Assembly (NCBI GenBank): GCA_049303575.1
Contig: JBAQNH010000002.1
Span: 316,541 to 380,540, forward strand
Direction of reading: 5' to 3'
Origin: Microgenomates group bacterium
GTDB lineage: Bacteria; Patescibacteriota; Microgenomatia; UBA1400; MFAQ01
Length of the DNA stretch: 64,000 bases
Program-made: the position numbers and the translations under genes
In this document: piece after piece, positions 1 through 64,000 of the stretch
Position numbering within the stretch: the stretch's first letter is position 1
How the letters are laid out: the number at the start of each line of letters is the position of its first letter
Notes under the pieces: model-generated
The model's database searches: none
What the model was told of the DNA's origin: nothing
The model's input: only the letters and a program-made list of their open reading frames with translations

Positions 1-378
1 AGTTTTAGTCTCCTTGGTCACTTTTTTGGAGTCGAGATTGACCTTCTTTTTGTTACGGCGGTTCTTACCATTCTTTCTTTCTCCGTCCACGACACTATTG
101 TTGTTTTTGATCGCATTCGCGAACTTTCTCATAAAAATAAAAGCGTTGACTACATTACTCTAGTCAATCAAGCTGTTACCGAAACCATGGTTAGATCATT
201 AAACAACTCTCTCACTATTATCTTTATGTTGATTGCTCTTTTCCTCATTGGTGGAGAGACGACCAGATACTTCTCTCTCGCCCTTCTAATCGGAACCGTC
301 ACCGGCACTTACTCATCTACTTTTACCGCCGCTCCACTTCTTATTGTCTGGAATAAGATTTTTGCCAAGAACAAATAA
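1..378 (+). CDS. secF: Protein-export membrane protein SecF (or SecDF C-terminal part), 5'-truncated by window edge
   Basis: Frame-1 translation from position 1 is continuous. It gives ...FSVHDTIVVFDRIRE... and then the TM-rich C-terminus LLIGTVTGTYSSTFTAAPLLI, which is typical of the SecF C-terminus. Confidence 0.65.
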   Translation, partial: SFSLLGHFFGVEIDLLFVTAVLTILSFSVHDTIVVFDRIRELSHKNKSVDYITLVNQAVTETMVRSLNNSLTIIFMLIALFLIGGETTRYFSLALLIGTVTGTYSSTFTAAPLLIVWNKIFAKNK

Positions 379-379
379 A

Positions 380-1840
380 CTATTCTTTAGCGATCTCTTT
401 AATTCGTGAAAGTAGATATTCTTTATTGTTTTTGCTCGTGTCTTCCAAGACTTCCTCAAATAATTTCTTTAGTACTTTTCCGACAGTTGGTCCTGGTTCC
501 ACCTTCAATACTTCCATTACGTCTTTCCCGTTTACTACCATATCATTTATCTCCATCGGTTCAAAAAGTTGTTCCCCAATTCGCTTCTGCAACTCCATAA
601 ATCTCCAGCTGGTAGTTTTCGATCCACTTCCTTTTCGATCGGCAATACGCAAAAGCACCATGTCGGCGATATTTTCCTTACCTACTTTTCTGATAATTCT
701 TCGAATAGCTGCATCCGTCATCTCTGGTTGATACGCAAACATGTGCATTCTCACCAGAGTTACGATTTTCTCCGTTTGTTTATTTGTAAATCTCAATCTT
801 TCACATATTTCTTTTGCCATTCTGGCACCGATTACCTCGTGTCCATAAAAAGTAATCATTCCTCTCGTCGGTTGTTCAAACCCACAATTTGCACACATCG
901 TCATCTCTTCGGACAAATCTCTAAACATTTTTCCACACTTTCGGCATTTATATCTTTGGCTTCTGGGTTTCCCTACATCATGAATAAAAGTGGCAAAGCG
1001 TACAATCGGATCCGGTGAAGAACTGCTCCGTAAACACTCGATCATATGATCGAGGACGGTCAGTGTATGGTGTCCCCCCTGCATCACCCCACGTCCTTCT
1101 AGTACCTCAGGCATTATCTGTTCCATTAATCCAGTCGAAATCAAAAGAGACACTCCATCAGCTGGATAGTTCGAGCCGATAATTTTTAAGAGTTCATCGC
1201 GAACTCTTTCTTTACTTATCTTTTCAAGAAGCGGTGCTTTTACGGCAATTGCTTTTAGTGTTTCTTCCTCAATTACAAACCCTAGTCTGGCTGCAAATCG
1301 AATTGCTCTCATCATTCTCAACGCATCTTCCCCAAAGCGTTTTTCGGGGTTTCCAACTGCTCGAATTAATCCCTTTTCAAAATCCGTCAATCCTTCAATC
1401 AGATCAATTAACTCGTATTTTCCGTCCTTTTGACCAATCACCAAAGCATTCACTGTAAAATCTCGGCGAGTTACATCTTCTTCCAAAGTTTTTCCCCAAC
1501 TCACATTATCTGGTCGGCGAAAATCAGAGTATTCTTTTTCTGATCGGTACGTTGTCACCTCATAAAGTTCCTTTTTTCCATCAACCTCAATCTCATACGA
1601 CACGGTCCCAAAATCATTATTGTAAAACGGATCGTATTTTTCCAAAACTTTCAAACTTTGTTCGGGAGTTGCGTTTGTGGTCAGGTCGCAGTTCTCCGGT
1701 ATTTTTTCCATCAGAATATTTCGAACACCGCCACCCACCAAATAGACCTCAAATCCTCCAGCAATAAACTCACTCATCACCCGCTTCAGTTCATGAGGAA
1801 GTAAAATTAATTCGTCCGGTAATAAAAACCTTCTATACAC
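380..1840 (-). CDS. cca: CCA-adding tRNA nucleotidyltransferase / poly(A) polymerase family with HD domain and an inserted Cys4 zinc ribbon
   Basis: 486 aa. It has a pol-beta NTase head (LVGGGVRNILMEKIPENCDLTTNATPEQ), an RxxRF RNA-binding region and a C-terminal HD (FIHDVGK). A CRKCG...CANCG insertion is present. Confidence 0.7.
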   Translation of the reverse strand: MYRRFLLPDELILLPHELKRVMSEFIAGGFEVYLVGGGVRNILMEKIPENCDLTTNATPEQSLKVLEKYDPFYNNDFGTVSYEIEVDGKKELYEVTTYRSEKEYSDFRRPDNVSWGKTLEEDVTRRDFTVNALVIGQKDGKYELIDLIEGLTDFEKGLIRAVGNPEKRFGEDALRMMRAIRFAARLGFVIEEETLKAIAVKAPLLEKISKERVRDELLKIIGSNYPADGVSLLISTGLMEQIMPEVLEGRGVMQGGHHTLTVLDHMIECLRSSSSPDPIVRFATFIHDVGKPRSQRYKCRKCGKMFRDLSEEMTMCANCGFEQPTRGMITFYGHEVIGARMAKEICERLRFTNKQTEKIVTLVRMHMFAYQPEMTDAAIRRIIRKVGKENIADMVLLRIADRKGSGSKTTSWRFMELQKRIGEQLFEPMEINDMVVNGKDVMEVLKVEPGPTVGKVLKKLFEEVLEDTSKNNKEYLLSRIKEIAKE

Positions 1841-1879
1841 GCATAAATCTTATCACGGCAAACAAGGTAAAATACCCGT

Positions 1880-3367
1880 ATGGAAATAAGCTTTGAGGAT
1901 TTGTTAATCCTAGCCAAAACCAAAAGAGCCGATATAGACGAAACACGACTCAGAGAAGTCTATCTTTTTGCTGAGAAAAATCACGCCGGCCAAGTTCGCC
2001 AAACAGGGGAGGACTACATTGTCCACCCTCTTGCTACTGCTCATATTCTCGCCGGTTGGGGTCTTGATCAGGCCAGCCTTGAGGCCGCCCTTCTTCATGA
2101 TCTACCGGAGACGGCAAACATCACGATCGAAGAGTTGCAAAAAAATTTTGGTGAAGAAATTGCTAAGCTGGTCGAAGGGGTTAATCGTGTCGGCAAAGTA
2201 AAGCTTAGAGGTAGTCAAAACTTACAATTTCTAGAAAACCTTAGAAGAATGTTTGTCGCTATGGCCCAAGATATTCGCGTTGTCCTTATTCGTTTGGCTG
2301 ACCGACTTCATAATATTTCCACCCTTGATGCTGTTCCTCTTTCCAAACAAAAACGGATAGCCATTGAAACAATGGAAGTCTATGCCCCTCTTGCCGAAAG
2401 ACTTGGTATGGGTCGTCTTAAGGGAGAGTTGGAAGACTTAGCCTTTCCTTACATCTTTCCTGAAGAATATGCTTGGCTTCAAGAAATTGCCAAACCTCAC
2501 TTTAAATACTCCGAAAAAAATGTTTCCGGCATCATGAATAAACTTCGTCAGCAATTGGTCAAACACGGTATCACTGCACGAGTCGAGGGTCGACCAAAAA
2601 GAAAATATAGTCTCTATAAAAAACTCCTTCGTCCTGAAATCAATCGCGATATTACCAAGATTTACGATCTCATGGCGGTGAGGGTTATTACGGGAGATAC
2701 GGCGAGTTGCTACTCTACTCTTGGCGTAATTCATCAATACTGGAAGCCGGTTCCCAATGCTGGAATATCCGACTTCATCGCTCAGCCAAAACCCAATGGT
2801 TATCAGTCGATCCACACTAAAATTTTTGACAACATGGGTAACATTGTTGAGATCCAAATTCGTTCGGAAGAAATGCATCTTACCGCCGAGTTGGGTGCCG
2901 CCGCTCACTTTGCTTACTCGGATGCCAAAAGCCATGGCGCCTCGGACGAAAAATTAACTGCTGGCACCGCCTTCAAAATTTCCGAAAAAATGTCTTGGGT
3001 CAAGCAACTAGCTGGTTGGCAAAATCAGGTAAGTGCTGCCGGTGATAATCTCGAAGATTACAAACTGGATGCACTTTCTCAGCACATTTATGTTTTTTCC
3101 CCTAATGGTGATGTCTACGACCTTCCGGAAAACTCAACTCCGGTAGACTACGCCTTTGGTGTTCACTCAGACCTTGGCCATTACATCCAAACTGTCAAAA
3201 TTAATGGTCGTATTGCTTCGCTTGATCAACCCCTAAAAAGCGGTGACATCATCGAAGTTCAAAAGTCAAAAATTATGAAAAAACCAAATAAAAACTGGCT
3301 TAGATTTGTCAAGACTCACAAAGCCAAAGAAGAAATCAGAAAAGCTGTCCAAGACCAACAATCCTAG
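1880..3367 (+). CDS. Bifunctional (p)ppGpp synthetase/hydrolase Rel/SpoT (short form, no ACT domain)
   Basis: 495 aa. It has an N-terminal HD hydrolase domain (YIVHPLATAHILAGWGLD...LLHD), a RelA/SpoT synthetase core (RPKRKYSLYKKL...YQSIHT) and a TGS-like C-terminus. Confidence 0.8.
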   Translation: MEISFEDLLILAKTKRADIDETRLREVYLFAEKNHAGQVRQTGEDYIVHPLATAHILAGWGLDQASLEAALLHDLPETANITIEELQKNFGEEIAKLVEGVNRVGKVKLRGSQNLQFLENLRRMFVAMAQDIRVVLIRLADRLHNISTLDAVPLSKQKRIAIETMEVYAPLAERLGMGRLKGELEDLAFPYIFPEEYAWLQEIAKPHFKYSEKNVSGIMNKLRQQLVKHGITARVEGRPKRKYSLYKKLLRPEINRDITKIYDLMAVRVITGDTASCYSTLGVIHQYWKPVPNAGISDFIAQPKPNGYQSIHTKIFDNMGNIVEIQIRSEEMHLTAELGAAAHFAYSDAKSHGASDEKLTAGTAFKISEKMSWVKQLAGWQNQVSAAGDNLEDYKLDALSQHIYVFSPNGDVYDLPENSTPVDYAFGVHSDLGHYIQTVKINGRIASLDQPLKSGDIIEVQKSKIMKKPNKNWLRFVKTHKAKEEIRKAVQDQQS

Positions 3368-3387
3368 TATAAAATTAAGAGGCATCA

Positions 3388-4302
3388 ATGAAAACATTAC
3401 TCAAGAACATCTTTCCTGACCTTCGCTCGGTCATAAATATCACCGCCTTACTGTGTCTTTCTGTCTACTTTATATTTGTTCCGATAATTAGCTCTCCCAT
3501 TTCACGCCAAAAACCAAATGTCAAAGCTGCTTTTGTTAGCGAACCTCCAACACCGGTTTCCAAAAATATTTCTGCTCCCCAAGTCACGGCCACGGGAATT
3601 TATATTACCGATCTCAAAACCGGTCAGGTGTTACTCGAAAAAAATGCTCACACCAGACTAAAACCAGCCTCCCTTACTAAGATTATGACCGCTCTCGTTG
3701 CCATGGATTATTACAATGATGACTCTATTCTTTTGGTCAAAAATGGCCAAAGCGCCAATGGTAACACGGTTAAATTACGTAAAGGAGACAAACTCATCGC
3801 TAGTGATCTGTTTTATGCTCTTCTCGTTCCGTCGGGAAATGATGCTGCTGTTACTCTTGCTGAAAATTATCCTGGTGGTTATCAGGCCTTCATTTCACGA
3901 ATGAACGCAAAGGTTACCGAGATGAACTTACAGAATACTCATTTTGTAAACGTTTCCGGAGTTGAAAGTCAAAATCACTATATCTCCGCTTTTGATATTA
4001 CTGTTTTAGCTAGAGCCGCTCTTGCTCGTCCACAATTCTCGTCAATTGTCTCCACTCAAAAAATTACCCTAAAGAGTCTTAGGGGAAATATTTATCCTCT
4101 GGAAACTACCAACGTTCTTCTTGGTCAGCCAGGAATTTTTGGCGTAAAAACAGGTTGGACTCCCGAAGCCGGAGAGTGTTTAGTTATTCTTGTCGAAAGA
4201 GACAATCATTCGGTTCTCATCAGCATACTAAACAGTAAGGATCGTTTTGGGGAAGCACAAACCCTGTTTAACTGGGTTTTCGAAAACTACTCTTGGGAAT
4301 AA
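3388..4302 (+). CDS. D-alanyl-D-alanine carboxypeptidase (S11 / PBP5 family), N-terminal membrane anchor
   Basis: It carries the SxxK motif (PASLTKIMTALVAMDYY), an SGND motif (LLVPSGNDAAVTLAE) and a KTG motif (GVKTGWT). Confidence 0.7.
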   Translation: MKTLLKNIFPDLRSVINITALLCLSVYFIFVPIISSPISRQKPNVKAAFVSEPPTPVSKNISAPQVTATGIYITDLKTGQVLLEKNAHTRLKPASLTKIMTALVAMDYYNDDSILLVKNGQSANGNTVKLRKGDKLIASDLFYALLVPSGNDAAVTLAENYPGGYQAFISRMNAKVTEMNLQNTHFVNVSGVESQNHYISAFDITVLARAALARPQFSSIVSTQKITLKSLRGNIYPLETTNVLLGQPGIFGVKTGWTPEAGECLVILVERDNHSVLISILNSKDRFGEAQTLFNWVFENYSWE

Positions 4303-4306
4303 CCAA

Positions 4307-5389
4307 CTACTTCTTAATCCACGACTCACTGACTGCGGAAACATAAGCCGTAAAACCCTGATCACCCAAGAAAATGTAGACTGGCATGGCATATCCAGTG
4401 CTGACCTCCGCGTCATAGTATCCCAGGAATACTCGTCTGATTTTAACCTCGGCTGTTTTTGAATCGCCTCGATAAACAAATCCGCCGCCACTTTCTAACT
4501 CGGCCCATGCTTCGTCTCCTGTTTTTATTGGGTAAGTTCCATTTTTTGTGTAATCAATTTTGTTATACCCAAAACTCAGGTAAATGATTTTATCACTCAA
4601 GTTTTTTGATCCGGACACAATGACCCTGATTAAACCCTTGTTTGGATCACCTCGATAAAATGGATAACTGGCAACCACTTCTTTAGTTTTACTGGCAGGA
4701 TCCACCTCGTCCATATTTTTTCTAAACAAATCCAGTTGAACAAAATCGGCGTCAGACAAAGACAGGGCAATCGCCAATTTTCCTCCGTCATCCTTGAGGT
4801 AAGTCGCTTTTTCTACACCCACAATATCCGAATTCAAAAGACCAACCCTGCTCAAATAATTTTCTGTATCCATAATCACCGCTTTGTCGGAGGTAAAGCT
4901 AGCCATTGATGCAAGAGCCGGATTGTTTTGCCACTGTCTGGTCAAATTAAAATGGCCACTAATAATATTCATATCTAGTCTAGATCCCAATTGGTCTTGA
5001 TTTGTCCAAACATAATTAGACCCCGATTTTTGTTCTGGTTTAAATAAAAATCCTAAAGCAGCTGCAGTCTCAATTGCCTTTTCGGCATCAGTAAAGGTGC
5101 TCCTTTTAATTGGTTGGGCATAAACTCTCATCCTGTCTACAAAGACTGGAATATTTCCTGTGGGTAACTCCAGTACCAATTTTGGTCGTTCAACATTTTC
5201 GGGAAAATCTATTTTTGGCAGCTGGCCAAAATCTGTTGTTGGATTTGGTAGGGGAGTCGGGTTTAGGGTTTGATAATACCTAATCAAAGCTCCTCCCAAA
5301 TACCAAAGAATGGTAATTCCCACAAAACCGATTAATCCGGACCTGATTACCTTTCTTGCTGTTATCGATGCTTGTGTTAGTGTTGCCAT
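4307..5389 (-). CDS. Hypothetical membrane-anchored protein (single N-terminal TM, large extracytoplasmic domain)
   Basis: A 360-aa ORF with a hydrophobic N-terminal segment (LIGFVGITILWYLGGALI). I recognise no motif in it. Confidence 0.4.
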   Translation of the reverse strand: MATLTQASITARKVIRSGLIGFVGITILWYLGGALIRYYQTLNPTPLPNPTTDFGQLPKIDFPENVERPKLVLELPTGNIPVFVDRMRVYAQPIKRSTFTDAEKAIETAAALGFLFKPEQKSGSNYVWTNQDQLGSRLDMNIISGHFNLTRQWQNNPALASMASFTSDKAVIMDTENYLSRVGLLNSDIVGVEKATYLKDDGGKLAIALSLSDADFVQLDLFRKNMDEVDPASKTKEVVASYPFYRGDPNKGLIRVIVSGSKNLSDKIIYLSFGYNKIDYTKNGTYPIKTGDEAWAELESGGGFVYRGDSKTAEVKIRRVFLGYYDAEVSTGYAMPVYIFLGDQGFTAYVSAVSESWIKK

Positions 5390-5414
5390 AAGCTAAATAA
5401 AGTATACTATCACT

Positions 5415-6842
5415 ATGGCTGATACGCACGTAAGAACCAGAATTGCTCCCTCCCCAACAGGAGTGCCCCACATCGGCAATACCAGAACTGCCCTCTTTGA
5501 TTATTTACTCGCCAAAAAATATGGCGGCGAGTTTATTTTACGTATCGAAGACACCGACCAAAAGCGTCTGGTTCCTGGTGCTGTTGACAAAATTTATCAG
5601 ATTTTTGATTTCCTAGGTTTAAAAAGAGATGAAGATCCAGTTGTTGGTGGTCCATACGGACCCTATGTCCAAACTGAGCGCCTTGAGATATATCAAAAAT
5701 ACGCTTTAGAACTTGTAAACATGGGAGCCGCTTACTACTGTTTTTGTTCCGAAGAAAGACTCGAAGAACTTCACAAAAATAATCCTTTTGCCAAATATGA
5801 TCGTCACTGTCGCAATCTATCTCCGGAAGAAGTAAAAGCCAAATTAGACTCCGGTGCCCCTCATGTCATCAGGGTCAAACTTCCCGAAACCGGTTTCACT
5901 ACCTGGCATGACTTGGTTCAGGGAAAGCTTAGCTTACCCAACACCGAATGCGACGACAAAGTCTTGATGAAGACAAATGGTATTCCCACATATCATCTTG
6001 CCGTTGTTGTCGATGACTATTTGATGAAAATTAGCCACGTCATTCGAGGAGTTGAGTGGATGATGTCTACTCCTGTTCACCTTTTTCTTTTTGAATCCTT
6101 TGGTTGGGAGCCAACCGCTTTTCTTCATGTTCCCTTGCTTCTCGGTCCCGACAAAAGCAAACTATCCAAACGCCATGGTGCCAAATCAGTCCTCGAGTAC
6201 GCCGCCGACGGTTATCTTCCTGAAGCCATCAACAACTTTCTTTTTTACTTAGGTTTTTCCTACAAAGACAACTCTGAGTTACTCACTCTTGATCAAATGG
6301 CCGAAGTTTTTGATGAAAAAAGAATTCAAAGACAAAACGCTATTTTCGACATCCAAAAATTGAACTACCTCAATAGTCAATGGATCAAAAAACTTGACTC
6401 GGAAGATCTCTTTAATAGACTAAAGGCTTTTATACCCCAAGAATGGCAAGCTGAAAAAGCCAAAGTTATCTCCATTATTGATATTGCCAAAGAGAGAATG
6501 TTTACTCTCAAGGACTTCGCTTCTTCAGCCGAATATTTTTTCTTTACCCCAGAAGTCGACAAACAGCTAGTTCTCGAACAATCAACTCATACCGAAGAGG
6601 AAACAAAAAAATGGTTCGCGATTGCTATTTCTCTAATCGAAAATACCAAGGAATTTACTTCCGAAAATCTCCACGAAGAGTTTATGTCTGCCCAAAAAGA
6701 CTCCGGCTTCTCACCTCGGGAAGCTTTTATGTCTCTTCGTGTCGCCATTTCTGGACGTACTACCACCCCACCCCTCTTTGATTGTTTTGTAATCTTAGGG
6801 AAAGAAGAATCCCTCAAAAGGTTAAACTCCGTTTTTGCCTAA
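5415..6842 (+). CDS. gltX: Glutamyl-tRNA synthetase
   Basis: It has class I HIGH (PSPTGVPHIGNTRTALF) and KMSKS (KLSKRHGA) motifs, and a GluRS-type catalytic core. Confidence 0.85.
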   Translation: MADTHVRTRIAPSPTGVPHIGNTRTALFDYLLAKKYGGEFILRIEDTDQKRLVPGAVDKIYQIFDFLGLKRDEDPVVGGPYGPYVQTERLEIYQKYALELVNMGAAYYCFCSEERLEELHKNNPFAKYDRHCRNLSPEEVKAKLDSGAPHVIRVKLPETGFTTWHDLVQGKLSLPNTECDDKVLMKTNGIPTYHLAVVVDDYLMKISHVIRGVEWMMSTPVHLFLFESFGWEPTAFLHVPLLLGPDKSKLSKRHGAKSVLEYAADGYLPEAINNFLFYLGFSYKDNSELLTLDQMAEVFDEKRIQRQNAIFDIQKLNYLNSQWIKKLDSEDLFNRLKAFIPQEWQAEKAKVISIIDIAKERMFTLKDFASSAEYFFFTPEVDKQLVLEQSTHTEEETKKWFAIAISLIENTKEFTSENLHEEFMSAQKDSGFSPREAFMSLRVAISGRTTTPPLFDCFVILGKEESLKRLNSVFA

Positions 6843-6845
6843 AAT

Positions 6846-7715
6846 ATGCCGGAAAACAATCTACAAAATTCCATCGCCAAACTCGAAAAGAGATCAGCCT
6901 CTTTTCGAAATAAAATTCTAAGAAATCCAGCCGCCAAGAAATTTTTTGCCAAATCTACCTTGCTGGCTTATGATCTCCGTCAGAAATCCAGCCGCATACT
7001 CGCCGGTGCTGGATTGGTTGGTAGTCTTCTGGCTATGCCCATGCCCCAAACACCTTCTTTCCCAACAGAGATTTCTGAACCGGTAAAATCAATTCTTTCC
7101 AGTAAACAAAAAGTTCTCGGCAATCTTCAGGAAATCATTCCCCACCAACCGGCAAAAATTACCGGAGATCAAGCTTTAAAAGTCGAAAAACTTATTTCTG
7201 AAAATACCAACATCCCCGTCAAAGTTGAATTGGAGGGTCAATCTTTAAATCACACTATTGGTTACACCGGTTTTGAACAACACCTCAAACGCTATCCCGG
7301 GGATGCTCTTTCCGAACACGACGAAATCCAAGAAGCCGGTATGGCACCAGGCTTGGGCGCTTTCGGTTATTTTGCCAAAGACTCTCGTGATTTCTCCACA
7401 AAAATCTATCTCCAAGAAAAGTACTACTGTGTCGTCCAAACTTTATATCTTGAAAATTGGAACAAGGACTATCGCCAGCTCAAGGATTGGTATGCATTCC
7501 GAAAAATGCTCGTCGTTAATCCCGTCAATGGTAATGCCGTTGTTTGTGTCATAGGCGACGCTGGTCCGGCAGAGTGGACCGGTAAACAGTTTGGTGCTTC
7601 TCCGGAAACAATGGAATACTTGGATCTCAATAAAGGTCCACGCAAAGGTCTCATTCTTATGTTATTTGTCGACGATCCCGAAAATAAAATTCCTTTAGGA
7701 CCCGTTAATTATTAA
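6846..7715 (+). CDS. Hypothetical protein with RlpA/3D-like double-psi beta-barrel C-terminal domain (possible cell-wall associated)
   Basis: The C-terminal MLVVNPVNGNAVVCVIGDAGPAEWTGKQFGASPETMEYLDL resembles the RlpA DPBB signature (VVVRINDRGPF...IDLS). Assignment is tentative. Confidence 0.4.
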   Translation: MPENNLQNSIAKLEKRSASFRNKILRNPAAKKFFAKSTLLAYDLRQKSSRILAGAGLVGSLLAMPMPQTPSFPTEISEPVKSILSSKQKVLGNLQEIIPHQPAKITGDQALKVEKLISENTNIPVKVELEGQSLNHTIGYTGFEQHLKRYPGDALSEHDEIQEAGMAPGLGAFGYFAKDSRDFSTKIYLQEKYYCVVQTLYLENWNKDYRQLKDWYAFRKMLVVNPVNGNAVVCVIGDAGPAEWTGKQFGASPETMEYLDLNKGPRKGLILMLFVDDPENKIPLGPVNY

Positions 7716-7721
7716 AAAAAT

Positions 7722-8042
7722 ATGTCACCACTTTTTTTCGACCACCTAGTAATCAAGACCGAGATAATTGAGTTGATTAATAAAAAGCCGGAACCGGAAA
7801 ATCAAAAAGGCAAAGCGCTTCAGTTAATTGACGACATTTTCTACCAGGGGATAGTTGCCCACATACTGGAAAAACTAAATCCAAAGCACCACGACACTTT
7901 TCTTAACCAAGTACATGAGCGTCCCTATGACCCCGAACTTATCTCCTATCTCAAAGAACATATCGGTCCGGACATCGAAGATGATATTCGCAAAGCCGCC
8001 AATAAAATTGTCAAACAGATACTTAAAGACCTCAGCAATTAA
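7722..8042 (+). CDS. Hypothetical protein (106 aa)
   Basis: An ORF directly downstream of the 6846..7715 ORF, with no recognisable motif. Confidence 0.35.
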   Translation: MSPLFFDHLVIKTEIIELINKKPEPENQKGKALQLIDDIFYQGIVAHILEKLNPKHHDTFLNQVHERPYDPELISYLKEHIGPDIEDDIRKAANKIVKQILKDLSN

Positions 8043-8084
8043 TCCTCCTTATTTTCTTGCTCAAGATGTGTTAACCTAATATCC

Positions 8085-8615
8085 ATGGAATCAGAAAAAT
8101 GTCCCAAATGTGGCGCCCCCTTATCAGCAATAACCGAAACCCCAACCGGTCGTAAACTTCAACGTTGTTCGACTGGTGTCTGGAATACGGAAACTCACAA
8201 AACCGATGGTTGTGACTACGTTAAATGGCTTGAGGTAGAACCTCAAACTCTGGACGAAAAATGTCCCAAATGTGGTCAACCTCTCGTCCTCCAAGTTACT
8301 CGTTTCGGTAAAAAAATGAAAAAATGTAGTGCTGGTGGCTGGGACAAAGAAGCCAAGCAGGCTACTGGTTGCGATTATGTCGAATGGATTAATGGGACCA
8401 CCGAAAAGCTCGACGAAAAATGTCCCAAATGTGGCGAGCCTCTAGTTCTTTACACTACTGCCGCTGGTAAAAAAATGAAAAAATGTTCCACCTCTGGCTG
8501 GGACAGAGAAGAGAAAAAAGCCACCGGCTGCGACTATGTTCTTTGGCTTAAAACCGAGTACAAACCTCAAGAGTCAAATGGCGAAGAATTTCTTCCCCCT
8601 GAAGACATCTTTTAA
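8085..8615 (+). CDS. Tandem (3x) topoisomerase-type C4 zinc-ribbon repeat protein
   Basis: It has three repeats of about 52 aa, each of the form CPKCG(A/Q/E)PL...(RFGKKMKK)C(S)..GW....GCDYV.W. This resembles the zf-C4_Topoisom ribbons of TopA. Confidence 0.5.
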   Translation: MESEKCPKCGAPLSAITETPTGRKLQRCSTGVWNTETHKTDGCDYVKWLEVEPQTLDEKCPKCGQPLVLQVTRFGKKMKKCSAGGWDKEAKQATGCDYVEWINGTTEKLDEKCPKCGEPLVLYTTAAGKKMKKCSTSGWDREEKKATGCDYVLWLKTEYKPQESNGEEFLPPEDIF

Positions 8616-8716
8616 TTCCCCAGGTTTTTCCCAAACTACCAATGTTGACAGCCTATCTCCTTTAAATGTGCGAATTTTGGTAGCATTTCATCATCATAAT
8701 GTGGGAAAATACATCA

Positions 8717-9151
8717 ATGTCAAAGAAAAAGTCATCCTTTCTCGATCAAGCTTCACAGAAACTAACCTTCTGGATTGGTACTCCTCAATCCATCATCGCC
8801 CACACCGCATTTTTTATCGGCATTTTTATTCTGATACTTTTTGGTATGCCCACCGATAAAGTTCTCCTCATTCTTACCACCGCTGTTTCTCTCGAAGCCA
8901 TCTATCTCGCCATTTTTATTCAAATGACCGTCAACCGCACTACCACGAGTCTGGCTGGCGTCGAAAAAGACATCGGCGATATCCAAGAGGACGTTGATAG
9001 TCTTGAGGTAAATTTCAAAGGTATCTCCAACGACTACGTTGAGGACGATGCTGAAGAGGATGACGTTGTCAATGCTCTAAAAGATATTGAAAAACGTCTC
9101 ACTAATCTTCAAGATGATATTGGCGTTCTCAAGAAAAAAGGACTTTTCTAG
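8717..9151 (+). CDS. DUF1003-family membrane protein
   Basis: It has two TM helices and then a coiled C-terminus. The pattern TFWIGTPQSIIAHTAFFIGIFILILFG...ILTTAVSLEAIYLAIFIQMTVNR is typical of DUF1003. The start was chosen at the MSKKK Met inside the 8699 ORF. Confidence 0.5.
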   Translation: MSKKKSSFLDQASQKLTFWIGTPQSIIAHTAFFIGIFILILFGMPTDKVLLILTTAVSLEAIYLAIFIQMTVNRTTTSLAGVEKDIGDIQEDVDSLEVNFKGISNDYVEDDAEEDDVVNALKDIEKRLTNLQDDIGVLKKKGLF

Positions 9152-9465
9152 GACACCTTTTTTCCATTCCACAAAGACTCAGAAAGATTCACTTTTCCGT
9201 TTTTAAATATAACTCCCTCAGCAATCAGCATTTTCATCTTTGTCGGCACTCCATCTCCAGCAGAGTAACCAGTCAAAGAGCCATCAAAAGCCACCACCCT
9301 GTGGCAGGGGACAATTGGTACAAAGGGATTTGTTTTCATCAATAATCCTACCGCTCGACTTGCCTTCGGATTTCCGACCAATCGGGCAATCTGTCCATAC
9401 GTTGCTACCTTTCCCTGCGGAATCTTTTTGGTAACCTCATAAACTTTTTCTTTAAATGTTTTCAT
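9148..9465 (-). CDS. ogt: Methylated-DNA--protein-cysteine methyltransferase (Ogt/MGMT C-terminal domain only)
   Basis: The PCHRVV active-site motif (VPIVPCHRVVAFDGSLTGY) and an HTH (ATYGQIARLVGNPKASRAVG) are present. The start was moved to an internal Met to remove overlap with the upstream gene. Confidence 0.65.
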   Translation of the reverse strand: MKTFKEKVYEVTKKIPQGKVATYGQIARLVGNPKASRAVGLLMKTNPFVPIVPCHRVVAFDGSLTGYSAGDGVPTKMKMLIAEGVIFKNGKVNLSESLWNGKKVS

Positions 9466-10072
9466 ATTTTCGAAAGACAAAGAACTCTGTTTCGGAAATT
9501 CCTCTGTTTTGAAATAATGCCGGAACATCTATTTTTTCATAATCCAAAAATAAATCAGAGAGATCACCTTCGTTAATTACATTTCTGTCACAAACTATCA
9601 AGCCGGAATTTTTTAAAACCCTTACTATCTCCGAAAGCTGGTCTTCAATCGTCTCCACAGGCAGTCCAAAAAGTAACACCACTTCGAAATTATCTTTATC
9701 AAAAGGTAAAGCTTTGTTATCGGCAATGACCTTTAATCCACTCCCCAAAACCGGAAAATATTTACAATCTCCCTCTTTATAGTCTTCCAGACTAATATGA
9801 AACACTTTTTCTTCTCCAAAAACAAATTTCGGTAAAACATCAAAACCGGAACCGGCATAAAGGATTTTTTCTTGGTGAAAAGTATTGTTTATCCATTTCA
9901 GAAATAGATACTGGGAAACTTTGTAATCCCTTTCAACTTCTTCGATATACTCGGCTGTCAGGGGATCTTCTTTTCTAATGGGTAAAGTTGCTTTAAGCAC
10001 CTCTCCTTCAATCACGTCAATTGCACTCTGAGGTATTTTATTTTCTCTACTAATATAGCCTTCAAATTCCAT
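9452..10072 (-). CDS. Hypothetical protein (206 aa)
   Basis: A clean ORF upstream of ogt on the same strand, with no confident motif. Confidence 0.4.
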   Translation of the reverse strand: MEFEGYISRENKIPQSAIDVIEGEVLKATLPIRKEDPLTAEYIEEVERDYKVSQYLFLKWINNTFHQEKILYAGSGFDVLPKFVFGEEKVFHISLEDYKEGDCKYFPVLGSGLKVIADNKALPFDKDNFEVVLLFGLPVETIEDQLSEIVRVLKNSGLIVCDRNVINEGDLSDLFLDYEKIDVPALFQNRGISETEFFVFRKYENI

Positions 10073-10133
10073 AACGGGATTATAGCAACTCCTTTTGGTT
10101 TATACTGAAGATAATTCTATTACTATTTGAATT

Positions 10134-11279
10134 ATGAAAAATAAATCAAATTATTTAGTAATCTTTCTTCTTTTTCTTTTTGTTACCACCTTTATCCTCT
10201 TTCTTTTTTGGGGAAAATTACGATCATCTGTTTTTGCTCCGAGACAAGCTATCCCCACCAACGGAACAAAGTTAACCATCGAACAATCTAGCCCCCAAGA
10301 TATTGAGGTCGTTGCCCAAAAGCTGGACATCCCTTGGGAAATTGTCTTTTTACAAAATGGTGATCTGCTTGTAACCGAAAGATCAGGAAAGCTTCTCAAA
10401 ATAGGATCCGAAACTAAAGTAATTAAAGAAATTGAAGGGGTGAAACATATTGGCGAAGGGGGATTACTGGGCCTTACTCTTCATCCAAATTTTTCCGTAA
10501 ACAATTTTGTTTATCTTTACTCGACTACCCAAGACTCAAATGGAATAACCAACAGGGTTGAAAGATATAAATTCTCAAACGACACTTTAAGTGAAAGAAA
10601 GGTTATCTTGGAAAAGATAAAAGGTTCCTCCAATCACGATGGGGGAAGGATTGTTTTTGGACCGGATGGGTATTTATACATTACCACTGGTGATGCGGAA
10701 AACCCCAACCTAGCCCAAGACAAAAACTCTCTAAATGGAAAAATACTGAGAATCAAAGACGATGGCAGTATTCCCGAAGACAATCCTTTTGGAAACGCAG
10801 TTTATTCTCTGGGACACAGAAATCCTCAAGGACTTGCTTGGGACAAAGATGGCACTCTTTGGGAGACAGAACATGGACCATCAGGAATTCAAACAGGAAA
10901 TGATGAGGTCAATCTTATTATCAAAGGAGGTAACTATGGTTGGCCAACAATTAAGGGCGATCAAACGAAAGAGGGTTTAATTTCTCCAATAATTCAATCT
11001 GGTTCAAAAGATACTTGGGCACCTTCCGGAATGGCTTACTTTGGTGGAAGTCTATTTTTCTCGGGGTTAAAGGGAGAAGCACTCTATGAAGCAAAAATAA
11101 GGAATGGAAACAAACTTGATTTACTTACTTATTTCAAACAAGAATTTGGAAGAATTAGAGCGGTTGTTTTAGGACCGGACGGATATCTCTACCTTTCTAC
11201 AAGTAACCGTGACGGAAGAGGTCAGATAAGGGAAGGAGACGACAAGATAATCAGAATAAACCCCAAGATCTTCAAATAA
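10134..11279 (+). CDS. PQQ-dependent soluble sugar dehydrogenase (YliI/sorbosone dehydrogenase family), signal-anchored
   Basis: The beta-propeller motifs GLLGLTLHPNF, HDGGRIVFGPDGYLYITTGD and LGHRNPQGLAWD are present. Confidence 0.7.
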   Translation: MKNKSNYLVIFLLFLFVTTFILFLFWGKLRSSVFAPRQAIPTNGTKLTIEQSSPQDIEVVAQKLDIPWEIVFLQNGDLLVTERSGKLLKIGSETKVIKEIEGVKHIGEGGLLGLTLHPNFSVNNFVYLYSTTQDSNGITNRVERYKFSNDTLSERKVILEKIKGSSNHDGGRIVFGPDGYLYITTGDAENPNLAQDKNSLNGKILRIKDDGSIPEDNPFGNAVYSLGHRNPQGLAWDKDGTLWETEHGPSGIQTGNDEVNLIIKGGNYGWPTIKGDQTKEGLISPIIQSGSKDTWAPSGMAYFGGSLFFSGLKGEALYEAKIRNGNKLDLLTYFKQEFGRIRAVVLGPDGYLYLSTSNRDGRGQIREGDDKIIRINPKIFK

Positions 11280-11288
11280 TATTTTCTC

Positions 11289-11510
11289 TCACTTCAGAAA
11301 GCCTCTTTGCTGTAATACGTTCTTCATGGCTAGCCATTCAGAAGGAACGGTTTCGTAAGTATCTTCTATCTGTTTCAACTTATAAATTACCACCGCAATT
11401 TGTTCGGGTGGTACACCGTCAAAAAATTCTGGAGTAAACAACTCCATAAATAAATCATCCAGGGTCTCTGGACTTTCATTTTCCGGTGCCTGTCCTTTTT
11501 GTTTTTCCAT
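11289..11510 (-). CDS. Hypothetical small acidic protein (73 aa)
   Basis: ORF only. Confidence 0.3.
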   Translation of the reverse strand: MEKQKGQAPENESPETLDDLFMELFTPEFFDGVPPEQIAVVIYKLKQIEDTYETVPSEWLAMKNVLQQRGFLK

Positions 11511-11562
11511 ATACCGATTCTAGCACGTTGCCTGTAAGTGATACCGTTATAATAACTTAAAC

Positions 11563-12246
11563 ATGGAAACAAGCGGAGTCCTCGCACCCAATGGATACGA
11601 ATTTTTTGAAGTGGAAGATAACCCGATGTTGGGAAGCGATAATAAAAAAGAAGAATTTGTAATAAAAAATAGAAGTTTTTCTGATGTAGACGGGTACTTC
11701 TCTGGTGGAGTCTCTCGTGAGATAAAAAAACTTCTGGAAGAAAATCCAAACGAGCAAATTCGAGTTCTGGACTTGGCCGGCGGAACAGAATCACAAGCAG
11801 TAAGAGATATCGAGAAAGAATTTGGAAACTCTGTGAAGGCCTTAAATATTGATTTTGCTCAAAACATTGAAAAAGGGAAAGGAGCGGATAGAGTTCAAGG
11901 AGACGCTACTCATATTCCTCTCGCTGATGCAAGCATCCAGATTGTTTATTGCCGTCAACTACTCCCCTTTATGAAGCGTTTCAGTTCCGAACATGGATCG
12001 CAGGTAAATAAGGTTCTTGCGGAGGTTGCGCGTATTTTGAAACCGGGAGGCATTGCCTTTCTCGATGACGAAGAAGAATTGTCGGGTACCAAATCGGATA
12101 ATAAACGACAAGAACTGGCAGATAAATTTGGCGTTATTTTGGAAAACTACGATAGCGCTAGTTTAAGAAAAGGGGATAGAAATTTTCCCAAGTTTTGGGA
12201 CAGAGGTGTGAGACCAGCGAAATTTCTGGTCATGAAGAAGTTGTAA
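11563..12246 (+). CDS. Class I SAM-dependent methyltransferase
   Basis: Motif I (VLDLAGGTESQAVRD) and a Rossmann-fold layout are present. Confidence 0.55.
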   Translation: METSGVLAPNGYEFFEVEDNPMLGSDNKKEEFVIKNRSFSDVDGYFSGGVSREIKKLLEENPNEQIRVLDLAGGTESQAVRDIEKEFGNSVKALNIDFAQNIEKGKGADRVQGDATHIPLADASIQIVYCRQLLPFMKRFSSEHGSQVNKVLAEVARILKPGGIAFLDDEEELSGTKSDNKRQELADKFGVILENYDSASLRKGDRNFPKFWDRGVRPAKFLVMKKL

Positions 12247-12323
12247 AACATCGTGCATTTCCTTAGATATATTTAGGGTACTTTTGTATTCTGTCTTATG
12301 AATATCAACTATAGGTTGATTGC

Positions 12324-14306
12324 TTGAATAGCTGTGCTATAATTTTGGTTAAATTTATGGAACCTATATGTTCTTTAGATATGACTGAGTTTATAAAAAG
12401 ACCTGGAATTGAGCCTGTGTCTGTGGACTCAAGCACGAAGGAGCGCATGATTGAAAGCACCAAAACCGCCTTCGAAATTGCAAAAATGGTTACCGGAAAA
12501 CATGCTCCTGTTTACCTTTATGGTGGCGCGGTTCGAAATATGCTCCTTGGACAGCCAACCTCCGATACCGACTTTGACTTCATTGGTAATTTTAATCTTG
12601 ACCAAATAGAAAAAGATTTTCCAGGATTGGTAGTAGGACGCTGGGACGCCGTATCCACCTTAAGACTCGAAATTGGATCTTCAATATATGACTTCACTGG
12701 AGTTGAGGATATTTACCAAAGACTTTCAGAAAATGATATAAATACCTCTCTTATTTTTATGGATGAGAGTGGTAATATTTTTGATTGTTTTGGTGGAATA
12801 GAGTCGCTTAACAAAAAAGAAATTAGGATCGTTGATCCTGACAAAAAAATTATCAGTGACCCATCAAGAATACTGAGAGTATTTAGATTTGCCACCGAAC
12901 TTGATTTTAGTATTGAAGAAGAAACCCTGGCAAGCACAATAAGAAACGCCCATTTGTTAAAACAAGCTAAAAACCTTGACGACGATTTGTGGGAAATTGT
13001 GACCCTTGAACCCAATAAAAGGGCCGACGTTTTGAAATCATTGAGGCAGTACGGAATTGATCGATTCCTAGAATTTCCTGAAGGTGTTCTGGAAGCAGTA
13101 AATGTTTATGAACTAGAGAAGGAGATACAAAGATTTCCACAAATAGAAGAGGTTTCGAAAATGTTTAATACCGATGCCTATCTTGTTGGTGGTGCTGTTC
13201 GTGATCTTATCTGGGGTAAAAAAATTAACGATTTAGATTTTAAAATTAAATTGCCCGTTTCGGAAATCATTAGGATTCTTGAAGAACGTGGTTTTGAGAA
13301 AAGTCCTGACTACCATACCTCAGAGGGTCAGTATTATGTAAGTACTTTTACGGGAGTTGCTGGGGCGGTTATAAATGGTATCGATATTCATTTAACTGCG
13401 GTAGAGTCAATGGAATTATCTCCCATGATTGACACAGGTGATGTGAACTTTAGTTGTTGTATTTACAACGCAAATACACGAAAAATTGTGAACCCAGAAA
13501 TCATAAAGGACATTCAAGAAAAAAGACTTTATTTCTGTAACATAGAAAATGCTAACGAAGATCCTCTAATCGTAGTCAACGCACTTAAACAAATTTCCAA
13601 ATTACCTGATGTTGTAATACCGCAAGAAACCGATAAGGTAATTAAAAGTAATATTCCGAGAGTAATACAATATTTTGAGGAAAATCCTGAAATGATTTAT
13701 ATCTTAGAATCAATTTGCGGAAACTTAAATTCTGAGGAGGCTCTCTCATATTTTGGAATTCATACGGAAGTTTGTAAACTGTTAGCCAACTTGCCTGAGA
13801 AAAAATCAAAGTTGTTGGTCTCAGGAGAAAATTATTTATCTCTAACACTTGATGAACTTTCACCAAGTGATAAATCAGAATTAATTGAATTGATCAAGTC
13901 TGCGTTTGGTAAAAAATATGATTCAAGTAAGGAATTTCCAGAAAGGATTAACTCTGTCGTTTTCGAAAGGAAAGCTGGAGAAATTGTCGCTTGTGGCTTG
14001 GTGGATGGGGAACGAGTTTATGTTGCTTCAGCCAAACGGGGATATGGATGGATAAACATTTTTACCAATTTGGCTAAAAATAATTACAACGTTTGGTGCA
14101 CTGTTGACTCAGCGAATCCAAAAATACAAGCGTTATGTTCTCTAGGTGGCCTGACGATAGAAACCGATCCAACTGTAATGAGAAAAATGCTTGTTAATAA
14201 AGGTGGTAAAGATAACAATTCGCTTGAAATTTACGAACAAAACGGACTACTTGTATTTAGAGATAAAAATAAAAGCGGTTATTCGCAAGTGCTCCTCAGA
14301 TCTTAA
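12324..14306 (+). CDS. Tandem double pol-beta/CCA-type nucleotidyltransferase protein with C-terminal GNAT-like region
   Basis: There are two separate NTase head domains: PVYLYGGAVRNMLLGQPTSDTDFDF with a following RILRVFRF, and a second one DAYLVGGAVRDLIWGKKINDLDFKI. No HD domain is present. Confidence 0.55.
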   Translation: MNSCAIILVKFMEPICSLDMTEFIKRPGIEPVSVDSSTKERMIESTKTAFEIAKMVTGKHAPVYLYGGAVRNMLLGQPTSDTDFDFIGNFNLDQIEKDFPGLVVGRWDAVSTLRLEIGSSIYDFTGVEDIYQRLSENDINTSLIFMDESGNIFDCFGGIESLNKKEIRIVDPDKKIISDPSRILRVFRFATELDFSIEEETLASTIRNAHLLKQAKNLDDDLWEIVTLEPNKRADVLKSLRQYGIDRFLEFPEGVLEAVNVYELEKEIQRFPQIEEVSKMFNTDAYLVGGAVRDLIWGKKINDLDFKIKLPVSEIIRILEERGFEKSPDYHTSEGQYYVSTFTGVAGAVINGIDIHLTAVESMELSPMIDTGDVNFSCCIYNANTRKIVNPEIIKDIQEKRLYFCNIENANEDPLIVVNALKQISKLPDVVIPQETDKVIKSNIPRVIQYFEENPEMIYILESICGNLNSEEALSYFGIHTEVCKLLANLPEKKSKLLVSGENYLSLTLDELSPSDKSELIELIKSAFGKKYDSSKEFPERINSVVFERKAGEIVACGLVDGERVYVASAKRGYGWINIFTNLAKNNYNVWCTVDSANPKIQALCSLGGLTIETDPTVMRKMLVNKGGKDNNSLEIYEQNGLLVFRDKNKSGYSQVLLRS

Positions 14307-14310
14307 AGGC

Positions 14311-15333
14311 TTATTTGATGTCGGGATAAGATTCAGAAATTGTACGCGATAAATCAGTTATCGCTTCCTCAAGTGGTTTATAAATAGTTGTTCCGGCCGC
14401 ACCTCTATGACCCCCTCCGTTTTCACCAATAGATTTAGCAATAACACTAACATCGTAGGAGTTTTCGTCACGAGTTCTCAAGCTTACAGTTACTATATCT
14501 GGTTCCGCTTCTACTAAGCTTGCAACTATGTTCCAACCAACTACAGATCTTAGAGTGTTGCCGATTAGTCCTTCCATTGCATCTTCTTTAGAAATATTTC
14601 TATTTTTAATTTCCTTATTGGAAACGACAGAAAAAACTACTTGGTCTGAATAAAATTTACGAAGATTAGATAAGGCTAAACCCATCATTTCCAGCTCAAC
14701 TGGTTTTTTATTATTTTCAAATTCAAAAACAAATGGGTGATAGTTGGGATAAATTAATGAAAGCTCAGAAAATATTTTGATTGTTTCTGGTGTCGCATTT
14801 GGATATTTAAGACCACCAGTATCTGCGAAGATTCCCAGTAGCAAATAGAGAGCAATATTCTGTTCAATTTCTATCCCCCAAGTGTTGAATAGTTTATAGA
14901 TAATCTCAGACGTAGAAGAACTCTCGGAATCTACCAAATTAATGTTTCCAAATTTTGAATTTGTTTTATGATGATCAATTACAATTGTCTTCATTCCTTC
15001 TGGGAAAACGAACCCTTCTTTTTGTGAAATTTGAGAAGGAGAAGAACTATCTAGAATTATGAACAGATCATATTCATTCGGGTCTATATCCAAGTAAGAT
15101 TTTTTTTGTATCTTGTCGCGGTTTGGCAGTGAATTTAAATAATCTGGGTACTGAGAATCGCCCGCAATACATGTGACGGTTTTCCCCATTTTTGATAGGG
15201 CTGCTTCCATCGATAACACAGAGCCAATGCTATCAGGATCAGGATACGGATGGCAGTGTAGCAATATCTTCTTGGATTGCTTAATGCTATCCAAGATAAT
15301 ATCTGCGATGTTGTTAGAGTTGGTGTCCATCAC
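14311..15333 (-). CDS. nrnA: DHH/DHHA1 phosphoesterase (NrnA-like oligoribonuclease / pAp phosphatase)
   Basis: The DHH motif (IVIDHHKTN), a GGGH motif (GENGGGHRGAAG) and an aspartate-rich N-terminus (LHCHPYPDPDSIGS) are present. Confidence 0.7.
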   Translation of the reverse strand: MMDTNSNNIADIILDSIKQSKKILLHCHPYPDPDSIGSVLSMEAALSKMGKTVTCIAGDSQYPDYLNSLPNRDKIQKKSYLDIDPNEYDLFIILDSSSPSQISQKEGFVFPEGMKTIVIDHHKTNSKFGNINLVDSESSSTSEIIYKLFNTWGIEIEQNIALYLLLGIFADTGGLKYPNATPETIKIFSELSLIYPNYHPFVFEFENNKKPVELEMMGLALSNLRKFYSDQVVFSVVSNKEIKNRNISKEDAMEGLIGNTLRSVVGWNIVASLVEAEPDIVTVSLRTRDENSYDVSVIAKSIGENGGGHRGAAGTTIYKPLEEAITDLSRTISESYPDIK

Positions 15334-15460
15334 TGTATTTTAGCACTCTGTACCTATCACCCAATCGCTTTCGATAAAATTCTAGATTTCTGTAAACTAC
15401 ATTTATCTTCACCAATGACACTTGTCCTGCACCATTGGACGTGGCATTAAAGTTAATTCG

Positions 15461-15928
15461 TTACTTTGAGAATTCTTGAATTACTTTTTCGGCATTTTCT
15501 AACTGATTAGGGAAAAGGAGGTGGTCCTTAAGTTCTCCCCTAGTTACCCATTTCACTGTTCTAATTCCATCTCCAGCTCTTACATCGCTTTCATCTCCAT
15601 TATATTTAACCCAAAACTGAGTTAGCTCTGTACCACGCCAATATTCACCCTTTTCTTTAAAGGTTTTTTCAACGACATGATCTGGCCATTCATACCGGTA
15701 TTCATTTTTACTTTTACCAATAATTTCAAACTTGTCCGACTCTAATTCCTCAATAAGTTCTCTCATTACCGCTTGCTCAGAAGTTTCACCTTCATCAACA
15801 CCACCGCCAGGGAATGACCACCACTTGTCTGGCTCGTAGGCTTCTTTATTAACCACCAAAAATTTACTGTCCTTGTCAATAACAATTGCTAAGGTACTTT
15901 GACGGTAAGATAATTTTTCTCTGTTCAT
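15461..15928 (-). CDS. NUDIX hydrolase
   Basis: The NUDIX box is GGGVDEGETSEQAVMRELIEE. The start was set at an internal Met to remove overlap with the upstream NUDIX gene. Confidence 0.6.
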   Translation of the reverse strand: MNREKLSYRQSTLAIVIDKDSKFLVVNKEAYEPDKWWSFPGGGVDEGETSEQAVMRELIEELESDKFEIIGKSKNEYRYEWPDHVVEKTFKEKGEYWRGTELTQFWVKYNGDESDVRAGDGIRTVKWVTRGELKDHLLFPNQLENAEKVIQEFSK

Positions 15929-15977
15929 ATTTTTCACTAAATTCAAAATCAAATATTCTAGTAAAAACTTGGGATAT

Positions 15978-16538
15978 CTACGAGCGCTTTGATTCCCAGA
16001 GTTGAATAGCATCGCTAAACATCGCATCTCCAGTTTCACCCCACTTGATGTAGCTTGTGATTTGATTTGCGGGGACAAATATCCTTTCCCATATATTTCC
16101 TCGATCTGGGTCTGGTGTTTGGGGTAACAGTTCATCTAGTTTCACAACACAGCGCAGTTGGTAAAACAAGTCACCCTCATTTTTATTTGGGTTATCGGGT
16201 ATCTCTGTTTTCTGGGCACCGAGTTGGTAGATTTCTCCAGCTTTAACATCGACTTCCTCCAATAATTCCCTTCTTACCGCCTCCTCAATATTCTCACCGC
16301 TCTCGGGTTTACCACCAGGAAGTTGCCACTTGCCTTCAGACGCTTCCCTAGCGACCAGAATTTCTCCCTTATTGTTAAAAACAATTCCGTACACCTGCTT
16401 AACTGGAGTATATTTTTCAAGATTATCATCACGAATCCAAGTCATAGTGACCTCCACTCCATTGAAATTGTATGATGACTTTGGATAATTCATATCTTGA
16501 TCTTGATATGACAAATTATATAGTAAAAAAATCAGCAA
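15978..16538 (-). CDS. NUDIX hydrolase
   Basis: The NUDIX box is PGGKPESGENIEEAVRRELLEEV. Confidence 0.6.
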   Translation of the reverse strand: MLIFLLYNLSYQDQDMNYPKSSYNFNGVEVTMTWIRDDNLEKYTPVKQVYGIVFNNKGEILVAREASEGKWQLPGGKPESGENIEEAVRRELLEEVDVKAGEIYQLGAQKTEIPDNPNKNEGDLFYQLRCVVKLDELLPQTPDPDRGNIWERIFVPANQITSYIKWGETGDAMFSDAIQLWESKRS

Positions 16539-16610
16539 ACATGAAAATACTTTATATCGACAATTGGGTATGTAGTCTGAGCTAAAATCTCAAGTTGCTA
16601 TTGTTTAAGT

Positions 16611-17700
16611 CGCGATACATATGGGAATGACGGCCGATACAATATGCCGTCAGATTTCCACCATTTAAAGTACACCAACAGGAAATACTCTCGTGGAGAG
16701 TATATTGCCCTGATGAAACTAATCTCTAACAGTCTTGGATTTGATCTCTCAGATCCAGCTAGATTTAGACACAAATGCTTACTTCACTACTACCAGTTTG
16801 GTTGGCGCTCTACAGTTGATGCCTACGGAGTAGGCAAGACAACTCTGTATACCTGGAGAAGAGATTACGAGGGTTCACAAAAAAGGCTTAACTCTCTCGT
16901 TCCACACTCAACAAAACCAAAGAAAGTGAGAGAGATGAAGACTGACTGGAGACTCACAGAGTTCATTAAACAAATGAGGTTAACTTACGGCAATCTGGGT
17001 AAGGAAAAGATTGAGTGCTTTCTGGATGAGTATGCCAAGGAACTTGGCATCTCCTCTCTCGGCTGCACCACTATTGGCAAGATCATCAAAAGAAGAGGTT
17101 TCACCGAAAAGGGAAAACGAAAGAAGTACTCAAAGAAAAGGGCTGTTTTGAGGGTGAAGTATGCTCCTAATGAACTAGTTCCTGGATACTTAGAAATGGA
17201 CTCCATTACCTTAAATGTTCTAAACAACAGATACTACTTTACAACCATCATTGACATCGTCTCCAGGTATGCCTTTTGTAGACTGACTAAGTCTCTTACG
17301 GCAAAGAGAACCCTGGACATCTTCAAGGAGTTTCTAGACACTAGTAAGCAAGTTCCCAGACAAGTCCAGACCGACAACGGTCATGAGTTCTTGGGAGAGT
17401 TTGACCAGTACCTAACTGAACAGAACATATCCCATGCTTTTACCTACCCTAGGTCACCCAAGATTAACGGCGTAGTAGAAAGATTCAACCGCACCATACA
17501 AGAGGAGTTTCTTAACCGAAGCGATGAACTGTATACACATGACCTGGATGGGTTTAAGGAGAACTTGGACAAGTATCTTCACTGGTACAACTACCAAAGA
17601 CCTCACCGATCGCTTAAACTACAGACACCACATGCCTTTTTGGAAGAATTAACAATTAACATTAAACAAGACCCTCTCATTCCCATATGTATGTGACGCG
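16611..17700. mobile_element. IS481-family insertion sequence (about 1.09 kb) with imperfect terminal inverted repeats
   Basis: The left end at 16611-16630 (cgcgatacatatgggaatga) matches the reverse complement of the right end at 17677-17700 (tcattcccatatgtatgtgacgcg). The match is 14 bp perfect plus cgcg. It encloses a single DDE transposase ORF whose stop lies inside the right IR. Confidence 0.6.
16644..17696 (+). CDS. IS481-family DDE transposase (rve integrase core)
   Basis: An N-terminal HTH is followed by an rve core (IIDIVSRYAF...VQTDNGHEF...VERFNRTIQEEF...YNYQRPHRSL). Confidence 0.75.
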   Translation: MPSDFHHLKYTNRKYSRGEYIALMKLISNSLGFDLSDPARFRHKCLLHYYQFGWRSTVDAYGVGKTTLYTWRRDYEGSQKRLNSLVPHSTKPKKVREMKTDWRLTEFIKQMRLTYGNLGKEKIECFLDEYAKELGISSLGCTTIGKIIKRRGFTEKGKRKKYSKKRAVLRVKYAPNELVPGYLEMDSITLNVLNNRYYFTTIIDIVSRYAFCRLTKSLTAKRTLDIFKEFLDTSKQVPRQVQTDNGHEFLGEFDQYLTEQNISHAFTYPRSPKINGVVERFNRTIQEEFLNRSDELYTHDLDGFKENLDKYLHWYNYQRPHRSLKLQTPHAFLEELTINIKQDPLIPICM

Positions 17701-17737
17701 TACACTATAACGAAAGGAAAAGACATAAAATAAAATA

Positions 17738-18265
17738 ATGGAACAAATAATTTTAGTTAGACACTGTCAAACGAATTTATTGGCATCTGGAGATAGTGGT
17801 ACGAGGAGAAATGACTCTCCTCTATCAGAATTGGGATTAAAGCAGGCAGCTCAAGTCAGTAAGTTTGTAAACAAATTTGAGTACGATGCTGTTTTTTCTA
17901 GCTTGTTTATTCGAACAATAAAAACAGCAGAAATGATAAACGAAAATAAAAAACCTCAATTTGCAAACATTAACCTCAGTGAGTATTTTGCCGGAGACGA
18001 TGGAAAAGGAAGAGAGTCAACAAACATGGGAACAGCCAGAACAATGTCCTTTATTTATCCAATGTTTGATCTTTACAAATCCATAGTCATTGTCGGACAC
18101 AATTCAATAAACTCCACAATACTTAGATCTTTTCTTAATATGGAATTTGAGGAGGCTGAAAATTATTTCAAATCAGTCGGTCAAGTATTAGTGCTTAGAC
18201 GAGATTGGCAAAAAGGAGATAAAACTTGGCACATTGAAGCCGAATTTACCCCAGACCAAAAATAA
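17738..18265 (+). CDS. Histidine phosphatase family protein (phosphoglycerate mutase-like)
   Basis: The N-terminal motif is ILVRHCQTN (an RHG-like motif with Cys in place of Gly), with VGHNS later. Confidence 0.55.
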   Translation: MEQIILVRHCQTNLLASGDSGTRRNDSPLSELGLKQAAQVSKFVNKFEYDAVFSSLFIRTIKTAEMINENKKPQFANINLSEYFAGDDGKGRESTNMGTARTMSFIYPMFDLYKSIVIVGHNSINSTILRSFLNMEFEEAENYFKSVGQVLVLRRDWQKGDKTWHIEAEFTPDQK

Positions 18266-18317
18266 ATTATTTATTGTTGAATTTATTAAAGAGATAACCT
18301 GTTTGGTGTGGTAAAGT

Positions 18318-18893
18318 TTGGAATTTTTTCCTACAAATAGAGCCGAAGAATTTAAAAACCTCCTGACACAGTACAATATATGCATGGATACTAATTTACT
18401 CCCCATAAAACCCTTTCAAGAAACACTACATGGTAGTTTCTGTGGTCCAGCTGTCATCAAGATGGTTCTTGATTTCTATGGTATTGAAAAGTCAGAGGCT
18501 GAGGTTGCCATTCTCTCCAACAAAGATGATGACCTAGGTATTGGCGACGAAGATATCAAAAGGACACTAGAAGGTGAAGGACTAAAAGTAGAAATTAAAA
18601 ATTTTGCCTCATTTGAAGATATTCAATCCGCTTTGGATAAAAAGGCTCCAGTAATCGTAAACTGGCTTACTAGAGGAAGAGCTGATTACGACGAAGACGA
18701 TTTAGCAGACGGACATTACTCTGTTGTCGTTGGCTTAGACAAGGAGAACATATATCTCCAAGATCCAGAAGTGGGCAGACTCAGAAAACTTCTCAAAGAA
18801 GATTTTATTAGAGTATGGTTTGATTTCACTTCAGATCACATTGAGAAATGGGAAGATATGGTCATCAGACAGATGATTGCGGTGTATAAATAG
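18318..18893 (+). CDS. Peptidase C39-like domain protein (stand-alone, cytoplasmic)
   Basis: FCGPAVIKMVLDFYG resembles the C39 catalytic Cys motif (CGxAxLxMxxxxxG). A His lies downstream (DGHYSVVVG). Confidence 0.4.
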   Translation: MEFFPTNRAEEFKNLLTQYNICMDTNLLPIKPFQETLHGSFCGPAVIKMVLDFYGIEKSEAEVAILSNKDDDLGIGDEDIKRTLEGEGLKVEIKNFASFEDIQSALDKKAPVIVNWLTRGRADYDEDDLADGHYSVVVGLDKENIYLQDPEVGRLRKLLKEDFIRVWFDFTSDHIEKWEDMVIRQMIAVYK

Positions 18894-19009
18894 CCAATTA
18901 CCTTTTAAGGCGGACGACTGATCTCCTGACTCTCCCGCACTCAACCAGTGAGTGAGGATGGGATCTTGTGCGGGTGGAGAATCCCTTTCTGTTGCCCCTC
19001 GTTAAAATA

Positions 19010-19459
19010 TTAAGCGAACTGTTGATTTGGGAACATGGGGTCAATCTCGCTTAACAGCGACTCAAGTTCTTCCTTTGGGCCATACCAACGAATAGTTTGC
19101 ACAAATTCCCCATTTGATAACCATTTATACTCAATATTTTCTATATTTAAATGTTCAACTTCCTGATCTGTGACAACACCGTAAATATTTTCTTTGCATA
19201 TATCCCCAAAAGCGTCTTTATATTCTTTTCTCAACGATAATTTTTTAATCGTTAAAATATTTTTAATTCCGGTTTCCTCATCAACCTCTCTCTTTACAGC
19301 ATCTTCCTCATTTTTATCTTCAGCTTCAACACTTCCAGTCACTACATAATAAAAATCTCCACCATGAATAGGGTCGATTGGATTGTTTCGAAGCGCCAAA
19401 AAATGTATTTTTCCACCCATTTCTCTAGCAATGATAGCCATAATCTTACGCTTCATCAC
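19010..19459 (-). CDS. NUDIX hydrolase
   Basis: The NUDIX box is GSVEAEDKNEEDAVKREVDEETGI. Confidence 0.6.
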   Translation of the reverse strand: MMKRKIMAIIAREMGGKIHFLALRNNPIDPIHGGDFYYVVTGSVEAEDKNEEDAVKREVDEETGIKNILTIKKLSLRKEYKDAFGDICKENIYGVVTDQEVEHLNIENIEYKWLSNGEFVQTIRWYGPKEELESLLSEIDPMFPNQQFA

Positions 19460-19518
19460 TCAGTTTAGCACGCACGTAATATTAATTGTCCGCAGGCACA
19501 ATGATAAAATAAATATGA

Positions 19519-20250
19519 ATGAAAAAGGAAATCGTGATGATTCACGGCTGGGCAACTAGAAGCTATAATTCCAATTTAGACTGTAAGGAAATAAACGAGG
19601 GTATTGCTTGGAGTCAAAGGCAAGGACTGATTAACATACTTGAGAAAGAATATTCTATTCGTTTTTTTAATTTGCCAGGGTTTTGCTGTATTAAAGAACC
19701 TCAAAAGCAAGCTTTTGATTTAGAAGATTTTTCAGACTATTTAGACATTTGGATTAAGAGTAAAGGCATTAAGCCGGTAGCTATCGTTGGCTATTCTTTC
19801 GGAGGAGCTGTAGCACTAGACTACAAATCAAGATATAAATCCGATACTAAAGTCATACTTATTTCGCCAGCCCTGAAAAGAAAAGAAACGATAAAATCAC
19901 AAATGGGGAAAATGGGTAAACATGTAGTCCCTAAAAAATACTTTACTTTACTAAAATCTATATATCAATATATTTTCAACAAATATCATCGAGAGGGAAC
20001 TACTTTTATGAGGGCAAGTTACGACAAAATAGCCAGGAGAGATATAAGATCGCAACTAGAAAAGGTAAATCCCAAAGAGATTCTACTAATCTACGGAGAT
20101 TCCGACACTTCAACCCCCGCAGATTACATTTATGAAATTGTTGAAAAGAATAAATTAAACTGTTTCATAATCAAGGGAGGAAATCACAATATTGGAGACA
20201 CACATCCAGAGGAAATTTTTTCAGCAGTTGCCGCTTTCATTCCAAGATAG
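19519..20250 (+). CDS. Alpha/beta hydrolase
   Basis: It has a GxSxG nucleophile elbow (VGYSFGGAVAL) and conserved C-terminal Asp and His residues (GDSD...GGNHNIGDTHPEE). Confidence 0.6.
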   Translation: MKKEIVMIHGWATRSYNSNLDCKEINEGIAWSQRQGLINILEKEYSIRFFNLPGFCCIKEPQKQAFDLEDFSDYLDIWIKSKGIKPVAIVGYSFGGAVALDYKSRYKSDTKVILISPALKRKETIKSQMGKMGKHVVPKKYFTLLKSIYQYIFNKYHREGTTFMRASYDKIARRDIRSQLEKVNPKEILLIYGDSDTSTPADYIYEIVEKNKLNCFIIKGGNHNIGDTHPEEIFSAVAAFIPR

Positions 20251-20259
20251 AATATCCCT

Positions 20260-20292
20260 GGCACGCGGGCGAGTGCCCGTACCCTGTACGGG
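20260..20292. terminator. Pair of overlapping GC-rich hairpins between convergent hydrolase gene and tRNA-Gln (possible bidirectional terminator; no clear U-tract)
   Basis: ggcac-gcgggcga-gtgcc (20260-20277) and cccgtac-cct-gtacggg (20276-20292) are perfect stems directly after the stop at 20250. Confidence 0.3.
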
Positions 20293-20305
20293 AAATCCTT
20301 ATCTG

Positions 20306-20378
20306 TTGCCGAGCTAGGATTCGAACCTAGAATATTCGCCTCCAGAGGGCGACGTCCAACCAATTAGACGACTCGGCA
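20306..20378 (-). tRNA. tRNA-Gln (anticodon CUG)
   Basis: Manual cloverleaf: acceptor UGCCGAG/CUCGGCA with the U1-A72 pair typical of bacterial tRNA-Gln. D-arm is GUCU/GGAC. Anticodon stem is UCGCC/GGCGA with loop CUCUGGA. T-arm is CUAGG-UUCGAAU-CCUAG. Length is 73 nt and no CCA is encoded. Confidence 0.8.
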
Positions 20379-20398
20379 ATATCGTCCCCTATTATATA

Positions 20399-21115
20399 TC
20401 AAGGGTAAGTTCGGAACCTAATTAAATCGTAAAATTCAGTTGCTTCTTTCTTTTTTCTAAGTCTAACCGAATACCTTCTCCTTTCTGGATGAAAACCCAA
20501 TATTATTAACCCTTTTTCGACCTCGTCTAACAAACTACAATTCCGATTACTAAATTCAAAGTTATAGGTATAAGTATTATTATGGACACAATAGGAAGCT
20601 TCTGCTTCGAACAAACCTTTCAATATAGAGACCAAATATGATTTTTTATTCCAAACCCAAAGAGGTAACTTAATGTTCAATTTTCCTCTTGCTCCAGTTG
20701 GTATTTCCAGTCTACGACTTAGATTATTCTGATAAATTGTGACGTTATAACAGTTTGAGTTAGATCGTTTAATTAACGATGGAGTTTTTACGAATATTTT
20801 TTCTATCAGTAATACTGCATACAAAGCCAACGGAGGCTTATCAGTTCCAAGTGTTATCCTTAAACACTCTGTTCTCGGAAATTTATAAATATTTCCGTCA
20901 CCCAAAATCAAACCAATTAGAACGGCCAACTCCTTTGATTTTTCTAATTTCTTACTCGAATTTGGGATTTTTTCAGTCAATCTAGCGTTAGCACGCCACT
21001 CAAAAAAATTATCAATTCTCTTTCTTTTAAATGTATCAGAAATTTTTTTTACTCTTAAGTCTGTAAATCGTGTTTTACCTCTATTCCAAGGCATAATTCC
21101 TTTTTTGTTACCCAC
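20399..21115 (-). CDS. Free-standing LAGLIDADG homing endonuclease
   Basis: Two LAGLIDADG-type motifs are present (LIGLILGDGNIYK and LKGLFEAEASY). The 238-aa length is typical of a monomeric double-motif enzyme. The gene ends 20 bp upstream of tRNA-Gln on the same strand. Confidence 0.7.
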   Translation of the reverse strand: MGNKKGIMPWNRGKTRFTDLRVKKISDTFKRKRIDNFFEWRANARLTEKIPNSSKKLEKSKELAVLIGLILGDGNIYKFPRTECLRITLGTDKPPLALYAVLLIEKIFVKTPSLIKRSNSNCYNVTIYQNNLSRRLEIPTGARGKLNIKLPLWVWNKKSYLVSILKGLFEAEASYCVHNNTYTYNFEFSNRNCSLLDEVEKGLIILGFHPERRRYSVRLRKKKEATEFYDLIRFRTYP

Positions 21116-21385
21116 AAACTAATATACCATTAGACGTAAAACATTACAAAATCCAAGAAGTTTGCCCCGGATTAAACCTTTAGCATTTCCAGAACCTTAA
21201 ACACTACGAACGCTGGCCAGAAGAAAGACTTCAAGACTCCTTCTATTACCGGGACAAAACCAACAGCGTCTTTTAAAAAATAAAAAATTGATCCAATTAT
21301 TCCTAGACCATAGAGGGCTTCAGAATTAGGTGCCCAACGATCACATTTCATATACAGTTTATATATTGTTAATAATTAAATATTA

Positions 21386-22156
21386 TCACTTCTTTACTGC
21401 CAATATCGCCATAAACATTGGGAACTCATCCCTGGCTCTATTTTCTGCTTTAGCCATTTTCCCCTCACTTTTTTTGTCCGAAGTCCACTCTTCGATTTTC
21501 TCAATTAGAAACCCATTTTCCAACAACATTCGGGAATACTCTTCAATGGGTAGATGAAACGACCAGGTCACGGGTGAGTTTCTATCCCCAGGGTGCATAT
21601 TAATGGGAATTTCCAGAGGAGACATATAGCGGTTGATTCTTCGATACTGTAATTTATTTTTTACATCAGTTTCCCAACTACTTTGGCGAGGGATTCGGAA
21701 ACACGGATGATTAAGAACAATAATAAGTTTTCCGCCTTTATCCATTTTTTCTCCAGTTAGTTTAATTGTCTTGTCTGGTTCTTTAATGTTTTGAAGTGCC
21801 AAAATTATCGCCGCCTTATTATATTTTTCTGCCATCGGAATACTCTTGGTCACATCCGCCACTACGTATTTATGTTTTTTGTTTATATCCATTCTCTTGG
21901 CATCGGCTATAAGCCCGTGAGCCAAGTCCACTCCGGTATACGACACCTCGCTAGGGAGTCTTCTCGCGAGCACTCCTTGTCCACAAGCCACATCCAGGAC
22001 TCTGTCTTTTCCGCCAATATCAAGTAACCTCATTACCCCAGGGATAACTACAGCTTGATGAAAGAAATGTCCCTTCTCGCCCACAATTTCACCATACCAC
22101 TTCGTTACGCTATTCCATGATGTTTCTCTTTTTTCCATACCTCTATTTTCGCACAC
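21386..22156 (-). CDS. Class I SAM-dependent methyltransferase
   Basis: Motif I is VLDVACGQGVLARRL and motif II region is HKYVVADV. Confidence 0.55.
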   Translation of the reverse strand: MCENRGMEKRETSWNSVTKWYGEIVGEKGHFFHQAVVIPGVMRLLDIGGKDRVLDVACGQGVLARRLPSEVSYTGVDLAHGLIADAKRMDINKKHKYVVADVTKSIPMAEKYNKAAIILALQNIKEPDKTIKLTGEKMDKGGKLIIVLNHPCFRIPRQSSWETDVKNKLQYRRINRYMSPLEIPINMHPGDRNSPVTWSFHLPIEEYSRMLLENGFLIEKIEEWTSDKKSEGKMAKAENRARDEFPMFMAILAVKK

Positions 22157-22217
22157 TCCCTGTTGACATAATTATTTTTCCCTTTTACACTAGGGTATAC
22201 CCAAATAAATACCGAAT

Positions 22218-23366
22218 ATGTCCAATCTCATCGAACCACTAGCTTCCAAAATCCGCCCCAAAAAAATTACCGAATATATTGGCCAAGAACACTTGGTGGG
22301 AGAGGGTAAACCACTTAGTCAAGCCATAAAAAGTAAACACATTTTTTCCTTTGTTCTCTGGGGTCCTCCTGGTACTGGCAAAACTACCATCGCCAGAATC
22401 TACTCCGATGCCATTGACGCTGATTTTTACGAGCTCTCTGCCGTTTCCACCGGCAAAGATGACATTCGTTCAATAATAAAAAACACAGAAGAAACCACCA
22501 AACCCGTCGTTCTCTTTTTAGATGAAATTCACCGTTTCAATAAGGCTCAACAAGACTATCTCCTTCCTTTTGTGGAAAGGGGAAAACTTACCCTTATTGG
22601 AGCCACCACGGAAAATCCCAGTTTCGAAATTATTGCTCCACTTCTTTCCCGTCTCCGAGTTTTTGTCCTCAAAGAACTTTCTCCTGAAGAAATCGAAAAA
22701 ATTATTGTCCGAGCCGTCAAAGTTCTTAAACTCAAAATTGATAAAGAATCAAAAGAGTGGCTTGCCAACTTCGCCAATGGCGATGCCCGTCAAGCAATTG
22801 GACTTATTGAATCGACAGCCTCACTTTACGGAGAATTAACCGTTGAGAAATTCAAAACAGCTCTCCAGTCAAGATTCCTTCGTTTTGATAAGCAAGGCGA
22901 AGAACACTACAACACCATTTCCGCCTTTATCAAGTCCATGCGCGCCAGTAACCCCGATGCCGCTCTTTATTATCTCGCCCGCCTGGTCGACTCTGGAGAA
23001 GACCCTCTTTTTATCGCTCGTCGCATGGTCATTTTTGCCTCAGAAGATGTTGCTTCGCCCACGGCTCTAGTAGTTGCCAATGCCGTTTTTCAAGCTTGCC
23101 AGCAAATAGGCTATCCCGAATGTCAGGAAAATCTGGCTGCCGGTACTGTCTATCTGTCCAAGGCCCCCAAAGATCGTCGAGCCTATGACGCCTATATGTC
23201 CGCATTATCCGACGTCAAACAATTTGGGAACCTTCCCATTCCTCTCAATCTTCGCAACTCCCCAACTAAATTGATGAAAAAACTAGGTTACGGCAAGGAT
23301 TATGAAATGTACTCGAAAGAAAACTTATTGCCCGACCAATTAAAAAATAAAAAATATTATAAATAA
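22218..23366 (+). CDS. rarA: Replication-associated recombination protein A (AAA+ ATPase RarA/MgsA)
   Basis: Walker A ([14 protein letters not shown]), Walker B ([15 protein letters not shown]) and a MgsA C-terminal helical domain are present. Confidence 0.8.
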
Positions 23367-23368
23367 AT

Positions 23369-23854
23369 ATGTCAGAAAAAACGGATCGCTTACTTACCCG
23401 AGGATTAAATGAAGGTTTCGCAGGAGGTACTGAAATACAAAATATTGAAAGAGGTGGATTCAAAATAAAATCCAGTCACTATGAAGATAATATCGGGACT
23501 TATCACGATGAGTGGATGGCCGACAGAACAGGTGGTGGCCAAGAAATTGTTACGGCCGATGGAATCGCTTTCACTCGTATTTATGCTGGCGGCACAATTA
23601 ACAAAGAATCTTTAATAGACTTGGGAATTTCGGTAGACGATATCATGGCCGTTCTAAAGAAAAATATTATTGAGGGTGGTGAGCACACCAGGTTGTTTAC
23701 AGATTATCATCCGGAAGCAGAAGGTGATTGGCAATACTCTTATACAATTCTTGAGAACGAGGTAAAAATTCCTCTTACTTTGGGAAAAGAAATAATCAAA
23801 TACCAGGGGGTTCTTGTCTTCATTCATGATTTTCTCATTACTCCTGTCGAATAA
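23369..23854 (+). CDS. Hypothetical protein (161 aa)
   Basis: ORF immediately after rarA, with no confident motif. Confidence 0.35.
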   Translation: MSEKTDRLLTRGLNEGFAGGTEIQNIERGGFKIKSSHYEDNIGTYHDEWMADRTGGGQEIVTADGIAFTRIYAGGTINKESLIDLGISVDDIMAVLKKNIIEGGEHTRLFTDYHPEAEGDWQYSYTILENEVKIPLTLGKEIIKYQGVLVFIHDFLITPVE

Positions 23855-23878
23855 TTCCGGAGACTCTATAATCATCAT

Positions 23879-24331
23879 ATGATTGCGATTGTTCAAATAG
23901 TAAACTCCGGTAGTGTTGCTCTTGAAGGTGACTCAAATACTAAAAGAAATATCAAAAAGGGTTTAATTGTTTTTCTTGGTGTATCTAAAACAGACTCCGT
24001 TTCCGAAGTAATAAAAGTATCCGAAAAACTACTCAAACTTCGGATTTTTCCTGATGACGATCAAAAAATGAATCTAGACATCAATACTGTTAAGGGCGAG
24101 ATTCTCCTCATCTCCCAATTCACCTTACTTGGGAGTCTCAAGGGTAACAATCGTCCCGACTTCACCGACGCCGCCGGTAAAGAGCTGGCTGCTAGTCTTT
24201 ACGAACAATTTGCTGATAAACTTACAGAAGCTGGTGTTCGAGTTACCAAAGGTTACTTTGGCGAACATATGAAAATTCAGGTGGATCTCAATGGTCCGGT
24301 AACCATTATTTTAGACTCGGAAAAGTTATGA
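23879..24331 (+). CDS. dtd: D-aminoacyl-tRNA deacylase
   Basis: The N-terminus is MIAIVQ and the SQFTL and NGPVT motifs characteristic of Dtd are present. Confidence 0.75.
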   Translation: MIAIVQIVNSGSVALEGDSNTKRNIKKGLIVFLGVSKTDSVSEVIKVSEKLLKLRIFPDDDQKMNLDINTVKGEILLISQFTLLGSLKGNNRPDFTDAAGKELAASLYEQFADKLTEAGVRVTKGYFGEHMKIQVDLNGPVTIILDSEKL

Positions 24332-24804
24332 CCAAAAAAACCATTACTGCAATCATAATTGGAGGCATCATCTTTTGTGGTCTGGTTGGTTACAACTATC
24401 TTATTGCTCAGAAAAAAATTTCCGAAACTCGCCCTTCACCTCTCGGAATTTTTCTTGAGTCCTACCCCGAAAAAGTAACGATTGGCAACTCTGGTTCTTT
24501 TGTGTGGAATATTGAAAGTTCTCCGGATCTTTTCACTCCGCGCACTACTATTTACTGGGGCTACATCGCCTCTCCTAGTGCTCTTACTCAAGGCGACTCT
24601 CCCGAAGCCGTCGGCTACCCATACCACCAAGATGACTATTTTTCAGGAAAATATATGCTCCCTGATACCTTTGATCTGGCCATCAAGTTTAATAAATTGG
24701 GGAAAGTTTTTGCTCGCGCTTACGCCAAGGTAGGGGATAATCATCTTTGGACTGAGGAAAAAACTATAGAAGTTATTTCAATACCTGAAAATGTCAACAA
24801 ATAA
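24328..24804 (+). CDS. Hypothetical membrane-anchored protein (158 aa)
   Basis: It has an N-terminal TM (AIIIGGIIFCGLVGY). The gene start overlaps the dtd stop by 4 bp. Confidence 0.35.
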   Translation: MTKKTITAIIIGGIIFCGLVGYNYLIAQKKISETRPSPLGIFLESYPEKVTIGNSGSFVWNIESSPDLFTPRTTIYWGYIASPSALTQGDSPEAVGYPYHQDDYFSGKYMLPDTFDLAIKFNKLGKVFARAYAKVGDNHLWTEEKTIEVISIPENVNK

Positions 24805-24935
24805 ACGATTTTCCCTTACTCTTTTCTTGTTGGTTGCCTTCATGGCAATCGTTGCAACCATCCTCGTTGGCTTGAGAATCTTCAACCAATAATAAATTAG
24901 CAATTTACATCGTTATCTGCTAAAATCTTAAAACT

Positions 24936-27278
24936 ATGCCTATTCATCAAACATTAATACCCTTTATAGGACTAAAAGAAGGAGTTATCTTTCCCGAAAC
25001 GGAAGCCGTCCTAACTTTTGGAAAGCCGGCCTCAATCGCTGGCATTAATCATGCTTTTGGTAATAACGAGGAAGTTTGTTTTGTTTCCCAAAAAGATGCC
25101 AAAGCCGCCGCCACTAGTTTAAGTGATTACTACCTCGTCGGAACTGTTTGTCGTATTGTCAAAACCCTTCCTGTAAATGAGGAGCTTCACGCGATTGTCA
25201 AAGGCTTATTCCGCGTCAAAGTAGAAAGTATTGAAGAAAAAGACGGCTTAGTCTGGGCTCTTGTTTCCGAGTATCCCGAAGACACTTCCATCACGGCCGA
25301 AATCTCCGCACTCTCCAATCGTGCCATCGCTCTTATCAAGCGAGCTTCAGAACTGGGAAAAGCCAATATCGAACCGGGAGTCTTGACTAAGATTATCGGC
25401 AGTTCGGATCCCTTACTGGTTTCCTTCCAAATTTCATCCGTTCTGGAGGTAAAAAACGAAGAGAAACAAAAACTTCTTGAAAACAACTCTTTGGAAAAAA
25501 GACTTTCCTTCATCACCAATCATCTCACCGAAGAAATAAAGATTCTCGAGTTGGAAAAGAAGATTGAAAACAAAACTCAAAAACGTTTTGACGACAGTAT
25601 GAAAGAAGCAGTTCTTCGTGAAAGAATGCGTGCCATTCAAAAAGAGCTTGGAGAGGGCGGCGAAGAAGAAGAAATTGTAGAGCTCAAAAATAAACTAAAA
25701 AAGGCCAATCTTCCCAAAGAAATTTATGCCAAAGTAAACAAAGAGCTCGAACGCCTCAAAAAATTATCGATTCACAACCCCGAAACATCATATTTAAGAA
25801 CCTGGATTGAAACTGTTTTGGAGCTTCCCTGGGGAGAGTACACCAAGAGCAGTTACTCACTCTCCAAGGCGGAAAAAATTTTGGACCAAGACCACTATGG
25901 TTTGGAGAAAGTCAAAGAAAGAATCTTGGAATATATTGCTGTTTTAAAGCTAAAAAATGATCAGGTAAAAGCTACCAAAAATCGTGCCGTCAACCCCCCC
26001 ACAATTCTCTGTTTTGTTGGACCTCCGGGTGTTGGAAAAACTTCTGTTGGCCGCTCCATTGCCAAAGCCATCGGTCGTAAATTTGTCAAAATGTCCCTAG
26101 GTGGCCTAAAAGACGAAGCCGAAATTCGAGGACACAGACGTACCTATGTTGGAGCTATGCCCGGTAGAATAATTCAATCAATAAAAGATAGCGGTGTTAG
26201 TAATCCGGTTTTTATGCTGGATGAAATCGACAAAATCGGTGCTGATTTCCGCGGTGATCCCAGCTCGGCTCTTCTCGAAGCCCTTGATCCGGAACAAAAT
26301 TTTGCTTTCCAAGATTACTATCTTGATATTCCTTTTGATCTATCTCAAGTTCTTTTTATCACCACTGCGAACGTCTTGGACACTATTCCTGCCGCCCTTC
26401 GGGACCGTCTTGAAGTGATTGAGTTTTCCGGTTATACCGAAGAAGAAAAATACTTTATTGCCAAAAAATATCTGGTTAAGAAGCAATCCGAAGCCAACGC
26501 CATCAACCAAAAAGATATTGTTCTTTCCTCTCCTATGCTCAAGTTCCTCGTTCGTCACTACACTCGTGAAGCCGGTGTCAGAAATCTTGAACGTCAAATC
26601 GCTTCCATTATGCGCAAAATCGCCAAAGCTAAAGCCAGCGGTAAAGAACTTCCCATCGTCATTTCTAAAGAAAAAATCAACAAATTCCTAGGACCGATTA
26701 TTTATAGTCACACTCTCGCGGAAGACAATGATCAAGTTGGTTTGGTCACTGGACTTGCCTATACAAAAGTTGGTGGAGATATCCTTTTTATCGAAGTAGC
26801 TACTATGCCCGGTCAAGGAAAGATTACTCTCACTGGTCAGCTTGGCGATGTCATGAAAGAATCTGCCAAAGCCGCCTATTCTTATGTCCGCTCTCACAGC
26901 AAAGAACTCGGTATCAAAGACGAAAAAATTTCCAAGACGGATATCCACATTCATGTACCGGAAGGTGCTGTTCCCAAAGATGGACCAAGCGCAGGTCTAG
27001 CCATTACTACCGCCATTATTTCTGCTTTCACCGGCAAACCCGTTCCTAAAAATCTTGCTATGACCGGCGAAGTCACTCTTCGTGGTCGTGCTTTAGAAAT
27101 CGGCGGAGTACGGGAAAAAGTTATTGCCGCTCATAGAGCCGGTATCAATCATGTTATTCTTCCCAAAGACAACGAAAAAAATATTGCCGATCTTCCCGAA
27201 AAAGTTCGCCACGATCTAAAATTCAACTTCGTGAAGAGTATGGACGACGTCGTTAAGATTGTTTTCTCCGGAAAATAA
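24936..27278 (+). CDS. lon: ATP-dependent Lon protease
   Basis: It has a LON N-domain and an AAA+ domain (GPPGVGKTS). The protease Ser-Lys dyad is in PKDGPSAGLAITTAIISA. Confidence 0.85.
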   Translation: MPIHQTLIPFIGLKEGVIFPETEAVLTFGKPASIAGINHAFGNNEEVCFVSQKDAKAAATSLSDYYLVGTVCRIVKTLPVNEELHAIVKGLFRVKVESIEEKDGLVWALVSEYPEDTSITAEISALSNRAIALIKRASELGKANIEPGVLTKIIGSSDPLLVSFQISSVLEVKNEEKQKLLENNSLEKRLSFITNHLTEEIKILELEKKIENKTQKRFDDSMKEAVLRERMRAIQKELGEGGEEEEIVELKNKLKKANLPKEIYAKVNKELERLKKLSIHNPETSYLRTWIETVLELPWGEYTKSSYSLSKAEKILDQDHYGLEKVKERILEYIAVLKLKNDQVKATKNRAVNPPTILCFVGPPGVGKTSVGRSIAKAIGRKFVKMSLGGLKDEAEIRGHRRTYVGAMPGRIIQSIKDSGVSNPVFMLDEIDKIGADFRGDPSSALLEALDPEQNFAFQDYYLDIPFDLSQVLFITTANVLDTIPAALRDRLEVIEFSGYTEEEKYFIAKKYLVKKQSEANAINQKDIVLSSPMLKFLVRHYTREAGVRNLERQIASIMRKIAKAKASGKELPIVISKEKINKFLGPIIYSHTLAEDNDQVGLVTGLAYTKVGGDILFIEVATMPGQGKITLTGQLGDVMKESAKAAYSYVRSHSKELGIKDEKISKTDIHIHVPEGAVPKDGPSAGLAITTAIISAFTGKPVPKNLAMTGEVTLRGRALEIGGVREKVIAAHRAGINHVILPKDNEKNIADLPEKVRHDLKFNFVKSMDDVVKIVFSGK

Positions 27279-27927
27279 GATATCCACCGACCAGGACAGC
27301 GGCAAAGCTAAAGATAACTGCCATTGGTACTCCTAATAATTTCCAAATTGACTCGGTTGGTCTTAAATTTTCGAGGACTGCCCGGATTACTCCGTAACCT
27401 ACCAAGTACACCCCAAAAACAAAACCTGTTTTTTTCTGTTTTCGCGATATCTTCCAAAGTAATCCAAATAAAATCAGATTTAAAGCCCCTTCGTAAGCAA
27501 AAAGAGGCTCTCCGTTTTTCCCCACGATCTCTCCGTTTATATAATTTCCAATTCTTCCGATAACCTGGGCTAGCGGCATTCCTATAATCAAAATGTCAAT
27601 AAATTTAAGAAAATTTAATTTATTAAAATAACAGAAAAGTAGTACTCCCAAAACGCCTCCAACGAGAGCACCCCAAATTCCCAAGCCTCCTTCCCAAAAA
27701 TATAAAATTTTGTTTAAGTTTGCTGAGTAATATCTACCCCAAAAATCTGCTACATGATAAATTCTCGCTCCGATAACCCCACCGATAATCGCCCACGTCA
27801 TTACTTTTTCCAACACTTCTTTTTTTACCTTACCTCGGTTGGCTACGGCAATTTCCATTGCCATCCATACTCCCAAACCGATAAGGAAACCATATAGATA
27901 AAAGGTTATTCCCCAGATCTCAAACAT
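27253..27927 (-). CDS. lgt: Prolipoprotein diacylglyceryl transferase
   Basis: It is a polytopic membrane protein with the Lgt signature region (YFWEGGLGIWGALVGGVLG). Confidence 0.6.
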   Translation of the reverse strand: MFEIWGITFYLYGFLIGLGVWMAMEIAVANRGKVKKEVLEKVMTWAIIGGVIGARIYHVADFWGRYYSANLNKILYFWEGGLGIWGALVGGVLGVLLFCYFNKLNFLKFIDILIIGMPLAQVIGRIGNYINGEIVGKNGEPLFAYEGALNLILFGLLWKISRKQKKTGFVFGVYLVGYGVIRAVLENLRPTESIWKLLGVPMAVIFSFAAVLVGGYLIFRRKQS

Positions 27928-29161
27928 TTTTTATGTAATCTGTCAGTTTGTCTATCGCAATGATTTTGTTTTCTGTTTCATTTCGATGTTTCACTTCCAC
28001 ACCACCATTTTGCAAACTTCTAGCTGAAACTAAAACTCGAATAGGGCAGCCTATCAAATCCGCATCGGCAAATTTTTCTCCAGGGCTCATCTCTCTGTCA
28101 TCCCAGAGGGCATCAATACCCGCGTCTTTTAATTTCTTATAAATTTTCTTTGTCTCCTCTGGTTGTTGTAAGTCCACGATGTGTACCAAAAATGGAGCGA
28201 CACTCAAAGGCCAGATAATTCCTTTATCATCGTGGAATTTTTCTACCAACACTCCCATCAATCTACTGATTCCAATTCCATAACTACTCATTATGATCGG
28301 TTTTTTACTACCATCTTTGTCGGTGTACTCATAGCCAAAAGCTTTTGTAAACTTAACTCCCAAGGGGAAAATATTTCCCACTTCCGAAGCATTGAATATT
28401 TCAAAATCGGAATTATTATCAGCTCCTTCCGGTTTTACTTCCTTGTTGTAGGCAACTCCAGTATTTTTGTTTAAATAAATAGTGTCTTCTCCGCTCTCGC
28501 ATCTGGTCTGAAACTCATGAGAAAATTCACTGGTAAAGTCGCCTCCGGAAGCGAGGGCAATCACGGTGTCTTTTCCAATTCCAATTTCTTCATAGATATT
28601 CATATATATCTTCTTAGACTCCTCGTAAAACTTTTTCCAATCGGCCTCATTAGCATGGAAACTATACAGATCCTTCATTCGAAACTCTCGGCACCGAAGC
28701 AATCCGGACTTTGCTCTTGGTTCGTTTCGAAACTTTGTTTGAATTTGATAAACCGCTACCGGCAGATCTTTATAACTTGGGTTATATGTTTTTACCAAGG
28801 GCGTCACCACATCTTCATGGGTAGGGCACAAAACATACTCTGCATCACTCTTGGCCAAAGATACTTCATTGGCCGCACTGGCTTTAAAAAGAACATCAAT
28901 AGTCTCCAGTCTCCCTGTAGTTTTCCAGTACTCCTTGGGAGACAAGGCCGGCATCAATAGTTCCGAACCAATCTCATCAATGTGTTTTCTAACAATATTC
29001 TCTATTTTATTCAAAACTCGTAAACCCAAAGGTAAAAAGGTATAAACTCCCGCCATCTCTTGGTGAATAAAACCACCCTGTACCAATAGTTTATGATTGA
29101 TTGCCTCCGCGTCTTTGGGAGCTATTTTTTCTGGGCGAACGCCCATCTTACTCATTTTCAT
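27920..29161 (-). CDS. proS: Prolyl-tRNA synthetase (short form lacking editing insertion)
   Basis: Class II motifs are present (FRMKDLYSFH motif 2, GIGISRLMG motif 3) with an anticodon-binding C-terminus. At 413 aa it is short, implying no INS editing domain. Confidence 0.7.
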   Translation of the reverse strand: MKMSKMGVRPEKIAPKDAEAINHKLLVQGGFIHQEMAGVYTFLPLGLRVLNKIENIVRKHIDEIGSELLMPALSPKEYWKTTGRLETIDVLFKASAANEVSLAKSDAEYVLCPTHEDVVTPLVKTYNPSYKDLPVAVYQIQTKFRNEPRAKSGLLRCREFRMKDLYSFHANEADWKKFYEESKKIYMNIYEEIGIGKDTVIALASGGDFTSEFSHEFQTRCESGEDTIYLNKNTGVAYNKEVKPEGADNNSDFEIFNASEVGNIFPLGVKFTKAFGYEYTDKDGSKKPIIMSSYGIGISRLMGVLVEKFHDDKGIIWPLSVAPFLVHIVDLQQPEETKKIYKKLKDAGIDALWDDREMSPGEKFADADLIGCPIRVLVSARSLQNGGVEVKHRNETENKIIAIDKLTDYIKNV

Positions 29162-29170
29162 AGTCTAATT

Positions 29171-29923
29171 TTATCCTATACCGAGAGTACTTAATATTCC
29201 GACACCCAATCCTGCAGCAAAAACCAATAACCAAATCATTTTATTTTTTTGATCCGCTTCCTCCATACTCTCATGCATTTCCGGAATTAAATCTGCGAGA
29301 GCGATAAAAAGAAACATACCAGCGGTTACTGCCAATAAATATCCTTCGTAGTTCGTCACAATTCCACGGCTGAGATAAACAGTCACTCCTCCGAGAACCG
29401 CAACTAAACTTGAAGTTAAGTTTAAAAGTAGAGTTTTTATATTCGAATATCCAGATCGTAAATAAATTGTAAAATCCGCCATTTCTTTTGGAAGCTCATG
29501 CAAACCAACGGCCACCGCAGTGAGAATTCCAGCCTCTTTACTCAAAAGAAACGCCGCTCCAATAGCAAAACCATCAATAAAATTATGCAAAGCATCTCCC
29601 CAAAAAATTCCGCTAATTGGTGGCTTGGTACCATGAGTGCCATCGTGATGATGAAACCACAATCCGGATTTCTCCATCAAAAACACGAGCAGTATTCCTC
29701 CGAGAACTGACCAAGCAGCCATTTTGTAATCGGTCACCGCCCCAAAAGCTTCAGGAAGTAAATCAAGAACTGCCACGGTAATCAAGACTCCCGCCGCAAA
29801 ACTTGTCAGTTTGTTGGAAAGAATTCCAGCCTTACTTTTAAAATAGATTATTAAAATGGCTCCAATAAGCGAAGCCATTCCACCGATAAGACAATAAAAT
29901 ACTATTTGTAGCAAATTAGACAC
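29171..29923 (-). CDS. ZIP family metal (zinc) transporter
   Basis: It has 8 TM helices and conserved HNFxDGxAIG and HELPxExxDF motifs. Confidence 0.7.
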   Translation of the reverse strand: MSNLLQIVFYCLIGGMASLIGAILIIYFKSKAGILSNKLTSFAAGVLITVAVLDLLPEAFGAVTDYKMAAWSVLGGILLVFLMEKSGLWFHHHDGTHGTKPPISGIFWGDALHNFIDGFAIGAAFLLSKEAGILTAVAVGLHELPKEMADFTIYLRSGYSNIKTLLLNLTSSLVAVLGGVTVYLSRGIVTNYEGYLLAVTAGMFLFIALADLIPEMHESMEEADQKNKMIWLLVFAAGLGVGILSTLGIG

Positions 29924-29969
29924 ACTCCAATTGTATCAATAATTAAGGCTAATGCTATTATTAAGTTAG

Positions 29970-30821
29970 ATGCAAAGCCTAAGCCCCATAACAATTATCA
30001 AGGCCTCGGGAACCAAGGAGCCTTTTAGTGAAGAAAAAGTTGTTAGGTCACTTGCAACCTCTGGACTATCTCTCGACACCGCCTCTCAAACTGTCGACTA
30101 TCTCAAGCATCATCTAAAACCGGAAATAACCACTAGTGCTATTTATGGTCATGTTTCCTCCTACCTCAAAGAAAATGCTCCCATTGAGAACTACTTCAAC
30201 TATGGTTTAAAAAGAGCCGTTATGGACATGGGACCTTCAGGTTATCCTTTTGAAATTTTGGTCTCAGAAATTCTCAAAACCGAAAATTATAAAACCGAAG
30301 TTGGTGTGATTACCCAGGGCAAGTGTGTCACTCACGAGATAGACGTCATCGCCCAAAAAGAGACAAACAAATACTTTGTTGAGTGTAAATATCACAATAC
30401 TGCGGGTTATAAAACCGACATTCAGGTTGCCCTTTATACCTATGCCCGCTTTCTTGATGTCAACAATCTTCAGAAACAATCAAATCCTGACCAAAATAAT
30501 TTCTCTTGGTTGATAACCAATACTAAAGTAACTTCTGAAGTCGTTGACTACTGCAAGTGCGTCGGCCTCATGGTCACCACCTGGACTCGTCCCGAGGGAC
30601 AAGGTCTTCAGGACAGAATTGTTGCCTCCGGACTTCATCCAATAACCCTACTTTACAATATTCCTAGAACTGATATTAAAGCCCTGCTGGATCGAGGCAT
30701 AGTCACTTGTGTAAAATTAAAAACTGCCATACTAAATAACGAGGTCAACGATATACTGGATCAAGGTAAAAAAACGCTCATTTTAAAAAATATCCAAAAT
30801 ATCTGTAAAAATAATGAATAA
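29970..30821 (+). CDS. ATP-cone domain fused to PD-(D/E)xK restriction-endonuclease-like (Mrr-type) domain
   Basis: The N-terminus (IIKASGTKEPFSEEKVVRSLATSG) looks like an ATP-cone. The middle (FEILVSEILK...HEIDVIAQK...VECKYH) matches the D/E...D...ExK nuclease core. Confidence 0.5.
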   Translation: MQSLSPITIIKASGTKEPFSEEKVVRSLATSGLSLDTASQTVDYLKHHLKPEITTSAIYGHVSSYLKENAPIENYFNYGLKRAVMDMGPSGYPFEILVSEILKTENYKTEVGVITQGKCVTHEIDVIAQKETNKYFVECKYHNTAGYKTDIQVALYTYARFLDVNNLQKQSNPDQNNFSWLITNTKVTSEVVDYCKCVGLMVTTWTRPEGQGLQDRIVASGLHPITLLYNIPRTDIKALLDRGIVTCVKLKTAILNNEVNDILDQGKKTLILKNIQNICKNNE

Positions 30822-31185
30822 TATATTTGTACGAATCGTCCTTATCGTTCTCGCTTTGTTTGGATTGTATAAAATGTTTCCTCAAATTTCCAAGCCAGTT
30901 GATTACTATGTCAAAAATCCCTCATTCCAAAACTCGGTAGTTATTCCGGCAGTTCAAACAGCCAATAATATTCTTCCAGACAAGATAAAAATTCCTACAC
31001 CTCAAGTGATGGGTACCTATACCGACTACTCCACCGACTCGCCCCTAAGACAAATAACCGACGAGGTTAGTAGTCGGGCTGCCGAGCTGGCCACGGAGCA
31101 AATTAATCAGATCAAAAAAGCAGCTTCCGATCAATTTTGCACTATTCTCATCGAGAAAATCAAATCCGACTGCGGTATTCAGTAA
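30814..31185 (+). CDS. Hypothetical signal-anchored protein (123 aa)
   Basis: An N-terminal TM is the only feature. Confidence 0.3.
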   Translation: MNNIFVRIVLIVLALFGLYKMFPQISKPVDYYVKNPSFQNSVVIPAVQTANNILPDKIKIPTPQVMGTYTDYSTDSPLRQITDEVSSRAAELATEQINQIKKAASDQFCTILIEKIKSDCGIQ

Positions 31186-31187
31186 AA

Positions 31188-31490
31188 CTACCCGTAAACA
31201 ATCACTACCCCGATCATGTCCAACTTGGGCAGGTATCTTTTAATTTCATTTCGGAATTTTTCCGCTAGATTAGCCGAGTAAGTGGCATTGTTGGTGTTCT
31301 CCATATGTCCACAAAGTCTATTTTCATACTCGCGTACTATATCCATGATTTTTGCCCCCTCGCGATTGAATTCACCTTGCCATTTTTTTGGATCCTTCTC
31401 GTATTTATCGTGTAACTCCTGAAAAGCATCAAACTCTTTTTCGTGTTTCTGAACCATCTCGTTGAAAATTTCTAAGTATTTCGTAGCCAT
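31188..31490 (-). CDS. Hypothetical protein (about 100 aa)
   Basis: ORF only. The start was trimmed to an internal Met to avoid overlap with the divergent kinase gene. Confidence 0.3.
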   Translation of the reverse strand: MATKYLEIFNEMVQKHEKEFDAFQELHDKYEKDPKKWQGEFNREGAKIMDIVREYENRLCGHMENTNNATYSANLAEKFRNEIKRYLPKLDMIGVVIVYG

Positions 31491-31509
31491 AAAAATATTG
31501 TAGTACACT

Positions 31510-32124
31510 TTGGTAATGGAGAAAATCATCATTGGTCTTACGGGCTCACTTTGTTCGGGAAAGGGCACGATAGCCAGCCACCTAAAAGACCTCGGTTTTC
31601 ACCACCAAGTTCTCTCGGACAGAATTAGAGACGAAATCCGTTCCAGGGGGCAGGAAATAACCAGAACCCTTCTTCAAGATGTCGGTAACGAACTCCGGGA
31701 AACTTATGGTGGTTCCGTTCTTGCCGAAAGAACCGCCCTCTTGCTGGTTGGCATCGAAGGTAATATCGTCATCGACGGTGTCCGTAATCCTGATGAAATG
31801 ATTTTTTTAAGAGATAATTTTGGTGCCAAAATTATTGGCATTGACGCTCCTAAGGAAAAACGACTAGAGTGGTATCTTCAAAGAGCAAAAGATAGGGGAG
31901 AAGATGGCACTACCGTCGCCGATTTCCAAAAACACGACGATCGGGACTCCGGAATCGGCGAAAATAGTCTTGGCCAGCAAGTCGATAAGTGTTTACAAAT
32001 GGCCGATACTATCCTTTGGAACACCGGCTCCAAGGTAGAACTTTTTAGTGAATGCGATTTATTTCTCAGGAAAACTCTCGGCTTTGACCCGGAAATTCAC
32101 CGCTCCTTAAAAGAAAGAAAATAA
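31510..32124 (+). CDS. P-loop nucleotide/nucleoside kinase-like protein
   Basis: Walker A is IIGLTGSLCSGKGT. A VIDGVRNPDEM motif resembles the adenylate/cytidylate kinase fold. Specificity is unclear. Confidence 0.45.
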   Translation: MVMEKIIIGLTGSLCSGKGTIASHLKDLGFHHQVLSDRIRDEIRSRGQEITRTLLQDVGNELRETYGGSVLAERTALLLVGIEGNIVIDGVRNPDEMIFLRDNFGAKIIGIDAPKEKRLEWYLQRAKDRGEDGTTVADFQKHDDRDSGIGENSLGQQVDKCLQMADTILWNTGSKVELFSECDLFLRKTLGFDPEIHRSLKERK

Positions 32125-32436
32125 CTACTCTTCCGTTGTGTATTTATTTACAAACTTGTATGCCCACGTCAAATTTATGTCTTCCGAGTTTGAGTACATA
32201 AAAGCCAGCTCTTTTTTCTCCATTATCGAAAAGAACTCTTCCCAAGAAATATTTTTAGTTACTTCTCTTTTTCCGCTCAGCATTCCCTCATCTTTTCTTC
32301 CCTTCCAGTTTATTCTCAATCCAATACTATCGGTAGTTATCTCCGGGTCATCAATTATTGCTGGTGTTCCCTCATGACTCTCCACCCAATTTTTTATTTC
32401 CTCATTACTTCCCGCCAATTTATATACTACTTCCAT
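32125..32436 (-). CDS. Hypothetical protein (103 aa)
   Basis: ORF only. Confidence 0.3.
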   Translation of the reverse strand: MEVVYKLAGSNEEIKNWVESHEGTPAIIDDPEITTDSIGLRINWKGRKDEGMLSGKREVTKNISWEEFFSIMEKKELAFMYSNSEDINLTWAYKFVNKYTTEE

Positions 32437-32464
32437 AACTAAATATTAGCACGAAAAATTACAA

Positions 32465-33205
32465 CTAAGCCAGTTTTTCTTGTCTTAATTTCTCAAATAG
32501 TACCAGCGCTGTTGCCACACTTACGTTCAACGAAGCCACTTCTCTATTCATCGGGATATTCACAAAAATATCACACTCTTTTTGCAACGGTTCCGAAAGT
32601 CCCACCGCCTCTCCTCCCATCACAAAAGCTACCGGTCCCCTAAGATTTGTTTCGGTATATGGCTTGCCCATATCTACCTCCACTCCCACCATGGGGACTG
32701 CATACTCGTGTAGTAATTTGGCTGCCTGAAACATGCTCATTCCGATAAGTGGCACATAGGCCGCTCCTCCCATAGATACTTTGGCGACTACCGGCGTCAC
32801 TTCGTGTACTCCATTTGGCGAAGCAATCACGGCATCCACCCCAGCTGCCCAAGCAGTTCGGAGGATTGCCCCCAGATTTTGTTCATAGTCGATGTGATTT
32901 ACCAACAAAAGAAAAACATCTCGTTTTGCTTTTAAAATTTGTTCCAGTGTTGGAATCTCGGGAATCTCCATCAAAGCCACCACCCCTTGAGGATTTCGGG
33001 AATCACACATTTTTAAGAGTTCCTCATTTGTTACTTTTTGCACCGGCACATTGTTTTTTCTAGCCAGGTTTTCAATCTCTCTGATTCGAGGTTCACTCAG
33101 CGTCTGAACCGCCAAAAGCACGGAGGCAATTTTCTTGTCCGAATTCAGTGCATCATGCACCATATTTCTACCTTCAAGGGTAATAAATTGTGGATTTCTT
33201 TTCAC
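32465..33205 (-). CDS. TrmH/SpoU-family RNA 2'-O-methyltransferase (RlmB-like)
   Basis: It has an N-terminal substrate-binding domain and a SPOUT domain (NLGAILRTAWAAGVDAVI...VVALMEIPE...LSEPLQKECDIFVNIPM). Confidence 0.65.
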   Translation of the reverse strand: MKRNPQFITLEGRNMVHDALNSDKKIASVLLAVQTLSEPRIREIENLARKNNVPVQKVTNEELLKMCDSRNPQGVVALMEIPEIPTLEQILKAKRDVFLLLVNHIDYEQNLGAILRTAWAAGVDAVIASPNGVHEVTPVVAKVSMGGAAYVPLIGMSMFQAAKLLHEYAVPMVGVEVDMGKPYTETNLRGPVAFVMGGEAVGLSEPLQKECDIFVNIPMNREVASLNVSVATALVLFEKLRQEKLA

Positions 33206-33230
33206 CTCTATATTTTATCCTATTTCCTGC

Positions 33231-34328
33231 TCAACCTCGGATTAACAGTTTTGTGGAGCAGGGCAGCAGTTTTTCCACAATTCCCATCTTTATAGCTTCT
33301 TTTTCGGTGAGCTTGTCACAAATATCCAAGAGTGCTTTGTTGGAAAGCCCTACTCCAGCCAACTCAAGATCCGACTCCTCCATCGGCATTTCTGGTCCTC
33401 CCCAAAAAGTTCCTGTCCAGTTACATCGGATGCAGGCTTTTCCTAGGTTTTCCCCAAACATACCACTCATCAGGGCGTGTAGCTCGAAATCAGCTGCCTG
33501 GTTTTGGTTCCGGGGATAGGGAGAATAATATCGCAGAGGTGGTTGCGTATCTAAAAGCACTCCTGCCACTCCTGCCACAAACTCCACTCCTTTTTCTTTA
33601 CATAATTTTTCAATTACTTCGAGTCCGAATCTCGTTGCCATTGGTGCGATAATCACCACTTTATTTGGTAACCGTCCCATTTCTTCCAATTTTTCAATCA
33701 TCGCCACATGTTGCATTCCGGAAGCCACCGGATCACACAAAAACAAAGTTTGTAAGGTTTGGCCAAATCCTTCTAAATTAGGCTCCGACGCAAAATACGC
33801 TGTTCTATTGTATTCATTTTCTGCCGGCTTGTGACTAATGCCCACCATCGTCGTTGGTAAGTTTTCTCTTGTGGTCAGATAGATTGCCTTTTGCATTTGG
33901 GTCAGATGACCTTCTCGAGCGAAATAAATAATGCCGCTATTTTCCGAGTTTGCCTCCAAAATCGCCTCCTTAATTATTTTTGTCTGAGCTAGCTGGTACA
34001 CGGCAATCTCCATATCTATCTGTGCCGGAACTCCCAGATGAAATCTCGGGAGGACAAACTTAAGTTTCCTGTTTTCAACATCGGGAATAAAACACCCTGC
34101 TCCACTTACCGCCTCCGCTTCTGGAGATGACACTATCGAGATATTTTTTCTCTTTTCTCCATCCAAATTTATTTCCAAAACAGACAGACTTGTATAAGTT
34201 CCAATCCAATGGGAATATGCCTCAGAATTTCTAACGGACAAGCAAGATCTCGAAAAAGAAAACTGTTTTTCCGAGGCTTCGACCTCTTTTGCTAAGCTAT
34301 AAAAAAGACCCTCTTTCATAAGGGCCAA
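33231..34328 (-). CDS. Hypothetical protein with phosphoribosyltransferase-like segment
   Basis: LFLCDPVASGMQ resembles the UPRTase PRPP-binding loop (xxDPMLATGGS). The rest is unassigned. Confidence 0.3.
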   Translation of the reverse strand: MALMKEGLFYSLAKEVEASEKQFSFSRSCLSVRNSEAYSHWIGTYTSLSVLEINLDGEKRKNISIVSSPEAEAVSGAGCFIPDVENRKLKFVLPRFHLGVPAQIDMEIAVYQLAQTKIIKEAILEANSENSGIIYFAREGHLTQMQKAIYLTTRENLPTTMVGISHKPAENEYNRTAYFASEPNLEGFGQTLQTLFLCDPVASGMQHVAMIEKLEEMGRLPNKVVIIAPMATRFGLEVIEKLCKEKGVEFVAGVAGVLLDTQPPLRYYSPYPRNQNQAADFELHALMSGMFGENLGKACIRCNWTGTFWGGPEMPMEESDLELAGVGLSNKALLDICDKLTEKEAIKMGIVEKLLPCSTKLLIRG

Positions 34329-34462
34329 AAATACTTGTTTCTAATATCTCGCAAACAAAAAACCAGGTATGTTTTTTTCATCTCCTGGAATTTCAGTATA
34401 ACTTTCTTTTTCTACTAAATCAAATTTTAGATTCTTCAAAAAAGGATACTGATAGGAGGTGC

Positions 34463-34879
34463 TTAAGTATTATTTTGAACTTTCTCAATCTTAAATTTGT
34501 GCCCATTTAATTCATACTCGAAGCCTACTTCTTTTCCTATAATAATTTTTGAAAGTGGGGTGTCTTCGCTTATCAGGGTAATTCCATCAATCGTTATTCC
34601 TCCTAAGCCATCTGGGACAATAAAAAATCTATATCTTGTGCCATTACTGAGATTAAGAAGGTCATAGATGGTCTGAAACTCTCCAATTCTTCTCTTTAAT
34701 TGCTGAATACTCCTTTTCTCCTCCAGCAAGCTGTTATAGAGCTGGTTGGCAACTTGCCTTGTCTGGTCATGTTGAGACTCCATTGGAGTGGCACTATTAT
34801 CACGTTCAAAGGCAACATGTTTAATGCTGTTTTCTACAGATTCAATTTTCTCGTTTAGGATGCTGGACAAGTCAATCAC
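34463..34879 (-). CDS. GreA/GreB-family transcript cleavage factor paralog (divergent N-terminus)
   Basis: It has a C-terminal FKBP-like Gre domain (RFFIVPDGLGGITIDGITLISEDTPLSKIIIGKEVGFEYEL) preceded by a coiled coil. Confidence 0.55.
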   Translation of the reverse strand: MIDLSSILNEKIESVENSIKHVAFERDNSATPMESQHDQTRQVANQLYNSLLEEKRSIQQLKRRIGEFQTIYDLLNLSNGTRYRFFIVPDGLGGITIDGITLISEDTPLSKIIIGKEVGFEYELNGHKFKIEKVQNNT

Positions 34880-34896
34880 AAAGTTAAATTATACAG

Positions 34897-35182
34897 TGGC
34901 TCACCACTCAGTAGAATTGCCTCGCGGTTTGCCAACTGCTTGCCGGCAGTATTACGGTCGCGCGAGACGAATTTTGTATCCCGCCTGCGGGCGGGATGAT
35001 TTGCCTTCGGCAAAGTGCCAACTTCGCATTCAGCGATTGTGGCGAAGCTCTCTCAATATATGGCTCGTTTCACAATCTCGCCATATAAATATCAACTAGT
35101 TAGGAGAGTATTTTACTATCTAACATTTAATGGTTGAGATATCATTGTCCTGACGGCAAAAATGCCTGCTTCTCAGGCACAA
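34897..35182 (+). repeat. Structured repeat copy A (modules Y+Z, long form, + orientation)
   Basis: It is about 90% identical to 38475-38791. It contains atcccgcc-UGCG-ggcgggat and uugcc-UUCG-ggcaa tetraloop hairpins and a terminal ugccug-cuucu-caggca hairpin. Confidence 0.75.
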
Positions 35183-35223
35183 TGAACACAGGTTTAAATT
35201 AAGAACTATTAATGTTAATATAA

Positions 35224-35862
35224 ATGCATATGGAAGAATCCACTGAGGGTATTGAACTAAATGATAAAAAATCTACTACGTCTGTCGAGAAGACAAGGAC
35301 AAGATGGGAAGAACTTAGTATTGGTGCCAAAAAAAGTCTAGACAAGTTGTTTAAGCTTGGAGAGTATAAAGAAATATCATTAGCTGAGGCTATTGGACGT
35401 ATTGATAAAGCTCCTTCAATTATTGAAGACAAAGGAGTGAGTGTTTTTGGTCATGAAGTCGAAGACCCCCTAGCCTTTACGGTGAAATATTTGCAAGAAT
35501 CAATGAAAATACTGACAAAAAAAGAAGGTGATAGTGTAAATTGCGGTAGATTGTACGAAGTGCTTGGAGATATTTTTGCAAAAGATACATCCCATGACGA
35601 AAAAGTAGATAGGCGCGAGTGGGATGAATTTATAATCGCACAATATGACGAAGCGATGCGAATATACAATGGGGCAGGAGATACAAGAAGATATTGGGAT
35701 GTTGACCTAAAGAATAATGTAATTAAGGGTGGCGTAGAAGATGTTGTTCTATCGAATGGGGAACACTATGGCTACAGGAAAGACTTACTTAATATGTTTG
35801 CTGAGGAGAGAAGAAAAAGAAGAGAAGAAGATCATAATATGCATCGAAATAAGAGCGTATAA
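35224..35862 (+). CDS. Hypothetical protein (212 aa), first gene of two-gene island operon
   Basis: ORF only. Its stop lies 8 bp before the next start. Confidence 0.35.
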   Translation: MHMEESTEGIELNDKKSTTSVEKTRTRWEELSIGAKKSLDKLFKLGEYKEISLAEAIGRIDKAPSIIEDKGVSVFGHEVEDPLAFTVKYLQESMKILTKKEGDSVNCGRLYEVLGDIFAKDTSHDEKVDRREWDEFIIAQYDEAMRIYNGAGDTRRYWDVDLKNNVIKGGVEDVVLSNGEHYGYRKDLLNMFAEERRKRREEDHNMHRNKSV

Positions 35863-35869
35863 ATGAGGT

Positions 35870-37600
35870 ATGGATGATGCAGTGGGAGGTTTTGAGATAG
35901 AAACAACAGATAATAATACTCCAAAAGCGGAAGCGGTGGAGAAACAAACTTCGAAAATTGAGGTGAAAGACGGTCGTGGAGAAAAAGCCGATGTAATACA
36001 AACGGCAGAATTCAAAACAAAACTTGAAAATGATAAAGTTGAAGAAAAGCTGACACAGTTTGAAAATTTAGTAGGAAAATACACAAAACAAAAGGTTTCG
36101 GAAGGATTTAAAATCAATGTCGTTTATGGTTCTGCCGGAAATGGAGAGGTGGTAGATGGAGTTCTTTCAGTGAATTTACCAACTCAAAACGAAATAGACA
36201 TTGTTCAAAATGATGAGAGAGCAAAACCATTTTTGGATGTACTGACAAAAGCGGGTACAACGTATAAGGAATTTTCATTGGCACTAGCTTCTTCAACGAC
36301 GATACACGAATCAGAACATATGATTATTGACAGTAGACCAAATTCACAACTAGCAAGGGATTTTGAAAGTGCTCAACCTCTTGATCAAAAAATTATTCTC
36401 GATGAAGCAGGCCACGCGTTGTCGCTTCTTGATGAAGGAATTACATACGCATTTCAAATGGAAATAGATAGTGGAAGCGAATTATTCCAGAAACTGGAGG
36501 GGGATAAACCACCGTCAGAGGAAAGTTTTACAATATCAACCAGAAAACGACTGGGTGAGATTCTCAGGCCAAAATTGAAAGAGTATATCGATAATGGAAA
36601 CGATATAGATGGAGATTTTTTAAAGTTTGCGGGTGAGGAGATGAAGAAACTGGGTATCGAAAAATATGTAGCGGAAGCGGAAAACGAGAGAAGAGAGAAA
36701 ATGGTTTGGAGGGAGGCAGAACCAGTGCTAAATGATTGGGAAGGCAGATTGGCGTCATATGAAGAAAAACACCGCACACAGATATCTAAATCATTAGGCA
36801 TTATGGCTCATCTATTTGGAAAAAATACTCCGGAAAAAATCAACGTCGACCTTCATTACTTGGCAAGAAGAGACAGCTCGAAAGGTGAACCTGTTTCTAA
36901 CTTAGTTGACAACAATCTATTAGCAAAAAATGATACAGACGTTATTTACTGGCTTGGTAAGGTCACTCGATTATCTAGTGATGGTCCAGAACAAATTGAG
37001 GAAGAAGAAAGAAGACAAACAGCAAAAATAATACATGAAATGATTCATCAGGATTTTCAAAGTGAAAACAGTGTATTTAAAGACGTGTTGAATGAGTCAA
37101 ACAATAATCCGGAGATTATTGAATTAAGGAAAGAACTTATGTCGGGTCAAGCCAACTATCTTGAACCAGAAGCTGAACTTACAGCCATCTATCTGGAACA
37201 ATACGCAGATAAAATTTTAAAGGAAGAAACTTCTAATGATGGAACATCCACAAGTCAACAAATAATTGACTATCGGTTAGATAATGATAGGTTTCAAGAA
37301 ATTTTCAATGCGGTTATAGAAGCAGATGACGCAGAAAAGTGGAAAGATGGCGGTCCGTATAGAAGCACACATGATGGTTGGAAAGGTTTATATACAGAAA
37401 AAAATGAAAACATCGTTTCTACGGCTCCAGAAGCTAGTAATCAACCTCGACCTCCTCACGAGCTTTCAATCTACGAGCTAGGAACAAAAATAACCGATTT
37501 TTCTCTAATCGAAAAGTATGTTATAGAAGGAAAACAGATGGATTTACTCTTTGTAAAGGAACTGTACAAACTGTTTTTAGCTCAAAAAAATACTAGGTGA
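35870..37600 (+). CDS. Hypothetical acidic protein with two HExxH motifs (possible duplicated metallopeptidase-like fold)
   Basis: 576 aa with TIHESEHMIID (around residue 146) and IIHEMIHQDF (around residue 390). No signal peptide is present. Confidence 0.4.
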   Translation: MDDAVGGFEIETTDNNTPKAEAVEKQTSKIEVKDGRGEKADVIQTAEFKTKLENDKVEEKLTQFENLVGKYTKQKVSEGFKINVVYGSAGNGEVVDGVLSVNLPTQNEIDIVQNDERAKPFLDVLTKAGTTYKEFSLALASSTTIHESEHMIIDSRPNSQLARDFESAQPLDQKIILDEAGHALSLLDEGITYAFQMEIDSGSELFQKLEGDKPPSEESFTISTRKRLGEILRPKLKEYIDNGNDIDGDFLKFAGEEMKKLGIEKYVAEAENERREKMVWREAEPVLNDWEGRLASYEEKHRTQISKSLGIMAHLFGKNTPEKINVDLHYLARRDSSKGEPVSNLVDNNLLAKNDTDVIYWLGKVTRLSSDGPEQIEEEERRQTAKIIHEMIHQDFQSENSVFKDVLNESNNNPEIIELRKELMSGQANYLEPEAELTAIYLEQYADKILKEETSNDGTSTSQQIIDYRLDNDRFQEIFNAVIEADDAEKWKDGGPYRSTHDGWKGLYTEKNENIVSTAPEASNQPRPPHELSIYELGTKITDFSLIEKYVIEGKQMDLLFVKELYKLFLAQKNTR

Positions 37601-37658
37601 AGATACGTCTGACGAGTTCCCTAAATCCACTTAAGATAATAATATAAGATACATTAAG

Positions 37659-37837
37659 TTTTGCGTTTTCTTTTCATTTTCGTACGACTGCGGTAGTGCA
37701 TTCGAGCCGATGTGGAGTTTATCCGCCTTTGGCGGAGCAGGCAGTTGGCGAACCGCTAGGCCATTAGACCGAGCGGTGAGCCATTAAGTTAGTAATTCTG
37801 TTGGAAATAGGTCCGAACTTCGTTATAACACCTCACA
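37659..37837 (-). repeat. Structured repeat copy C (modules W+Y'+X', inverted orientation, ends at precise X terminus ...ttataacacctcaca)
   Basis: The reverse complement of 37738-37837 matches 38421-38520, the start of copy B. The 5' part (ttttgcgttttcttttc...tgcggtagtgc...ttcgagccgatg) matches 44930-44985. Confidence 0.7.
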
Positions 37838-37982
37838 TATTTTGTGACCCCCCAGGGTTGCTGGAATGGAACCACATTTGGGAAGAACTCAAATCGATCT
37901 ACCGCACGACTAGTCACCCTCAAACTCCAGCCCAATCTTACTACCAATAGGTTATGGAACTATCGATAAAACACAACACTTA

Positions 37983-38402
37983 TTAAACCTGATTAGTTCT
38001 GGTTAAGAAATCCAATAATCCTGCACTAACAAACTCTCTACACTCCTCACTATCAGTATTCTCATGAGTTTCTAACCACTTATCAAGCAATAGCCCCATT
38101 TCAGTAAACTGTCCGTCTACATCAATAACTTTAACTCTTGGATTTTCTGGAATATCAACCTCAACCCAAGTTTTTTTGTCAGTCTTGAAATCATAACTCC
38201 AATGTCCCCAGTTTCCTTGTTCGTTCATCCTGCCAAGTCCAATCTCTAATCCATTTGGGTAAACCAAAGAATATGCTTCATCAACAAACATAGATGGATC
38301 ATGTCCGGCAAGATTCAAATCGTATGTATTGTTGAATACGACTTTGATAACTTCAAACTCTCTCTTCTCCTTTACTGGTTCATTTTCACTCATAATAAAC
38401 AC
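37983..38402 (-). CDS. Hypothetical protein (139 aa) bracketed by inverted X termini
   Basis: Clean ORF with no motif. It lies within the 583-bp segment between X' (ending 37837) and X (starting 38421). Confidence 0.35.
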   Translation of the reverse strand: MFIMSENEPVKEKREFEVIKVVFNNTYDLNLAGHDPSMFVDEAYSLVYPNGLEIGLGRMNEQGNWGHWSYDFKTDKKTWVEVDIPENPRVKVIDVDGQFTEMGLLLDKWLETHENTDSEECREFVSAGLLDFLTRTNQV

Positions 38403-38420
38403 ATTGTATCACTAGTAATT

Positions 38421-38791
38421 GTGAGGTGTTATAACGAAGTTCGGACCTATTTCCGACAGAATTACTAACTTAATGGCTCACCGCTCGGCCTAACGGCCTC
38501 GCGGTTCGCCAACTGCCTGTCGGCAGTATTACGGTCGCGCGATACGAATTCTGTATCCCGCCTGCGGGCGGGATGATTTGCCTTCGGCAAAGTGCCAACT
38601 TCGTTGTCACATCTTTATGTTCGTCACAAGATCGCCTTGAGCGATTGTGACGAAGCTCTCTCAATTATGGCTCGTTTACCAATCTCGCCATATAAATATC
38701 AGCTAGTTAGGAGAGAATTTTACTATCTGATATTTTAGGATTGAGATAGCATTTGGCCTGTCGGCCAAAGTGCCTGCTTCGCAGGCACAAT
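38421..38791 (+). repeat. Structured repeat copy B (modules X+Y+Z, full long form, + orientation)
   Basis: It starts with tgtgaggtgttataacgaag. It contains the same UGCG and UUCG tetraloop hairpins as copy A, plus an extra ggcc-uaac-ggcc hairpin and a 24-nt insertion. Confidence 0.75.
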
Positions 38792-38907
38792 AAGACGTTA
38801 TTTGGGTACTCGTGATAATAAAAACACACTTTTTAATCTCTATTAACTGGTTAGATTCTTGGGCATTATATCCTTAACAATCCCGTTAGGGTAAAATAAG
38901 ACCAAAT

Positions 38908-39420
38908 ATGAAGAATAATTTGTTGATAAGTCTCCTTATGTGTTTGATGATATCCATCATACTTTTTGCTTATGCCCCAAAAATCTTGGCGGAAGAAACT
39001 TGTGTTGTTGAGCCAATTTCTTCATTTGATGACAGCTCGTCATGTAGATATACCTCGTATAGAGGGTCTGATGATAATTTTTATGAGTCTTGTTATCAAA
39101 AATATCTACTAAGAAAAAATGATTGGGAGATAAGGTGTTTTAGATATTGGGACGACAAAAACAAGATTACCCCAAGTACGAATCAAACACCAACGGTTGC
39201 ACCTGTAATTCAGAACACTCCTCCAGCAACCACTCCAAGTCCATCACCCATTAAAAAAATAATCAAGAAAATTATTACTCCTACCCCAACAGAAGAAATC
39301 GCAAGTAGTTCAGGATCAACATTTAATACCGCCACAGTTTCAGGAATAACAACATCAAAAAACGGGTTCTTGAGCTGGATATTGAAAATATTTAGAATAC
39401 TTAATATATTGAAGGATTAA
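38908..39420 (+). CDS. Hypothetical secreted protein with Cys-containing N-domain and Pro/Thr-rich linker
   Basis: A signal or TM segment is followed by a Cys-rich segment, then TPSTNQTPTVAPVIQNTPPATTPSPSP, then a hydrophobic C-terminus. Confidence 0.35.
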   Translation: MKNNLLISLLMCLMISIILFAYAPKILAEETCVVEPISSFDDSSSCRYTSYRGSDDNFYESCYQKYLLRKNDWEIRCFRYWDDKNKITPSTNQTPTVAPVIQNTPPATTPSPSPIKKIIKKIITPTPTEEIASSSGSTFNTATVSGITTSKNGFLSWILKIFRILNILKD

Positions 39421-39457
39421 AAATTGTATTCTCTCTAATTCATAATAATCTCCAACA

Positions 39458-40129
39458 CTACCTTATTTTTTCTTGCACTTGTTTACTCTTATCCTCAACC
39501 AAATATTTACCTAAATTACATTCTTGACACCGAGTTGCTAAATTGTCTACTGAATTACCCCCACCATCTTCTGGTCTGACAATGTGATCCATTGATAATA
39601 GTTTACCGTCTTTTGATCCTAAACCACAATCTACACACTTAAAGTTATCTCTTTTGAGCACCATATACCTAGTTGCTGGTCCAATCGATTTTCTAAATTC
39701 TCCCGCTTTAATTGCTTTTTTTAAATGGCTTAGGTCAATTCTTCCTCTTGATAGAGCTAATCTATGGGCTACTTGAACTGTTCTTAGTATACCTAACAGA
39801 CCAACGTACCTCTGGATACTTCGTACCGTGACTATTAGATCAAGCTTATCTTTAATCTCACTACAAGAATATCCATCTTGGTATAAATTTCTAATTTCGT
39901 TTTCATAAATTGATAATTTACTACTCCTAATTCTATTCTCTCTTGTCTTTACTGATGCTTTAGTACTTAACCCTTCATTCCTTTTCAGCTTCATTACCAG
40001 GGTTTTTTCTTTTAACCAATTCATAATTTTATGACTATATCTTAATGGATATTGTTTCCTTATTTCATACATGGGAATGCCCTCGCTGTATAGCTTCAAT
40101 ATCTCAAATTTATTTTCAGACCATTTCAT
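39458..40129 (-). CDS. HNH endonuclease with N-terminal HTH-like region
   Basis: The HNH motif is CVDCG...DHIVRPEDGGGNSVDNLATRCQECNLGK. Confidence 0.6.
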   Translation of the reverse strand: MKWSENKFEILKLYSEGIPMYEIRKQYPLRYSHKIMNWLKEKTLVMKLKRNEGLSTKASVKTRENRIRSSKLSIYENEIRNLYQDGYSCSEIKDKLDLIVTVRSIQRYVGLLGILRTVQVAHRLALSRGRIDLSHLKKAIKAGEFRKSIGPATRYMVLKRDNFKCVDCGLGSKDGKLLSMDHIVRPEDGGGNSVDNLATRCQECNLGKYLVEDKSKQVQEKIR

Positions 40130-40136
40130 TCGAATT

Positions 40137-40424
40137 CTATACTAATTGATTACTTAAAAGATAAGAGTATACAGAAGTACAAAAAGCAGCAAAATAACCA
40201 AAAGCTTGAACAACGTTTATTGTTCGATTCAATTTATTACTGTCATCTATATAAATTCCAAAATCTTCAACAAATTCACTCATCCCCATTTTTACTCCGT
40301 TAATAGTTTTTATTTCCCCCTTATTTTTTAGTTTAGGGATTTTTCTAGTAGCTTGATAAAAATGAAATATTGTCAACATCAAGAAGATAAAACTGAAGAC
40401 AATCCAAAGAAGCTGATTATTCAT
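40137..40424 (-). CDS. Hypothetical small membrane protein (95 aa, 2 TM)
   Basis: Hydrophobic segments lie at both ends. Confidence 0.3.
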   Translation of the reverse strand: MNNQLLWIVFSFIFLMLTIFHFYQATRKIPKLKNKGEIKTINGVKMGMSEFVEDFGIYIDDSNKLNRTINVVQAFGYFAAFCTSVYSYLLSNQLV

Positions 40425-40526
40425 ATCTTATGATACAACCTAGTGATAATAATCCCAGAACATTGCTTTGCTTTTGTATAAAATCAAAAAATCAAAATGT
40501 TTTATCAATAGACTATAATTTGATTA

Positions 40527-41390
40527 ATGGAAACTGAAAAATCACCCAAGAGAAGTTTGAGAAAGATATTTCGAAATGTGTGGTTATATTCTTTAATTCT
40601 CTTCATCGTTGGGTTAATAGGATTTAGATTTTTGGGATGGGAAGCTGGTTTTAGTAGAACAGCAACCATCGTAATTATGGGTGCATCAGCTTTGGTTGGT
40701 GGAATATCTTTTTTGACATGGATTTCAATCCTAATCTTCTCAAATAAATTTTCTCGAATCATCATAATACTATTGGGGATTTTTATATCATCTTTATACG
40801 CTTTAACCATATATTCAGTCACTTATATTTTTGTCTACAGCCGTGTATCTCAAGGAAGTATGGATACACTGGTTGATCTTCAATATATTCTTCCATTACT
40901 CATTTTTGGTCTCACCTTAGGTGTTTGGTTGAAAACAAAGCCGTTATTGATAAAAGGAATCGTTATCGCTGGGTTATTGGTCACATACTTAGCGGGAAGA
41001 AATTATGCAGTCGAGGCATATAAACCTCTTACCCAAGCCTTTAATTTTATTGACCGGGCTAATTCTACTGAAGGGTTGGCTTGGACAAATGAACCCGATG
41101 ATAATAAGTATTTGGAAGGAGAAAGAAAATACGTAGCTTTATACAAGCAAGCTTCCGAATCAATTAAAAATGATGTTTTTCGCTCTTGGCCAAGACAATA
41201 TTTTAACGATCTCTACCGAGTAGAAAAGAAAGTTTTAGATTATGATGAACAGCTCTTTACAGGGAAATTGAAAATCTCTCAAGAAGAAATAGATAAAATC
41301 ACAGCAGAAGTCATGAAAGAAAGAAGTGATATTCTTGCTTCGGGGTTTTCAACTCCATATTGGACTGAGTTCTTCATGGTTGTTAAATAG
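40527..41390 (+). CDS. Hypothetical polytopic membrane protein (287 aa)
   Basis: It has 5 or more predicted TM helices in the N-terminal two-thirds, followed by a soluble C-terminus. Confidence 0.35.
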   Translation: METEKSPKRSLRKIFRNVWLYSLILFIVGLIGFRFLGWEAGFSRTATIVIMGASALVGGISFLTWISILIFSNKFSRIIIILLGIFISSLYALTIYSVTYIFVYSRVSQGSMDTLVDLQYILPLLIFGLTLGVWLKTKPLLIKGIVIAGLLVTYLAGRNYAVEAYKPLTQAFNFIDRANSTEGLAWTNEPDDNKYLEGERKYVALYKQASESIKNDVFRSWPRQYFNDLYRVEKKVLDYDEQLFTGKLKISQEEIDKITAEVMKERSDILASGFSTPYWTEFFMVVK

Positions 41391-41453
41391 TTATTCCCCA
41401 CGAGTGGGGTTATACAAATTACATTTTTTTCTTTAAATCATAATAATACTTAT

Positions 41454-42026
41454 ATGACTAAGTCAATGAAATATTTATTAGTCTCACTAATAGTAATTAC
41501 CGCATTCTGTGTTTTATTCAACAGACAATCAAAAAAAGTTCTTATCTCCAATACAACTTCTAATCTTGCAAAAACGTCTGTAGATGAAAAGACGGCTTGT
41601 TCTGATGTTATTGCCAAGTATGCAACAGAAAGTGGAATACCAAAATATTCAGGAGATATAAAACAGATCAATTTCAATTCTTTGCCAGAAGCAAAATTAT
41701 TTAAGACTACAATCACCAATTCGTACAAAGAAGGCGCAAACTTTGCCGGGCACTATAATTTATCATTGTGGGGATGCGGAACTGATTGTTTTGGAATGTC
41801 AATTACTGATGTAGAAACGGGGAACATAATAGAATATTCACCTATACATGAAGGCTATCATCTAGATGGCTATAACGTCGATAATCGCTTAATAGTATTC
41901 AATCCCATTAATGCGGGAATGGAAAGAAAAATATACAAATTATCCGAATCGAGCAATAAGACTAACGCTCTTGAACTAATATGTTCGGAAATATCTCAGA
42001 ACGACATGTATCAATATCCTGAATAA
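41454..42026 (+). CDS. Hypothetical secreted/signal-anchored protein (190 aa)
   Basis: The N-terminus has a signal-like hydrophobic segment. The rest is unassigned. Confidence 0.35.
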   Translation: MTKSMKYLLVSLIVITAFCVLFNRQSKKVLISNTTSNLAKTSVDEKTACSDVIAKYATESGIPKYSGDIKQINFNSLPEAKLFKTTITNSYKEGANFAGHYNLSLWGCGTDCFGMSITDVETGNIIEYSPIHEGYHLDGYNVDNRLIVFNPINAGMERKIYKLSESSNKTNALELICSEISQNDMYQYPE

Positions 42027-42041
42027 TAATTAGCATATTTA

Positions 42042-42509
42042 TTGGTAATGAATAATCGAACTATAAAAAACATGAAACTAACTGAAGTTAAAAGCTGGAT
42101 TTTTAATAAATGCAAAAAAAATAGTGCGGCTATTAAAAAGATAACTTTGGGTCAATGGATAATAATTGCCTTATTGCTTTTAATATTATGGCAATTAATC
42201 GACGCTCCTATTTTTAGAATGCATTTCATTAAAAGAAGCTATATATTTGAAAAAAATAAAGGTGAATGTATCCTCAATTATGGATCACAGACATGCAGTG
42301 TGTCGTTTTATACTCGACCAAGTATATTTATCGTAATTACAAAACATGAAGGGGACGTCATTTTTGCAAAAAGCATTAATTTTTTAGGGAAATCTGTATT
42401 TAAAGACGGGACAGCCTATTGTCTCACTATACCGAAACCCAATTTCGTCACAGGATGTCGTTACAACGGAATAATATATAAGTTTGTTGACGTCAACGAA
42501 GAGAAATAA
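42042..42509 (+). CDS. Hypothetical membrane-anchored protein (155 aa)
   Basis: It has a single TM (WIIIALLLLILWQLI). Confidence 0.3.
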   Translation: MVMNNRTIKNMKLTEVKSWIFNKCKKNSAAIKKITLGQWIIIALLLLILWQLIDAPIFRMHFIKRSYIFEKNKGECILNYGSQTCSVSFYTRPSIFIVITKHEGDVIFAKSINFLGKSVFKDGTAYCLTIPKPNFVTGCRYNGIIYKFVDVNEEK

Positions 42510-42572
42510 ACTGAAAAACAAAAGAGTGAAAAAAGACGCAATCATATGCTTACAAATTTATAATCATGAAAT

Positions 42573-44915
42573 GTGAAACTGAAGAAAATCAAAAAAATCA
42601 AAGTTTACAAATCATTCCAAGATTTTTCTTGGCAACCTTTTTTAAATAATGAAACATTTCATGATGAAGTAAATATTATTTATGGCGAAAACGGAAGTGG
42701 CAAAAGCTCAATAGCCAATCTGTTAAAAAATGTTTCGGAAAATAAAGATTTTGGTAAATACAAACCAATCGAAGCGTGTTTAGTCTTTGATGACGGTGAA
42801 AAAAAATATCCAGTAAACAACGACTGGGATAATAAAATCCCAAAAGGTTCTATTTTGTTTTTTGATCATGAATTTGTTGACAAAAATGTTCATATGGGGA
42901 GTAGGCGAGATACAACACAAAACGGACAAGAACAGGAATCAGGCAAAATGATTATTGAGTTTGATAGCAACGCTATAAATTTGCGCGGTGTACGAGACGT
43001 TGCGAAAAAAGCGAAAGAGGAACAAGACCAGAAGATTAAAGATTTCAATTCAGCAAATAAGGATTACTTGTTCAATATTTTGACTGATGATGAAAAACTA
43101 TATTATCAAAACTATAAGGATAATACCGAAGATGAAATCAAAAAAGTAAAACAAGACTTGGAAAAAGAGAAAAGGGAAGCAGGAAAAAATTTTGAAATTG
43201 ATCAAGGCCTACAGAAGAAAGTCACGAGCATTCAGAGCGGAATAAAAAGTTTGCCGACAGAAGAAGTTGAAATCTCTCTTTCAGATATTGAAACCTATCA
43301 GAAAATTTTTGATTTTGATCTAAAGGAGCGGGCATCAATAAAGGCCGAACAAGATTTGATTGATAAAGTCAAAACGCACAAAATATTTTTTGAAACTGGT
43401 TTTGAAATCAGAAAAACACATCAAAACCGATGCCCTTTTTGTCAATCCGAAAACGAAGAAGCGGGGATTAAGAAAATTGTTGATTTGTTCAAGCAAATTT
43501 ATGACACGACATATAAAACACAGGCACAACAATTTGAAAAAGATAAACAAACCCTACTTGGTGAAATTTCACAAATTACGAAATCAGTCTCCGATTTTGA
43601 TTTGAATAATATTTTTCTAGAACTTAAAAAATTGGATCAAAACTATAAGATACCATATATCTACTCTGTTGAAGACGAAGAAATATACAAAAAGCCAGCT
43701 GTGAAAGAGATAAAAGATTTGAGCGATAAAATATCAAAACTTACAAAGCCAGACAAAGAGAACATCAAAGATCTTTATACAAAAGTAAAAACTGAATTTA
43801 AGGTAATTGAAGCGTTTTTCAAGGCAATTGGTGATTTCGTAGAACAAAGGAACAATCTAATTGTTAAATTCAAATCTGACAATACTGACGAAAAGCTTCA
43901 AGCACGAATTGCCACAAGCAGTAAAAGAATTGCTGAAGTTGAAAAAGTGTTGGTTTTTATCAATGGGAACAAGATAAAAGAGCAACAAAAGAAAGTGCAG
44001 AAAGAAAAGGAACTGAAAGTGATGCAAGATGTTTTAGCTACGTTAAAAATAGAATACGAAACGGCATTGAAAAATTATGAGGAACATTGCTCAACAAAAG
44101 CCTTTTCAAATCTATTGTCCAAAATTCAAGATTATTTCAAGAATTTCAATTTCAGTTTTAAGCTTAAATTGAAAACAGACCCAACAGGTAACAAAACCGA
44201 ATTTCCTTTTGCTTTCAAAGTTTTGGATTTTGAGGGCAACGAACGGGATTTTAATGAGGGGCTTTCTGAAGGGGAGATTCAGGTTTTGTCCCTTTGCTTT
44301 TTCTTTGCTTTTCTTGATATACAAAAAGAAAAAGATCAAAAAATACTTATTTTTGATGACCCAATCACGAGCTTGGATAGTAGCAATTTGAGCTATCTTG
44401 TTGATTTAATTTCAGAAGAACAAAATAACTTTTCACAAATATTTGTTTTTACCCACCACAGAACCTTTTTCAAATTTTTAAGAAAACGATTCGGACAACA
44501 AAAAATTGGGTGCAAGGAATTTAATGTCATTAGGAACAGAAAGGAGTTAGGCGGAAGCTTTTTATGTAAAAGTCATCAAACAGACTTTATGCCGTTGCTT
44601 AGAAATTTTGAAAGTGATTTGAGAAGTTGGTCTCCTTTAGATATAGAATTAAAAATAGTTGAGTACGGCCAGTATTTAAGATATGAGGTTGAAAAGTTCA
44701 TTAAGAACGAGCTGCTTCATATAAATGAAACAAAATTTGAAGATATTGTAGACGGAGTAAAAAACAACCAAAACATTAATGTTATAGATTTAGAAAAAAT
44801 TAAAGAAATATACTTATTTTGCAATTGGACAACTTCGCATGTCGATGTTGGTGATGATCATGGTCTTGATCAACTGAAAACTAAAATAATCGACTTTGTA
44901 TCCATAATTAATTAA
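42573..44915 (+). CDS. RloC/AAA_13-like Rad50-type ABC ATPase with coiled-coil CxxC zinc hook and C-terminal extra domain (candidate anticodon-nuclease/defense protein)
   Basis: It has a PrrC/RloC-like Walker A (IIYGENGSGKSSIANLL) and a long coiled coil containing HQNRCPFCQSE (CxxC hook). The ABC signature LSEGEIQ, Walker B ILIFDDP, D-loop SLD and H-loop FTHH follow. About 180 aa remain C-terminal of these motifs. Confidence 0.5.
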   Translation: MKLKKIKKIKVYKSFQDFSWQPFLNNETFHDEVNIIYGENGSGKSSIANLLKNVSENKDFGKYKPIEACLVFDDGEKKYPVNNDWDNKIPKGSILFFDHEFVDKNVHMGSRRDTTQNGQEQESGKMIIEFDSNAINLRGVRDVAKKAKEEQDQKIKDFNSANKDYLFNILTDDEKLYYQNYKDNTEDEIKKVKQDLEKEKREAGKNFEIDQGLQKKVTSIQSGIKSLPTEEVEISLSDIETYQKIFDFDLKERASIKAEQDLIDKVKTHKIFFETGFEIRKTHQNRCPFCQSENEEAGIKKIVDLFKQIYDTTYKTQAQQFEKDKQTLLGEISQITKSVSDFDLNNIFLELKKLDQNYKIPYIYSVEDEEIYKKPAVKEIKDLSDKISKLTKPDKENIKDLYTKVKTEFKVIEAFFKAIGDFVEQRNNLIVKFKSDNTDEKLQARIATSSKRIAEVEKVLVFINGNKIKEQQKKVQKEKELKVMQDVLATLKIEYETALKNYEEHCSTKAFSNLLSKIQDYFKNFNFSFKLKLKTDPTGNKTEFPFAFKVLDFEGNERDFNEGLSEGEIQVLSLCFFFAFLDIQKEKDQKILIFDDPITSLDSSNLSYLVDLISEEQNNFSQIFVFTHHRTFFKFLRKRFGQQKIGCKEFNVIRNRKELGGSFLCKSHQTDFMPLLRNFESDLRSWSPLDIELKIVEYGQYLRYEVEKFIKNELLHINETKFEDIVDGVKNNQNINVIDLEKIKEIYLFCNWTTSHVDVGDDHGLDQLKTKIIDFVSIIN

Positions 44916-44929
44916 CCCATAATAATTAA

Positions 44930-45210
44930 TTTTGCGTTTTCTTTTCTTTTTGCACTACTGCGGTAGTGCCGTTCGAGCCGATGTTTCGGCAGTTGTTGGC
45001 GAACCGCGAGGCCGACAGGCCGAGCGGTGAGCCAATTAAGTTAGCAATTCTGTTGGAAATAGGTCCGAACTTCGTTATAACACCTCACACTCAGAGAGTT
45101 TTCGCTCTCGTCAGGGTACATCGCCCGTGCGCCCGCCCTCGCACGGAGCGATGTGAAGGGCTTTTAAGTTGTATTACTATCAAAAAGAAAAAAGAAAAGA
45201 AAACGCAAAA
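44930..45210 (-). repeat. Structured repeat copy D (W+Y'+X' inverted) fused to an 80-bp inverted copy of the tRNA-Glu 3' trailer, bounded by 17-bp inverted repeats
   Basis: Bases 44930-45089 match copy C and are the reverse complement of the copy B start. Bases 45086-45165 are the reverse complement of 46691-46770. ttttgcgttttcttttc at 44930-44946 is the reverse complement of 45194-45210. Confidence 0.7.
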
Positions 45211-45276
45211 CGGGGGACAATTCCAGTTTGTCTTGGCTGTACTCTTTCGGGAAATATATGGTTAAATGAATGTAAG

Positions 45277-46908
45277 GTGAAATACATTTTGTATTGTCGA
45301 AAGAGTACCGATGAAAAAGACAAACAGGTCTTGTCCATTGAAGCTCAGATTGCTGAGCTTACCGAGTTCGCCATAAGGGAAAGGCTTGAGATAGTCGCCA
45401 CTTTCTCCGAATCAAAAACAGCCAAGACTCCAGGCAGACCAATCTTCAAGGAGGTGCTAAAGAAAATCGAAAGTGACGAGGCCGACGCCATTCTTTCCTG
45501 GCACCCCGATAGGTTGGCCAGAAACAGCATTGATGGCGGTTACCTCATCTATCTTCTCGACACAGGGAAGCTCCTTGACCTCAAGTTTCCTTCCTTTTGG
45601 TTTGATAACACTCCGCAAGGAAAGTTCATGCTCAACCTCGCTTTCGGTCAATCCAAATACTATGTCGATAATCTCTCGGAGAATGTTAAGCGTGGTCTTC
45701 GCCAAAAGATTAGGAATGGCGTCTGGCCTTCCCAAGCCCCTTATGGCTACTTGAATAATAAAATTACTCGGGGTATTGAAATCGATCCGGAAAAAAGCAA
45801 AGTCGTGAAAAAAGCCTTCGAAATCTTTGCAAAAGAAAAAGTTTCCTTCTCCGATGTTTCACTTCTTCTTGCCAAAGGCGGTATTCATAAAAGAAGTGGC
45901 AAACCAGTTGGTATCAGTCAAGTCCATAAAATGCTCACCAATCAGTTTTACATCGGCATCATGTCATATAACGGGGAATTTTTCGAAGGCAAACACGACC
46001 AATTCATCACTCGCCAACTCTTTAATAAGGTAAAGAGAAGACTAGAAGAAAAAGGCAACTCCAATTTCAAGTTTCGTGATTATGCTTTTTCCGGTCTCAT
46101 GCGTTGTGGGGAGTGTGGCGCGACTATTACGGCCGAAACTCACACCAAGCATTACAAAAACGGCACTCACCAAAAATTCGTGTATTACCGCTGTACCAAA
46201 AAGCTTAGACCTTGTTCACAACCATATTTACCAGAAGAAAAACTCAAAGATCAACTCCGAGGATTCATCTCCCTCGCCACACTCCCCAAACGCTGGGGGA
46301 ACGACTGGCTCAAGTGGTTGGAAAAAGACAAAGTCACGGGGCGGCAATCTGCAGATTCATTTTTTGAAAGATACAAACTAGATATACAAACCATTGATGG
46401 CAAACTCAACCTCTTACTTGATAGCTATCTTGATGGCACAATCAACTCTCAAACATACAAAGGCAAAAAGAACCAGCTCTTTACCGAGAAACAAAATCTA
46501 GAAGACAAGATAGCCAAAACAAAAGCAAAGGGAAGCAGTTGGCTCGAACCCATGACAGAATTCGTCTTTTGCGCTATACGAGCGCAAAAAATCGCGCGAC
46601 CGAATACTGCTAGCGAAGATCTGCGGATCTTCGCCAAAAACATCGGCTCGAACTTCTTTTTGAAAGATAAACAACTTACATGGGAGATGAAAAAGCCCTT
46701 CGCATCGCTCCGTGCGAGGGCGGGCGCACGGGCGATGTACCCTGACGAGAGCGAAAACTCTCTGAGTGTGATCCCGGCGGGAGTCGAACCCGCGATCTTT
46801 TGGATGAGAACCAAATGTCCTAGACCACTAGACGACGGGACCATGTCTGAACCTGTATATTGTACCAAATTAGTGCGCCAATTTGACTTGATAGGTTCAA
46901 AAGTGTAA
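45277..46908 (+). CDS. Large serine recombinase (resolvase-domain + recombinase-domain + zinc ribbon + coiled coil); 3' end reads antisense through tRNA-Glu
   Basis: The catalytic N-terminus is KYILYCRKSTDEKDKQVLSIEAQ (the YxRVSTxxQ-type motif with the Ser nucleophile). A recombinase domain and a zinc ribbon (CGECGATITAETH...YYRCTK) follow. The start is uncertain, either GTG at 45277 or TTG at 45289 after an AGGTGA. The ORF has no stop until 46908. Confidence 0.7.
   Translation: MKYILYCRKSTDEKDKQVLSIEAQIAELTEFAIRERLEIVATFSESKTAKTPGRPIFKEVLKKIESDEADAILSWHPDRLARNSIDGGYLIYLLDTGKLLDLKFPSFWFDNTPQGKFMLNLAFGQSKYYVDNLSENVKRGLRQKIRNGVWPSQAPYGYLNNKITRGIEIDPEKSKVVKKAFEIFAKEKVSFSDVSLLLAKGGIHKRSGKPVGISQVHKMLTNQFYIGIMSYNGEFFEGKHDQFITRQLFNKVKRRLEEKGNSNFKFRDYAFSGLMRCGECGATITAETHTKHYKNGTHQKFVYYRCTKKLRPCSQPYLPEEKLKDQLRGFISLATLPKRWGNDWLKWLEKDKVTGRQSADSFFERYKLDIQTIDGKLNLLLDSYLDGTINSQTYKGKKNQLFTEKQNLEDKIAKTKAKGSSWLEPMTEFVFCAIRAQKIARPNTASEDLRIFAKNIGSNFFLKDKQLTWEMKKPFASLRARAGARAMYPDESENSLSVIPAGVEPAIFWMRTKCPRPLDDGTMSEPVYCTKLVRQFDLIGSKV
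46691..46768 (-). repeat. Native 3' trailer of tRNA-Glu (copy E), inverted partner of 45086-45165
   Basis: It contains the hairpins gagag-uuuucg-cucuc and ccgugcg-cccgcccu-cgcacgg. It is 68 nt identical to the upstream inverted copy. Confidence 0.7.
46769..46842 (-). tRNA. tRNA-Glu (anticodon CUC)
   Basis: Manual cloverleaf: acceptor GGUCCCG/CGGGAUC with one G-U pair. D-arm is GUCU-AGUGGUCUA-GGAC. Anticodon stem is UUUGG/CCAAA with loop UUCUCAU. T-arm is GCGGG-UUCGACU-CCCGC. Length is 74 nt, no CCA is encoded, and it resembles E. coli tRNA-Glu. Confidence 0.8.
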
Positions 46909-47003
46909 AATGCAACCCGTTAGGCCAGAATAGTACGTTTGTCGGTATTTCCATCAAAAGTTCCGCAACTATTGTTTTTTTGGTCAAACCCTGTTTTACT
47001 AGC

Positions 47004-47035
47004 TTGACATATCAGTAACAGGCCTTATATTTATA
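47004..47035 (+). promoter_or_regulatory. Putative sigma70-type promoter for greA
   Basis: TTGACA sits 16 nt upstream of TATATT/TATAAT, about 20-50 bp upstream of the greA start. Confidence 0.3.
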
Positions 47036-47054
47036 ATCTGTAATTAAAAATAAT

Positions 47055-47528
47055 ATGAACCAACAAAACCAAAGAGTCCAGATGACACCCCTCGGCTATC
47101 GCCAGCTTGTCGATGAACTCGAACAACTCGAAAAGACCAGTCTTCCTGAGGCCATCGAACGCCTCTCTAAGGCCCGTGATTTTGGTGATCTCTCTGAGAA
47201 CGCCGAGTATCATTCTGCCAAAGAGGCTCTTTCCGCCATGGAGGGTCGTGTCGAAGAACTCAAGGATATCCTTACCAGGGTAACTGTTGTTGACGTCCAA
47301 AAAGCCGGACTCGACTCTGTTGGCTTAGGTAGTGTTGTTCATATTGAAGTCAACGGCTCCGTCCACGAATTCACCATCGTCGGTGAATGGGAAGCCGATC
47401 CAGCCGCCAAGAAAATTTCCCATGAGTCTCCTCTAGGTAAAGCCCTCTTGGGTAAAAAAGTTGGTGACTCCGTTGAGGTAGAAGCTCCTTCGGGAACTAT
47501 CTCCTACGCCATTAAAGAGGTTAAGTAA
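47055..47528 (+). CDS. greA: Transcription elongation factor GreA
   Basis: The GreA N-domain is canonical (ARDFGDLSENAEYHSAKE) and an FKBP-like C-domain follows. Confidence 0.85.
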   Translation: MNQQNQRVQMTPLGYRQLVDELEQLEKTSLPEAIERLSKARDFGDLSENAEYHSAKEALSAMEGRVEELKDILTRVTVVDVQKAGLDSVGLGSVVHIEVNGSVHEFTIVGEWEADPAAKKISHESPLGKALLGKKVGDSVEVEAPSGTISYAIKEVK

Positions 47529-47557
47529 TCTCTCCCTTTTCGTCATAAAATACTGAT

Positions 47558-48145
47558 ATGAATGAAGAATATCTTTCTGCGGTTAAATCTCAACTAGACG
47601 AAAAAATATTTGTCCACTCACTTGCACTCCAGGCCTGTATGGGCGGACTTTATGACTATTTTTCTTCCCAAAATATTCTCGCCCAAGACGAACCTTCTAA
47701 AGAAGACTGGCTTCTCGCTGGTCTGATCCACGATATCGACTACTCGGAGCCCTTCAAAGAAGACCATCCCAACAAAACCAGAGAAGCTCTTAAAAAATAC
47801 AATCTGGAAGTATCCGACACAATTTTGGATATCGTCAAAGCCCATGCTCCGGAAAAAACCGGCGTTAAACCTACCTCTAAAGCCCAATGGTCTCTTTTCT
47901 GTGCCGACTCTCTCACCGGTCTCATCATGGCCACCTCTTATGTGTATCCCAGTCGTAAAATCGCCGACGTCAAGCCAAGTTCTGTTATTAAAAGATTTCT
48001 CAAAGAACCTCGCTTTGCCGCCGGTACCAGACGGGACGAAGTTATTCTTTGTGAAAAAGAAGAAGGCTTAAATATCAAACTGGATACTCTTGTTGAAATC
48101 TGCCTTACCTCGATGCAAAAAGTTTCCGATAGTCTTGGATTATAA
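47558..48145 (+). CDS. HD-domain phosphohydrolase
   Basis: The H...HD motif is VHSLALQ...AGLIHDIDY. Confidence 0.5.
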   Translation: MNEEYLSAVKSQLDEKIFVHSLALQACMGGLYDYFSSQNILAQDEPSKEDWLLAGLIHDIDYSEPFKEDHPNKTREALKKYNLEVSDTILDIVKAHAPEKTGVKPTSKAQWSLFCADSLTGLIMATSYVYPSRKIADVKPSSVIKRFLKEPRFAAGTRRDEVILCEKEEGLNIKLDTLVEICLTSMQKVSDSLGL

Positions 48146-48163
48146 AAAGGATATAATCAAACC

Positions 48164-49438
48164 ATGCTTGATATAGCCTACATTCGCGAAAACCCAGACA
48201 AAGTAAAACAGGGGATAACAAATAAAAATTTTAATCCCGACATTGTCGACAAAGTTCTTGCCTCCGACACCAAACGTCGTGACCTCATCGGTCAGATAGA
48301 GGTAATCAGAGCCGAAAGAAATAAACTAAACGACGAATTGAAATCCGAAAGAACTCCCGAACTCATGACCAAATCGGGACAGCTCAAAGAAAAACTCCAG
48401 ACACTAGAACCACAGCTTCGTGAGGTAGAAGAAGAATATGCCTCCCTTATGCTCCAAATTCCCGGTGTTCCCCTGGATGAAGTCCCCGTCGGCAAAGACA
48501 GTACCGGTAATGAAGTTATCCGCACTTGGGGCGAAGTTCCTAAATTAAATTTCACCCCCAAAACCCATATCGAACTCGGTGAATCTCTCGACCTCATCGA
48601 TATCGAACGCGGTTCCAAGGTTGCCGGATTCAGAGGTTACTATCTTAAAAATGAAGCCGTTATGCTTCAATTTGCCCTGATGCTGTACACTCTCCAGAAA
48701 TTCATCTCCAAAGGCTACACCCCCGTCACCCCTCCCGTTATCTTGAAAAAGCGCTCCTTTGTAAATACCGGTCACTTCCCTTGGGGTCAAAAAGAAACCT
48801 ACAAATTTGAATCCGTTGAAGGAGAAGATGAAACCTATCTTGCCGGTACTGCCGAAGTTCCTCTTGTCTCTATGTACCAGGACGAAATCTTCAACGAAAA
48901 AGATCTTCCCATCCGCATGATTGGTTTTTCTCCTTGCTACCGCAAAGAGGCTGGCAGTTATGGCAAAGACACCAAAGGAGTTTACCGTGTTCATGAATTT
49001 GTCAAAACAGAACAAGTTGTCATCTGTAAAAATGATGTCGAAGAGTCCAGAAAAATTCACGAAGAGATGATGGCTCTCACCGAAGAAATTGCTCAAGAAC
49101 TAAAACTTCCGTACCGAGTCTTAAAGATGTGTACCGGTGACATGGGCGAACCTCAGGCCAAAAAATATGACCTCGAAGCTTGGATGCCGGGAAGAGGTGA
49201 CTATGGCGAACTTGCCTCCGACTCCATCATGCTCGACTTCCAATCTCGAAGAGCCAATATTCGTTACCGCGATGCAGGCAACGAAATAAAATATGTCCAC
49301 ATGTTAAACAACACAGCTTCAAACTCTCCTCGTTGGCTGGTTGCCATTCTCGAAAACTATCAACAGGCAGATGGCTCTATTAAAATTCCCGAAGTCTTAG
49401 TTCCATTTGTTGGAAAATCTGAGATTAAGCGTGGCTAA
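48164..49438 (+). CDS. serS: Seryl-tRNA synthetase
   Basis: It has an N-terminal coiled-coil arm (MLDIAYIRENPDKVKQG...) and a class II core (FRGYYLK, GTAEVPL, motif 3 GELASDS). Confidence 0.85.
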   Translation: MLDIAYIRENPDKVKQGITNKNFNPDIVDKVLASDTKRRDLIGQIEVIRAERNKLNDELKSERTPELMTKSGQLKEKLQTLEPQLREVEEEYASLMLQIPGVPLDEVPVGKDSTGNEVIRTWGEVPKLNFTPKTHIELGESLDLIDIERGSKVAGFRGYYLKNEAVMLQFALMLYTLQKFISKGYTPVTPPVILKKRSFVNTGHFPWGQKETYKFESVEGEDETYLAGTAEVPLVSMYQDEIFNEKDLPIRMIGFSPCYRKEAGSYGKDTKGVYRVHEFVKTEQVVICKNDVEESRKIHEEMMALTEEIAQELKLPYRVLKMCTGDMGEPQAKKYDLEAWMPGRGDYGELASDSIMLDFQSRRANIRYRDAGNEIKYVHMLNNTASNSPRWLVAILENYQQADGSIKIPEVLVPFVGKSEIKRG

Positions 49439-50480
49439 AAAAACTTTTTTCGTTCTTCTTTTTCTGGCGGCTATTCCCGGCATAATTTTTGCCTTACCAA
49501 AAATTCTAAAGTCCGATCTCATCTCTCCGTTTTTTCAGGGACCGGATCAAACCGAGAAAATTTCTCAAAGAGTTTCTCCACCTCCCGTTCTCGATATTTC
49601 CAAAGTCAAAACCATTTCCAGTTTGGAAAATATTCCCCGTTATCTTGTTTATAACAGCGATTCAAACAAGGTTTACTACGCCAAAGGCGCCGACATTCGT
49701 CTTTCACCGGCTTCTTTTACGAAACTTCTTTCCTCCCAGATTGCTCTCGATCTCGTTCCCAAGGAATACATGATCACGGCTACTAAGCAATCGATCGATA
49801 AAGTACCCACAATTTTAGGTCTCAAAGAAGGTGAAAAAATTTCCGTCTCTGATCTTCTCCGGGGGGCAATAGCCACCAGCGGAAACGACGCTGCCCAAAC
49901 TCTCGCCGATGGTGCCGCTAAAGCCGTCGGTATTAGTCCCGTAGAATTTGTCTATTATATGAACGCCAAAGCTCAGCTCCTTGGCCTCAAAAACTCTCAT
50001 TTCAGTAACCCCGACGGACTAGATGAACAAAATCAGTACTCAACTTTATTAGACATCGCCAAGCTAGTAAATAATGTACAAAAAAATTACCCGGAAATCA
50101 TGGAGGCAGCTCAATCAAATAATGAGGATATTCAAAAAACAGCCGACCATGGCTTCTATTACCTCCCCAACTGGAACGGTTTGTTAGGAGTCTACCCCGG
50201 TATTACCGGTTTAAAAATTGCCTATACCGAAGACGCCGGTTACTCCACCATAGTGACCGCCAAACGTGAAGGTTACTCTATGGCCGCTATCGTTTCCGGT
50301 GCCGACTCATATCTTGAACGTGATCTTGCCGCCGCCGACCTTCTCGATGCCGGTTTCTTGGCCCTCGGTTTGGAACCAATCAAAATAAACAAGAATCAAC
50401 TGAACATTCATTACAAAGAGTGGGGCGACCTAGCCAGAAAAATCCAAGCCGAGTTAAAGGCTTTGGAAGCCAATAACTGA
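49407..50480 (+). CDS. D-alanyl-D-alanine carboxypeptidase (S11 family), second paralog
   Basis: SxxK (PASFTKLLSSQIALD), SGND (IATSGNDAAQTLA) and KIAYTEDAG are present. The start overlaps the serS 3' end and is uncertain. Confidence 0.6.
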   Translation: MLENLRLSVAKKTFFVLLFLAAIPGIIFALPKILKSDLISPFFQGPDQTEKISQRVSPPPVLDISKVKTISSLENIPRYLVYNSDSNKVYYAKGADIRLSPASFTKLLSSQIALDLVPKEYMITATKQSIDKVPTILGLKEGEKISVSDLLRGAIATSGNDAAQTLADGAAKAVGISPVEFVYYMNAKAQLLGLKNSHFSNPDGLDEQNQYSTLLDIAKLVNNVQKNYPEIMEAAQSNNEDIQKTADHGFYYLPNWNGLLGVYPGITGLKIAYTEDAGYSTIVTAKREGYSMAAIVSGADSYLERDLAAADLLDAGFLALGLEPIKINKNQLNIHYKEWGDLARKIQAELKALEANN

Positions 50481-50481
50481 T

Positions 50482-51111
50482 ATGAGTTTTTTAAGTCTTT
50501 TCTTTCCCCAAAAATACACTTTCCCTGATTCAAAATACAATAAAAACATTTCCGTTCTTCGATATCTCAACTCAGACACTTTAGCTGTCGATGGTCTCAT
50601 CGAATCCGGGGATGTCATGACTCGCGTTTGGAAAAAGGGTATTACTGCTCTTCTTCCCAAAACTTTTGTACCTCAAAATGTTCTTCTTCTTGGCTTGGCC
50701 GGTGGTAGCAATGCTCATCTTGTCAATCGTTACTTCCCCAAAGCCAAAATCACCGCCGTTGAGATTGATCCTTTTATGATTGAGTTGGGAAAAAAATATT
50801 TCCGACTCGGCAAAGTAAAAAACTTGAAAATCATCATCGCCGACGCTCTCAACTACGTCAATAATCTTAAAGCCCAAGATCAATTTGATTTGGTTTTAGT
50901 TGACTGTTTTATCGGTAAAATCATCCCCAAAAAACTTGAAGATGTTCTCTTTTTTAAAAAATTAAAAGCCCACTCTCGTTTTGTTTTAATAAACCGACTT
51001 TGGTGGCACAACGACAAAATCATCACTGCCAATTTTTTCCGACTCCTATCTTCCCATTTCTTTTTTATCAAAGCCCATACCGGCTCAAACGTAGTCATTT
51101 CTCTCGTCTAA
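50482..51111 (+). CDS. Spermidine synthase-like / class I SAM methyltransferase family protein
   Basis: LLLGLAGGSNAHLV...ITAVEIDPFMIELGKKYF...IIADA is the typical PABS/MTase motif order. Confidence 0.45.
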   Translation: MSFLSLFFPQKYTFPDSKYNKNISVLRYLNSDTLAVDGLIESGDVMTRVWKKGITALLPKTFVPQNVLLLGLAGGSNAHLVNRYFPKAKITAVEIDPFMIELGKKYFRLGKVKNLKIIIADALNYVNNLKAQDQFDLVLVDCFIGKIIPKKLEDVLFFKKLKAHSRFVLINRLWWHNDKIITANFFRLLSSHFFFIKAHTGSNVVISLV

Positions 51112-51129
51112 CCAGTATAATCAAATCGT

Positions 51130-53781
51130 ATGTTCTCATTTCTTGACCCAATCCTTAACCCTAATAAAGTTGAAATCGAAAAACTCAAAAAGATAGTTGA
51201 AAATATCAACGTTCTCGAGACGGAGATTCATAAGATGAAAGATGATGAATTCCCTGCCGAGATTGCCCAGATCAAAGAAGAACTCCAACACGACAAAAAC
51301 ATCGAAGAAGTTCTTCCTAAAGTATTTGCTCTCACTCGTGAAGCGGGCATAAGAACTTTAGGCCAACGTCTTTTTGATGTTCAGTTGATGGCCGCCATTG
51401 TTTTTCACCAAGGAAAAATTGCCGAACAAAAAACTGGTGAAGGAAAAACTCTCTCCGCCGTTCCCGCCATGGTCTTAAATGCTCTTACCGGCAAAGGCGC
51501 TCATCTCGTTACCGTCAATGATTATCTCGCTCGTCGTGACGCTGGTTGGATGGGTCCGGTTTACAACTTTCTTGGTCTTACCGTCGGCTGTATTTTTTCC
51601 GGTCAGGGAGATCTCCCGGCTTCAACCTATGATCCGGAATTTTCCGACAGTACCCACGCCGACAGTCGTCTCCAAAAACTCCGCCCAATAACAAGACGCG
51701 AAGCCTATGCCTGCGACATCACCTACGGCACCAACAACGAATTTGGTTTTGATTATCTAAGAGACAACATGGCCCGCTCCTTGGAACAATTAGTTCAGCG
51801 TCCTCACCACTTTGCCATTGTCGATGAGGTCGACTCCATTCTCATCGATGAAGCCCGTACTCCGTTAATTATCTCTGCTCCGGACGCCGAAGCTACCGAT
51901 CAATATTTCCGTTTTGCCTCCCTTATCAAAACTCTCTCCGCCGATACCGACTACGAAGTTGACGAAAAACAAAGAACTGCCAATCTCACTGATCACGGCT
52001 TAAGGAAACTCGAAAAAATTCTTAATGTAGAAAACCTATACCAGCAAGACTATCAAAGTCTTCATCACCTGGAGCAGGCCCTCAAAGCTCATACTCTTTT
52101 TCAAAAAGACAAAGACTATGTCATAAAAGACGACGAAATAATAATTGTCGACGATCACACTGGTCGTTTGATGTATGGCCGCCGTTACTCCGATGGACTA
52201 CACCAAGCTATCGAAGCCAAAGAAGGTGTCAATGTTCAACAGGAAAGCCGCACCCTCGCTACTATTTCTCTTCAAAACTATTTCCGTCTTTACGAAAAGC
52301 TGGCCGGCATGACGGGAACCGCATCTACCGAAGCCGAAGAGTTCAAAAAAATCTATAATCTCGACGTCATCATTATCCCGACGAACAAACCCTGTGTTAG
52401 AGAAGACCACCCCGACACTGTTTACAAAACCCAACGCGCCAAACTTGGAGCTTTGGTTGCCGAAGTCATCGAACTTCACGCCAAGGGTCAACCTATTCTC
52501 ATTGGTACCAAGTCCATCGAACAAAACGATATTGTCACCCAATACCTCAAGAAAAAACGTATTCCTCATCAGGTTCTAAACGCTAAAAATCATGAAAACG
52601 AAGCCCAGATTATCTCCGAAGCCGGACGTCTCGGCGCCGTTACGGTCGCTACCAATATTGCTGGTCGTGGTGTCGACATCGTTCTCGGCGGAGACAAACG
52701 TGGTCGTGATGAAAAAGAATGGCAGAAAGAAGCTGACAAAGTCAGGGAAGTTGGCGGTCTCCACATCATCGGTGCCGTACGACACGAATCACGCCGTATT
52801 GATAATCAGCTAAGAGGTCGTTCTGGTCGCCAGGGAGACCCCGGTTCCAGCCGTTTCTACATCTCTCTTGAAGACGACATTATGCGTATCTTTGGTGGTG
52901 AGCAGGTAAGCCGTTTGATGGATTTTCTCAAAGTTCCCGAAGACCAACCTCTTGAAGCAGGTATGGTTACCAGAGCCATCGAAACCGCCCAGACAAAAGT
53001 CGAGTCCTTCTATTTTGACCAAAGAAAACATCTCGTTGAATACGACGATGTCATGAACAAGCAGCGTCAAATTTTTTACAAACGCCGTCTTAATCTTCTC
53101 GACGGGGGAACCAAAGTTACCTCCAAACAAATTGATCAAGGCCTCGAAAGAGAAATAGACTACCTTGCCAATATCTATGCTGCCTCGGGTATCAACAAAA
53201 CCGAAGCCGACATGATTCTCAAAGAGTTCCAGCTCATTCTTCCCATAGATCCTCACTCTGCCGACCTCATCGAAAGCAGTCTCATCGGCAAAGAAACAGA
53301 GGAAGTCAAAGAAATTCTAGGAAACGTCATTAAGGAAGCACGCAAAGCTCAAAAGGAACGTTTTGGTGATGACACTCTCGGTCAGGTTGAGCGCTTTGTT
53401 CTTCTCCAATCCTACGATGAACTCTGGATGAATCACCTCGACGCCATCGACAATCTTCGTGACGGTATTGGTCTCCGCGGTTATGCTCAAAAAGACCCCC
53501 TTGTTGAGTACAAACAAGAATCTTTTGCCATGTTTGAAAGTCTTCTGACACGTATTGACTCCACCACCTCTCATCGTATCTTCCGAGTTCAAGTTCAGAT
53601 GCCCACGGAGATGGCTCAACCCATCAAAGGTGTCGAAAAGTCCACTTCAGGAGAAAAACAAATTGCCACCAAAAAAGAAAATAAAATCGGTCGCAATGAT
53701 CCTTGCTGGTGTGGGAAACTAAAACCGGATGGTAGACCAGTAAAATTCAAAGACTGTCACTACCCCAAGCTACAATCTTAA
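51130..53781 (+). CDS. secA: Preprotein translocase ATPase SecA
   Basis: 883 aa with a DEAD-like motor (GEGKTL, DEVDSILIDEARTPLIIS) and a C-terminal zinc finger (CWCGKLKPDGRPVKFKDCH). Confidence 0.9.
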   Translation: MFSFLDPILNPNKVEIEKLKKIVENINVLETEIHKMKDDEFPAEIAQIKEELQHDKNIEEVLPKVFALTREAGIRTLGQRLFDVQLMAAIVFHQGKIAEQKTGEGKTLSAVPAMVLNALTGKGAHLVTVNDYLARRDAGWMGPVYNFLGLTVGCIFSGQGDLPASTYDPEFSDSTHADSRLQKLRPITRREAYACDITYGTNNEFGFDYLRDNMARSLEQLVQRPHHFAIVDEVDSILIDEARTPLIISAPDAEATDQYFRFASLIKTLSADTDYEVDEKQRTANLTDHGLRKLEKILNVENLYQQDYQSLHHLEQALKAHTLFQKDKDYVIKDDEIIIVDDHTGRLMYGRRYSDGLHQAIEAKEGVNVQQESRTLATISLQNYFRLYEKLAGMTGTASTEAEEFKKIYNLDVIIIPTNKPCVREDHPDTVYKTQRAKLGALVAEVIELHAKGQPILIGTKSIEQNDIVTQYLKKKRIPHQVLNAKNHENEAQIISEAGRLGAVTVATNIAGRGVDIVLGGDKRGRDEKEWQKEADKVREVGGLHIIGAVRHESRRIDNQLRGRSGRQGDPGSSRFYISLEDDIMRIFGGEQVSRLMDFLKVPEDQPLEAGMVTRAIETAQTKVESFYFDQRKHLVEYDDVMNKQRQIFYKRRLNLLDGGTKVTSKQIDQGLEREIDYLANIYAASGINKTEADMILKEFQLILPIDPHSADLIESSLIGKETEEVKEILGNVIKEARKAQKERFGDDTLGQVERFVLLQSYDELWMNHLDAIDNLRDGIGLRGYAQKDPLVEYKQESFAMFESLLTRIDSTTSHRIFRVQVQMPTEMAQPIKGVEKSTSGEKQIATKKENKIGRNDPCWCGKLKPDGRPVKFKDCHYPKLQS

Positions 53782-53805
53782 ATTCTCATAAGGTAGAATA
53801 AATTA

Positions 53806-55050
53806 ATGCCCAAAGTCATCCTCATTTCTGGCGGAAGCGACGGACTTGGAAAAGCCATCGCCAAAAAACTCGCCCCAAACAATCAAGTTGTTATTCTTTC
53901 TCACAACAAAGAAAAACTAGAAGCAACCGCTAGAGAACTCAACTGTGATTTTGTCGAAGCCGAACTGACCGACTATGAATCACTCAAGTCTGCCGTAACC
54001 CAAGTTGTTGAAAAGCACCAGACCATTGATGTTTTGATAAATAATGCCGGTATCTGGATGGAAGGAAAATTGGAAGACAACGAACCAAGCAAAATCAAAG
54101 AATTAATTGATGTCAACACTACCGGCACAATTTTTCTCACCAGAGCGGTTCTCCCCGTAATGAGGTCAAAAAAATCCGGCCAAATAATCAACATCGTTTC
54201 TCAAGACGGTCTCTGTGCCAAAAAAGACCGTTCCGTTTATCACGCTTCAAAGTGGGCCCTTACTGGTTTTACCAAGTGTCTCCAAGAAGACCTGGCCGAT
54301 GAGAACATCAAAGTTACCGGAGTCTATCCCGGCCTTCTTAAAACCAATCTTTTTGAAAAAAGTGGGGTTAAGAGAGATCTTACTGACGCCTTAGATCCGG
54401 CAGAAGTGGCATTATTTATAGAAACTGTTATAAACTTAGGTAACAGTACTTATATCCCCGAGTTCAGTATTAAAAATAAACAAACAAACACAACAAATAT
54501 GGATAACTCTTCCAATTCCACAATAGATCTCAATATCGATCCCAACATGATTGCTGCCCAAGACGACTCTCCCCAAACCACTCCTCCCAGTAATACACCG
54601 ATCACAACTCCAACTCCTCCAGTTCAAAATTCCAATGTTATCGATATTACTCCCGGCTCAACAGATACTTTTCCCAGTGCCCCTATCTCCACCCACATCG
54701 ACAACGTTCCTCTCGCCGAACCAAAAACGATGGATATTACCCCTCCCCAAGCCCCTCTTCAAACTCCCCCCATCGCCGCACCAACAAATACACCCGATGC
54801 TCTCTCTCATCTAGCTGACATTACTCCAACACCTACTCCCGAACCGACTCCTCTAGCCACACCATCTCCTTCTCTCATGCCAACTCCGGAAGAAACAATC
54901 CCCGAGACACCTTTCGCCATTCCTCCATACAATCCTACCCCAACTCCAGTTGAGTCGTCCCCGGTTGAGGCAACCCCACCAACCACTCCGCCCGTCACTC
55001 AATCAAGTCCTTTAGCTGAAGATCCCGATTTGGTCAAGCTAATCAAGTAA
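53806..55050 (+). CDS. SDR-family oxidoreductase fused to long Pro/Thr-rich low-complexity C-terminal tail
   Basis: The N-terminal 235 aa carry SGGSDGLGKA, NNAGIW and YHASKWAL (YxxxK). Residues around 240-414 are repetitive TPTPPVQ / PTPTPEPTP tracts. Confidence 0.6.
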   Translation: MPKVILISGGSDGLGKAIAKKLAPNNQVVILSHNKEKLEATARELNCDFVEAELTDYESLKSAVTQVVEKHQTIDVLINNAGIWMEGKLEDNEPSKIKELIDVNTTGTIFLTRAVLPVMRSKKSGQIINIVSQDGLCAKKDRSVYHASKWALTGFTKCLQEDLADENIKVTGVYPGLLKTNLFEKSGVKRDLTDALDPAEVALFIETVINLGNSTYIPEFSIKNKQTNTTNMDNSSNSTIDLNIDPNMIAAQDDSPQTTPPSNTPITTPTPPVQNSNVIDITPGSTDTFPSAPISTHIDNVPLAEPKTMDITPPQAPLQTPPIAAPTNTPDALSHLADITPTPTPEPTPLATPSPSLMPTPEETIPETPFAIPPYNPTPTPVESSPVEATPPTTPPVTQSSPLAEDPDLVKLIK

Positions 55051-55051
55051 T

Positions 55052-55378
55052 GTGGGTCAAGTAATCTGGACAAAACACCTCCACGAGAGAATCAAACAAA
55101 GAGGTCTTAACCCCAACTGGGTAGATATTACTGTTCGTTTCCCGGATGAGGTCCAGCCAAGTTCTACTACAGACTCAAAAAAGCACATCAAAGTTATCAA
55201 CGGATATAAAATTGTTGCTGCCATCAAACGTCAGGGAAGTGACTGGATTATCACCTCTGCTTGGTGGAATCAGATAAACGGTCATCGGGTTACTCCCAAA
55301 ACTAAAAAATCTTTTCTCGAAAAAATTATTTACAACTTTGTAGTTTACTTGGAAAAACTTCTCACCGGCAAAAAATAA
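55052..55378 (+). CDS. Hypothetical protein (108 aa)
   Basis: ORF only, abutting the SDR stop. Confidence 0.3.
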   Translation: MGQVIWTKHLHERIKQRGLNPNWVDITVRFPDEVQPSSTTDSKKHIKVINGYKIVAAIKRQGSDWIITSAWWNQINGHRVTPKTKKSFLEKIIYNFVVYLEKLLTGKK

Positions 55379-55693
55379 CTACTCGAGCGGTTTTTCAACC
55401 TTCATCAAAATCTTCTCCGTACCCACCACTATTTTTGAGTATTCTTCACAGTTCAATTTAGCGAACAAACCTTCTCTTGTTTCATTAGGGCACTCGTTTA
55501 TCAAAGCCATTCCGTAAAAAGTACCACTCATTACCAAGATAGACAGCAAAGACACTCCTACAATTCTGTATCGAAAATAAACATCATCCAAAACAAAGTC
55601 TTCCCAACCCACCACTAGGTGGTAAAACCACTCCGAAAAAGAGACTAAAAATATCACTGCGACCACAATCCCGACGATAACTGGCATCTGCAT
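55379..55693 (-). CDS. Hypothetical membrane protein (104 aa)
   Basis: It has two hydrophobic helices. Confidence 0.3.
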   Translation of the reverse strand: MQMPVIVGIVVAVIFLVSFSEWFYHLVVGWEDFVLDDVYFRYRIVGVSLLSILVMSGTFYGMALINECPNETREGLFAKLNCEEYSKIVVGTEKILMKVEKPLE

Positions 55694-55715
55694 ATACTCA
55701 TGTTATCATGAACTC

Positions 55716-56423
55716 ATGAACACCCAAATAGAACAAAGATTAGAGTCAGCAAACAACCTACGCGAATCAGAAAACTATGGAGAATCCGCTAAGCTTTATA
55801 CCGAATGTTTGATTGAGTTGTTAAAAACAAACGACCTTGAGGGTCTCATTCATTGTCTCTCCGGACAGAGTCTTATTTATAAAATTCAGGCTCGTCAAAA
55901 TAATCTTCCCATATATCGTCATCTGACCATTGCTTTTGCCAAAGAGAGTTTTGCTATTGCCGAAAAAAACCAAGACCTTGATGGTCGTGTTCTATCGATT
56001 GCCTACAGCTCTTATGCCGATGCTTTATTAATGGACAAAAACTTTGCCGAATCTCTACCTGTATTTGAAAAATCACTTTCTGTTTCCACCGCCGCTATTC
56101 CGGAGAAGGGGAGACTCAAAGCACATATCGGCACCGTTAAATATGTACTTGGCGACAAAGAAGAAGGCATCATTTTAATTAAGGAAGCTCTTGTAGATAT
56201 TCGTACCGGAGATCTCTCCACCTATCCAATTCGTGTTTGGGAAACCGGCGCTCTCAATGGTCTTGCTAAAATTATGGCCAAAGAAGGTAATCTTGATGAA
56301 GCCAAAAAGTTAGCCAATGAATCTCTTCGAATTGCCACCGAACACAATTTATCCATCAGAAAAAGAGAAGTTGAAGAAATCATCGCAAAACTCTCTTCCG
56401 GAAAAACAGATTTTTCTCTATAA
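55716..56423 (+). CDS. Hypothetical TPR-like helical protein
   Basis: Helical repeat character only. Confidence 0.35.
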   Translation: MNTQIEQRLESANNLRESENYGESAKLYTECLIELLKTNDLEGLIHCLSGQSLIYKIQARQNNLPIYRHLTIAFAKESFAIAEKNQDLDGRVLSIAYSSYADALLMDKNFAESLPVFEKSLSVSTAAIPEKGRLKAHIGTVKYVLGDKEEGIILIKEALVDIRTGDLSTYPIRVWETGALNGLAKIMAKEGNLDEAKKLANESLRIATEHNLSIRKREVEEIIAKLSSGKTDFSL

Positions 56424-56432
56424 TCTAGTCTT

Positions 56433-57098
56433 ATGAAAAAACTTCTTTTAGTTATCACCTCGGCGATACTACTTTCAGCCTGCAGTCTTACAAAAACATC
56501 CAGTAATCCCAATTACCAATTAACCGATATCAAAATCAACCCAACCAATATGGACAACACTACCCCAACTCAAGCTCCTCTCGCCGAAAACATTACCGCC
56601 GTTATCAAAACCAACAAGGGCACTATGAAAGTGGCTCTTTTTCCCAAGATAGCTCCCAACACTGTCAGAAATTTTGTTGAACTTGCTAAAGGCACCAGAA
56701 TTAACCCCGTCACTGGCAAAAAAGTTTCTGATAAACCCTTCTACGACGGCGTTATTTTTCACCGCGTCATCGAAGGCTTCATGATCCAGGGTGGTGATCC
56801 TCTTGGTTCCGGCATAGGTGGTCCCGGTTATAAATTTGCCGACGAACCCGTCACCGAAGAATACAGCAGAGGCACCATTGCCATGGCTAACTCCGGACCA
56901 AACACCAACGGCTCCCAGTTCTTTATTATGCACAAAGACTATCCTCTTCCTCCAAGCTACACCATCTTCGGTCGCATTGATCCTTCAGATGTAGAGAGTC
57001 TCAAAACCGTCGATGCTATTGCCACTACACCCGTAAACGGCTCAGACAAACCTCTAGAAGACATCACTATCCAGTCCATAGTTATCGAAGAAAAATGA
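56433..57098 (+). CDS. Cyclophilin-type peptidyl-prolyl cis-trans isomerase, lipoprotein-like N-terminus
   Basis: A lipobox-like LLSAC is followed by VIFHRVIEGFMIQGGDPLGSGIGGPGYKFADE and GSQFFI. Confidence 0.75.
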   Translation: MKKLLLVITSAILLSACSLTKTSSNPNYQLTDIKINPTNMDNTTPTQAPLAENITAVIKTNKGTMKVALFPKIAPNTVRNFVELAKGTRINPVTGKKVSDKPFYDGVIFHRVIEGFMIQGGDPLGSGIGGPGYKFADEPVTEEYSRGTIAMANSGPNTNGSQFFIMHKDYPLPPSYTIFGRIDPSDVESLKTVDAIATTPVNGSDKPLEDITIQSIVIEEK

Positions 57099-57931
57099 GA
57101 CGAATTGGCGGTCATGTTTCCATGGCCGGTAGTTTACTTAATGCCGTTTCCAAAACGATTGAAATTGGCGGTAACTGTCTGCAGATTTTTGCTGGTTCAC
57201 CTCGGCTTTGGTTCCGCAAACCATTTCCAGATGACCAAATAAAAAATTTTCTCGAAGAAACAAAAAAGTATGACTTGACTCCAACGGTTATCCACGCCCT
57301 CTATCTTGTTAACCTAGCGTCCACAAACAAGGACATTCTGGAAAAATCAATCAACTCCCTGGTTATCGATATGCAAAATGGTGCCCGCATAAAATCCGCC
57401 GGGGTCATTGTACATATTGGTTCTCACCTGGGTGCCGGTTTTGACGCGGTCAAAGATCAGCTTGTCGCCGTCATCCAAAGGATTCTTGCCAGTACTGAAA
57501 ACTGCGATTTAATTCTGGAAAATGACGCTGGTCAAAATGGCAAAATTGGCTCACCGGAAGAAATTAGCTACTTAATAAAAACTATCAGCGACAAGCGTCT
57601 CAAAATGTGTCTCGACTCTGCCCATCTTTTTGAGTCCGGGGTCGATATCAGAAAAATAGAATCGGTCGAAAAATTCTCCCAGAAACTAATTCAATTAGAT
57701 CTCGTCAATAAACTAGCTTGTCTTCATCTTAACGACTCCGCGACAGCCCTAGACTCTCATCGCGACATGCATGCCAATATTGACGAAGGGGAAATCGGCC
57801 TTGAAGGTTTAAGAAATTTAATCAACCATCCCTCCTTTAACTCTCTCCCCTTAATTTTGGAAGTTCCTGGAGAAAACAGGGCCGGATGTGACGAAAGAAA
57901 CATTACTCTGACCAAAGGTTTAATTAATTAA
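57095..57931 (+). CDS. nfo: Endonuclease IV (AP endonuclease family 2)
   Basis: It has IHALYLVNLAS, ILENDAGQ, CLDSAHLFESG and LHLNDS motifs. Confidence 0.75.
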   Translation: MRRIGGHVSMAGSLLNAVSKTIEIGGNCLQIFAGSPRLWFRKPFPDDQIKNFLEETKKYDLTPTVIHALYLVNLASTNKDILEKSINSLVIDMQNGARIKSAGVIVHIGSHLGAGFDAVKDQLVAVIQRILASTENCDLILENDAGQNGKIGSPEEISYLIKTISDKRLKMCLDSAHLFESGVDIRKIESVEKFSQKLIQLDLVNKLACLHLNDSATALDSHRDMHANIDEGEIGLEGLRNLINHPSFNSLPLILEVPGENRAGCDERNITLTKGLIN

Positions 57932-58608
57932 ACCTTTTCTTCCGGAGCGTCATGACGAATTTCTACGGCAGTTCCGGGGAAAAAAGACATACTCTCTCTT
58001 GAAGACCAGTAATCTGCGTCTCGAACGGCAGACTCAATTTTAGTTGGATACATTGCTCTCGCCATTTCTTCAAGATTTTTATTCATTTCCTCTTTAGAAT
58101 ACGGTCTGTCTTCGTATGGGCTTACGGCGTAACACCATGGAGCCATATGAAAGCGCACCGCATTTAATATTTCTTCTTTTGCGGTTGCATCCGGTAGGTT
58201 AAATTTTTCCAACCACCTGGCCGCGATCAGTCCGTGAGTGTAATCTGTCTTTCCGGTCATCCATATCACACCATCTTTACAAGTGTCATGCAGCAAAAAA
58301 GCACTAATAGCCATATCCAACTCTCTTGAGGAAAATCTGGCTCTTCGAGCATACTGTTCAACCACGGCAACTCCCTTGATTACATGGCGTACCAAGCCGC
58401 CTTCTCCGTTATCTTCCGGTGGGTGATACTTTCCGGAAGAACTGGCCGGACTAGTCCAAAATTTTGAATCTACTTCCCCAAAGGCTTGATAGGTAAAGTT
58501 TTTAATATCCTCCGAAACAATTTTCTCAATCTCTTTTTGTATCAGTCTCACACTTTCAATCGTCTGTTCCGAAAATTCCGGATTGGTGATGTTTAAAATT
58601 TCTCTCAT
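57928..58608 (-). CDS. HD-domain hydrolase (YfbR-like?)
   Basis: The motif AFLLHDTCK (H..HD) is present. Confidence 0.45.
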   Translation of the reverse strand: MREILNITNPEFSEQTIESVRLIQKEIEKIVSEDIKNFTYQAFGEVDSKFWTSPASSSGKYHPPEDNGEGGLVRHVIKGVAVVEQYARRARFSSRELDMAISAFLLHDTCKDGVIWMTGKTDYTHGLIAARWLEKFNLPDATAKEEILNAVRFHMAPWCYAVSPYEDRPYSKEEMNKNLEEMARAMYPTKIESAVRDADYWSSRESMSFFPGTAVEIRHDAPEEKV

Positions 58609-58626
58609 ATCGAGAATATACCACAG

Positions 58627-59823
58627 CTACTCGTACCGAATAGCATCGATTGGGGAGAGGTTGGCTGCTTTTTTCGCCGGGGACACTCCAAAGAAAATTC
58701 CGATTGCGCTTGATACACCTATAGCCACCAGCACTGCTACTAAATTCAAAGCCACCGGGAACCATATCTGGACCAAAAGCACAATTCCAGCAGCCAAGAG
58801 TAATCCCATCACTCCTCCAAAAATCGACAACATTGTTGACTCGGTCAAAAACTGTAACATGATGTCTCTTTTTGTAGCTCCAATTGCTCTACGAATACCC
58901 ACTTCTCTGGTTCTTTCCGTCACCGTTGCATACATAATGTTCATAATTCCGATACCTCCAACCAGAAGAGAGATCGATCCAATTGCAACTAACACAATAT
59001 TAATAATTCCAAAAATCTGATCTACTGTCGACAAAATCTCTGACTGTTGTGAAACGGAAAATTCATCTTTGTCATATCTCTTCAACAAGATTTTCTCAGC
59101 CTCTTCCGAAACTGTCATCACTAAATCGTCAGAAGGCACTCCAAGATATATTGACCAGAAGGTTTTTTTGGGATTCAATGAGCCAAAAGTTGTGGTGTAG
59201 GGAACTAAGGCTGATCCGTCTTGTTCTCTATCACCAGTTTTATTTGCCACACCTACTACTTTTAAACGTAAACTCCCAATTCTAATAGTCTTTCCTATCG
59301 CGTCATTTACATTTGTAAATAATTCTTCTGCTTTGGTGTATCCCAGAACTGCTACTTTTGACTTTTTTCCTACCTCAGTTTTTCCCCAAAGTTCTCCCAC
59401 ATTGATTTTTGTATTTTGCAGTAAAAACATTTCTTCATTTACACCAGTAATGTATCCGGTTACCTCTTTATCTGCCGAGCTGATGGTAACTGATCTAAAA
59501 TACATAGGGACAACATATTTTAATCCGGGAATTTTTTGTAAATCACGTACGTCTTTTTCATCAAATTCCACCCCTCCAACCAACCCAGCACCCAAACCAC
59601 CGGATATTCCGGAACCTGGCATTATCATGATCAAATTCGCTCCCAGACCCTCAAACTGTTTTTCGATATAGTTTTTTAATCCCAGACCCAGAGCAATCAA
59701 AAGCACCACTGACAACACACCAATCATGATCCCCAAAGACGTTAATGCGGTTCTGATTTTATCTCTCCTAAAATCAGCAATGGCCGATTTTAGAAGTTGA
59801 TATATTCCAGATAGTCGTTTCAT
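58627..59823 (-). CDS. ABC transporter permease, FtsX/MacB-like
   Basis: It has an N-terminal TM, a large periplasmic domain and a C-terminal 3-TM FtsX domain. Confidence 0.7.
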   Translation of the reverse strand: MKRLSGIYQLLKSAIADFRRDKIRTALTSLGIMIGVLSVVLLIALGLGLKNYIEKQFEGLGANLIMIMPGSGISGGLGAGLVGGVEFDEKDVRDLQKIPGLKYVVPMYFRSVTISSADKEVTGYITGVNEEMFLLQNTKINVGELWGKTEVGKKSKVAVLGYTKAEELFTNVNDAIGKTIRIGSLRLKVVGVANKTGDREQDGSALVPYTTTFGSLNPKKTFWSIYLGVPSDDLVMTVSEEAEKILLKRYDKDEFSVSQQSEILSTVDQIFGIINIVLVAIGSISLLVGGIGIMNIMYATVTERTREVGIRRAIGATKRDIMLQFLTESTMLSIFGGVMGLLLAAGIVLLVQIWFPVALNLVAVLVAIGVSSAIGIFFGVSPAKKAANLSPIDAIRYE

Positions 59824-60515
59824 TTTTTATCCTCCACTATTTTTCCGTCCAAGACTTTTATTTGTCTATTTGTTCTGGCAGCGATATCCGGTTCGTGAGT
59901 GACAAGTAACACGGTTATTCCTTCTTTATTAAGATCTTCGAAAAGTTTTAGAATCTCGTTACCTGTTTTTGTGTCAAGATTTCCTGTTGGTTCATCCGCA
60001 AGAATTAATTGTGGATTCATAATTAGAGCTCTTGCAATGGCCACGCGTTGCTGCTGACCACCAGAAATTTTATTTGGATACGAATCCTTTTTTGACAATA
60101 TTCCAAATTTATCCAGCAAACTTAAAGCTCTTTTTTCCGGATCAAAATCAAGTTTGTCTCTGGAGTATGTCACCGGAAGCAATACGTTCTCCTTTATCGT
60201 TAACTTATTCAATAAATTAAATTGTTGAAAAACAAATCCTACGAACTGGTTACGTACTTTTGATGTTTGATCATCATCAAGTCTGGCGGTATCATTCCCG
60301 TTGATAATTACCTTTCCTCTTGAAGGTTTATCCAATAACCCAATGATATGCATTAAGGTCGATTTGCCTGATCCTGAAGGTCCTACAATTGCCGAATACT
60401 CACCTTTGTGAATCTCCAAATTTACTTCCGAAAGTGCAGAAAATATCGATTCATCGCCCATTACGTACTCCTTGGAGACGTTATTTAGACTGATTATAGA
60501 TGGTGTCTTTTTCAT
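59820..60515 (-). CDS. ABC transporter ATP-binding protein (MacB/LolD-type)
   Basis: Walker A (GPSGSGKSTL), signature (LSGGQQQRVAIARAL) and Walker B (ILADEPTGNLD) are present. Confidence 0.8.
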   Translation of the reverse strand: MKKTPSIISLNNVSKEYVMGDESIFSALSEVNLEIHKGEYSAIVGPSGSGKSTLMHIIGLLDKPSRGKVIINGNDTARLDDDQTSKVRNQFVGFVFQQFNLLNKLTIKENVLLPVTYSRDKLDFDPEKRALSLLDKFGILSKKDSYPNKISGGQQQRVAIARALIMNPQLILADEPTGNLDTKTGNEILKLFEDLNKEGITVLLVTHEPDIAARTNRQIKVLDGKIVEDKK

Positions 60516-61524
60516 TTAGTCCTTCTGTAATTATCACCATTCCCTCAACCGAATCGCCTGTTACAACTTCTTTCTGGGTCTTAACTCCATTAGTTACTAG
60601 AGTCACATAATATTTTCCGTCACTCTTTTTTAGAAATCCTTCCGGTACCACTAATACATTTTTAAATTCTCTTGTTATAAAACCAACGTCTCCGGTCATT
60701 CCTAACCGCACATTTTGGTTATTTTCTCCCATCTTTATATTCATTTTTATTTCATACACGGTTCCGGACTCGCCCTTCTTCGGGGTATAACTTATGCTTT
60801 TTATTTCCGCGGGAATTTCCATGTCGGAAAAAGAATCTAAACTAACGACACCCTGCATCCCTTGTTCAAACGACACCACTTCAGTTTGGTCTGCGGTTGC
60901 CGAGAAAATGATTGTCTTCGGATTTACCACTTCAAAGGTTGCCGTTGCGGGAGTAATATTTTGTCCGGCTACCGGTGCATCAATGTTGGTCACCACACCT
61001 TCAATTGGTGTCCACAAAGTTGCATATCTAAGAGCCAAGGACTGCGACTCCACCGAAAGAACGGAGTTGTTCAAATCAAACTGATATTTGTCCAAAGTCC
61101 TCTTTACGGTTGCCCTTGCTTCGTCGGTCATTCCGTCGGTCTGCCAGTCTTTGTTGTCAGCCTGTGCTTGTTCAAAATCCCATCGTGTTTTTGAATAAGT
61201 ATTGAGTAACTTACTCATGCTATTTTGCAGTTCTCGTTTATCCAAAGAGGCCAATGATTGATATTTCTTTACATAATCTCCCTCTTTAACCCCCACCCAA
61301 GTCAAAAGACCGGATGCTTGGAACCGAAGTTCCACTCTTTCCTCAGCGTCTATTTCACCCGAAAGACTCAGTTCTTCTACCAAATCCTGTTTCACTACTA
61401 CAAATGTTTTTGCCTCATTTTCTTTTGCCTTACTCTGCGTTATGTTCCACGTCACAAGACCACCAATCAAAAAACCGACTAAGAAAAGTAGCCAAAACCT
61501 CTTTACTATTTTTATAAATTTCAT
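60481..61524 (-). CDS. HlyD/MacA-family periplasmic adaptor subunit
   Basis: A signal-anchor is followed by coiled-coil and beta-barrel regions, operonic with the ABC ATPase and permease. Confidence 0.6.
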   Translation of the reverse strand: MKFIKIVKRFWLLFLVGFLIGGLVTWNITQSKAKENEAKTFVVVKQDLVEELSLSGEIDAEERVELRFQASGLLTWVGVKEGDYVKKYQSLASLDKRELQNSMSKLLNTYSKTRWDFEQAQADNKDWQTDGMTDEARATVKRTLDKYQFDLNNSVLSVESQSLALRYATLWTPIEGVVTNIDAPVAGQNITPATATFEVVNPKTIIFSATADQTEVVSFEQGMQGVVSLDSFSDMEIPAEIKSISYTPKKGESGTVYEIKMNIKMGENNQNVRLGMTGDVGFITREFKNVLVVPEGFLKKSDGKYYVTLVTNGVKTQKEVVTGDSVEGMVIITEGLNEKDTIYNQSK

Positions 61525-61610
61525 GTTTTATATATTTTTACCAACGAACAAACCAACCCAAAGATTATATACCTTCAGTATATCGTCATTTTAAGCTGTA
61601 AAATACAAGA

Positions 61611-62720
61611 ATGATATCCGAAACTCAGCTAAATCTAACTGATCTAAAACGCAGAATCGACAGCCTCCGAACAAAGATAAACCTCGACCAACTCAAAGAA
61701 GAAAAACAAAAACTCGAGTTTGAGTCTGGGGAACCATCCCTCTGGCAAGACGAAGACAACGCCAAAAAAGTTATGTCCAACCTGGCACAGATTAGGGACT
61801 TGATCGACTCCATCGAAGGATTAACCACAGAGTTAAAAAATCTCGAAGAACTCCTAGATCTGGCTACCAAAAGTAACGACGACTCTATGGATAGCGATAT
61901 TACAATTCTTAAAGAGACTCTGGAAAAACATCTCGAAAAAGTTGAGTTGGTTACCTATCTTTCCGGCAAGTACGACTCTTCGGAAGCCATCCTCACCATC
62001 AAAGCGGGCCAAGGGGGTACCGAAGCTATGGACTGGGCCGGTATGCTCTGTCGCATGTACACCAGATTTTTTGAAAAGCGAGGTTGGAGTTACGAAACCA
62101 TAGAGTACTCTCAAGGAGATGAAGCCGGTATCAAAACCGCCACCTACATGATTCATGCTCGCTTTGCTTTTGGTTTTCTCAAAAATGAAAAGGGGACTCA
62201 TCGCTTGGTTCGTCAATCACCTTTTAATGCCGATAAACTTCGTCAGACCTCTTTTGCTGGAGTCGAAGTCACTCCCATTCTTCCCGAAGACACCGATATC
62301 GTAATTCGTGACGAAGATATCGAGTTTGAAGCCAGTCGTTCCGGGGGAGCAGGTGGTCAAAATGTTAACAAAGTTAGTACCGCCGTGCGCATCAAACATC
62401 TTCCGACAGGCATCGTCGTTGAGTGTCAAACCCAACGCTACCAAGTTCAAAACAGAAAAATTGCCATGGACCTTCTTCGTTCCAAACTTTGGGATCTTCA
62501 GGAAGCCAAGCGTCAGGATGAAATCAATCAAATCCGTGGCGAAAAAACCACTGCTAGCTGGGGACACCAAATTCGCTCTTATGTTCTTCATCCATACAAA
62601 CTGGTCAAAGATCTTCGTACCGAATACGAATCTACCAATCCCGATGCCGTTCTTGACGGCAATTTAGATGATTTTATCGAGGCGGAATTAAAGTTCTTCG
62701 CTCCCTCCCGCCAAATTTGA
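61611..62720 (+). CDS. prfB: Peptide chain release factor 2 (no programmed frameshift needed)
   Basis: It has the SPF tripeptide motif ([11 protein letters not shown]) and the GGQ motif ([13 protein letters not shown]). Confidence 0.8.
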
Positions 62721-62731
62721 TAAACTAAACC

Positions 62732-63277
62732 ATGGATATAAAAATGATTGATCTCGATAAAGGCCAAGGAGAAGCCCCTGTTATCAAGACAGAGTCTGCT
62801 CCACCAGCCTCATTTACTACTGAAACACAACCCAAAATGAAAAATAAATCTTTCCTTCCTGTCATTATTGTTTTTATTCTCGTTGCCATCGGTGGTTTTT
62901 ACTCCGGCGCCTGGCTCAAAGCCAAAAATTCCGGTACGATTGTCTCCGCCGAACTTTCCGGTATCCAGGCAGATATCCCTCAATCCGGTGTCAAAGTTGG
63001 TGACATCTTTGGCTCAGCAGATGAAAAAATCTTCAAAGATCCAGCTACGGGCGTCATTGACAAAGGTGGTTTCAATGGTGAAGGTACCCACAAACTTGTT
63101 CGTGCAGGTGGTATTTCTCAAACTGTCTATCTAACAAGTTCCACAATAGACCTCGACGCACTTGTTGGCCACCAAGTCACTATCTGGGGTGAAACATTCA
63201 AAGGCCAAAAAGTTGGCTGGCTAATGGATGTTGGTCGCGCCAAAGTTGAAGCTTTAAATGCTCCATTACCAAAATAA
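62732..63277 (+). CDS. Hypothetical signal-anchored protein (181 aa)
   Basis: It has an N-terminal TM (FLPVIIVFILVAIGGFYSG). Confidence 0.3.
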   Translation: MDIKMIDLDKGQGEAPVIKTESAPPASFTTETQPKMKNKSFLPVIIVFILVAIGGFYSGAWLKAKNSGTIVSAELSGIQADIPQSGVKVGDIFGSADEKIFKDPATGVIDKGGFNGEGTHKLVRAGGISQTVYLTSSTIDLDALVGHQVTIWGETFKGQKVGWLMDVGRAKVEALNAPLPK

Positions 63278-63286
63278 TTATTGCCC

Positions 63287-64000
63287 GTGATTGATTTTAT
63301 TCACGTCTCTAAGTCGTTTCCCAATGGGGACGTGGTTCTGGATGACATCGATTTTTCCATCTCACCCGGTGAATTTGTCATCATTACCGGTAAGTCCGGT
63401 GCCGGCAAAACCACCCTCGGTCGCTTGTTGATTCATGACTTAGTTCCCGATAAGGGGAAAATTATTGTCGAAGGCACGGATTTAAACAAAATAAAACCCA
63501 AGAGCATTCCCGTTTTACGAAGGAAAATCGGCTTTGCTTTCCAAGACTTTCGCGTCATTCCCGACAAAACTGTTGGTGAAAACATCACCGTTGCTCTCGA
63601 GATTGCTGGGTACGACCCCAAAAAAATATCTGAAAAAGTCAAACACACCCTAGATATGGTTGGCCTTTCGGGGAAAGAAAAACTTTTCCCCGGTCAGCTT
63701 TCCGGAGGTGAACTCCAGAGAGCTTCGATAGCCAGAGCCATCGCCGCCGAGCCCCCCATCCTTTTTGCCGACGAACCCACGGGCAATCTGGACAAAGAAA
63801 CTTCTCTAGAGATTTTTAAATTATTGCAAAAAATCAACTCCGACGGCACCACCGTTATTATTGCCACTCACGACGTTACTTTAATTAACTTAAACATTGG
63901 CAGCCACATCCATCTCGAAAAGGGTAAGATAGTAAAGATAGAGAAACGTTCGGAAGAAAAATCCGAAGAAAAAGAAGATAAAGAAGAAAAAAAGGAGGCT
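63287..64000 (+). CDS. ftsE: Cell division ATP-binding protein FtsE (start GTG/TTG; 3' end beyond window)
   Basis: The translation reads VIDFIHVSKSFPNGDVVL...GKSGAGKTTL...LSGGELQRASIARA...LFADEPTGNLD. It is not in the ORF track because it lacks an ATG start and has no stop before the window ends. Confidence 0.7.
   Translation, partial: MIDFIHVSKSFPNGDVVLDDIDFSISPGEFVIITGKSGAGKTTLGRLLIHDLVPDKGKIIVEGTDLNKIKPKSIPVLRRKIGFAFQDFRVIPDKTVGENITVALEIAGYDPKKISEKVKHTLDMVGLSGKEKLFPGQLSGGELQRASIARAIAAEPPILFADEPTGNLDKETSLEIFKLLQKINSDGTTVIIATHDVTLINLNIGSHIHLEKGKIVKIEKRSEEKSEEKEDKEEKKEA

Follow-up and report, generated by a model that had tools for sequence, protein, structure and literature searches.

The segment between positions 34,897 and 46,771 of the window (the whole 64-kb stretch of DNA analysed here) very probably comprises two related integrative elements lying side by side, inserted at tRNA 3′ ends by a serine recombinase. 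The island spans about 12 kb. Judged from sequence, element 2 (38,420–46,771) appears complete and carries defence-like cargo, and element 1 (34,897–37,847) appears to be its decayed relative, with the recombinase and the left (outer) half-site gone. The landing sites would be the 3′ end of tRNA-Glu for element 2 and an adjacent decayed tRNA-like copy for element 1. Five repeat copies, A to E, form the conserved ends of the elements, A and C apparently being left ends and B, D and E recombinase-proximal ends. GC content is 0.31–0.34 across 39–45 kb and 0.40–0.45 in the flanks, which bears out the AT-rich core described in an earlier note on this DNA. The features reported there (repeats A–E, tRNA-Glu, recombinase, ATPase, HNH protein, the protein with two HExxH motifs and hydrophobic ORFs) were all recovered at or near the places described.

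Element 2 runs from tRNA-Glu(CTC) through an 81-nt arm (Q), the large serine recombinase (LSR) gene, inverted Q, a tRNA-mimic half-site (X), hairpins, 6.4 kb of AT-rich cargo, a structured left end and inverted X to displaced host DNA. Its features, by position, are:

38420–38791: repeat C, the attR X half-site plus the structured left end
38420–38474, minus: attR, an inverted X half-site; junction TGTGA at 38420–38424, unique DNA outward
38474–38791, plus: remainder of repeat C, a reversed hairpin and the A-module, forming the structured left end
38908–44915: cargo, AT-rich, seven ORFs in both orientations
38908: secreted or membrane ORF
39458–40129, minus: HNH protein (Pfam; weak PADLOC REase_II match)
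40137 (minus), 40527, 41454 and 42042: membrane ORFs
42573–44915: AAA_13/PDC-S06/LmuB-like ATPase (Pfam; PADLOC PDC-S06, E = 2e-32)
44930–45165, plus: repeat D, a direct copy of B, comprising an outer part (44930–45084) and Q
44930–44951, plus: W, in the outer part of D
44952–44969, plus: P1 hairpin, in the outer part of D; stem kept, sequence different among loci
44971–44979, plus: V, GTTCGAGCC, in the outer part of D
44995–45034, plus: 40-nt GA-bulged hairpin, in the outer part of D
45035–45084, plus: X half-site with T-loop mimic, in the outer part of D
45085–45165, plus: Q, left inverted-repeat arm, giving an internal attP-like X|Q; weaker extension to 45189
45189–45210, plus: W′, exact reverse complement of W (22 nt, 100%), just upstream of the recombinase start
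45277–46908, plus: LSR gene (Pfam Resolvase, Recombinase, Zn_ribbon_recom)
46691–46771, minus: repeat E or Q′, right inverted-repeat arm and tRNA-Glu trailer; attL junction 46768–46771
46768–46842, minus: tRNA-Glu(CTC), attachment site of element 2 (ARAGORN and Rfam)

The X half-site at attR is 96% complementary to positions 45035–45089. Outward of its junction only TCACA is common to attL and the internal site, as in more than 20 relatives. The remainder of repeat C, which carries ATCGCGCGACCG on the minus strand (38532–38543), is 93% identical to positions 2384–2754 of locus L002, and L005, L006, L008 and L009 have equivalent ends. Its A-module folds with z scores of −6.8 and −8.5, one per strand, and the consensus fold of seven copies contains 103 pairs, 17 of them compensatory; the description of the repeats as modular and strongly structured therefore stands. 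The order W, P1, V, hairpin, X is kept across 50 loci, and W′ is found in 52 of 56, each scoring above 20 shuffles. Q in repeat D and positions 46691–46771 in repeat E form an 81-nt inverted repeat (99% complementary). Read on the tRNA strand, Q′ holds a terminator-like hairpin and a T-run. None of the repeats occurs again within the 64-kb window.

The recombinase ORF (45169/45277–46908), with a likely GTG start at 45277, reads antisense through tRNA-Glu; the earlier placing of the island end at tRNA-Glu with a large serine recombinase is borne out. The conserved part of the LSR ends near 46690, after which the ORF crosses Q′ and the antisense tRNA. More than 7000 homologues were found, the catalytic region has invariant residues, and a PDB search matched the SPbeta and TP901-1 integrases. 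Among 2.9 million viral contigs there were only three weak matches. Short motifs lie inside the gene, GGCTCGAAC at 46541–46549 and 46645–46653 and ATCGCGCGACCG at 46591–46602, and the spacing from the LSR-internal motifs to the junction is constant, at 119 and 223 nt. The codons CTC-GAA and GGC-TCG-AAC are used in 98–100% of 66 LSR genes, against a family mean of 0.45–0.47 for the top codon; synonymous sites are frozen at the motifs, which suggests a nucleotide-level function inside the coding sequence. The ATCGCGCG motif is present at both element ends. With less certainty, GTTCGAGCC and ATCGCGCGACCG, which lie at fixed distances at both ends, may be accessory binding sites for a higher-order complex.

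Several island ORFs have N-terminal hydrophobic segments, and genes inside the elements lie in both orientations. In the L002 element there is a 58% homologue of the ORF at 41454. No internal repeat interrupts the 6.4-kb cargo of element 2; the repeats mark the ends of two elements and do not, as had been proposed, separate individual cargo genes.

Element 1 and its surroundings contain the following:

34463–34879, minus: GreA/Rnk-like host gene (138 aa), left flank, outside the island; weak GreA_GreB C-terminal match
34897–35183, plus: repeat A, truncated left end of element 1, X half-site missing
35224–37600, plus: cargo, ORFs 35224–35862 (212 aa) and 35870–37600 (576 aa)
37658–37837, plus: repeat B, recombinase-proximal end of element 1
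37833–37847: scar TCACA-TATTT-TGTGA, read from the sequence, where the recombinase module (Q-LSR-Q′) is missing
37843–37975, minus: degenerate tRNA-Glu-like remnant ending ...GGGGGGTCAC, the apparent old attachment site of element 1
37983–38402, minus: 139-aa ORF between the elements, outside the attR junction of element 2 on the former trailer side of tRNA-Glu

Repeat A consists of the 40-nt GA-bulged hairpin, reversed (34897–34936), and an A-module. It directly copies positions 38474–38791 at about 90% identity and carries the subterminal motif CTCGCGCGACCG on the minus strand (34955–34966). Repeat B comprises W, a V-like motif, an extra hairpin, the 40-nt hairpin and a 55-nt X half-site with a TCACA end; it is a direct copy of 44925–45089 and has a 100-nt inverted repeat in common with C at 96% (C side 38420–38519). 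The 576-aa protein contains two HExxH motifs, HESEH and HEMIH. Neither element 1 ORF matched Pfam or PADLOC families, nor did the 139-aa ORF. The tRNA-Glu-like remnant resembles, at approximately 80% identity, DNA that lies downstream of tRNA-Glu in L089, and ARAGORN and Rfam did not match it. Element 1 would have integrated at this neighboring remnant. Its recombinase module then disappeared, probably when a hairpin-mediated deletion removed the long palindrome, and its outer half-site was lost as well. The junction TCACA-CTT-TGTGA in L085 is of the same kind as the scar.

The earlier description of the island as lying between GreA paralogs holds for position but carries no mechanistic meaning. 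The 138-aa protein matches the GreA/GreB C-terminal domain below the Pfam cut-off (E = 0.002) and belongs to a small family of 23 protein clusters, whose gene is carried by relatives in other, ordinary chromosomal contexts. It looks like a lineage-specific chromosomal gene whose adjacency to the island is incidental.

The accessory nature of the island is supported by L087 (GreA 89%), which has the order tRNA-Glu-greA-HD-serS without an element and is collinear with the window right of the tRNA. No gene of the GreA-like 138-aa type occurs within 10 kb of tRNA-Glu in L087. In L085 (GreA 99%) the cargo differs from that of the window and there is no LSR, and in L086 (GreA 97%) the LSR 3′ end only remains. 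L095 encodes an LSR 83% identical to that of the window, its host GreA being only 56% identical. The same cargo is found at tRNA-Glu(ttc) with an LSR in L004 and at tRNA-Glu(ctc) without one in L085. Elsewhere, the same ends surround wholly different cargo of 1–7 kb, one block per element (L002, L005, L006, L008, L009).

In about 69 of 74 evaluable homologous loci, inverted repeats of 43–166 nt enclose the LSR gene, with arms 1420–1810 nt apart and, in all but five loci, 94–100% identical (as complements). Among the 62 loci with enough flank for a tRNA check, 57 have a right arm that begins beside a convergent tRNA, 0–57 nt from its 3′ end and usually overlapping it by 3–8 nt. Eleven specificities are hit (Glu, Lys, Leu, Val, Arg, Tyr, Pro, Trp, Gln, Ile and Ser). 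LSRs that are 91–94.5% identical, with identical X, occur at Leu/Arg/Tyr, Glu/Val/Lys and Val/Ile tRNAs. The LSR family is common in Microgenomates bacteria and can apparently land at almost any tRNA gene. A second, inverted X lies 0.7–9 kb upstream in more than 20 loci; in its outer flank only TCAC, GCAC, CTGC, ACCGCCA or similar is common with attL, followed by unique sequence. In element-free relatives the tRNA ends ...GGGATCAC and unrelated trailers follow. W and W′ carry compensatory variants, and since the recombinase module includes W′ but not W, it evolves as one unit with the outer region. The module occurs alone in L031, between two convergent tRNA-Glu genes and free of X, hairpins and W; this arrangement fits an autonomous cassette equally well.

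Read in the tRNA sense, an intact member runs tRNA, Q, LSR gene (antisense), inverted Q, inverted X, hairpins, cargo, structured left end, X and displaced host trailer. Its three junctions (tRNA|Q, internal X|Q and X|trailer) share only the last 4–7 nt of the tRNA, namely acceptor nucleotides 71–72, the discriminator and the next base or CCA, and so behave as attL, an intact attP copy and attR. GTTCGAAT in X occupies positions −22 to −15, compared with −18 to −11 for the tRNA T-loop, 4 nt further from the junction. We infer that the recombinase reads the universal tRNA T-loop (GGTTCGAnTCC) as a B half-site and that the T-loop mimic in X, set 4 nt farther outward, serves it as the P half-site. 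Strand exchange inside ...TCAC, a crossover position suggested by the limits of sequence identity, would regenerate the tRNA. Because only generic tRNA features and 4–6 terminal bases would be read, near-identical recombinases could use many different tRNAs. Since no dinucleotide within the first 14 nt of Q is self-complementary, one 2-bp exchange cannot give a perfect inverted repeat at both junctions, and the duplicated Q needs an additional explanation, such as duplication with gene conversion; gene conversion may, less certainly, also keep the arms identical. The internal X|Q copy is most likely the recombinase's own operator or leader and a spare attP, although this is less certain. The junctions show no clear dyad symmetry. 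X is a weak promoter candidate: it fails a simple sigma-70 scan, and promoter-like sites are no more frequent in the region than expected by chance. No recombination directionality factor was identified.

Among other readings, the least improbable, though still unlikely, is that Q-LSR-Q′ (approximately 1.7 kb with 80–120-bp terminal inverted repeats) is an autonomous IS-like element and that cargo blocks bounded by inverted X are separate, non-autonomous elements mobilized in trans. Its targets would be the core of paired T-loop-like half-sites, whether tRNA and X, X and X, or two convergent tRNAs. Both types of unit do have terminal inverted repeats of their own, and the solitary module of L031 suits this reading, as do the LSR-less junctions (repeat B of the window and L047) and L085, where the L004 cargo is joined straight to the tRNA through inverted X and the LSR module is absent. 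However, W and W′ co-vary across the module border, and the direct joint of tRNA to inverted X was seen once among 223 tRNAs, as expected of rare deletions. The fillers at the LSR-less junctions differ (CTT, TATTT), a 2-bp exchange cannot make or remove a perfectly palindromic insert here, and recombination of an internal attP with a second tRNA gene also explains L031. An invertible switch, like hin in the Salmonella H segment, flipping to turn recombinase or tRNA-trailer expression on and off, is very unlikely. It would account for the long, near-perfect inverted repeats that bracket the LSR in nearly every locus, for their arms being kept identical by concerted evolution and for the frequent breaks of assemblies at the arms, but the LSR has the same orientation (3′ end toward the tRNA) in 57 of 57 tRNA-adjacent loci, and no flipped assembly was seen. 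The sole co-oriented case, L047, lacks the right arm; the enzyme, with its zinc ribbon, belongs to the large serine recombinases and not to the small invertases; and the canonical attR beyond the cargo and the empty L087 site indicate integration and excision.

The integron-like, multi-cassette platform proposed in the earlier note, with a serine recombinase acquiring and rearranging single repeat-bounded cassettes, is the least credible reading; the note's observation holds and its interpretation holds in part. Related repeats in both orientations do lie among accessory blocks beside the recombinase, and cargo is entirely different among relatives with the same ends. Yet there are only two repeat positions, left and recombinase-proximal, in two elements, seven ORFs in both orientations occupy the cargo of element 2 free of internal repeats, and relatives carry one cargo block per element. 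There is no series of single-gene cassettes each with a recombination site of the attI/attC kind, no common promoter and no tyrosine integrase. It is also improbable, to about the same degree as an invertible switch, that the approximately 290-nt W-P1-V-hairpin-X-Q-W′ region and the A-module are functional RNAs assisting recombination or target choice. The predicted structure of the region is strong (z = −7.8), the sense strand out-folds the antisense in 45 of 50 loci, P1 and hairpin stems are kept though sequence varies, the A-module has its compensatory pairs, and the tRNA 3′-end mimic matches the last bases of the target. Identical X is nevertheless found at tRNAs with different T-stem and acceptor sequences, hence no extended guide–target complementarity exists, and in large serine recombinases it is the protein's own domains that recognise DNA (PMC3783163). 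G+T richness and sequence relatedness may explain the strand bias, palindromic DNA sites yield the same covariation, and no Rfam family matched.

Insertion of two elements by their own type of recombinase at tRNA ends finds its nearest parallels in known integrases, although literature searches yielded no description of this architecture with its elaborate conserved DNA repeats, and the earlier note did not recognise it as a described system either. Serine integrases (A118/LI, phiC31, Bxb1, TP901-1, SPbeta SprA) have the same domain set of resolvase catalytic domain, recombinase domain and zinc ribbon, with detectable similarity of the LSR to the SPbeta and TP901-1 enzymes, and likewise form attL/attR/attP-like junctions with a very short shared core. 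The 4-nt outward shift of the motif on the element half-site parallels the zinc-ribbon motif of their attB, which is shifted 5 bp inward relative to attP (PMC3783163). In contrast to these systems, a generic tRNA feature appears to be targeted here and one recombinase type occupies many different tRNAs. The integrated element also retains a second intact attP-like copy, so that inverted repeats bracket the integrase gene. Classical sites span 40–50 bp, whereas the conserved motif arrays here reach over 200 nt away from the junction and into the coding sequence. The elements are also tiny (3–9 kb) and non-viral.

Islander-type islands and the tycheposons of Prochlorococcus also occupy tRNA 3′ ends, regenerate the tRNA and keep the integrase beside it. 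They likewise include neighboring or tandem elements and decayed remnants, with variable, often defence-related cargo whose presence varies among close strains. Most, however, use a tyrosine integrase (910 of 937 tycheposons; bioRxiv 10.1101/2020.12.28.424599) and tens of nt of duplicated tRNA, whereas a serine recombinase and a 4–7-nt core are found here, with no replication module and with long structured repeats at the ends. The invertible Hin and Gin segments share a serine recombinase gene placed between inverted repeats of its presumed own site. They differ from the present elements, in which the enzyme is large, the arms measure approximately 100 nt (26 bp in Hin and Gin), about 57 loci show a single orientation and integration junctions are present. 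A full copy of the presumed binding site directly precedes the integrase gene and could act as an operator, recalling the autoregulation of KplE1 intS, reportedly a tyrosine integrase whose promoter overlaps attL; the site here is instead an extra internal copy.

The AT-rich segment described in the earlier note is borne out by base composition (GC 0.31–0.34 over 39–45 kb versus 0.40–0.45 outside), and the cargo, tRNA-Glu and large serine recombinase (LSR) listed there were all recovered with ARAGORN, Rfam, Pfam and ORF predictions. The five repeat copies (A–E) also exist and, in the 64-kb window, lie only within the island, a confinement on which a genome-wide MITE was rejected. Each repeat belongs to an end of one of two integrative elements: element 1, decayed and without a recombinase, and element 2, intact. 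In the list below, Q and Q' are the inverted-repeat arms around the LSR gene, X is a conserved block just outside the left arm, W and W' are a complementary 22-nt pair, and P1, V and a 40-nt GA-bulged hairpin lie between W and X.

Features of the two elements (window coordinates)
34897–35183, repeat A: left end of element 1, X missing
37658–37837, repeat B: recombinase-proximal end of element 1
38420–46771, element 2: from the putative attR junction at 38420 (TGTGA|x) to the putative attL junction at 46771
38420–38791, repeat C: left-end type, element 2
38420–38474, inverted X of element 2, followed by the 40-nt GA-bulged hairpin in reverse orientation and a structured A-module of about 280 nt
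between A-module and W, cargo of element 2: 6.4 kb, AT-rich
44930–45165, repeat D: recombinase-proximal end of element 2
44930–45084, W, P1 hairpin, V, hairpin and X of element 2
45085–45165, Q of element 2, followed by W', the LSR gene, Q' and the tRNA
46691–46771, repeat E: Q', adjoining tRNA-Glu
46768–46842 (minus strand), tRNA-Glu(ctc): 64 bits in Rfam, with ARAGORN and Rfam in agreement

Repeats A and C are direct copies of each other (approximately 90%), as are B and D. B and C form an inverted repeat of 100 nt (96%), and D and E one of 81 nt (99%) that brackets the LSR gene. Element 1 has the same two ends as element 2, and the X of repeat B is followed only by TCACA-TATTT-TGTGA (37833–37847). 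This scar adjoins a stretch of approximately 130 nt with a tRNA-Glu-like end, ...GGGGGGTCAC. The stretch (37843–37975, minus strand) is non-coding and gave no ARAGORN or Rfam match despite its tRNA-Glu-like acceptor and 3' end; this may be what is left of a decayed tRNA, or a tRNA-like gene that goes unrecognised. Its identity of about 80% to positions 85–215 of a related locus (L089), which lie downstream of tRNA-Glu there, marks it as old host DNA, as is the adjoining 139-aa ORF. Given a scar beside old tRNA-like host DNA, element 1 would have integrated at this neighbouring tRNA-like remnant and lost its LSR module later. Rfam searches at gathering and permissive thresholds matched tRNAs alone and no known RNA family. 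Far from these features, two tandem copies of approximately 150 nt (72% identity) occupy window positions 8245–8551.

The N-terminal catalytic domain of the recombinase is of the resolvase type (PF00239, E = 5e-22), and the C-terminal part matches the recombinase domain PF07508 (E = 4e-15) and the zinc-ribbon PF13408 (E = 5e-11) in Pfam. A YCRKS.DEKDKQ block is unvarying in an alignment of 14 family members. The enzyme, which has all of the features by which the large serine recombinases are defined in sequence, is on that basis a member of this group. Translation likely starts at the GTG at 45277, directly ahead of the conserved YCRKS block; the ORF, encoding all three domains, ends at 46908 and reads antisense through tRNA-Glu. 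In many family members the LSR ORF lacks a stop ahead of the right arm and runs on through the arm and the antisense tRNA, and these read-through tails (window 45277–46908; alignment A6, columns past approximately 520) are of variable C-terminal length, with totals of 503–597 aa. A subgroup of homologues (P0016–P0036) is nearly twice the usual length, at approximately 865–930 aa, with 43–51% identity. A second recombinase near 4.4 kb of the window, prompted by a 73% inverted match, was rejected, as nothing supports it (ORF 4307–5389).

Homologues of the LSR number more than 7000 at E < 1e-10, mainly in Patescibacteria. A scan of one genome per species yielded 80 related loci (LSR identity 49–83%), nearly all from Microgenomates MAGs, some of which hold two diverged LSR copies. 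The gene is flanked by inverted repeats of 43–166 nt in approximately 69 of the 74 evaluable loci, and the arms are 94–100% complementary except in five. In the three close relatives first compared (80–91% identity), an inverted repeat of 80–81 nt, its arms 1524–1526 nt apart, is 99–100% identical within each locus, while the outer 25 nt vary between loci with both arms in step. In 57 of the 62 loci with enough flank, the right arm starts where a convergent tRNA gene has its 3' end, so that the "tRNA trailer" module of the earlier note is general. The arm usually overlaps the last 3–8 nt of the tRNA, which is kept intact; Glu, Lys, Leu, Val, Arg, Tyr, Pro, Trp, Gln, Ile and Ser tRNAs are occupied. 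Several contigs start inside the left arm (L015, L038, L040, L053, L061, L063) or end approximately 50 nt beyond the right arm (L006, L020, L022, L025), and such frequent breaks exactly at the arms or in the adjacent tRNA suggest strain heterogeneity or repeat collapse in metagenome assemblies.

The block X, roughly TTTGAAATACGTTCGAATTTGTTCAAAAACGT, is present just outside the left arm at every locus, and the side opposite X is the tRNA T-arm, GGTTCGAATCC... When 46 loci are aligned on the arm boundary, GTTCGAAT lies at −22 to −15 in X versus −18 to −11 in the tRNA T-loop, a shift of 4 nt. Rutherford et al. (PMC3783163) showed that one zinc-ribbon motif is recognised by serine integrases in both attP and attB, 5 bp nearer the centre in attB, and the shift fits an assignment of X as a P-type half-site and of the tRNA as a B-type half-site. 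The LSR thus seems to read the universal T-loop plus 4–6 terminal bases, which would place many tRNA genes within reach, the element half-site being a tRNA mimic.

A search for further X copies located a second, inverted X in most loci, 0.7–9 kb upstream of the LSR gene. On the outer side of this second X come first those same 4–7 nt specific to the tRNA (TCAC, GCAC, CTGC, ACCGCCA and others) and then unique sequence; the order of P half-site, core and displaced host trailer makes this copy attR-like. The junctions tRNA|Q, X|Q and X|trailer have 4–7 nt in common and nothing more, and those compared show no direct duplication past this core. In the mechanism proposed here, attL would be tRNA|Q and attR would be X|trailer, and an intact internal X|Q would lie directly upstream of the LSR gene, inverted relative to attL. 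The presence of this internal copy would account for the inverted repeat around the gene. The shared core probably confines the crossover to the final two bases of the acceptor, the discriminator and the base after it. No clear axis of dyad symmetry emerged around the junctions that would assign a type to the Q half-site. The internal attP copy could be an LSR operator or leader, a spare attP, or both. A promoter scan did not detect X as a sigma-70 promoter, nor were promoter-like sites enriched, and a promoter role for X is kept as a weak idea.

A single 2-bp exchange cannot give identical inverted arms at both junctions, so the attP region would have to be duplicated and the copies then homogenised by gene conversion; both steps are invoked because the arms are identical within a locus though diverging between loci. 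Insertion of the palindromic cassette as a whole by one serine-recombinase exchange is ruled out, since no self-complementary dinucleotide is found near the arm ends. A Hin-like switch is unlikely: in Hin/Gin-type systems both orientations are expected, whereas the LSR has the same orientation in all 57 tRNA-adjacent loci and no assembly contains a flipped LSR segment. At one locus (L031), the LSR module stands by itself between two convergent tRNA-Glu genes. This arrangement could have arisen by recombination of the internal attP with the second tRNA gene, and could equally reflect autonomous movement of the module. Junctions from which the LSR is missing (repeat B in the window, and L085, a close relative) have the same 5-bp stem with different fillers and look like products of hairpin-mediated deletion; they could alternatively be a footprint. 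In a further LSR-less, "solo" palindrome (L047, 11380–11660), two different Q variants are fused at the Q hairpin loop and flanked by inverted X copies, and fusion at the loop suggests that Q hairpins promote LSR deletion. After this palindrome comes a cargo block of 973 nt flanked by inverted repeats of 109 nt (11554–12744).

With GreA as query, a metagenome scan found the corresponding chromosomal locus in relatives. The island appears dispensable: the tRNA-Glu site is empty in L087 (GreA 89%, SerRS 83%, 841-kb contig), where the tRNA precedes a trailer of its own and a GIY-YIG gene; collinearity of this locus with the window extends 12 kb rightward of the tRNA, and the left side is unrelated. 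In L085 (GreA 99%), the tRNA is joined straight to an inverted X (TCACA-CTT-TGTGA) without an LSR, beyond which lie the hairpin, V, P1, W and then other cargo; in L086 (GreA 97%), Q and the last 22 codons are all that remain of the module. The L085 cargo is 82–98% identical to that of L004, in which it accompanies a complete LSR module at tRNA-Glu(ttc), beside tRNA-Lys and ruvC. The first three points of comparison had suggested an LSR co-diverging with its host or domesticated, and this is ruled out by L095, with an LSR 83% identical to that of the window and a host GreA just 56% identical. LSRs that are 91–94.5% identical, and whose X sequences do not differ, are found at tRNAs of different amino-acid specificity. 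Comparison of these loci shows that the family moves horizontally, varies between strains and is relaxed in its choice of tRNA. Identical X at different tRNAs, together with the relaxed choice, argues against extended base-pairing with the target.

Conserved motifs and structured regions extend beyond the minimal site. W (about AAAATTTTTGCGTTTTTCTT) lies 45–204 nt, usually 100–170 nt, upstream of the X|Q boundary, and its exact complement W' follows just after Q; the pair exceeds shuffle controls in 52 of 56 loci, with compensatory variants. The P1 hairpin is present in 28 of 39 loci, its stem sequence varying by lineage. GTTCGAGCC is at least 90% conserved and recurs twice, on the other strand, in the 3' end of the LSR gene. 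The distance of these inner copies to the tRNA junction is approximately 119 and 223 nt (42 of 57 loci); they lie in two different reading frames, and the motif has three copies in all, spaced approximately 104 nt. The codons at these copies are frozen (CTC-GAA and GGC-TCG-AAC in 98–100% of 66 genes), the top-codon mean at other conserved 4- and 6-fold sites in LSR genes being 0.45–0.47. ATCGCGCGACCG / AAAATCGCGCG is likewise frozen inside the gene. In about 19 of 22 loci it is found again, inverted, approximately 90–170 nt inward of the attR end, and window repeats A and C contain it as well. We infer that GTTCGAGCC and ATCGCGCGACCG/AAAATCGCGCG are accessory binding sites common to both ends. 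A fourth exact copy of GGCTCGAAC is found at window 1169–1177 (minus strand), far from the island.

The consensus fold of the A-module has 103 pairs, 17 with compensatory changes, over seven copies, and each of its strands greatly outperforms shuffled sequence in folding. For the leader, the LSR-sense strand gives the better fold in 45 of 50 loci, to which relatedness and G+T richness may contribute. An improbable reading of these structures is that the LSR family, rather than acting as a minimal-site serine integrase, builds an extensive ordered assembly on folded nucleic acid, with the related idea that Q-LSR-Q' hops between att-site cores. The tRNA-mimicking leader of approximately 290 nt (W-P1-V-hairpin-X-Q-W'), the A-module, the GTTCGAGCC copies and the frozen ATCGCGCGACCG may contribute to such a complex. 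An RNA- or cruciform-assisted intasome may pick tRNA genes generically and set directionality without a separate directionality factor, and the palindromic Q-LSR-Q' module may be a new kind of mobile "integrase cassette".

The 6.4-kb cargo of element 2 comprises seven ORFs on both strands with no repeat inside, repeats being found at the element ends only. Between them, the two elements carry genes for an AAA_13 ATPase, an HNH protein and a 576-aa protein that has two HExxH motifs, plus several ORFs whose N-termini are hydrophobic. Matches of the ATPase are to PDC-S06, a candidate defence family of PADLOC (E = 2e-32), and to LmuB of Lamassu, and the HNH protein gave a weak restriction-enzyme match; the remaining cargo ORFs of the window have no family matches. 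C-type and D-type ends enclose unrelated cargo of 1.2–7.4 kb in five close relatives. The cargo seen in relatives is variously a helicase with DUF4411 plus an M78 peptidase, an Eco57I-like enzyme or a kinase-like protein. The GreA-like gene was ruled out as cargo by its chromosomal contexts in relatives. Three tandem 219-nt units (60–71% identity) lie inside a 300-aa cargo ORF of a related element (L044, 8584–9121).

The function of the window island is ordinary. Integration at tRNA 3' ends with an intact tRNA is shared with tRNA-targeted islands and tycheposons and indicates a tycheposon-like lifestyle, but the usual enzyme of Islander islands and tycheposons is a tyrosine integrase, and here it is a serine recombinase with a core of 4–7 nt. 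The integron-like arrangement proposed in the earlier note fails on every defining feature. An integron combines the tyrosine recombinase IntI and adjacent attI and Pc with an array of single-gene cassettes, most of them lacking a promoter and each closed by an attC-type site, whereas the sole recombinase of the window is of the serine type and the repeats mark element ends. An insertion sequence would have several near-identical copies at unrelated sites with target-site duplication; here copies sit only at tRNA 3' ends. RNA-guided systems (IS110 bridge RNA, IS607/TnpB) employ a DEDD or TnpB-type protein and a target-complementary guide, in contrast to an LSR with identical X at tRNAs with different stems. 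A prophage was rejected, with no close relative in viral contigs and three weak matches only to the family profile. Model serine integrases use sites of 40–50 bp, and the conserved DNA architecture seen here is far larger. Its unusual traits are a duplicated internal att site, inverted-repeat arms that stay identical, and arrays of motifs that impose constraint on synonymous positions in the recombinase's own gene. No description of the LSR family or its architecture was found in the open-access literature, and few mobile elements have, to our knowledge, been characterised in Patescibacteria (CPR). With its thousands of LSR homologues (>7000) and repeatable anatomy, the family appears to be a main carrier of small defence-type blocks to Microgenomates tRNA loci. 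Generic tRNA targeting, the duplicated internal att site and the motif arrays are family features worth experimental follow-up; if the targeting rule holds, it offers a natural case of relaxed yet predictable site choice, of possible interest for serine-integrase engineering.

Bench tests are feasible, since the cultured Bacteroidota isolate Schleiferia thermophila DSM 21410 (L074) has a family member, at tRNA-Ser(gct). A MAG labelled Patescibacteria has a copy with 99.4% identity to it (L074, L076, L072, L073 group), and a Thermodesulfovibrio MAG and a Patescibacteria MAG have a 95.7% identical LSR copy in common. The near-identical copies of the L074 group reflect either cross-phylum transfer or mis-binned contigs. 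Many TPA MAGs among L005–L084 are titled [quoted passage not shown], yet their loci look Microgenomates, and these taxonomic labels seem unreliable.

Small GIY-YIG genes lie directly beside tRNA genes at several of the compared loci (L087 9560–9707, L093, L098, L047 9427–9795, L021 approximately 3190–3250). In L087, a hairpin trailer, TATCTTTCGCTAAAGCT(T/A)CAGATAGCAAGC, separates tRNA-Glu from the GIY-YIG gene, and the same trailer is the displaced trailer at attR of the L021 element, which sits at tRNA-Lys.

What the first reader, a model, noticed from the sequence alone, without database searches (positions are those of the whole stretch)
37659..38520. Single small gene bracketed by inverted copies of a precise repeat terminus; joined termini would form a perfect 2x28-bp palindrome
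Copy C ends at 37837 with ...ggtccgaacttcgttataacacctcaca. Copy B begins at 38421 with tgtgaggtgttataacgaagttcggacc.... These are exact reverse complements, and the shared Y+X modules are about 95% identical.

The 583 bp between them carries one ORF of 139 aa (37983-38402, minus strand).

The same terminus, ...cacctcaca, recurs at 45089 joined to different flanking DNA. Three different flanks at one precise end is the hallmark of a recombination or transposition boundary.

Deleting the 583-bp insert would restore a perfect palindromic site. That resembles a serine-recombinase att core with a central CA/TG dinucleotide. The small gene would then be a minimal inserted cassette.
Basis: seen in the sequence. 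Interest (0 to 1): 0.65.

Follow-up and report, generated by a model that had tools for sequence, protein, structure and literature searches.

The report
Stacked recombinase islands beside tRNA-Glu
The small gene is not a cassette dropped into a palindrome: it is DNA caught between the ends of two stacked mobile islands that a large serine recombinase most likely inserts next to a tRNA-Glu gene. The repeated 'terminus' is that enzyme's attachment-site arm, which also encodes the enzyme's own tail and ends a conserved, folded RNA-like element.

Summary
Arms 37738-37837 and 38420-38519 are 96% complementary, and the 28-mer terminus occurs exactly three times (none expected by chance).

The cassette-in-a-palindrome reading does not hold. 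A public read-contig (L001) joins the 139-aa gene flank directly to the 3' end of tRNA-Glu through a shared TCACA. It therefore lacks exactly 8,347 bp (38420-46766). That segment is a complete island: full-length repeat element, cargo, a second inverted site copy, and a large serine recombinase (LSR) gene.

The terminus 'X' is the P' arm of the LSR attP site. Its antisense strand encodes the LSR tail ...SV|RCYNEVRTYFQQNY*. The left copy (37658-37837) belongs to an older island of the same layout that has no LSR.

Across 62 fetched loci from candidate-phyla-radiation (CPR) bacteria, 69 X sites end at CCTCAC[A/C/T]. Of these, 29 continue into the canonical partner T and 40 into 28 different flanks. 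No X-X' palindrome exists.

The family is large. Most homologues read into an antisense tRNA, and the LSR gene sits between near-identical 81-bp inverted repeats. The 370-600-nt element ending in X is structured and matches no Rfam family.

Verdict: a new variant of LSR tRNA-targeting islands, stacked in tandem. Interest is moderate.

The parts
34897..35182 (-). Copy D: 5' part (Z + hairpin Y) of the structured element, lacking the terminal X module. It is the left end of the older, LSR-less island E1.
   Evidence: 88-96% identical to copy B. Island left edge is about 34433, from homology with L031.
35224..37600 (+). Cargo of island E1: ORFs of 212 aa and 576 aa, no family hits.
37658..37837 (+). 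Copy C: W-Y-X block (W 37658-37743, Y 37744-37783, X 37783-37837). It is the right end of island E1. The terminus ...CACCTCACA ends at 37837.
   Evidence: The same W-Y-X block lies upstream of LSR genes in many loci.
37838..38419 (-). The 582-bp 'insert'. It holds a 136/139-aa gene (37983-38393/38402) with its own extended -10 (TGATACAAT, 38403-38411). It also holds a conserved 120-nt remnant (37844-37963) that begins GTGACCCC, like the reverse complement of the tRNA-Glu 3' end.
   Evidence: In L001 this segment lies between X(C) and tRNA-Glu.
38420..38790 (-). Copy B: full-length structured element Z-Y-X (X' 38420-38474, Y' 38474-38513, Z' 38514-38790). Its 3' end, the P' arm of attP, forms attL of island E2, with core TGTGA at 38420-38424.
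38908..44915 (.). Cargo of island E2: seven ORFs, including an HNH endonuclease (39458-40129, -) and a 780-aa AAA_13 / PDC-S06-like ATPase (42573-44915, +). GC content is 31-34%.
44930..45210 (+). Copy A plus partner: W (44930-44994), Y (44995-45034), X (45035-45089), T (45090-45165), W' (45189-45210, a 22-nt perfect inverted repeat with 44930-44951). This is an intact attP copy in inverted orientation just upstream of the LSR gene.
   Evidence: X-T is the commonest continuation of X (29 of 69 sites).
45277..46908 (+). Large serine recombinase ORF (likely GTG start at 45277; open from 45169). It runs through T' and the core, then on into the antisense of tRNA-Glu.
46691..46771 (+). T' (46691-46766; P arm of attP; LSR codons ...KKPFASLRARAGARAMYPDESENSLS) plus core TGTGA (46767-46771). 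This is attR of island E2 and the right arm of the 81-bp inverted repeat.
   Evidence: On the tRNA-sense strand it is terminator-like.
46768..46842 (-). tRNA-Glu(CUC), the integration target. Its 3' end ...GGGATCACA shares TCACA with X.

Best explanation
The repeated unit is the end of a family of genomic islands that a large serine recombinase (LSR) inserts at the 3' end of tRNA-Glu in Collierbacteria-like CPR bacteria.

The sites. attP lies at the very 3' end of the LSR gene. The P arm is T' (the last coding stretch of the gene). The core is TGTGA. The P' arm is X', which supplies the last 15 codons and the stop codon. attB is the tRNA-Glu 3' end (...GGGATCACA) plus whatever follows it.

Island E2. 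Integration placed an 8,347-bp island (38420-46766) between the 139-aa gene segment and tRNA-Glu. This created attL (flank|X', 38420) and attR (T'|antisense tRNA, 46767). It gave the tRNA the island's terminator T. It also replaced the LSR tail RCYNEVRTYFQQNY* with a tRNA-antisense read-through.

Island E1. The left copy (37658-37837) is the W-Y-X block of an older island (about 34433-37837). E1 has the same layout and orientation as E2 but no LSR. In E1 the 582-bp segment occupies the slot between X and tRNA-Glu that the LSR cassette fills in complete islands.

The two X ends therefore face each other only because a new island was stacked next to an old one.

Shown: the junctions, the alternative state, the family-wide architecture, the coding constraint on X, and the structure of the element. 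Inferred: that this LSR catalyses the events, the exact crossover dinucleotide, and the history of E1.
For: (1) Alternative state. L001 is 100% identical to window 47004-46767 and to 38424-37601, joined through a 5-nt overlap TCACA. This is exactly the attB predicted if 38420-46766 is removed. A 31-mer assembler cannot join sequences through 5 nt, so reads must span the junction.

(2) Precise boundary. Of 69 X sites in 62 fetched loci plus the window, 29 continue into T and 40 continue into 28 distinct flank classes. All diverge after CCTCAC[A/C/T]. Many of the flanks are intrinsic terminators, as expected for DNA that used to follow a tRNA.

(3) Recurrent architecture. The layout Z-Y-X / cargo / W-Y-X-T-LSR-T' / tRNA-Glu / greA is seen in L024, L038, L049, L051, L055, L027, L013, L023, L050 and L062.

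(4) X is coding on its antisense strand. In the LSR frame it always reads (V)RCYNE(V/I)RTY(F/Y)Q..* with the stop codon kept despite nucleotide changes. L059/P0022 shows the uninterrupted form, LSR...FFEV|RCYNEIRTYFRDHY*, followed by Y'Z'.

(5) Family level. There are 7,165 homologues with E<1e-30. Of the best 120, at least 75 end in an antisense-tRNA translation (GxEP). Six carry the free tail motif Y..(I/V)RT.F.

(6) The LSR has the domain triad Resolvase + Recombinase + Zn_ribbon_recom.

(7) Homologues of the 139-aa gene lie in unrelated contexts without any of the modules.

(8) No X-X' pair lies within 60 nt in any locus.
Against: - There is no direct evidence that this LSR is active.
- L001 is a single adapter-flanked unitig from another sequencing run. 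E2 cargo genes are not on record in that collection. L001 may therefore be a strain that never had E2, rather than an excision product.
- The sequence following the tRNA (the B' arm) differs widely between junctions. That is unusual for LSR attB sites, which normally need both arms.
- The crossover dinucleotide within TCACA is undefined.
- How E1 lost its LSR cassette, or gained the 582-bp segment, is not explained. Recombination between the inverted X-T and T'-tRNA sites would invert, not delete.
- The role of the second, inverted attP copy is unknown.
Confidence: 0.72

Rival explanations
1. First reader's model. The 583-bp segment is a minimal gene cassette that a serine recombinase inserted into a perfect 2x28-bp palindromic att site (X-X'). 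Excising it would restore that site.
For: - Exact inverted 28-mers sit at both inner ends.
- An LSR gene is nearby.
- The slot between X and a convergent partner end holds different contents in relatives: 3 nt in L021, about 35 nt in L016, 573 nt in L001 and 1.68 kb in most loci.
Against: - Database-wide scans with X itself recovered 54 loci, and none has adjacent inverted X copies.
- In L001 the right partner of the segment is tRNA-Glu, not X'.
- X' at 38420 is contiguous with an 8.35-kb island that is absent from L001.
- The gene occurs without the repeats elsewhere.
- A perfectly palindromic site would give a self-complementary centre and no polarity.
Confidence: 0.04
2. Window 38420-45089 is a 6.67-kb non-autonomous transposon bounded by about 100-bp terminal inverted repeats with TGTGA...TCACA tips (Tn7/Mu-like ends). 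The 583 bp is simply the DNA between two such transposons.
For: - Arms 38420-38519 and 44990-45089 are 95-96% complementary, with the precise ends facing outward.
- In other loci either Z or W adjoins the Y-X next to the LSR (L020, L045 against most others). That is what an invertible or independently moving unit would give.
Against: - There is no transposase and no target-site duplication: the flanks are GTAAT and CTCAG.
- The segment missing from L001 ends at 46766, not 45089, so the mobile unit includes the LSR cassette.
- X is the coding tail of the LSR and is normally continuous with T.
Confidence: 0.07
3. Z-Y-X is a housekeeping structured RNA gene of the host that islands target, as tRNA and tmRNA genes are targeted. 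The partial copies are displaced 3' fragments left by integrations.
For: - The element is strongly structured, with compensatory changes.
- It is conserved across many metagenome-assembled genomes and is usually followed by an intrinsic terminator.
- Partial 3' copies exist (copies C and A).
Against: - Its neighbours are never conserved.
- One genome can hold several copies (CAZENT: L003, L007, L012).
- It is linked to the LSR/tRNA-Glu module wherever the contigs are long enough.
- Its 3' end is the antisense of the LSR tail codons.
- The partial copies are inverted, not direct.
- It matches no Rfam family.
Confidence: 0.08
4. The bracket results from homologous recombination or inversion between dispersed repeat copies, or from mis-assembly across repeats. 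No site-specific recombination is involved.
For: - Repeats of 100 bp at 95-96% identity could mediate rearrangements or confuse assemblers.
- The inverted-repeat arms around the LSR gene are homogenised.
Against: - The L001 junction uses only a 5-nt identity, at exactly the same position as 40 independent junctions in other genomes.
- The same architecture recurs in independent assemblies from many samples.
Confidence: 0.04

Closest known systems
Large serine recombinase (serine integrase) integrative elements, e.g. phiC31, Bxb1, A118/LI integrase prophages, Tn4451 TnpX (from general knowledge)
   Same: - Resolvase + Recombinase + zinc-ribbon domain triad.
- Conservative recombination with only a few bases of identity between attP and attB.
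- No target duplication.
- Hybrid attL and attR sites.
- attP lies next to the recombinase gene.
   Different: - The target is the 3' end of a tRNA gene. LSRs classically target protein-coding genes.
- The crossover lies inside the recombinase ORF, so the C-terminal tail changes on integration.
- A second inverted attP copy puts the gene between 81-bp near-identical inverted repeats.
- The attB arm distal to the tRNA is highly variable.
Tycheposons and tandem island arrays at tRNA genes in Prochlorococcus (bioRxiv 10.1101/2020.12.28.424599)
   Same: - Cargo-carrying elements integrate next to tRNA genes.
- New arrivals push older ones further into the island.
- Degenerate remnants and att fragments are left scattered.
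- A minority of these elements use large serine recombinases.
- Populations are heterogeneous for presence or absence.
   Different: - Here the att remnant is not a partial tRNA. It is the end of a 370-600-nt structured element that doubles as the LSR tail.
- No replication genes are seen.
- The host is a CPR bacterium.
SSV1-type archaeal integrases and integration-dependent gene truncation in mycobacteriophages such as BPs/Brujita (from memory, not checked here)
   Same: attP lies inside a gene of the element, so integration into a tRNA gene changes that gene's product.
   Different: - Those are tyrosine recombinases.
- In SSV1 the int gene is split in two.
- Here only the last 15 codons of a serine recombinase are exchanged.
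tDNA genomic islands made by tyrosine integrases (Islander-type; PMC4383910 abstract)
   Same: - tRNA 3' end used as target.
- The tRNA is left intact.
- Islands accumulate at one tRNA.
   Different: - There is no long direct repeat of the tRNA 3' part: only 5 nt are shared.
- No tyrosine integrase was found among the ORFs scanned in the island.
- The repeats that mark the ends are inverted.
Hin/Gin/Cin-type invertible segments
   Same: A serine recombinase gene associated with short inverted repeats whose arms evolve in concert.
   Different: - The repeats here flank the recombinase gene itself and are its own 3' end.
- Only one orientation was seen in about 12 loci.
- The enzyme is a large, not a small, serine recombinase.

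Membership tests
Large serine recombinase integrative element | Recombinase with N-terminal resolvase catalytic domain, Recombinase domain and zinc ribbon | tested here: met
   PF00239 5.2e-22, PF07508 3.8e-15, PF13408 4.9e-11 on window 45169-46908. N-terminal motif YCRKSTDEKDKQ, with the candidate catalytic serine, is read from the translation.
Large serine recombinase integrative element | Occupied and unoccupied target differ by exactly the element; attL and attR are hybrids of attP and attB | tested here: met
   L001 lacks exactly 8,347 bp and carries tRNA-Glu|flank. T'|X' (attP) is contiguous in L059 and L062. X|T occurs in 29 sites.
Large serine recombinase integrative element | Very short identity (2-bp crossover) between attP and attB; no target-site duplication | tested here: inconclusive
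   Identity is limited to TCACA (5 nt) and there is no duplication. Sequence alone cannot say which dinucleotide is exchanged.
Large serine recombinase integrative element | Catalysis of attP x attB by the encoded enzyme; a directionality factor for excision | not testable with these tools
   Needs a recombination assay. No candidate directionality factor was identified among the cargo ORFs.
Integron gene cassette / attC | IntI tyrosine recombinase; cassettes in direct orientation, each ending in an attC with RYYYAAC...GTTRRRY cores | tested here: not met
   The recombinase is a serine enzyme. The repeats bracketing the gene are inverted, and the same gene lacks them elsewhere.
TIR transposon / MITE / Tn7-like element | Transposase (DDE or TnsABC) and target-site duplication flanking terminal inverted repeats | tested here: not met
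   None of the ORFs scanned between the repeats (40527-41390, AAA_13 ATPase 42573-44915, HNH 39458-40129, 38908-39420) gave a transposase hit in Pfam, and the seven cargo ORFs gave no relevant PADLOC hit. The flanks differ. The missing segment in L001 is not the TIR-bounded unit.
tDNA island of a tyrosine integrase | Direct repeat of the tRNA 3' part (tens of nt) at the distal island end; tyrosine integrase gene | tested here: not met
   Only TCACA is shared at the E2 ends. Only an 8-9-nt tRNA-like fossil (GTGACCCC, 37844-37851) exists. No integrase other than the LSR was found among the island ORFs scanned; the 40137-40424, 41454-42026 and 42042-42509 ORFs were scanned against PADLOC only.
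Known RNA families (Rfam 15) | Match to a curated covariance model | tested here: not met
   Only tRNAs were found in the window and in 10 loci at gathering thresholds. Nothing relevant at E<=5 in 34300-39000.
Structured RNA gene (generic) | Conserved secondary structure with compensatory changes, strand asymmetry, promoter and terminator | tested here: inconclusive
   - 5' domain: 53 pairs, 97.8% paired, 9 pairs with double changes, and 0 of 500 shuffles reach the covariation score.
- G-U exceeds A-C by 24:7 (5' domain) and 38:14 (full length) on the Z-to-X strand.
- GNRA loops and terminators follow X.
- Promoter-like sites are no more frequent than chance.
- Transcription was not shown.
Serine-invertase switch | Both orientations of the segment between the inverted repeats occur | tested here: not met
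   The LSR points from X-T towards the tRNA in every locus where both sides can be read. The arms are nonetheless homogenised.

The most novel reading that the evidence does not exclude
This would be a previously undescribed architecture of a large CPR-wide LSR family, with three parts:
- attP sits inside the recombinase's own last codons, so that integration into a tRNA gene swaps the enzyme's C-terminal tail.
- The gene is kept between concertedly evolving inverted copies of its own 3' end.
- A new 370-600-nt structured RNA converges on that 3' end and overlaps it.

Together these would form a self-regulating switch that senses the integrated versus free state and controls integration, excision or capture of cargo. 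The RNA would act as an antisense regulator or cofactor.
Probability: 0.2. Interest if true: 0.75.

Novelty: new variant of a known kind. Interest (0 to 1): 0.55.

Why it matters
CPR/Patescibacteria have tiny genomes and few recognised mobile elements, so how they exchange genes is poorly understood. Several points follow from this locus.

- It exposes a large family of tRNA-targeting serine recombinases (thousands of homologues). They build stacked, cargo-carrying islands, here with a candidate defence ATPase.
- Their attachment site is embedded in the recombinase's own coding end.
- It gives exact attP and attB sequences that could be tested as new integration tools.
- It offers a natural case in which integration rewrites the enzyme's tail.
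- It reveals an uncatalogued structured RNA-like element tied to these islands.

For the scan itself, it shows that 'inward-facing precise repeat ends' can be the signature of tandem island accretion rather than of a cassette.

Tried and rejected
- Rfam at gathering and permissive thresholds: only tRNAs. I considered RNase P RNA, tmRNA, SRP RNA, group I/II introns, OMEGA/TnpB guide RNAs and retron RNAs. None fits the motif order, the tool results or the gene content.
- Viral contig scan with the terminus: no hit.
- Integron attC, Tn7-like and MITE readings: rejected (wrong recombinase type or no transposase hit, no target duplication).
- Looked for the excised circle, or for coexistence of E2, in the read collection via E2 cargo proteins: not on record. 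The GreA look-up gave only a short contig.
- Tried to derive the L021 'empty' junction and the loss of the LSR cassette from simple LSR crossovers between known sites. The predicted junctions do not match, so this is left unexplained.
- Tested the idea that the LSR cassette inverts between its 81-bp repeats. Only one orientation was seen.
- Looked for dyad symmetry between the T' and X arms and for a shared GGTYCGA motif with the tRNA T-arm. This is suggestive only and was not used as evidence.
- Pfam and PADLOC on the 139-aa protein: no hits.
- My earlier idea that copies D and C are halves of one element split by an inversion was replaced. The simpler reading is that E1 has the same layout as E2.
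Full report
**Observation.**

The window holds an inverted repeat with arms 37738-37837 and 38420-38519 (100 nt, 96% complementary, 582 nt apart). Its inner 28 nt, GGTCCGAACTTCGTTATAACACCTCACA, occur exactly three times: ending at 37837 (+), starting at 38420 (-), and ending at 45089 (+). None is expected by chance. The ORF between the arms is real, at 37983-38402 with a likely ATG at 38393.

**Module map.**

Comparing the copies gives these modules:
- X: the terminal 55 nt.
- Y: a 40-nt GC-rich hairpin with symmetric GA bulges.
- Z: about 280 nt, 5' of Y.
- W: about 65-85 nt, an alternative 5' partner of Y.
- T: 76 nt that follows X at 45090.

The copies are built from them as follows:
- Copy B (38790 to 38420, minus strand) is a full Z-Y-X.
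- Copy D (35182 to 34897, minus strand) is Z-Y without X.
- Copies C (37658-37837) and A (44930-45089) are W-Y-X.

Copy A is followed by T, then by a 22-nt perfect inverted copy of the start of W, then by a large serine recombinase gene with Resolvase, Recombinase and Zn_ribbon_recom domains. Next comes an inverted copy of T (46691-46766, 99% identical), which abuts the 3' end of tRNA-Glu(CUC) at 46768-46842. The whole stretch from about 34.4 to 46.8 kb lies between a conserved 365-aa gene and tRNA-Glu/greA. It includes a 31-34% GC segment.

**The decisive comparison.**

A look-up of the 136-aa protein returned one public read-contig, L001. L001 is 100% identical to window 47004-46767 (greA side and tRNA-Glu) and to window 38424-37601 (the small gene and copy C). 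The two parts are joined through a 5-nt overlap, TCACA.

In that DNA the 3' end of tRNA-Glu, ...GGGATCACA, is followed directly by ATTACTAGTG..., the flank of the small gene. The window therefore differs from L001 by exactly 8,347 bp, 38420-46766. That segment is copy B, seven cargo ORFs, copy A with T, the LSR gene and T'.

This is what conservative site-specific integration gives, with attB = tRNA-Glu|flank and attP = T'|X'. The products are attL = flank|X' at 38420 and attR = T'|tRNA at 46767. The crossover lies somewhere in the shared TCACA/TGTGA.

So the right-hand 'terminus' of the finding is the left end of a complete LSR island, which I call E2. It is not the edge of a 583-bp insert.

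**The terminus elsewhere.**

I scanned one genome per species and the JGI metagenomes with 20-23 nt of X. This gave 54 loci from Candidatus Collierbacteria, Paceibacterota and unclassified CPR metagenome-assembled genomes.

Adding loci fetched later, there are 69 X sites with enough flank. All keep ...ATAACACCTCAC and then one base (A, C or T). Of these, 29 continue into the T module. The other 40 continue into 28 unrelated flank classes. Many of those flanks are intrinsic terminators, as expected for DNA that originally followed a tRNA gene.

No locus has two X copies facing each other within 60 nt. An unoccupied X-X' palindrome, which these scans would have picked up, was therefore not found.

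**A recurrent island layout.**

Module maps show the same order in many independent contigs (L024, L038, L049, L051, L055, L027, L013, L023, L050, L062):
1. Z-Y-X pointing outwards.
2. Variable cargo.
3. W-Y-X-T.
4. The LSR gene.
5. T'.
6. Antisense tRNA-Glu.
7. greA.

Cargo genes are not shared between loci.

**What X and T are.**

The LSR ORF in the window has no stop before T'. It reads ...KKPFASLRARAGARAMYPDESENSLSV, crosses the core, and continues into the antisense of tRNA-Glu. If T' is joined to X' instead, the same frame reads ...SLSV|RCYNEVRTYFQQNY and stops inside X'.

Across all X variants this antisense frame is preserved: (V)RCYNE(V/I)RTY(F/Y)Q... The nucleotide differences are synonymous or conservative, and a stop codon is kept.

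A search with the LSR found 7,165 homologues at E<1e-30. Their conserved C-terminal region ends in ...S.SV. After that come one of two things:
- A translation of an antisense tRNA (the GxEP signature of the T-loop, from several different tRNAs), in at least 75 of the best 120.
- A short tail with the motif Y..(I/V)RT.F, in six of them (for example P0022, ...FFEV|RCYNEIRTYFRDHY).

The contig of P0022 (L059) shows the uninterrupted arrangement T-LSR-T'-X'-Y'-Z'.

Hence T' is the LSR's own 3' coding end (P arm). X' is its last 15 codons (P' arm). The crossover sits at the S-V codons.

**The left copy and the 582-bp segment.**

Window 34897-37837 has the same order and orientation as E2: Y'Z' (its X' lost), cargo on the plus strand, then W-Y-X. 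I read it as an older island of the same kind, E1, that no longer has an LSR.

In the L001 state the 582-bp segment lies between X of E1 and tRNA-Glu. That is the slot filled by T-LSR-T' in complete islands. The slot holds 3 nt in L021, a close relative whose greA product is 99% identical. It holds a 35-nt terminator in L016.

The segment itself has two parts. One is an ordinary small gene with its own extended -10 promoter. Its nine homologues occur without any of these modules in the two long contigs examined.

The other part is a 120-nt conserved remnant (37844-37963). It begins GTGACCCC, like the reverse complement of the tRNA-Glu 3' end. In other loci it is joined to T' (L060/P0024, L062/P0011) or stands alone (L031, L018).

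How E1 came to carry this segment instead of an LSR cassette is not explained. Recombination between the inverted X-T and T'-tRNA sites would invert rather than delete.

The two X ends face each other because E2 later integrated at the tRNA|segment junction. This tandem accretion, with decayed older elements, is the pattern described for tRNA-linked islands in Prochlorococcus (10.1101/2020.12.28.424599).

**The Z-Y-X element.**

Full-length copies are 368-603 nt. They differ by whole hairpins inserted at loops.

For the 5' 170 nt, RNAalifold predicts 53 pairs in six helices. Of the cells, 97.8% are paired and nine pairs show changes on both sides. No shuffle out of 500 reaches the observed covariation score, and sliding the partners collapses pairing to 31-43%.

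Three things point to the Z-to-X strand as the folded one: G-U outnumbers A-C (24:7 in the 5' domain, 38:14 over the full length), GNRA-type loops are present, and the consensus energy is better (-98 against -89 kcal/mol). That strand converges on the LSR 3' end and overlaps it.

The element matches no Rfam family. I could not show transcription, and promoter-like sites are at chance level.

**An unexplained regularity.**

In 13 loci the LSR gene sits between 80-85-bp inverted repeats (T plus core) spaced 1,524-1,527 bp apart. In eight of them the arms are 100% identical, while the median identity between loci is 95%.

A 59%-identical LSR (L063) has a 102-bp, 99% repeat of the same kind, with two different X-like tails outside it.

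The gene nevertheless has the same orientation in every locus where both sides can be read. An inversion switch is therefore not supported, and the role of the second attP copy is open.

**Verdict.**

Its central claim, a small cassette in a palindromic site, is wrong.

The best explanation is two stacked LSR islands at tRNA-Glu. I put confidence at about 0.7 for E2 and the nature of X, and lower for the history of E1.

Three features make this a new variant of a known kind, of moderate interest:
- attP embedded in the last codons of a tRNA-targeting LSR family.
- Concerted inverted copies of the LSR gene's 3' end flanking the gene.
- An uncatalogued structured element tied to the islands.

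Noticed in passing
window 42573-44915 (+): The 780-aa AAA_13 ATPase (Pfam 8.9e-36) matches the PADLOC candidate defence family PDC-S06 (2.4e-32) and LmuB-like models. It is probably a defence gene carried as island cargo.
   Followed up: partly
window 39458-40129 (-): A 223-aa HNH endonuclease sits in the same cargo, with a homologue (61% identical) in the cargo of L023. It has only a weak REase_II hit in PADLOC.
   Followed up: partly
window 34463-34879 (-): A 138-aa ORF at the island's left edge has a weak GreA/GreB C-terminal hit (0.0022, below the Pfam cut-off). The true greA lies at 47055-47528, on the other side of tRNA-Glu.
   Followed up: no
window 44971-44983 and 46641-46653: W contains GTTCGAGCCGATG, the reverse complement of the LSR codons for NIGSN. 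The sequence after T also resembles the antisense of the LSR 3' end. The W-Y-X-T-W' block therefore looks like a rearranged fossil of an inverted LSR 3' end.
   Followed up: partly
proteins P0010-P0129 (LSR homologues): Most homologues of this LSR across Patescibacteria have annotated C-termini that are translations of antisense tRNA genes of several kinds. Gene callers therefore report artificial, state-dependent tails for this family.
   Followed up: partly
L063 4804-4905 and 6396-6497; 1322-1541: A 59%-identical LSR is also flanked by a 102-bp, 99% inverted repeat of its own 3' end, with two different tail-coding arms outside it. A second LSR in the same locus reads into antisense tRNA-Lys(ttt), next to tRNA-Glu(ttc).
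   Followed up: partly
L005, L019, L035, L048 (alignment): A small palindrome, CCTGCCGGCAGG(CAGG), is inserted in different loops of the Z-Y-X element, twice in L035. It looks like a tiny mobile hairpin.
   Followed up: no
L010 4892-5060; L011 (oriented) 503-660: In LSR-free relatives, tRNA-Glu is followed by a terminator, then an inverted T-arm-like GGGAGTCGAA..., then a direct copy of the last 18 nt or so of the tRNA. These look like fossils of earlier events at the same hot spot.
   Followed up: no
window 38403-38432 (-): In the window state, the -35-like hexamer ATAACA of the small gene's promoter-like site lies inside X'. The TG-extended -10 lies in the 582-bp segment. Integration of E2 therefore changed the upstream half of that promoter region.
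   Followed up: no
window 8245-8551: Two adjacent 148-nt direct repeats at 72% identity, unrelated to the finding.
   Followed up: no

Follow-up and report, generated by a model that had tools for sequence, protein, structure and literature searches.

The window, a 64,000-nucleotide stretch of DNA from a Microgenomates group bacterium, holds two similar non-coding sequences, A and B, and they raise the question of what they are and on which strand they act. A first-pass annotation had taken them for a candidate structured RNA read from the + strand, possibly an element-encoded guide or structural RNA or the folded form of a recombination site. We found that A and B are the long arms at one end of small mobile elements that carry a large serine recombinase (LSR) in bacteria of the candidate phyla radiation (CPR). 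Judged from sequence comparison, they appear to form a previously undescribed, heavily folded non-coding module of 300-450 bases. The reading that we favour, tentatively and with somewhat less than an even chance of being right, is that the arms of these LSR-moved elements act as RNAs and, together with a split open reading frame (ORF), regulate the recombinase according to integration state.

Two long arms at the ends of serine recombinase elements

A repeat search recovered A and B (38474-38791) as direct copies that are 87-91% identical, at the places where they had first been reported. They align in four collinear blocks: 34897-35026/38474-38603 (91% identity), 35019-35057/38627-38665 (87%), 35059-35146/38666-38753 (89%) and 35145-35183/38753-38791 (87%). 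About 30 bases of B (~38597-38627) are absent from A, where they were lost between two TTCG repeats. The predicted minimum free energy of B is -134.3 kcal/mol against -94.3 in dinucleotide shuffles (z -7.5), and A reaches a z of -4.5 against such shuffles. A matched the family in nhmmer with an E of 1e-67 and carries more mismatches than any other member; its P1 hairpin is degenerate and the 55-nt head that precedes P1 in B is missing. Further partial copies, C1 and C2, lie on the opposite strand and have only the first ~100 nt in common with the long arms. Coordinates of all features are collected in Table 1, with A and B in the orientation of the first-pass annotation; the structured strand is probably the - strand.

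Table 1. Features of the two elements in the window.
Feature	Position	Strand	Basis or remark
Copy A, long arm of older LSR-less relic element (element 1)	34897-35183	+	repeat search, fold, nhmmer
Two cargo ORFs (212 and 576 aa) of relic element 1	35224-37600	+	unmatched in Pfam and PADLOC
Copy C1, short arm of relic element 1	37650-37837	-	inverted relative to A
Head: attP P' half-site and displaced last 15 LSR codons	38420-38474	+	coding analysis
Putative attL crossover TGTGA	38420-38424	+	shared junction sequence
P1, 16-bp hairpin with two 2x2 internal loops	38474-38513	+	fold and family alignment
Copy B body	38514-38791	+	fold and family alignment
Cargo of element 2	38908-44915		GC 0.31-0.34
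Copy C2, short arm, directly upstream of LSR gene	44925-45089	-	inverted relative to B
H, upstream arm of 81-nt inverted repeat bracketing LSR gene	45085-45165	+	sequence repeat
'Tail' motif AAAAGAAAAGAAAACGCAAAA	45189-45210	+	complementary to short arm outer end (44930-44952)
Large serine recombinase gene	45277-46908	+	Resolvase, Recombinase and Zn_ribbon_recom domains
H', downstream arm of inverted repeat	46691-46771	+	codes LSR C-terminal region
tRNA-Glu(CUC), integration target	46768-46842	-	tRNA searches

Element 2 (38420-46771) carries cargo and an LSR and sits immediately 3' of tRNA-Glu. The head, P1 and the long arm come first, then the variable cargo, then the short arm with its own P1 and an inverted head, and lastly H, the LSR gene and H', which abuts the tRNA. 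The short arm has its first 100 nt in common with the long arm in inverted orientation and adjoins the LSR gene, whose product has SPbeta integrase as its best solved relative. The crossover falls immediately 3' of the tRNA-Glu discriminator base, and TGTGA is common to attL, attR (46767-46771, where H' ends) and an internal attP copy (45085-45089); H and the head of C2 together make up an intact inverted attP copy. C2 is divided into body (44925-44994), P1 (44995-45034) and head (45035-45089), and C1 into head (37783-37837), P1 (37743-37783) and a short body with 'tail' reaching to ~37650. The two tail copies co-vary between lineages. Both H and H' look terminator-like when read toward the LSR, H as a GC hairpin with GGGCUUUU behind it, and H' is terminator-like on the opposite strand, just downstream of the tRNA. 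The cargo of element 2 includes an HNH protein (39458-40129, - strand) and an AAA_13 / PDC-S06-like candidate defence ATPase (42573-44915, + strand). A look-up of the 576-aa cargo protein of the relic returned only a 2.8-kb contig, broken inside repeats.

The head is an att half-site and the displaced end of the recombinase gene

The interval first annotated as one RNA (38421-38791) is a composite: its larger part folds, and its first 55 nt are att site and displaced coding sequence. This head lies outside the RNA-like fold. It reads gtg agg tgt tat aac ... tac TAA, with the stop at 38466-38468, and encodes a conserved peptide, VRCYNE(V/I)RTYF.., in which differences between lineages are synonymous; 15 of 18 head variants have a stop codon (TAA, TAG or TGA) just ahead of P1. 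The LSR reading frame runs across attP and in the unintegrated form stops 15 codons on, 7 nt before P1. Integration therefore shifts the 55-nt head, with the long arm behind it, to the far end of the element. The integrated ORF reads through H' and the tRNA (543 aa), and the reconstructed unintegrated ORF has 512 aa.

An LSR att site was taken to be an imperfect inverted repeat of ~40-50 bp around a short core common to attP, attB, attL and attR. Only 38420-~38445 answers to this description, and the arm body does not. The half-site motifs CGAA(A)CTTC / GAAGTTCG are symmetric about TGTGA in the window or GTGAGGT at other loci. A folded recombination site, as first suggested, is right for the first ~25 nt (the attP P' half-site) and wrong for the next ~30 nt, which are the end of the LSR frame. 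No circular, unintegrated copy was seen. One locus, L079, was considered as a circular element on the grounds that it begins and ends at att junctions, but it carries host flank and is integrated.

The same layout, running from the tRNA through H', the LSR and H to head, P1 and short arm, and further on to the long arm with its P1 and head, was found with the tRNA present in the window and at L001, L009 and L014, and on contigs that end before the tRNA side at L003, L005, L079, L081, L094 and L117. At L065, L090 and L106 the isomer is swapped, and the long arm stands upstream of the LSR. Beside LSRs of other CPR lineages that are 58-60% identical, the same inverted repeat of 80-103 nt abuts tRNA-Leu, Gln or Glu, and the upstream short-arm domain is also present, with 18 of 58 pairs compensatory. 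A miniature long arm with P1, a hairpin, a GCGCGCG motif and the helix GUAUCCCGAC/GUCGGGAUG stands at attL of L175, and long arms at L040 and L006 lie near LSR-like genes that are only 26-37% identical. Wherever the contig reaches, a serine recombinase gene, or conserved flank remnants of such a gene, can be found no more than a few kb from the homologue, which agrees with the neighbourhood check proposed at the outset.

A family of covarying arms

The family comprises at least 32 distinct homologues of 284-450 nt in Candidatus Collierbacteria genomes and metagenomes, and the 32 distinct long arms analysed were drawn from 16 genome loci and ~25 metagenome loci. Paired cells amount to 93.2% among these 32 sequences. 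Pairs with both sides changed number 36, against 20.5 +/- 2.2 in shuffles (0/500 reach 36) and 9-15 in slid controls, and the covariation score is 0.130 versus 0.065. Fold z-scores range from -6 to -14 across the family. The proposal of a structured, conserved and covarying non-coding element, with further homologues named as its test, survived both the family alignment and the fold z-scores. The exchange of C-G in A for U-A in B proved to be a genuine covarying pair (family columns 369/397: CG 21, UA 6).

Searches in databases gave no relatives of known kind. No Rfam 15 family other than tRNAs passed its gathering score in the window and 16 related loci, and E-value mode on 34700-39000 and on a 447-nt copy from L010 returned chance-level matches (E 0.1-10) far under gathering scores. 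The arms match neither RNase P, tmRNA and SRP, as judged at the outset, nor 6S, GOLLD, ROOL, HEARO, OLE, self-cleaving ribozymes and other Rfam families. ARAGORN detected no tRNA- or tmRNA-like folds in the arms. Two patterns run against IMG/VR gave 0 matches and 34 chance matches respectively, none of the latter upheld by nhmmer, and no similarity was found in GenBank phages or PLSDB plasmids.

In copy B, P1 is followed by P2, the invariant 8-nt palindrome UCGCGCGA in an unpaired stretch, the helix AUCCCGCC/GGCGGGAU, two small hairpins and helix 12. Next comes a three-way junction in which CUCUCAA/UUGAGA closes UAUGGC/GCCAUA and a covarying AUAUCAGCUAGU/ACUAUCUGAUAU hairpin, and the body ends with two terminal hairpins. 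Most hairpins that had been read from the two copies are present, namely AUCCCGCC-UGCG-GGCGGGAU (38556-38575), the rebuilt but retained stem, which is P2 (CUGCC-UGUC-GGCAG in B, CUGC-UUGCCG-GCAG in A), and the terminal hairpin, in the form GUGCCUGC-UUC-GCAGGCAC. The supposed tetraloop uugcc-UUCG-ggcaa is instead UUGCC-UUC-GGCAA, a triloop rather than c(UUCG)g. P1 is common to long and short arms; its internal loops are UC/UC on the given strand (that of the first-pass annotation) and GA/GA on the opposite strand. Its tip pair is A-U in 25 and C-G in 6 sequences, and L023 has a longer tip, an extension incompatible with a palindrome that binds protein as double-stranded DNA. Among homologues hairpins are inserted, extended or duplicated while the frame of helices remains unbroken. 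One candidate resemblance, of helix 6 (AUCCCGCC/GGCGGGAU) to the T-stem and acceptor of tRNA-Glu, was rejected because helix 6 becomes CCCGAC in other genomes while their tRNA-Glu keeps CCCGCC.

The arms might also be functionless, as inverted-repeat debris with hitch-hiking palindromic modules homogenised by gene conversion. Such an origin would suit the several copies per genome (five loci in MAG CAZENT01), the survival of relics such as A without an LSR and the visible duplication of internal modules, including the GGCAAAGUGCC..CUUCG that had been noted as occurring twice. It fits poorly with 36 pairs kept intact by compensatory changes, with unpaired motifs that are invariant across the 32 long-arm sequences and with a 5' core (P1, P2, CGCGCG motif and GUAUCCCG helix) that is kept where the LSR is only ~60% identical. 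The copies are moreover not scattered but stand at element ends wherever the contig reaches, and we give this explanation only the slimmest chance.

The opposite strand probably folds

Hairpins fold equally well on either strand and fold z-scores are identical on both, so the tetraloop 'sense' could not be read from two copies. A call by folding energy was discarded, as the reverse strand is ~15 kcal/mol more stable but for compositional reasons. Other features of the 32 homologues speak against the + strand as RNA sense. GNRA, GNYA and GNA loops number 114 on the opposite strand and 5 on the given one, where the loops are mostly UNNC/UNC, not a known stable motif. Unpaired bases on the reverse strand are A 31.5, U 27, G 26 and C 15%, which makes them C-rich and G-poor on the given strand, and wobble-compatible cells comprise 81 A.C (G.U on the reverse strand) versus 45 G.U on the given strand. 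The internal loops of P1, too, form tandem GA/GA when read on the reverse strand. The folded strand is thus probably, as far as these patterns tell, the one opposite to that first proposed.

The given sense might still be right if the long arm were a structured 3' UTR of the unintegrated LSR mRNA, a 5' leader of the cargo or both, which would serve to make the transcript more stable or to insulate the expression of the cargo from that of the recombinase. The LSR ORF is transcribed through the head in this sense, so that before integration at least P1 lies in the 3' region of the LSR mRNA, and with the stop codon so close to P1 transcription must reach the arm. The first cargo ORF is co-directional in 19/27 loci, in L004, L010 and L016 a TTGACA-N16-TATAAG close to consensus comes after the arm, the head contains a conserved TGTTATAAC (extended -10-like), and a c(UGCG)g loop of UNCG type is conserved on the given strand in 25/32 members. 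Besides the loops and base composition already described, the P1 internal loops would here be UC/UC mismatches, and 8/27 neighbouring cargo genes point the opposite way, on which ground an obligatory cargo leader was rejected. The terminal hairpins are without U-tracts although the same genomes use canonical terminators of hairpin and U-run: no U-run adjoins the terminal hairpins or P1 on either strand, the two sequences inside arms that were called 'terminator-like' on the + strand are weak in their tails (ATTTGCCTTC), and two - strand calls in the head (38456-38441) and in P1 of A (34908-34895) are equally weak. A module of 300-450 nt with a three-way junction and invariant unpaired motifs also exceeds what a stabiliser needs. 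We consider a given-sense UTR or leader unlikely, though with an appreciable chance of being right.

Few paired cells are G.U on either strand (1.4% and 2.4%). Together with the identical z-scores, this leaves the RNA-specific signature weak, and the constraint may instead act at DNA level or on both strands. The fold could form in single-stranded DNA, as hairpin arrays exposed on the lagging-strand template or in incoming DNA, and act as a priming or second-strand-origin signal (sso/ssi-like) or as a structure-specific accessory site of recombination. About 92% of helix pairs are Watson-Crick, wobbles being scarce whichever strand is read, and GNA triloops and GNNA tetraloops closed by C-G dominate, including the GCGAAGC core of the terminal hairpin. 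Such loops are classic extra-stable DNA mini-hairpins found at single-strand phage origins, and GNA triloops closed by C-G are commoner as stable hairpins of DNA than of RNA. Large serine recombinases, on the other hand, act on double-stranded sites. No replication protein is conserved in the elements, so an episomal phase would need a host-driven origin, and an RNA- or structure-based prophage origin has precedent (PMC7157519). Yet the genes conserved alongside the arms include no Rep, relaxase or primase, neither a circular nor a single-stranded form was seen, and the favoured strands of the two arms lie on opposite DNA strands, only one of which a transferred or rolling-circle strand would expose. 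A role in single-stranded DNA is quite unlikely in our estimate.

A possible sensor of integration state

Under our preferred reading, that of arm RNAs and a split ORF responding to integration, the folded strand would be the one read from cargo to att core (the - strand for A and B) and both arms would give rise to structured RNAs, with transcription heading for the LSR module. Until integration they would run into the hairpin and U-run of H or H', which would shield the recombinase gene on both sides. The arm upstream of the LSR would then resemble a leader RNA and the downstream arm would supply a convergent antisense RNA across the LSR 3' end. Integration would disconnect the downstream arm and alter the LSR C-terminus, and in this way arms and split ORF may sense integration state and set recombinase expression or activity. 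A -10-like TATAAT / CATAAT / TATA(A/G)G lies 5-12 nt beyond the outer end of the short arm and points toward the LSR. Beyond the outer end of the long arm there is no conserved promoter, conservation stopping abruptly past the terminal hairpin, and sigma-70 consensus scans around the arms gave nothing over shuffle expectation.

A more direct part for the RNAs can be envisaged. Arm RNAs might work with the recombinase in deciding between integration, excision or inversion, along with the swap of the C-terminus, which we regard as very unlikely. Each arm RNA would end in an attP half-site, placed in attP exactly where the tRNA sits in attB, in elements that encode no directionality protein. In a related reading, the arm RNA would be a trans-acting partner of the recombinase such as an RNA directionality factor or a synapsis scaffold. 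Between loci, conservation is confined to the LSR, the two arms and H; the cargo shares no homologues, and a conserved RDF protein is absent. The arms are kept beside LSRs of no more than 58-60% identity and near the diverged LSR-like genes of L040 and L006, a reverse-sense arm RNA would end with an attP half-site, and the unpaired palindrome could mediate RNA dimerisation. This support is purely associative, and the LSR has ordinary protein DNA-recognition domains. When arms were compared with the reconstructed attB target site for continuous matches, as opposed to split ones of 4-7 nt, the longest match was 8 nt, equalled or exceeded in 138/300 shuffles (46%); complementarity is not beyond chance, and the notion of a guide RNA was not supported. 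Literature searches found no RNA linked to serine integrases, no precedent for an RNA cofactor of a serine recombinase and no account of these CPR elements. A trans-acting partner RNA is highly improbable.

If the arms are RNAs, the CPR, a radiation that has received little study, would have yielded a new class of large structured RNAs (300-450 nt), and one tied to the att site of a serine integrase. Serine integrases are generally considered to require no more than protein and about 50 bp of DNA, and direct control by arm RNA, if true, would give such an enzyme its first known RNA cofactor or RNA-based control of directionality. Regardless of the RNA question, the analysis exposes a very large CPR clade of LSRs (>7000 relatives at E <= 1e-20) with an unusual design. 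Clade members examined have attP within their own reading frame, inverted att copies that bracket the gene and insertion at the first base past tRNA genes of several specificities. The split-frame att design suggests self-contained sensing of integration state. The clade may supply new, naturally retargetable integrases for genome engineering, and it offers a handle on how cassettes, including candidate defence genes, move between bacteria that apparently are without conjugation machinery.

Comparison with known systems

The elements share with SPbeta SprA, A118/LI, Bxb1 and the SCC CcrAB elements the recombinase of Resolvase, Recombinase and Zn-ribbon domains, a short pseudo-palindromic att site with a small shared core and a variable, defence-like cargo. 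Composite SCC islands hold LSR-containing and LSR-less cassettes in tandem at one chromosomal site, as here. They differ in that attP lies within the 3' end of the recombinase ORF, so that integration swaps the last 15 residues, that the gene is bracketed by an inverted repeat of 80-100 nt carrying a second, inverted attP, that insertion is aimed at the base next to a tRNA gene's 3' end, and that both att copies are flanked by non-coding sequence, conserved and folded, of 100-450 nt. We know of no characterised LSR element with a split-ORF attP, an inverted attP repeat, a tRNA-3' target or folded flanks.

An ORF interrupted by its own attachment site is familiar from mycobacteriophages BPs and Brujita, where integration-dependent immunity relies on attP inside the repressor gene, and from SSV-type archaeal integrases, which are split by integration. 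There as here, integration changes the C-terminus of a protein, which would provide the element with a built-in readout of its integration state. The gene affected in our elements is the serine recombinase itself, and upstream of it stands a second, inverted copy of the 3' end that integration removes. The Hin and Gin invertible segments similarly have a serine recombinase gene between inverted copies of its own site, with both orientations in nature. In the present case a large serine recombinase is involved, and the element that carries it is mobile and targets tRNA genes; any inversion may equally well occur by homologous recombination of the 180-bp repeats.

The RNA-like module in a non-coding end, beside recombinase gene and recombination site, recalls the bridge RNA or seekRNA of IS110/IS1111. 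The enzyme of IS110 is a DEDD/RuvC-like transposase, whereas the only conserved enzyme beside the arms is a large serine recombinase and no IS110-family DEDD recombinase was found there. The module is two to three times longer than bridge RNA, we found no target- or donor-complementary loops, and target choice is plausibly made by protein. Neither window element has a RuvC/TnpB-like ORF as expected for OMEGA RNA; the only HNH protein in them is a 223-aa lone HNH domain in variable cargo. An IntI tyrosine recombinase or HUH Y1 transposase, as in integron attC or IS200-IS605 systems, is likewise absent from the window elements and from the conserved parts of related loci. Finally, GOLLD, ROOL, HEARO/omega RNA and OLE resemble the arms in a length of several hundred nt, many helices, modular insertions, association with mobile DNA and tRNA loci, and a conserved unpaired palindromic motif, possibly for multimerisation. 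The arms differ from them in sequence and architecture, have no Rfam match and are strictly linked to an LSR att site.

Two elements bounded by related repeats

Repeat comparison within the window resolved copies A and B, the long arms, into four collinear blocks of 87-91% identity, in agreement with the first-pass annotation of two direct copies about 90% identical; roughly 30 bases present in B have been lost from A between two TTCG repeats. Most of the hairpins listed in that annotation are present as described, but its "UUCG tetraloop" is a UUC triloop, and its interval takes in 55 nt outside the fold by starting at 38421. Against dinucleotide shuffles, folding gave z scores of -7.5 (B) and -4.5 (A), and the reverse complements of both fold equally well. 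The short arms C1 and C2 have in common with B only these 55 nt (the head) and the adjoining 40-nt hairpin P1. Elsewhere in the window, two tandem copies of a 148-nt unit (8245-8551; 72% identical, spacing 159 nt) are unrelated to the arms.

Coordinates of features in the window and in sampled relative loci
Feature	Sequence	Positions	Strand	Description
Element 1	window	34897-37837		LSR-less
Copy A	window	34897-35183	+	Long arm, direct repeat collinear with B
C1	window	~37650-37837	opposite to A, B	Short arm, partial copy
Element 2	window	38420-46771		8.35 kb; B is its far end
Head	window	38420-38474		Segment before P1; LSR coding part 38420-38468
Copy B	window	38474-38791	+	Long arm, direct repeat collinear with A
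HNH protein	window	39458-40129		223 aa
AAA_13 ATPase	window	42573-44915
C2	window	~44925-45089	opposite to A, B	Short arm, partial copy
Upstream LSR 3' end	window	45035-45089		Spare inverted copy
H	window	45085-45165		81-nt inverted repeat arm upstream of the LSR gene
LSR gene	window	45277-46908		Resolvase, Recombinase and Zn-ribbon domains
H'	window	46691-46771		Other 81-nt arm; abuts 3' end of tRNA-Glu
tRNA-Glu	window	46768-46842	-
LSR 3' end against tRNA	L172	7396-7579		tRNA-Leu(UAA) at 3' arm of the LSR-bracketing inverted repeat (103 nt)
Second LSR gene	L172	1-1271		Against tRNA-Gly(UCC)
LSR 3' end against tRNA	L174	7422-7570		tRNA-Gln(CUG) at 3' arm of the LSR-bracketing inverted repeat (80 nt)
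LSR 3' end against tRNA	L175	7410-7568		tRNA-Glu(UUC) at 3' arm of the LSR-bracketing inverted repeat (89 nt)

The large serine recombinase (LSR), whose best solved relative is the SPbeta integrase, is encoded between H and H', which are 99% complementary and together bracket its gene. Over all loci mapped, the features follow one constant order: tRNA, H', LSR, H, head, P1, short arm, cargo, long arm, P1, head and host flank. We found the full order including the tRNA in the window and in the related loci L001, L009 and L014, the same order on contigs stopping short of the tRNA side (L003, L005, L079, L081, L094 and L117), and a swapped isomer, with the long arm adjoining the LSR 5' end, in L065, L090 and L106. 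The sequence TGTGA is common to 38420-38424, 45085-45089, 46767-46771 and the bases after the tRNA discriminator, and comparison of the junctions places the putative crossover within it. The predicted attP is an imperfect palindrome of ~40 bp about this core, with half-sites CGAA(A)CTTC and GAAGTTCG. Many other loci have, on the host side of the long arm, a hairpin with a T-run, which we take to be the former tRNA terminator. On this layout, the window holds two elements. The low-GC cargo (0.31-0.34) of element 2 includes an HNH protein and an AAA_13 ATPase matching both the PADLOC candidate defence family PDC-S06 (E 2e-32) and LmuB. Element 1 is an older relic; the head is missing from its long arm A, which has degenerated further than any other family member. 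No cargo protein had a homologue in another of the first 16 loci; a homologue of the HNH protein, 61% identical, is also cargo in L079.

Compensatory changes in a family of long arms

An exact-pattern scan of one genome per species yielded 16 loci. Two of these records are named Candidatus Collierbacteria and most others are MAGs deposited as "uncultured Pseudomonadales", a label that we take to be wrong because these MAGs carry the same elements. A metagenome scan added 120 loci, with about 25 true homologues by nhmmer. The search against Rfam, proposed in the first-pass annotation, returned no known family for the arms of the window or of related loci, and no similarity was found in IMG/VR, GenBank phages or PLSDB plasmids. 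Copies are of two types: long arms of 284-450 nt, every one ending in GUGCCUGC-UUC-GCAGGCAC, and short arms reaching 70-110 nt beyond P1.

We aligned 32 distinct long arms, took the consensus from per-sequence folds and counted pairs on it. Cells were paired in 93.2% of cases, against 88.5% after shuffling and 34-47% with slid partners, and the covariation score was 0.130 against 0.065 and 0.02-0.05, respectively. Changes on both sides affected 36 pairs, compared with 20.5 +/- 2.2 after shuffling (0/500 reached 36) and 9-15 with slid partners, bearing out the earlier claim of a structured element with compensatory stem changes. Stems are rewritten whole (e.g. AUAUCAGCUAGU/ACUAUCUGAUAU to AUACCCACUGAU/AUCAGUGGGUAU), and hairpins are inserted, duplicated or longer at their tips, as expected of a folded single strand but not of a protein-binding duplex palindrome. 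That the arms are non-functional repeats is an unlikely rival reading, and the two-sided changes speak against it. Invariant among the 32 are the unpaired motif UCGCGCGA, an 8-nt palindrome, as well as CUCUCAA/UUGAGA, which closes a three-way junction, UAUGGC/GCCAUA and a 14-nt apical loop. Although UCGCGCGA belonged to the metagenome search pattern, it is invariant too in the 16 long arms found without that pattern (14 from genome loci and the two window copies).

A GC-rich, RNA-like gene of ~95-105 nt adjoins long arms in L010 (2390-2484, minus strand), L012 (upstream of the long arm at 2547) and L008 (upstream of 864), each time with its own hairpin and U-run terminator. The gene has paired ends and internal hairpins that covary between L010 and L012, and it finishes in ..CCGCC(C)GGGGUCACA, like the tRNA-Glu 3' end; the counterpart stretch in the window (37846-37940, minus strand) has in common only the GGGGGGUCACAAAAUA end. 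Unrecognised by ARAGORN and Rfam, it may be a remnant of a tRNA, a second kind of target or some other small RNA.

The attachment site and the recombinase reading frame

Read in the LSR frame, the head translates as VRCYNE(V/I)R(T/N)YF(Q/R)..*, and the codons that differ from lineage to lineage show synonymous or conservative changes (CGG/CGA, ACC/ACT, TTC/TTT, GTT/ATT). Of 18 head variants, 15 have a stop codon (TAA, TAG or TGA) directly ahead of P1, its position varying by no more than one codon. When H' is joined to the upstream inverted copy, unintegrated ORFs of 512-514 aa are recovered in four lineages; integrated LSR ORFs run on into the tRNA (518-554 aa). The translation, the stop position and the reconstructed ORFs place attP inside the recombinase gene, at its 3' end, and integration replaces the last 15 residues of the enzyme. 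The head is conserved because it is LSR coding sequence, and RNA structure is not needed to explain it. Directly upstream of the gene lies a spare inverted copy of the LSR 3' end, from which the native end would be regained if the gene flipped between H and H'. Three of the four lineages have reconstructed ORFs with the ending ..SLSV(R/V/S)CY(N/D)E(V/I)RTYF..*, and L172 is more divergent.

More than 7000 LSR relatives were found at E <= 1e-20, many of them 56-60% identical and from Patescibacteria, including Woesebacteria. We examined three sampled loci, L172, L174 and L175, with LSRs 58-60% identical. Their tRNAs, at both LSR genes in L172, lie on the strand opposite to the LSR, with the crossover directly after the discriminator base. 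Measured from the core, a TCGAAC-like motif of the attP half-site lies ~4 nt farther out than the T-loop TCGAAC of the tRNA half-site, reminiscent of the difference in attP and attB spacing known for serine integrases. All three loci have a homologous short-arm domain upstream. Across ten aligned short-arm domains, compensatory change is seen in 18 of the 58 predicted pairs, among them pairs of a closing helix that joins the arm's outer end to a "tail" motif shortly upstream of the LSR promoter region. In the window (outer end 44930-44952, tail upstream of the LSR start 45189-45210) and at the same positions in L003, L005, L009, L014, L079, L094, L174 and L175, outer end and tail are inverted copies of 12-23 nt. 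The two change together by lineage (UUUUCUUUUC/GAAAAGAAAA, UUGGCGGUUC/GAACCGCCAA, UUUUCUGUC/GACAGAAAA), and their pairing closes a ~280-nt domain holding the inverted attP.

A miniature long arm at the attL of L175 combines P1 and a hairpin with a GCGCGCG motif and the helix GUAUCCCGAC/GUCGGGAUG. This makes the long arm's 5' core an old feature, and the three-way-junction domain of A and B may be a Collierbacteria elaboration. Long arms also adjoin LSR-like genes 26% (L040, 7285-8907, minus strand) and 37% (L006, 6880-7995, minus strand) identical to the window LSR; in L040 the head is read in a different frame, and the ORF stops within it (..HVGEVL*, stop in GTTATAAC). These cases suggest that recombinase lineages exchange arms, or that an element has inserted where the integrase gene of another one ends.

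Strand and nature of the folded molecule

Mean fold z was -9.6 on the given strand and -9.5 on the reverse, so folding energy cannot decide between them. Apical loops on the reverse strand comprise 15 GNRA, 54 GNYA and 45 GNA, against 5 of these types and 25 UGCG on the given strand. Unpaired bases of the reverse strand are A-rich and C-poor, resembling known structured RNAs; the two internal loops of P1 are tandem GA/GA on this strand and UC/UC on the other; and wobble-compatible changes number 81 cells against 45. These features favour the strand opposite to the + sense assigned in the first-pass annotation, and we consider it quite probable that the reverse strand is the one that folds. They also weigh against a rival in which the arm, read in the given sense, is a 3' UTR or a leader for the cargo. 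Two points call for caution about the reverse strand: LSR transcripts have to traverse the head in the given sense, and the sequence outside the long arm yielded no conserved promoter.

Short arms have a -10-like element (TATAAT, CATAAT or TATA(A/G)G) 5-12 nt outside their outer end, toward the LSR, and H and H' read in the LSR-ward direction are a hairpin with a U-run. On the other side, both strands have few wobble pairs (1.4% and 2.4%) and C-G-closed GNA triloops are hallmarks of stable DNA hairpins, as the rival of a single-stranded DNA hairpin array would have it. On balance we lean towards RNA as the folded molecule. The motif ACTATAGG(A/G)A recurs 5-12 nt before the short-arm outer boundary in L005, L014, L065, L094, L174 and others; it resembles a T7-type promoter initiation region as much as a sigma-70 -10 box, which may well be coincidence.

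A tentative mechanism and comparison with known systems

Building on the established anatomy, the covariation in long and short arms and the ORF-spanning att site, we tentatively propose a mechanism that, as a whole, links the arms to integration state. Both arms would be transcribed toward the LSR module; in the unintegrated form, one would give a leader-like RNA halting at H and the other a convergent antisense RNA halting at H'. Integration would move the convergent arm to the far end, where its RNA would end at the old tRNA terminator, and would also give the tRNA a new terminator (H' in antisense) and alter the LSR C-terminus. Arms, new terminator and changed LSR end would jointly make the expression or activity of the recombinase depend on whether the element is integrated. 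A trans-acting RNA cofactor is a less likely rival, in which the invariant palindrome could mediate dimerisation. The guide function raised in the first-pass annotation was not supported.

The structured arm is a new family. As far as we know and could find in the literature, four features are undescribed: the recombinase ORF contains attP, a second attP is present in inverted orientation, insertion takes place at the base directly following tRNA genes of several specificities, and conserved folded sequence of 100-450 nt flanks both att copies. The enzyme and the logic of integrating next to a gene are those of known serine-integrase elements, and the tandem LSR-containing and LSR-less cassettes resemble SCC islands.
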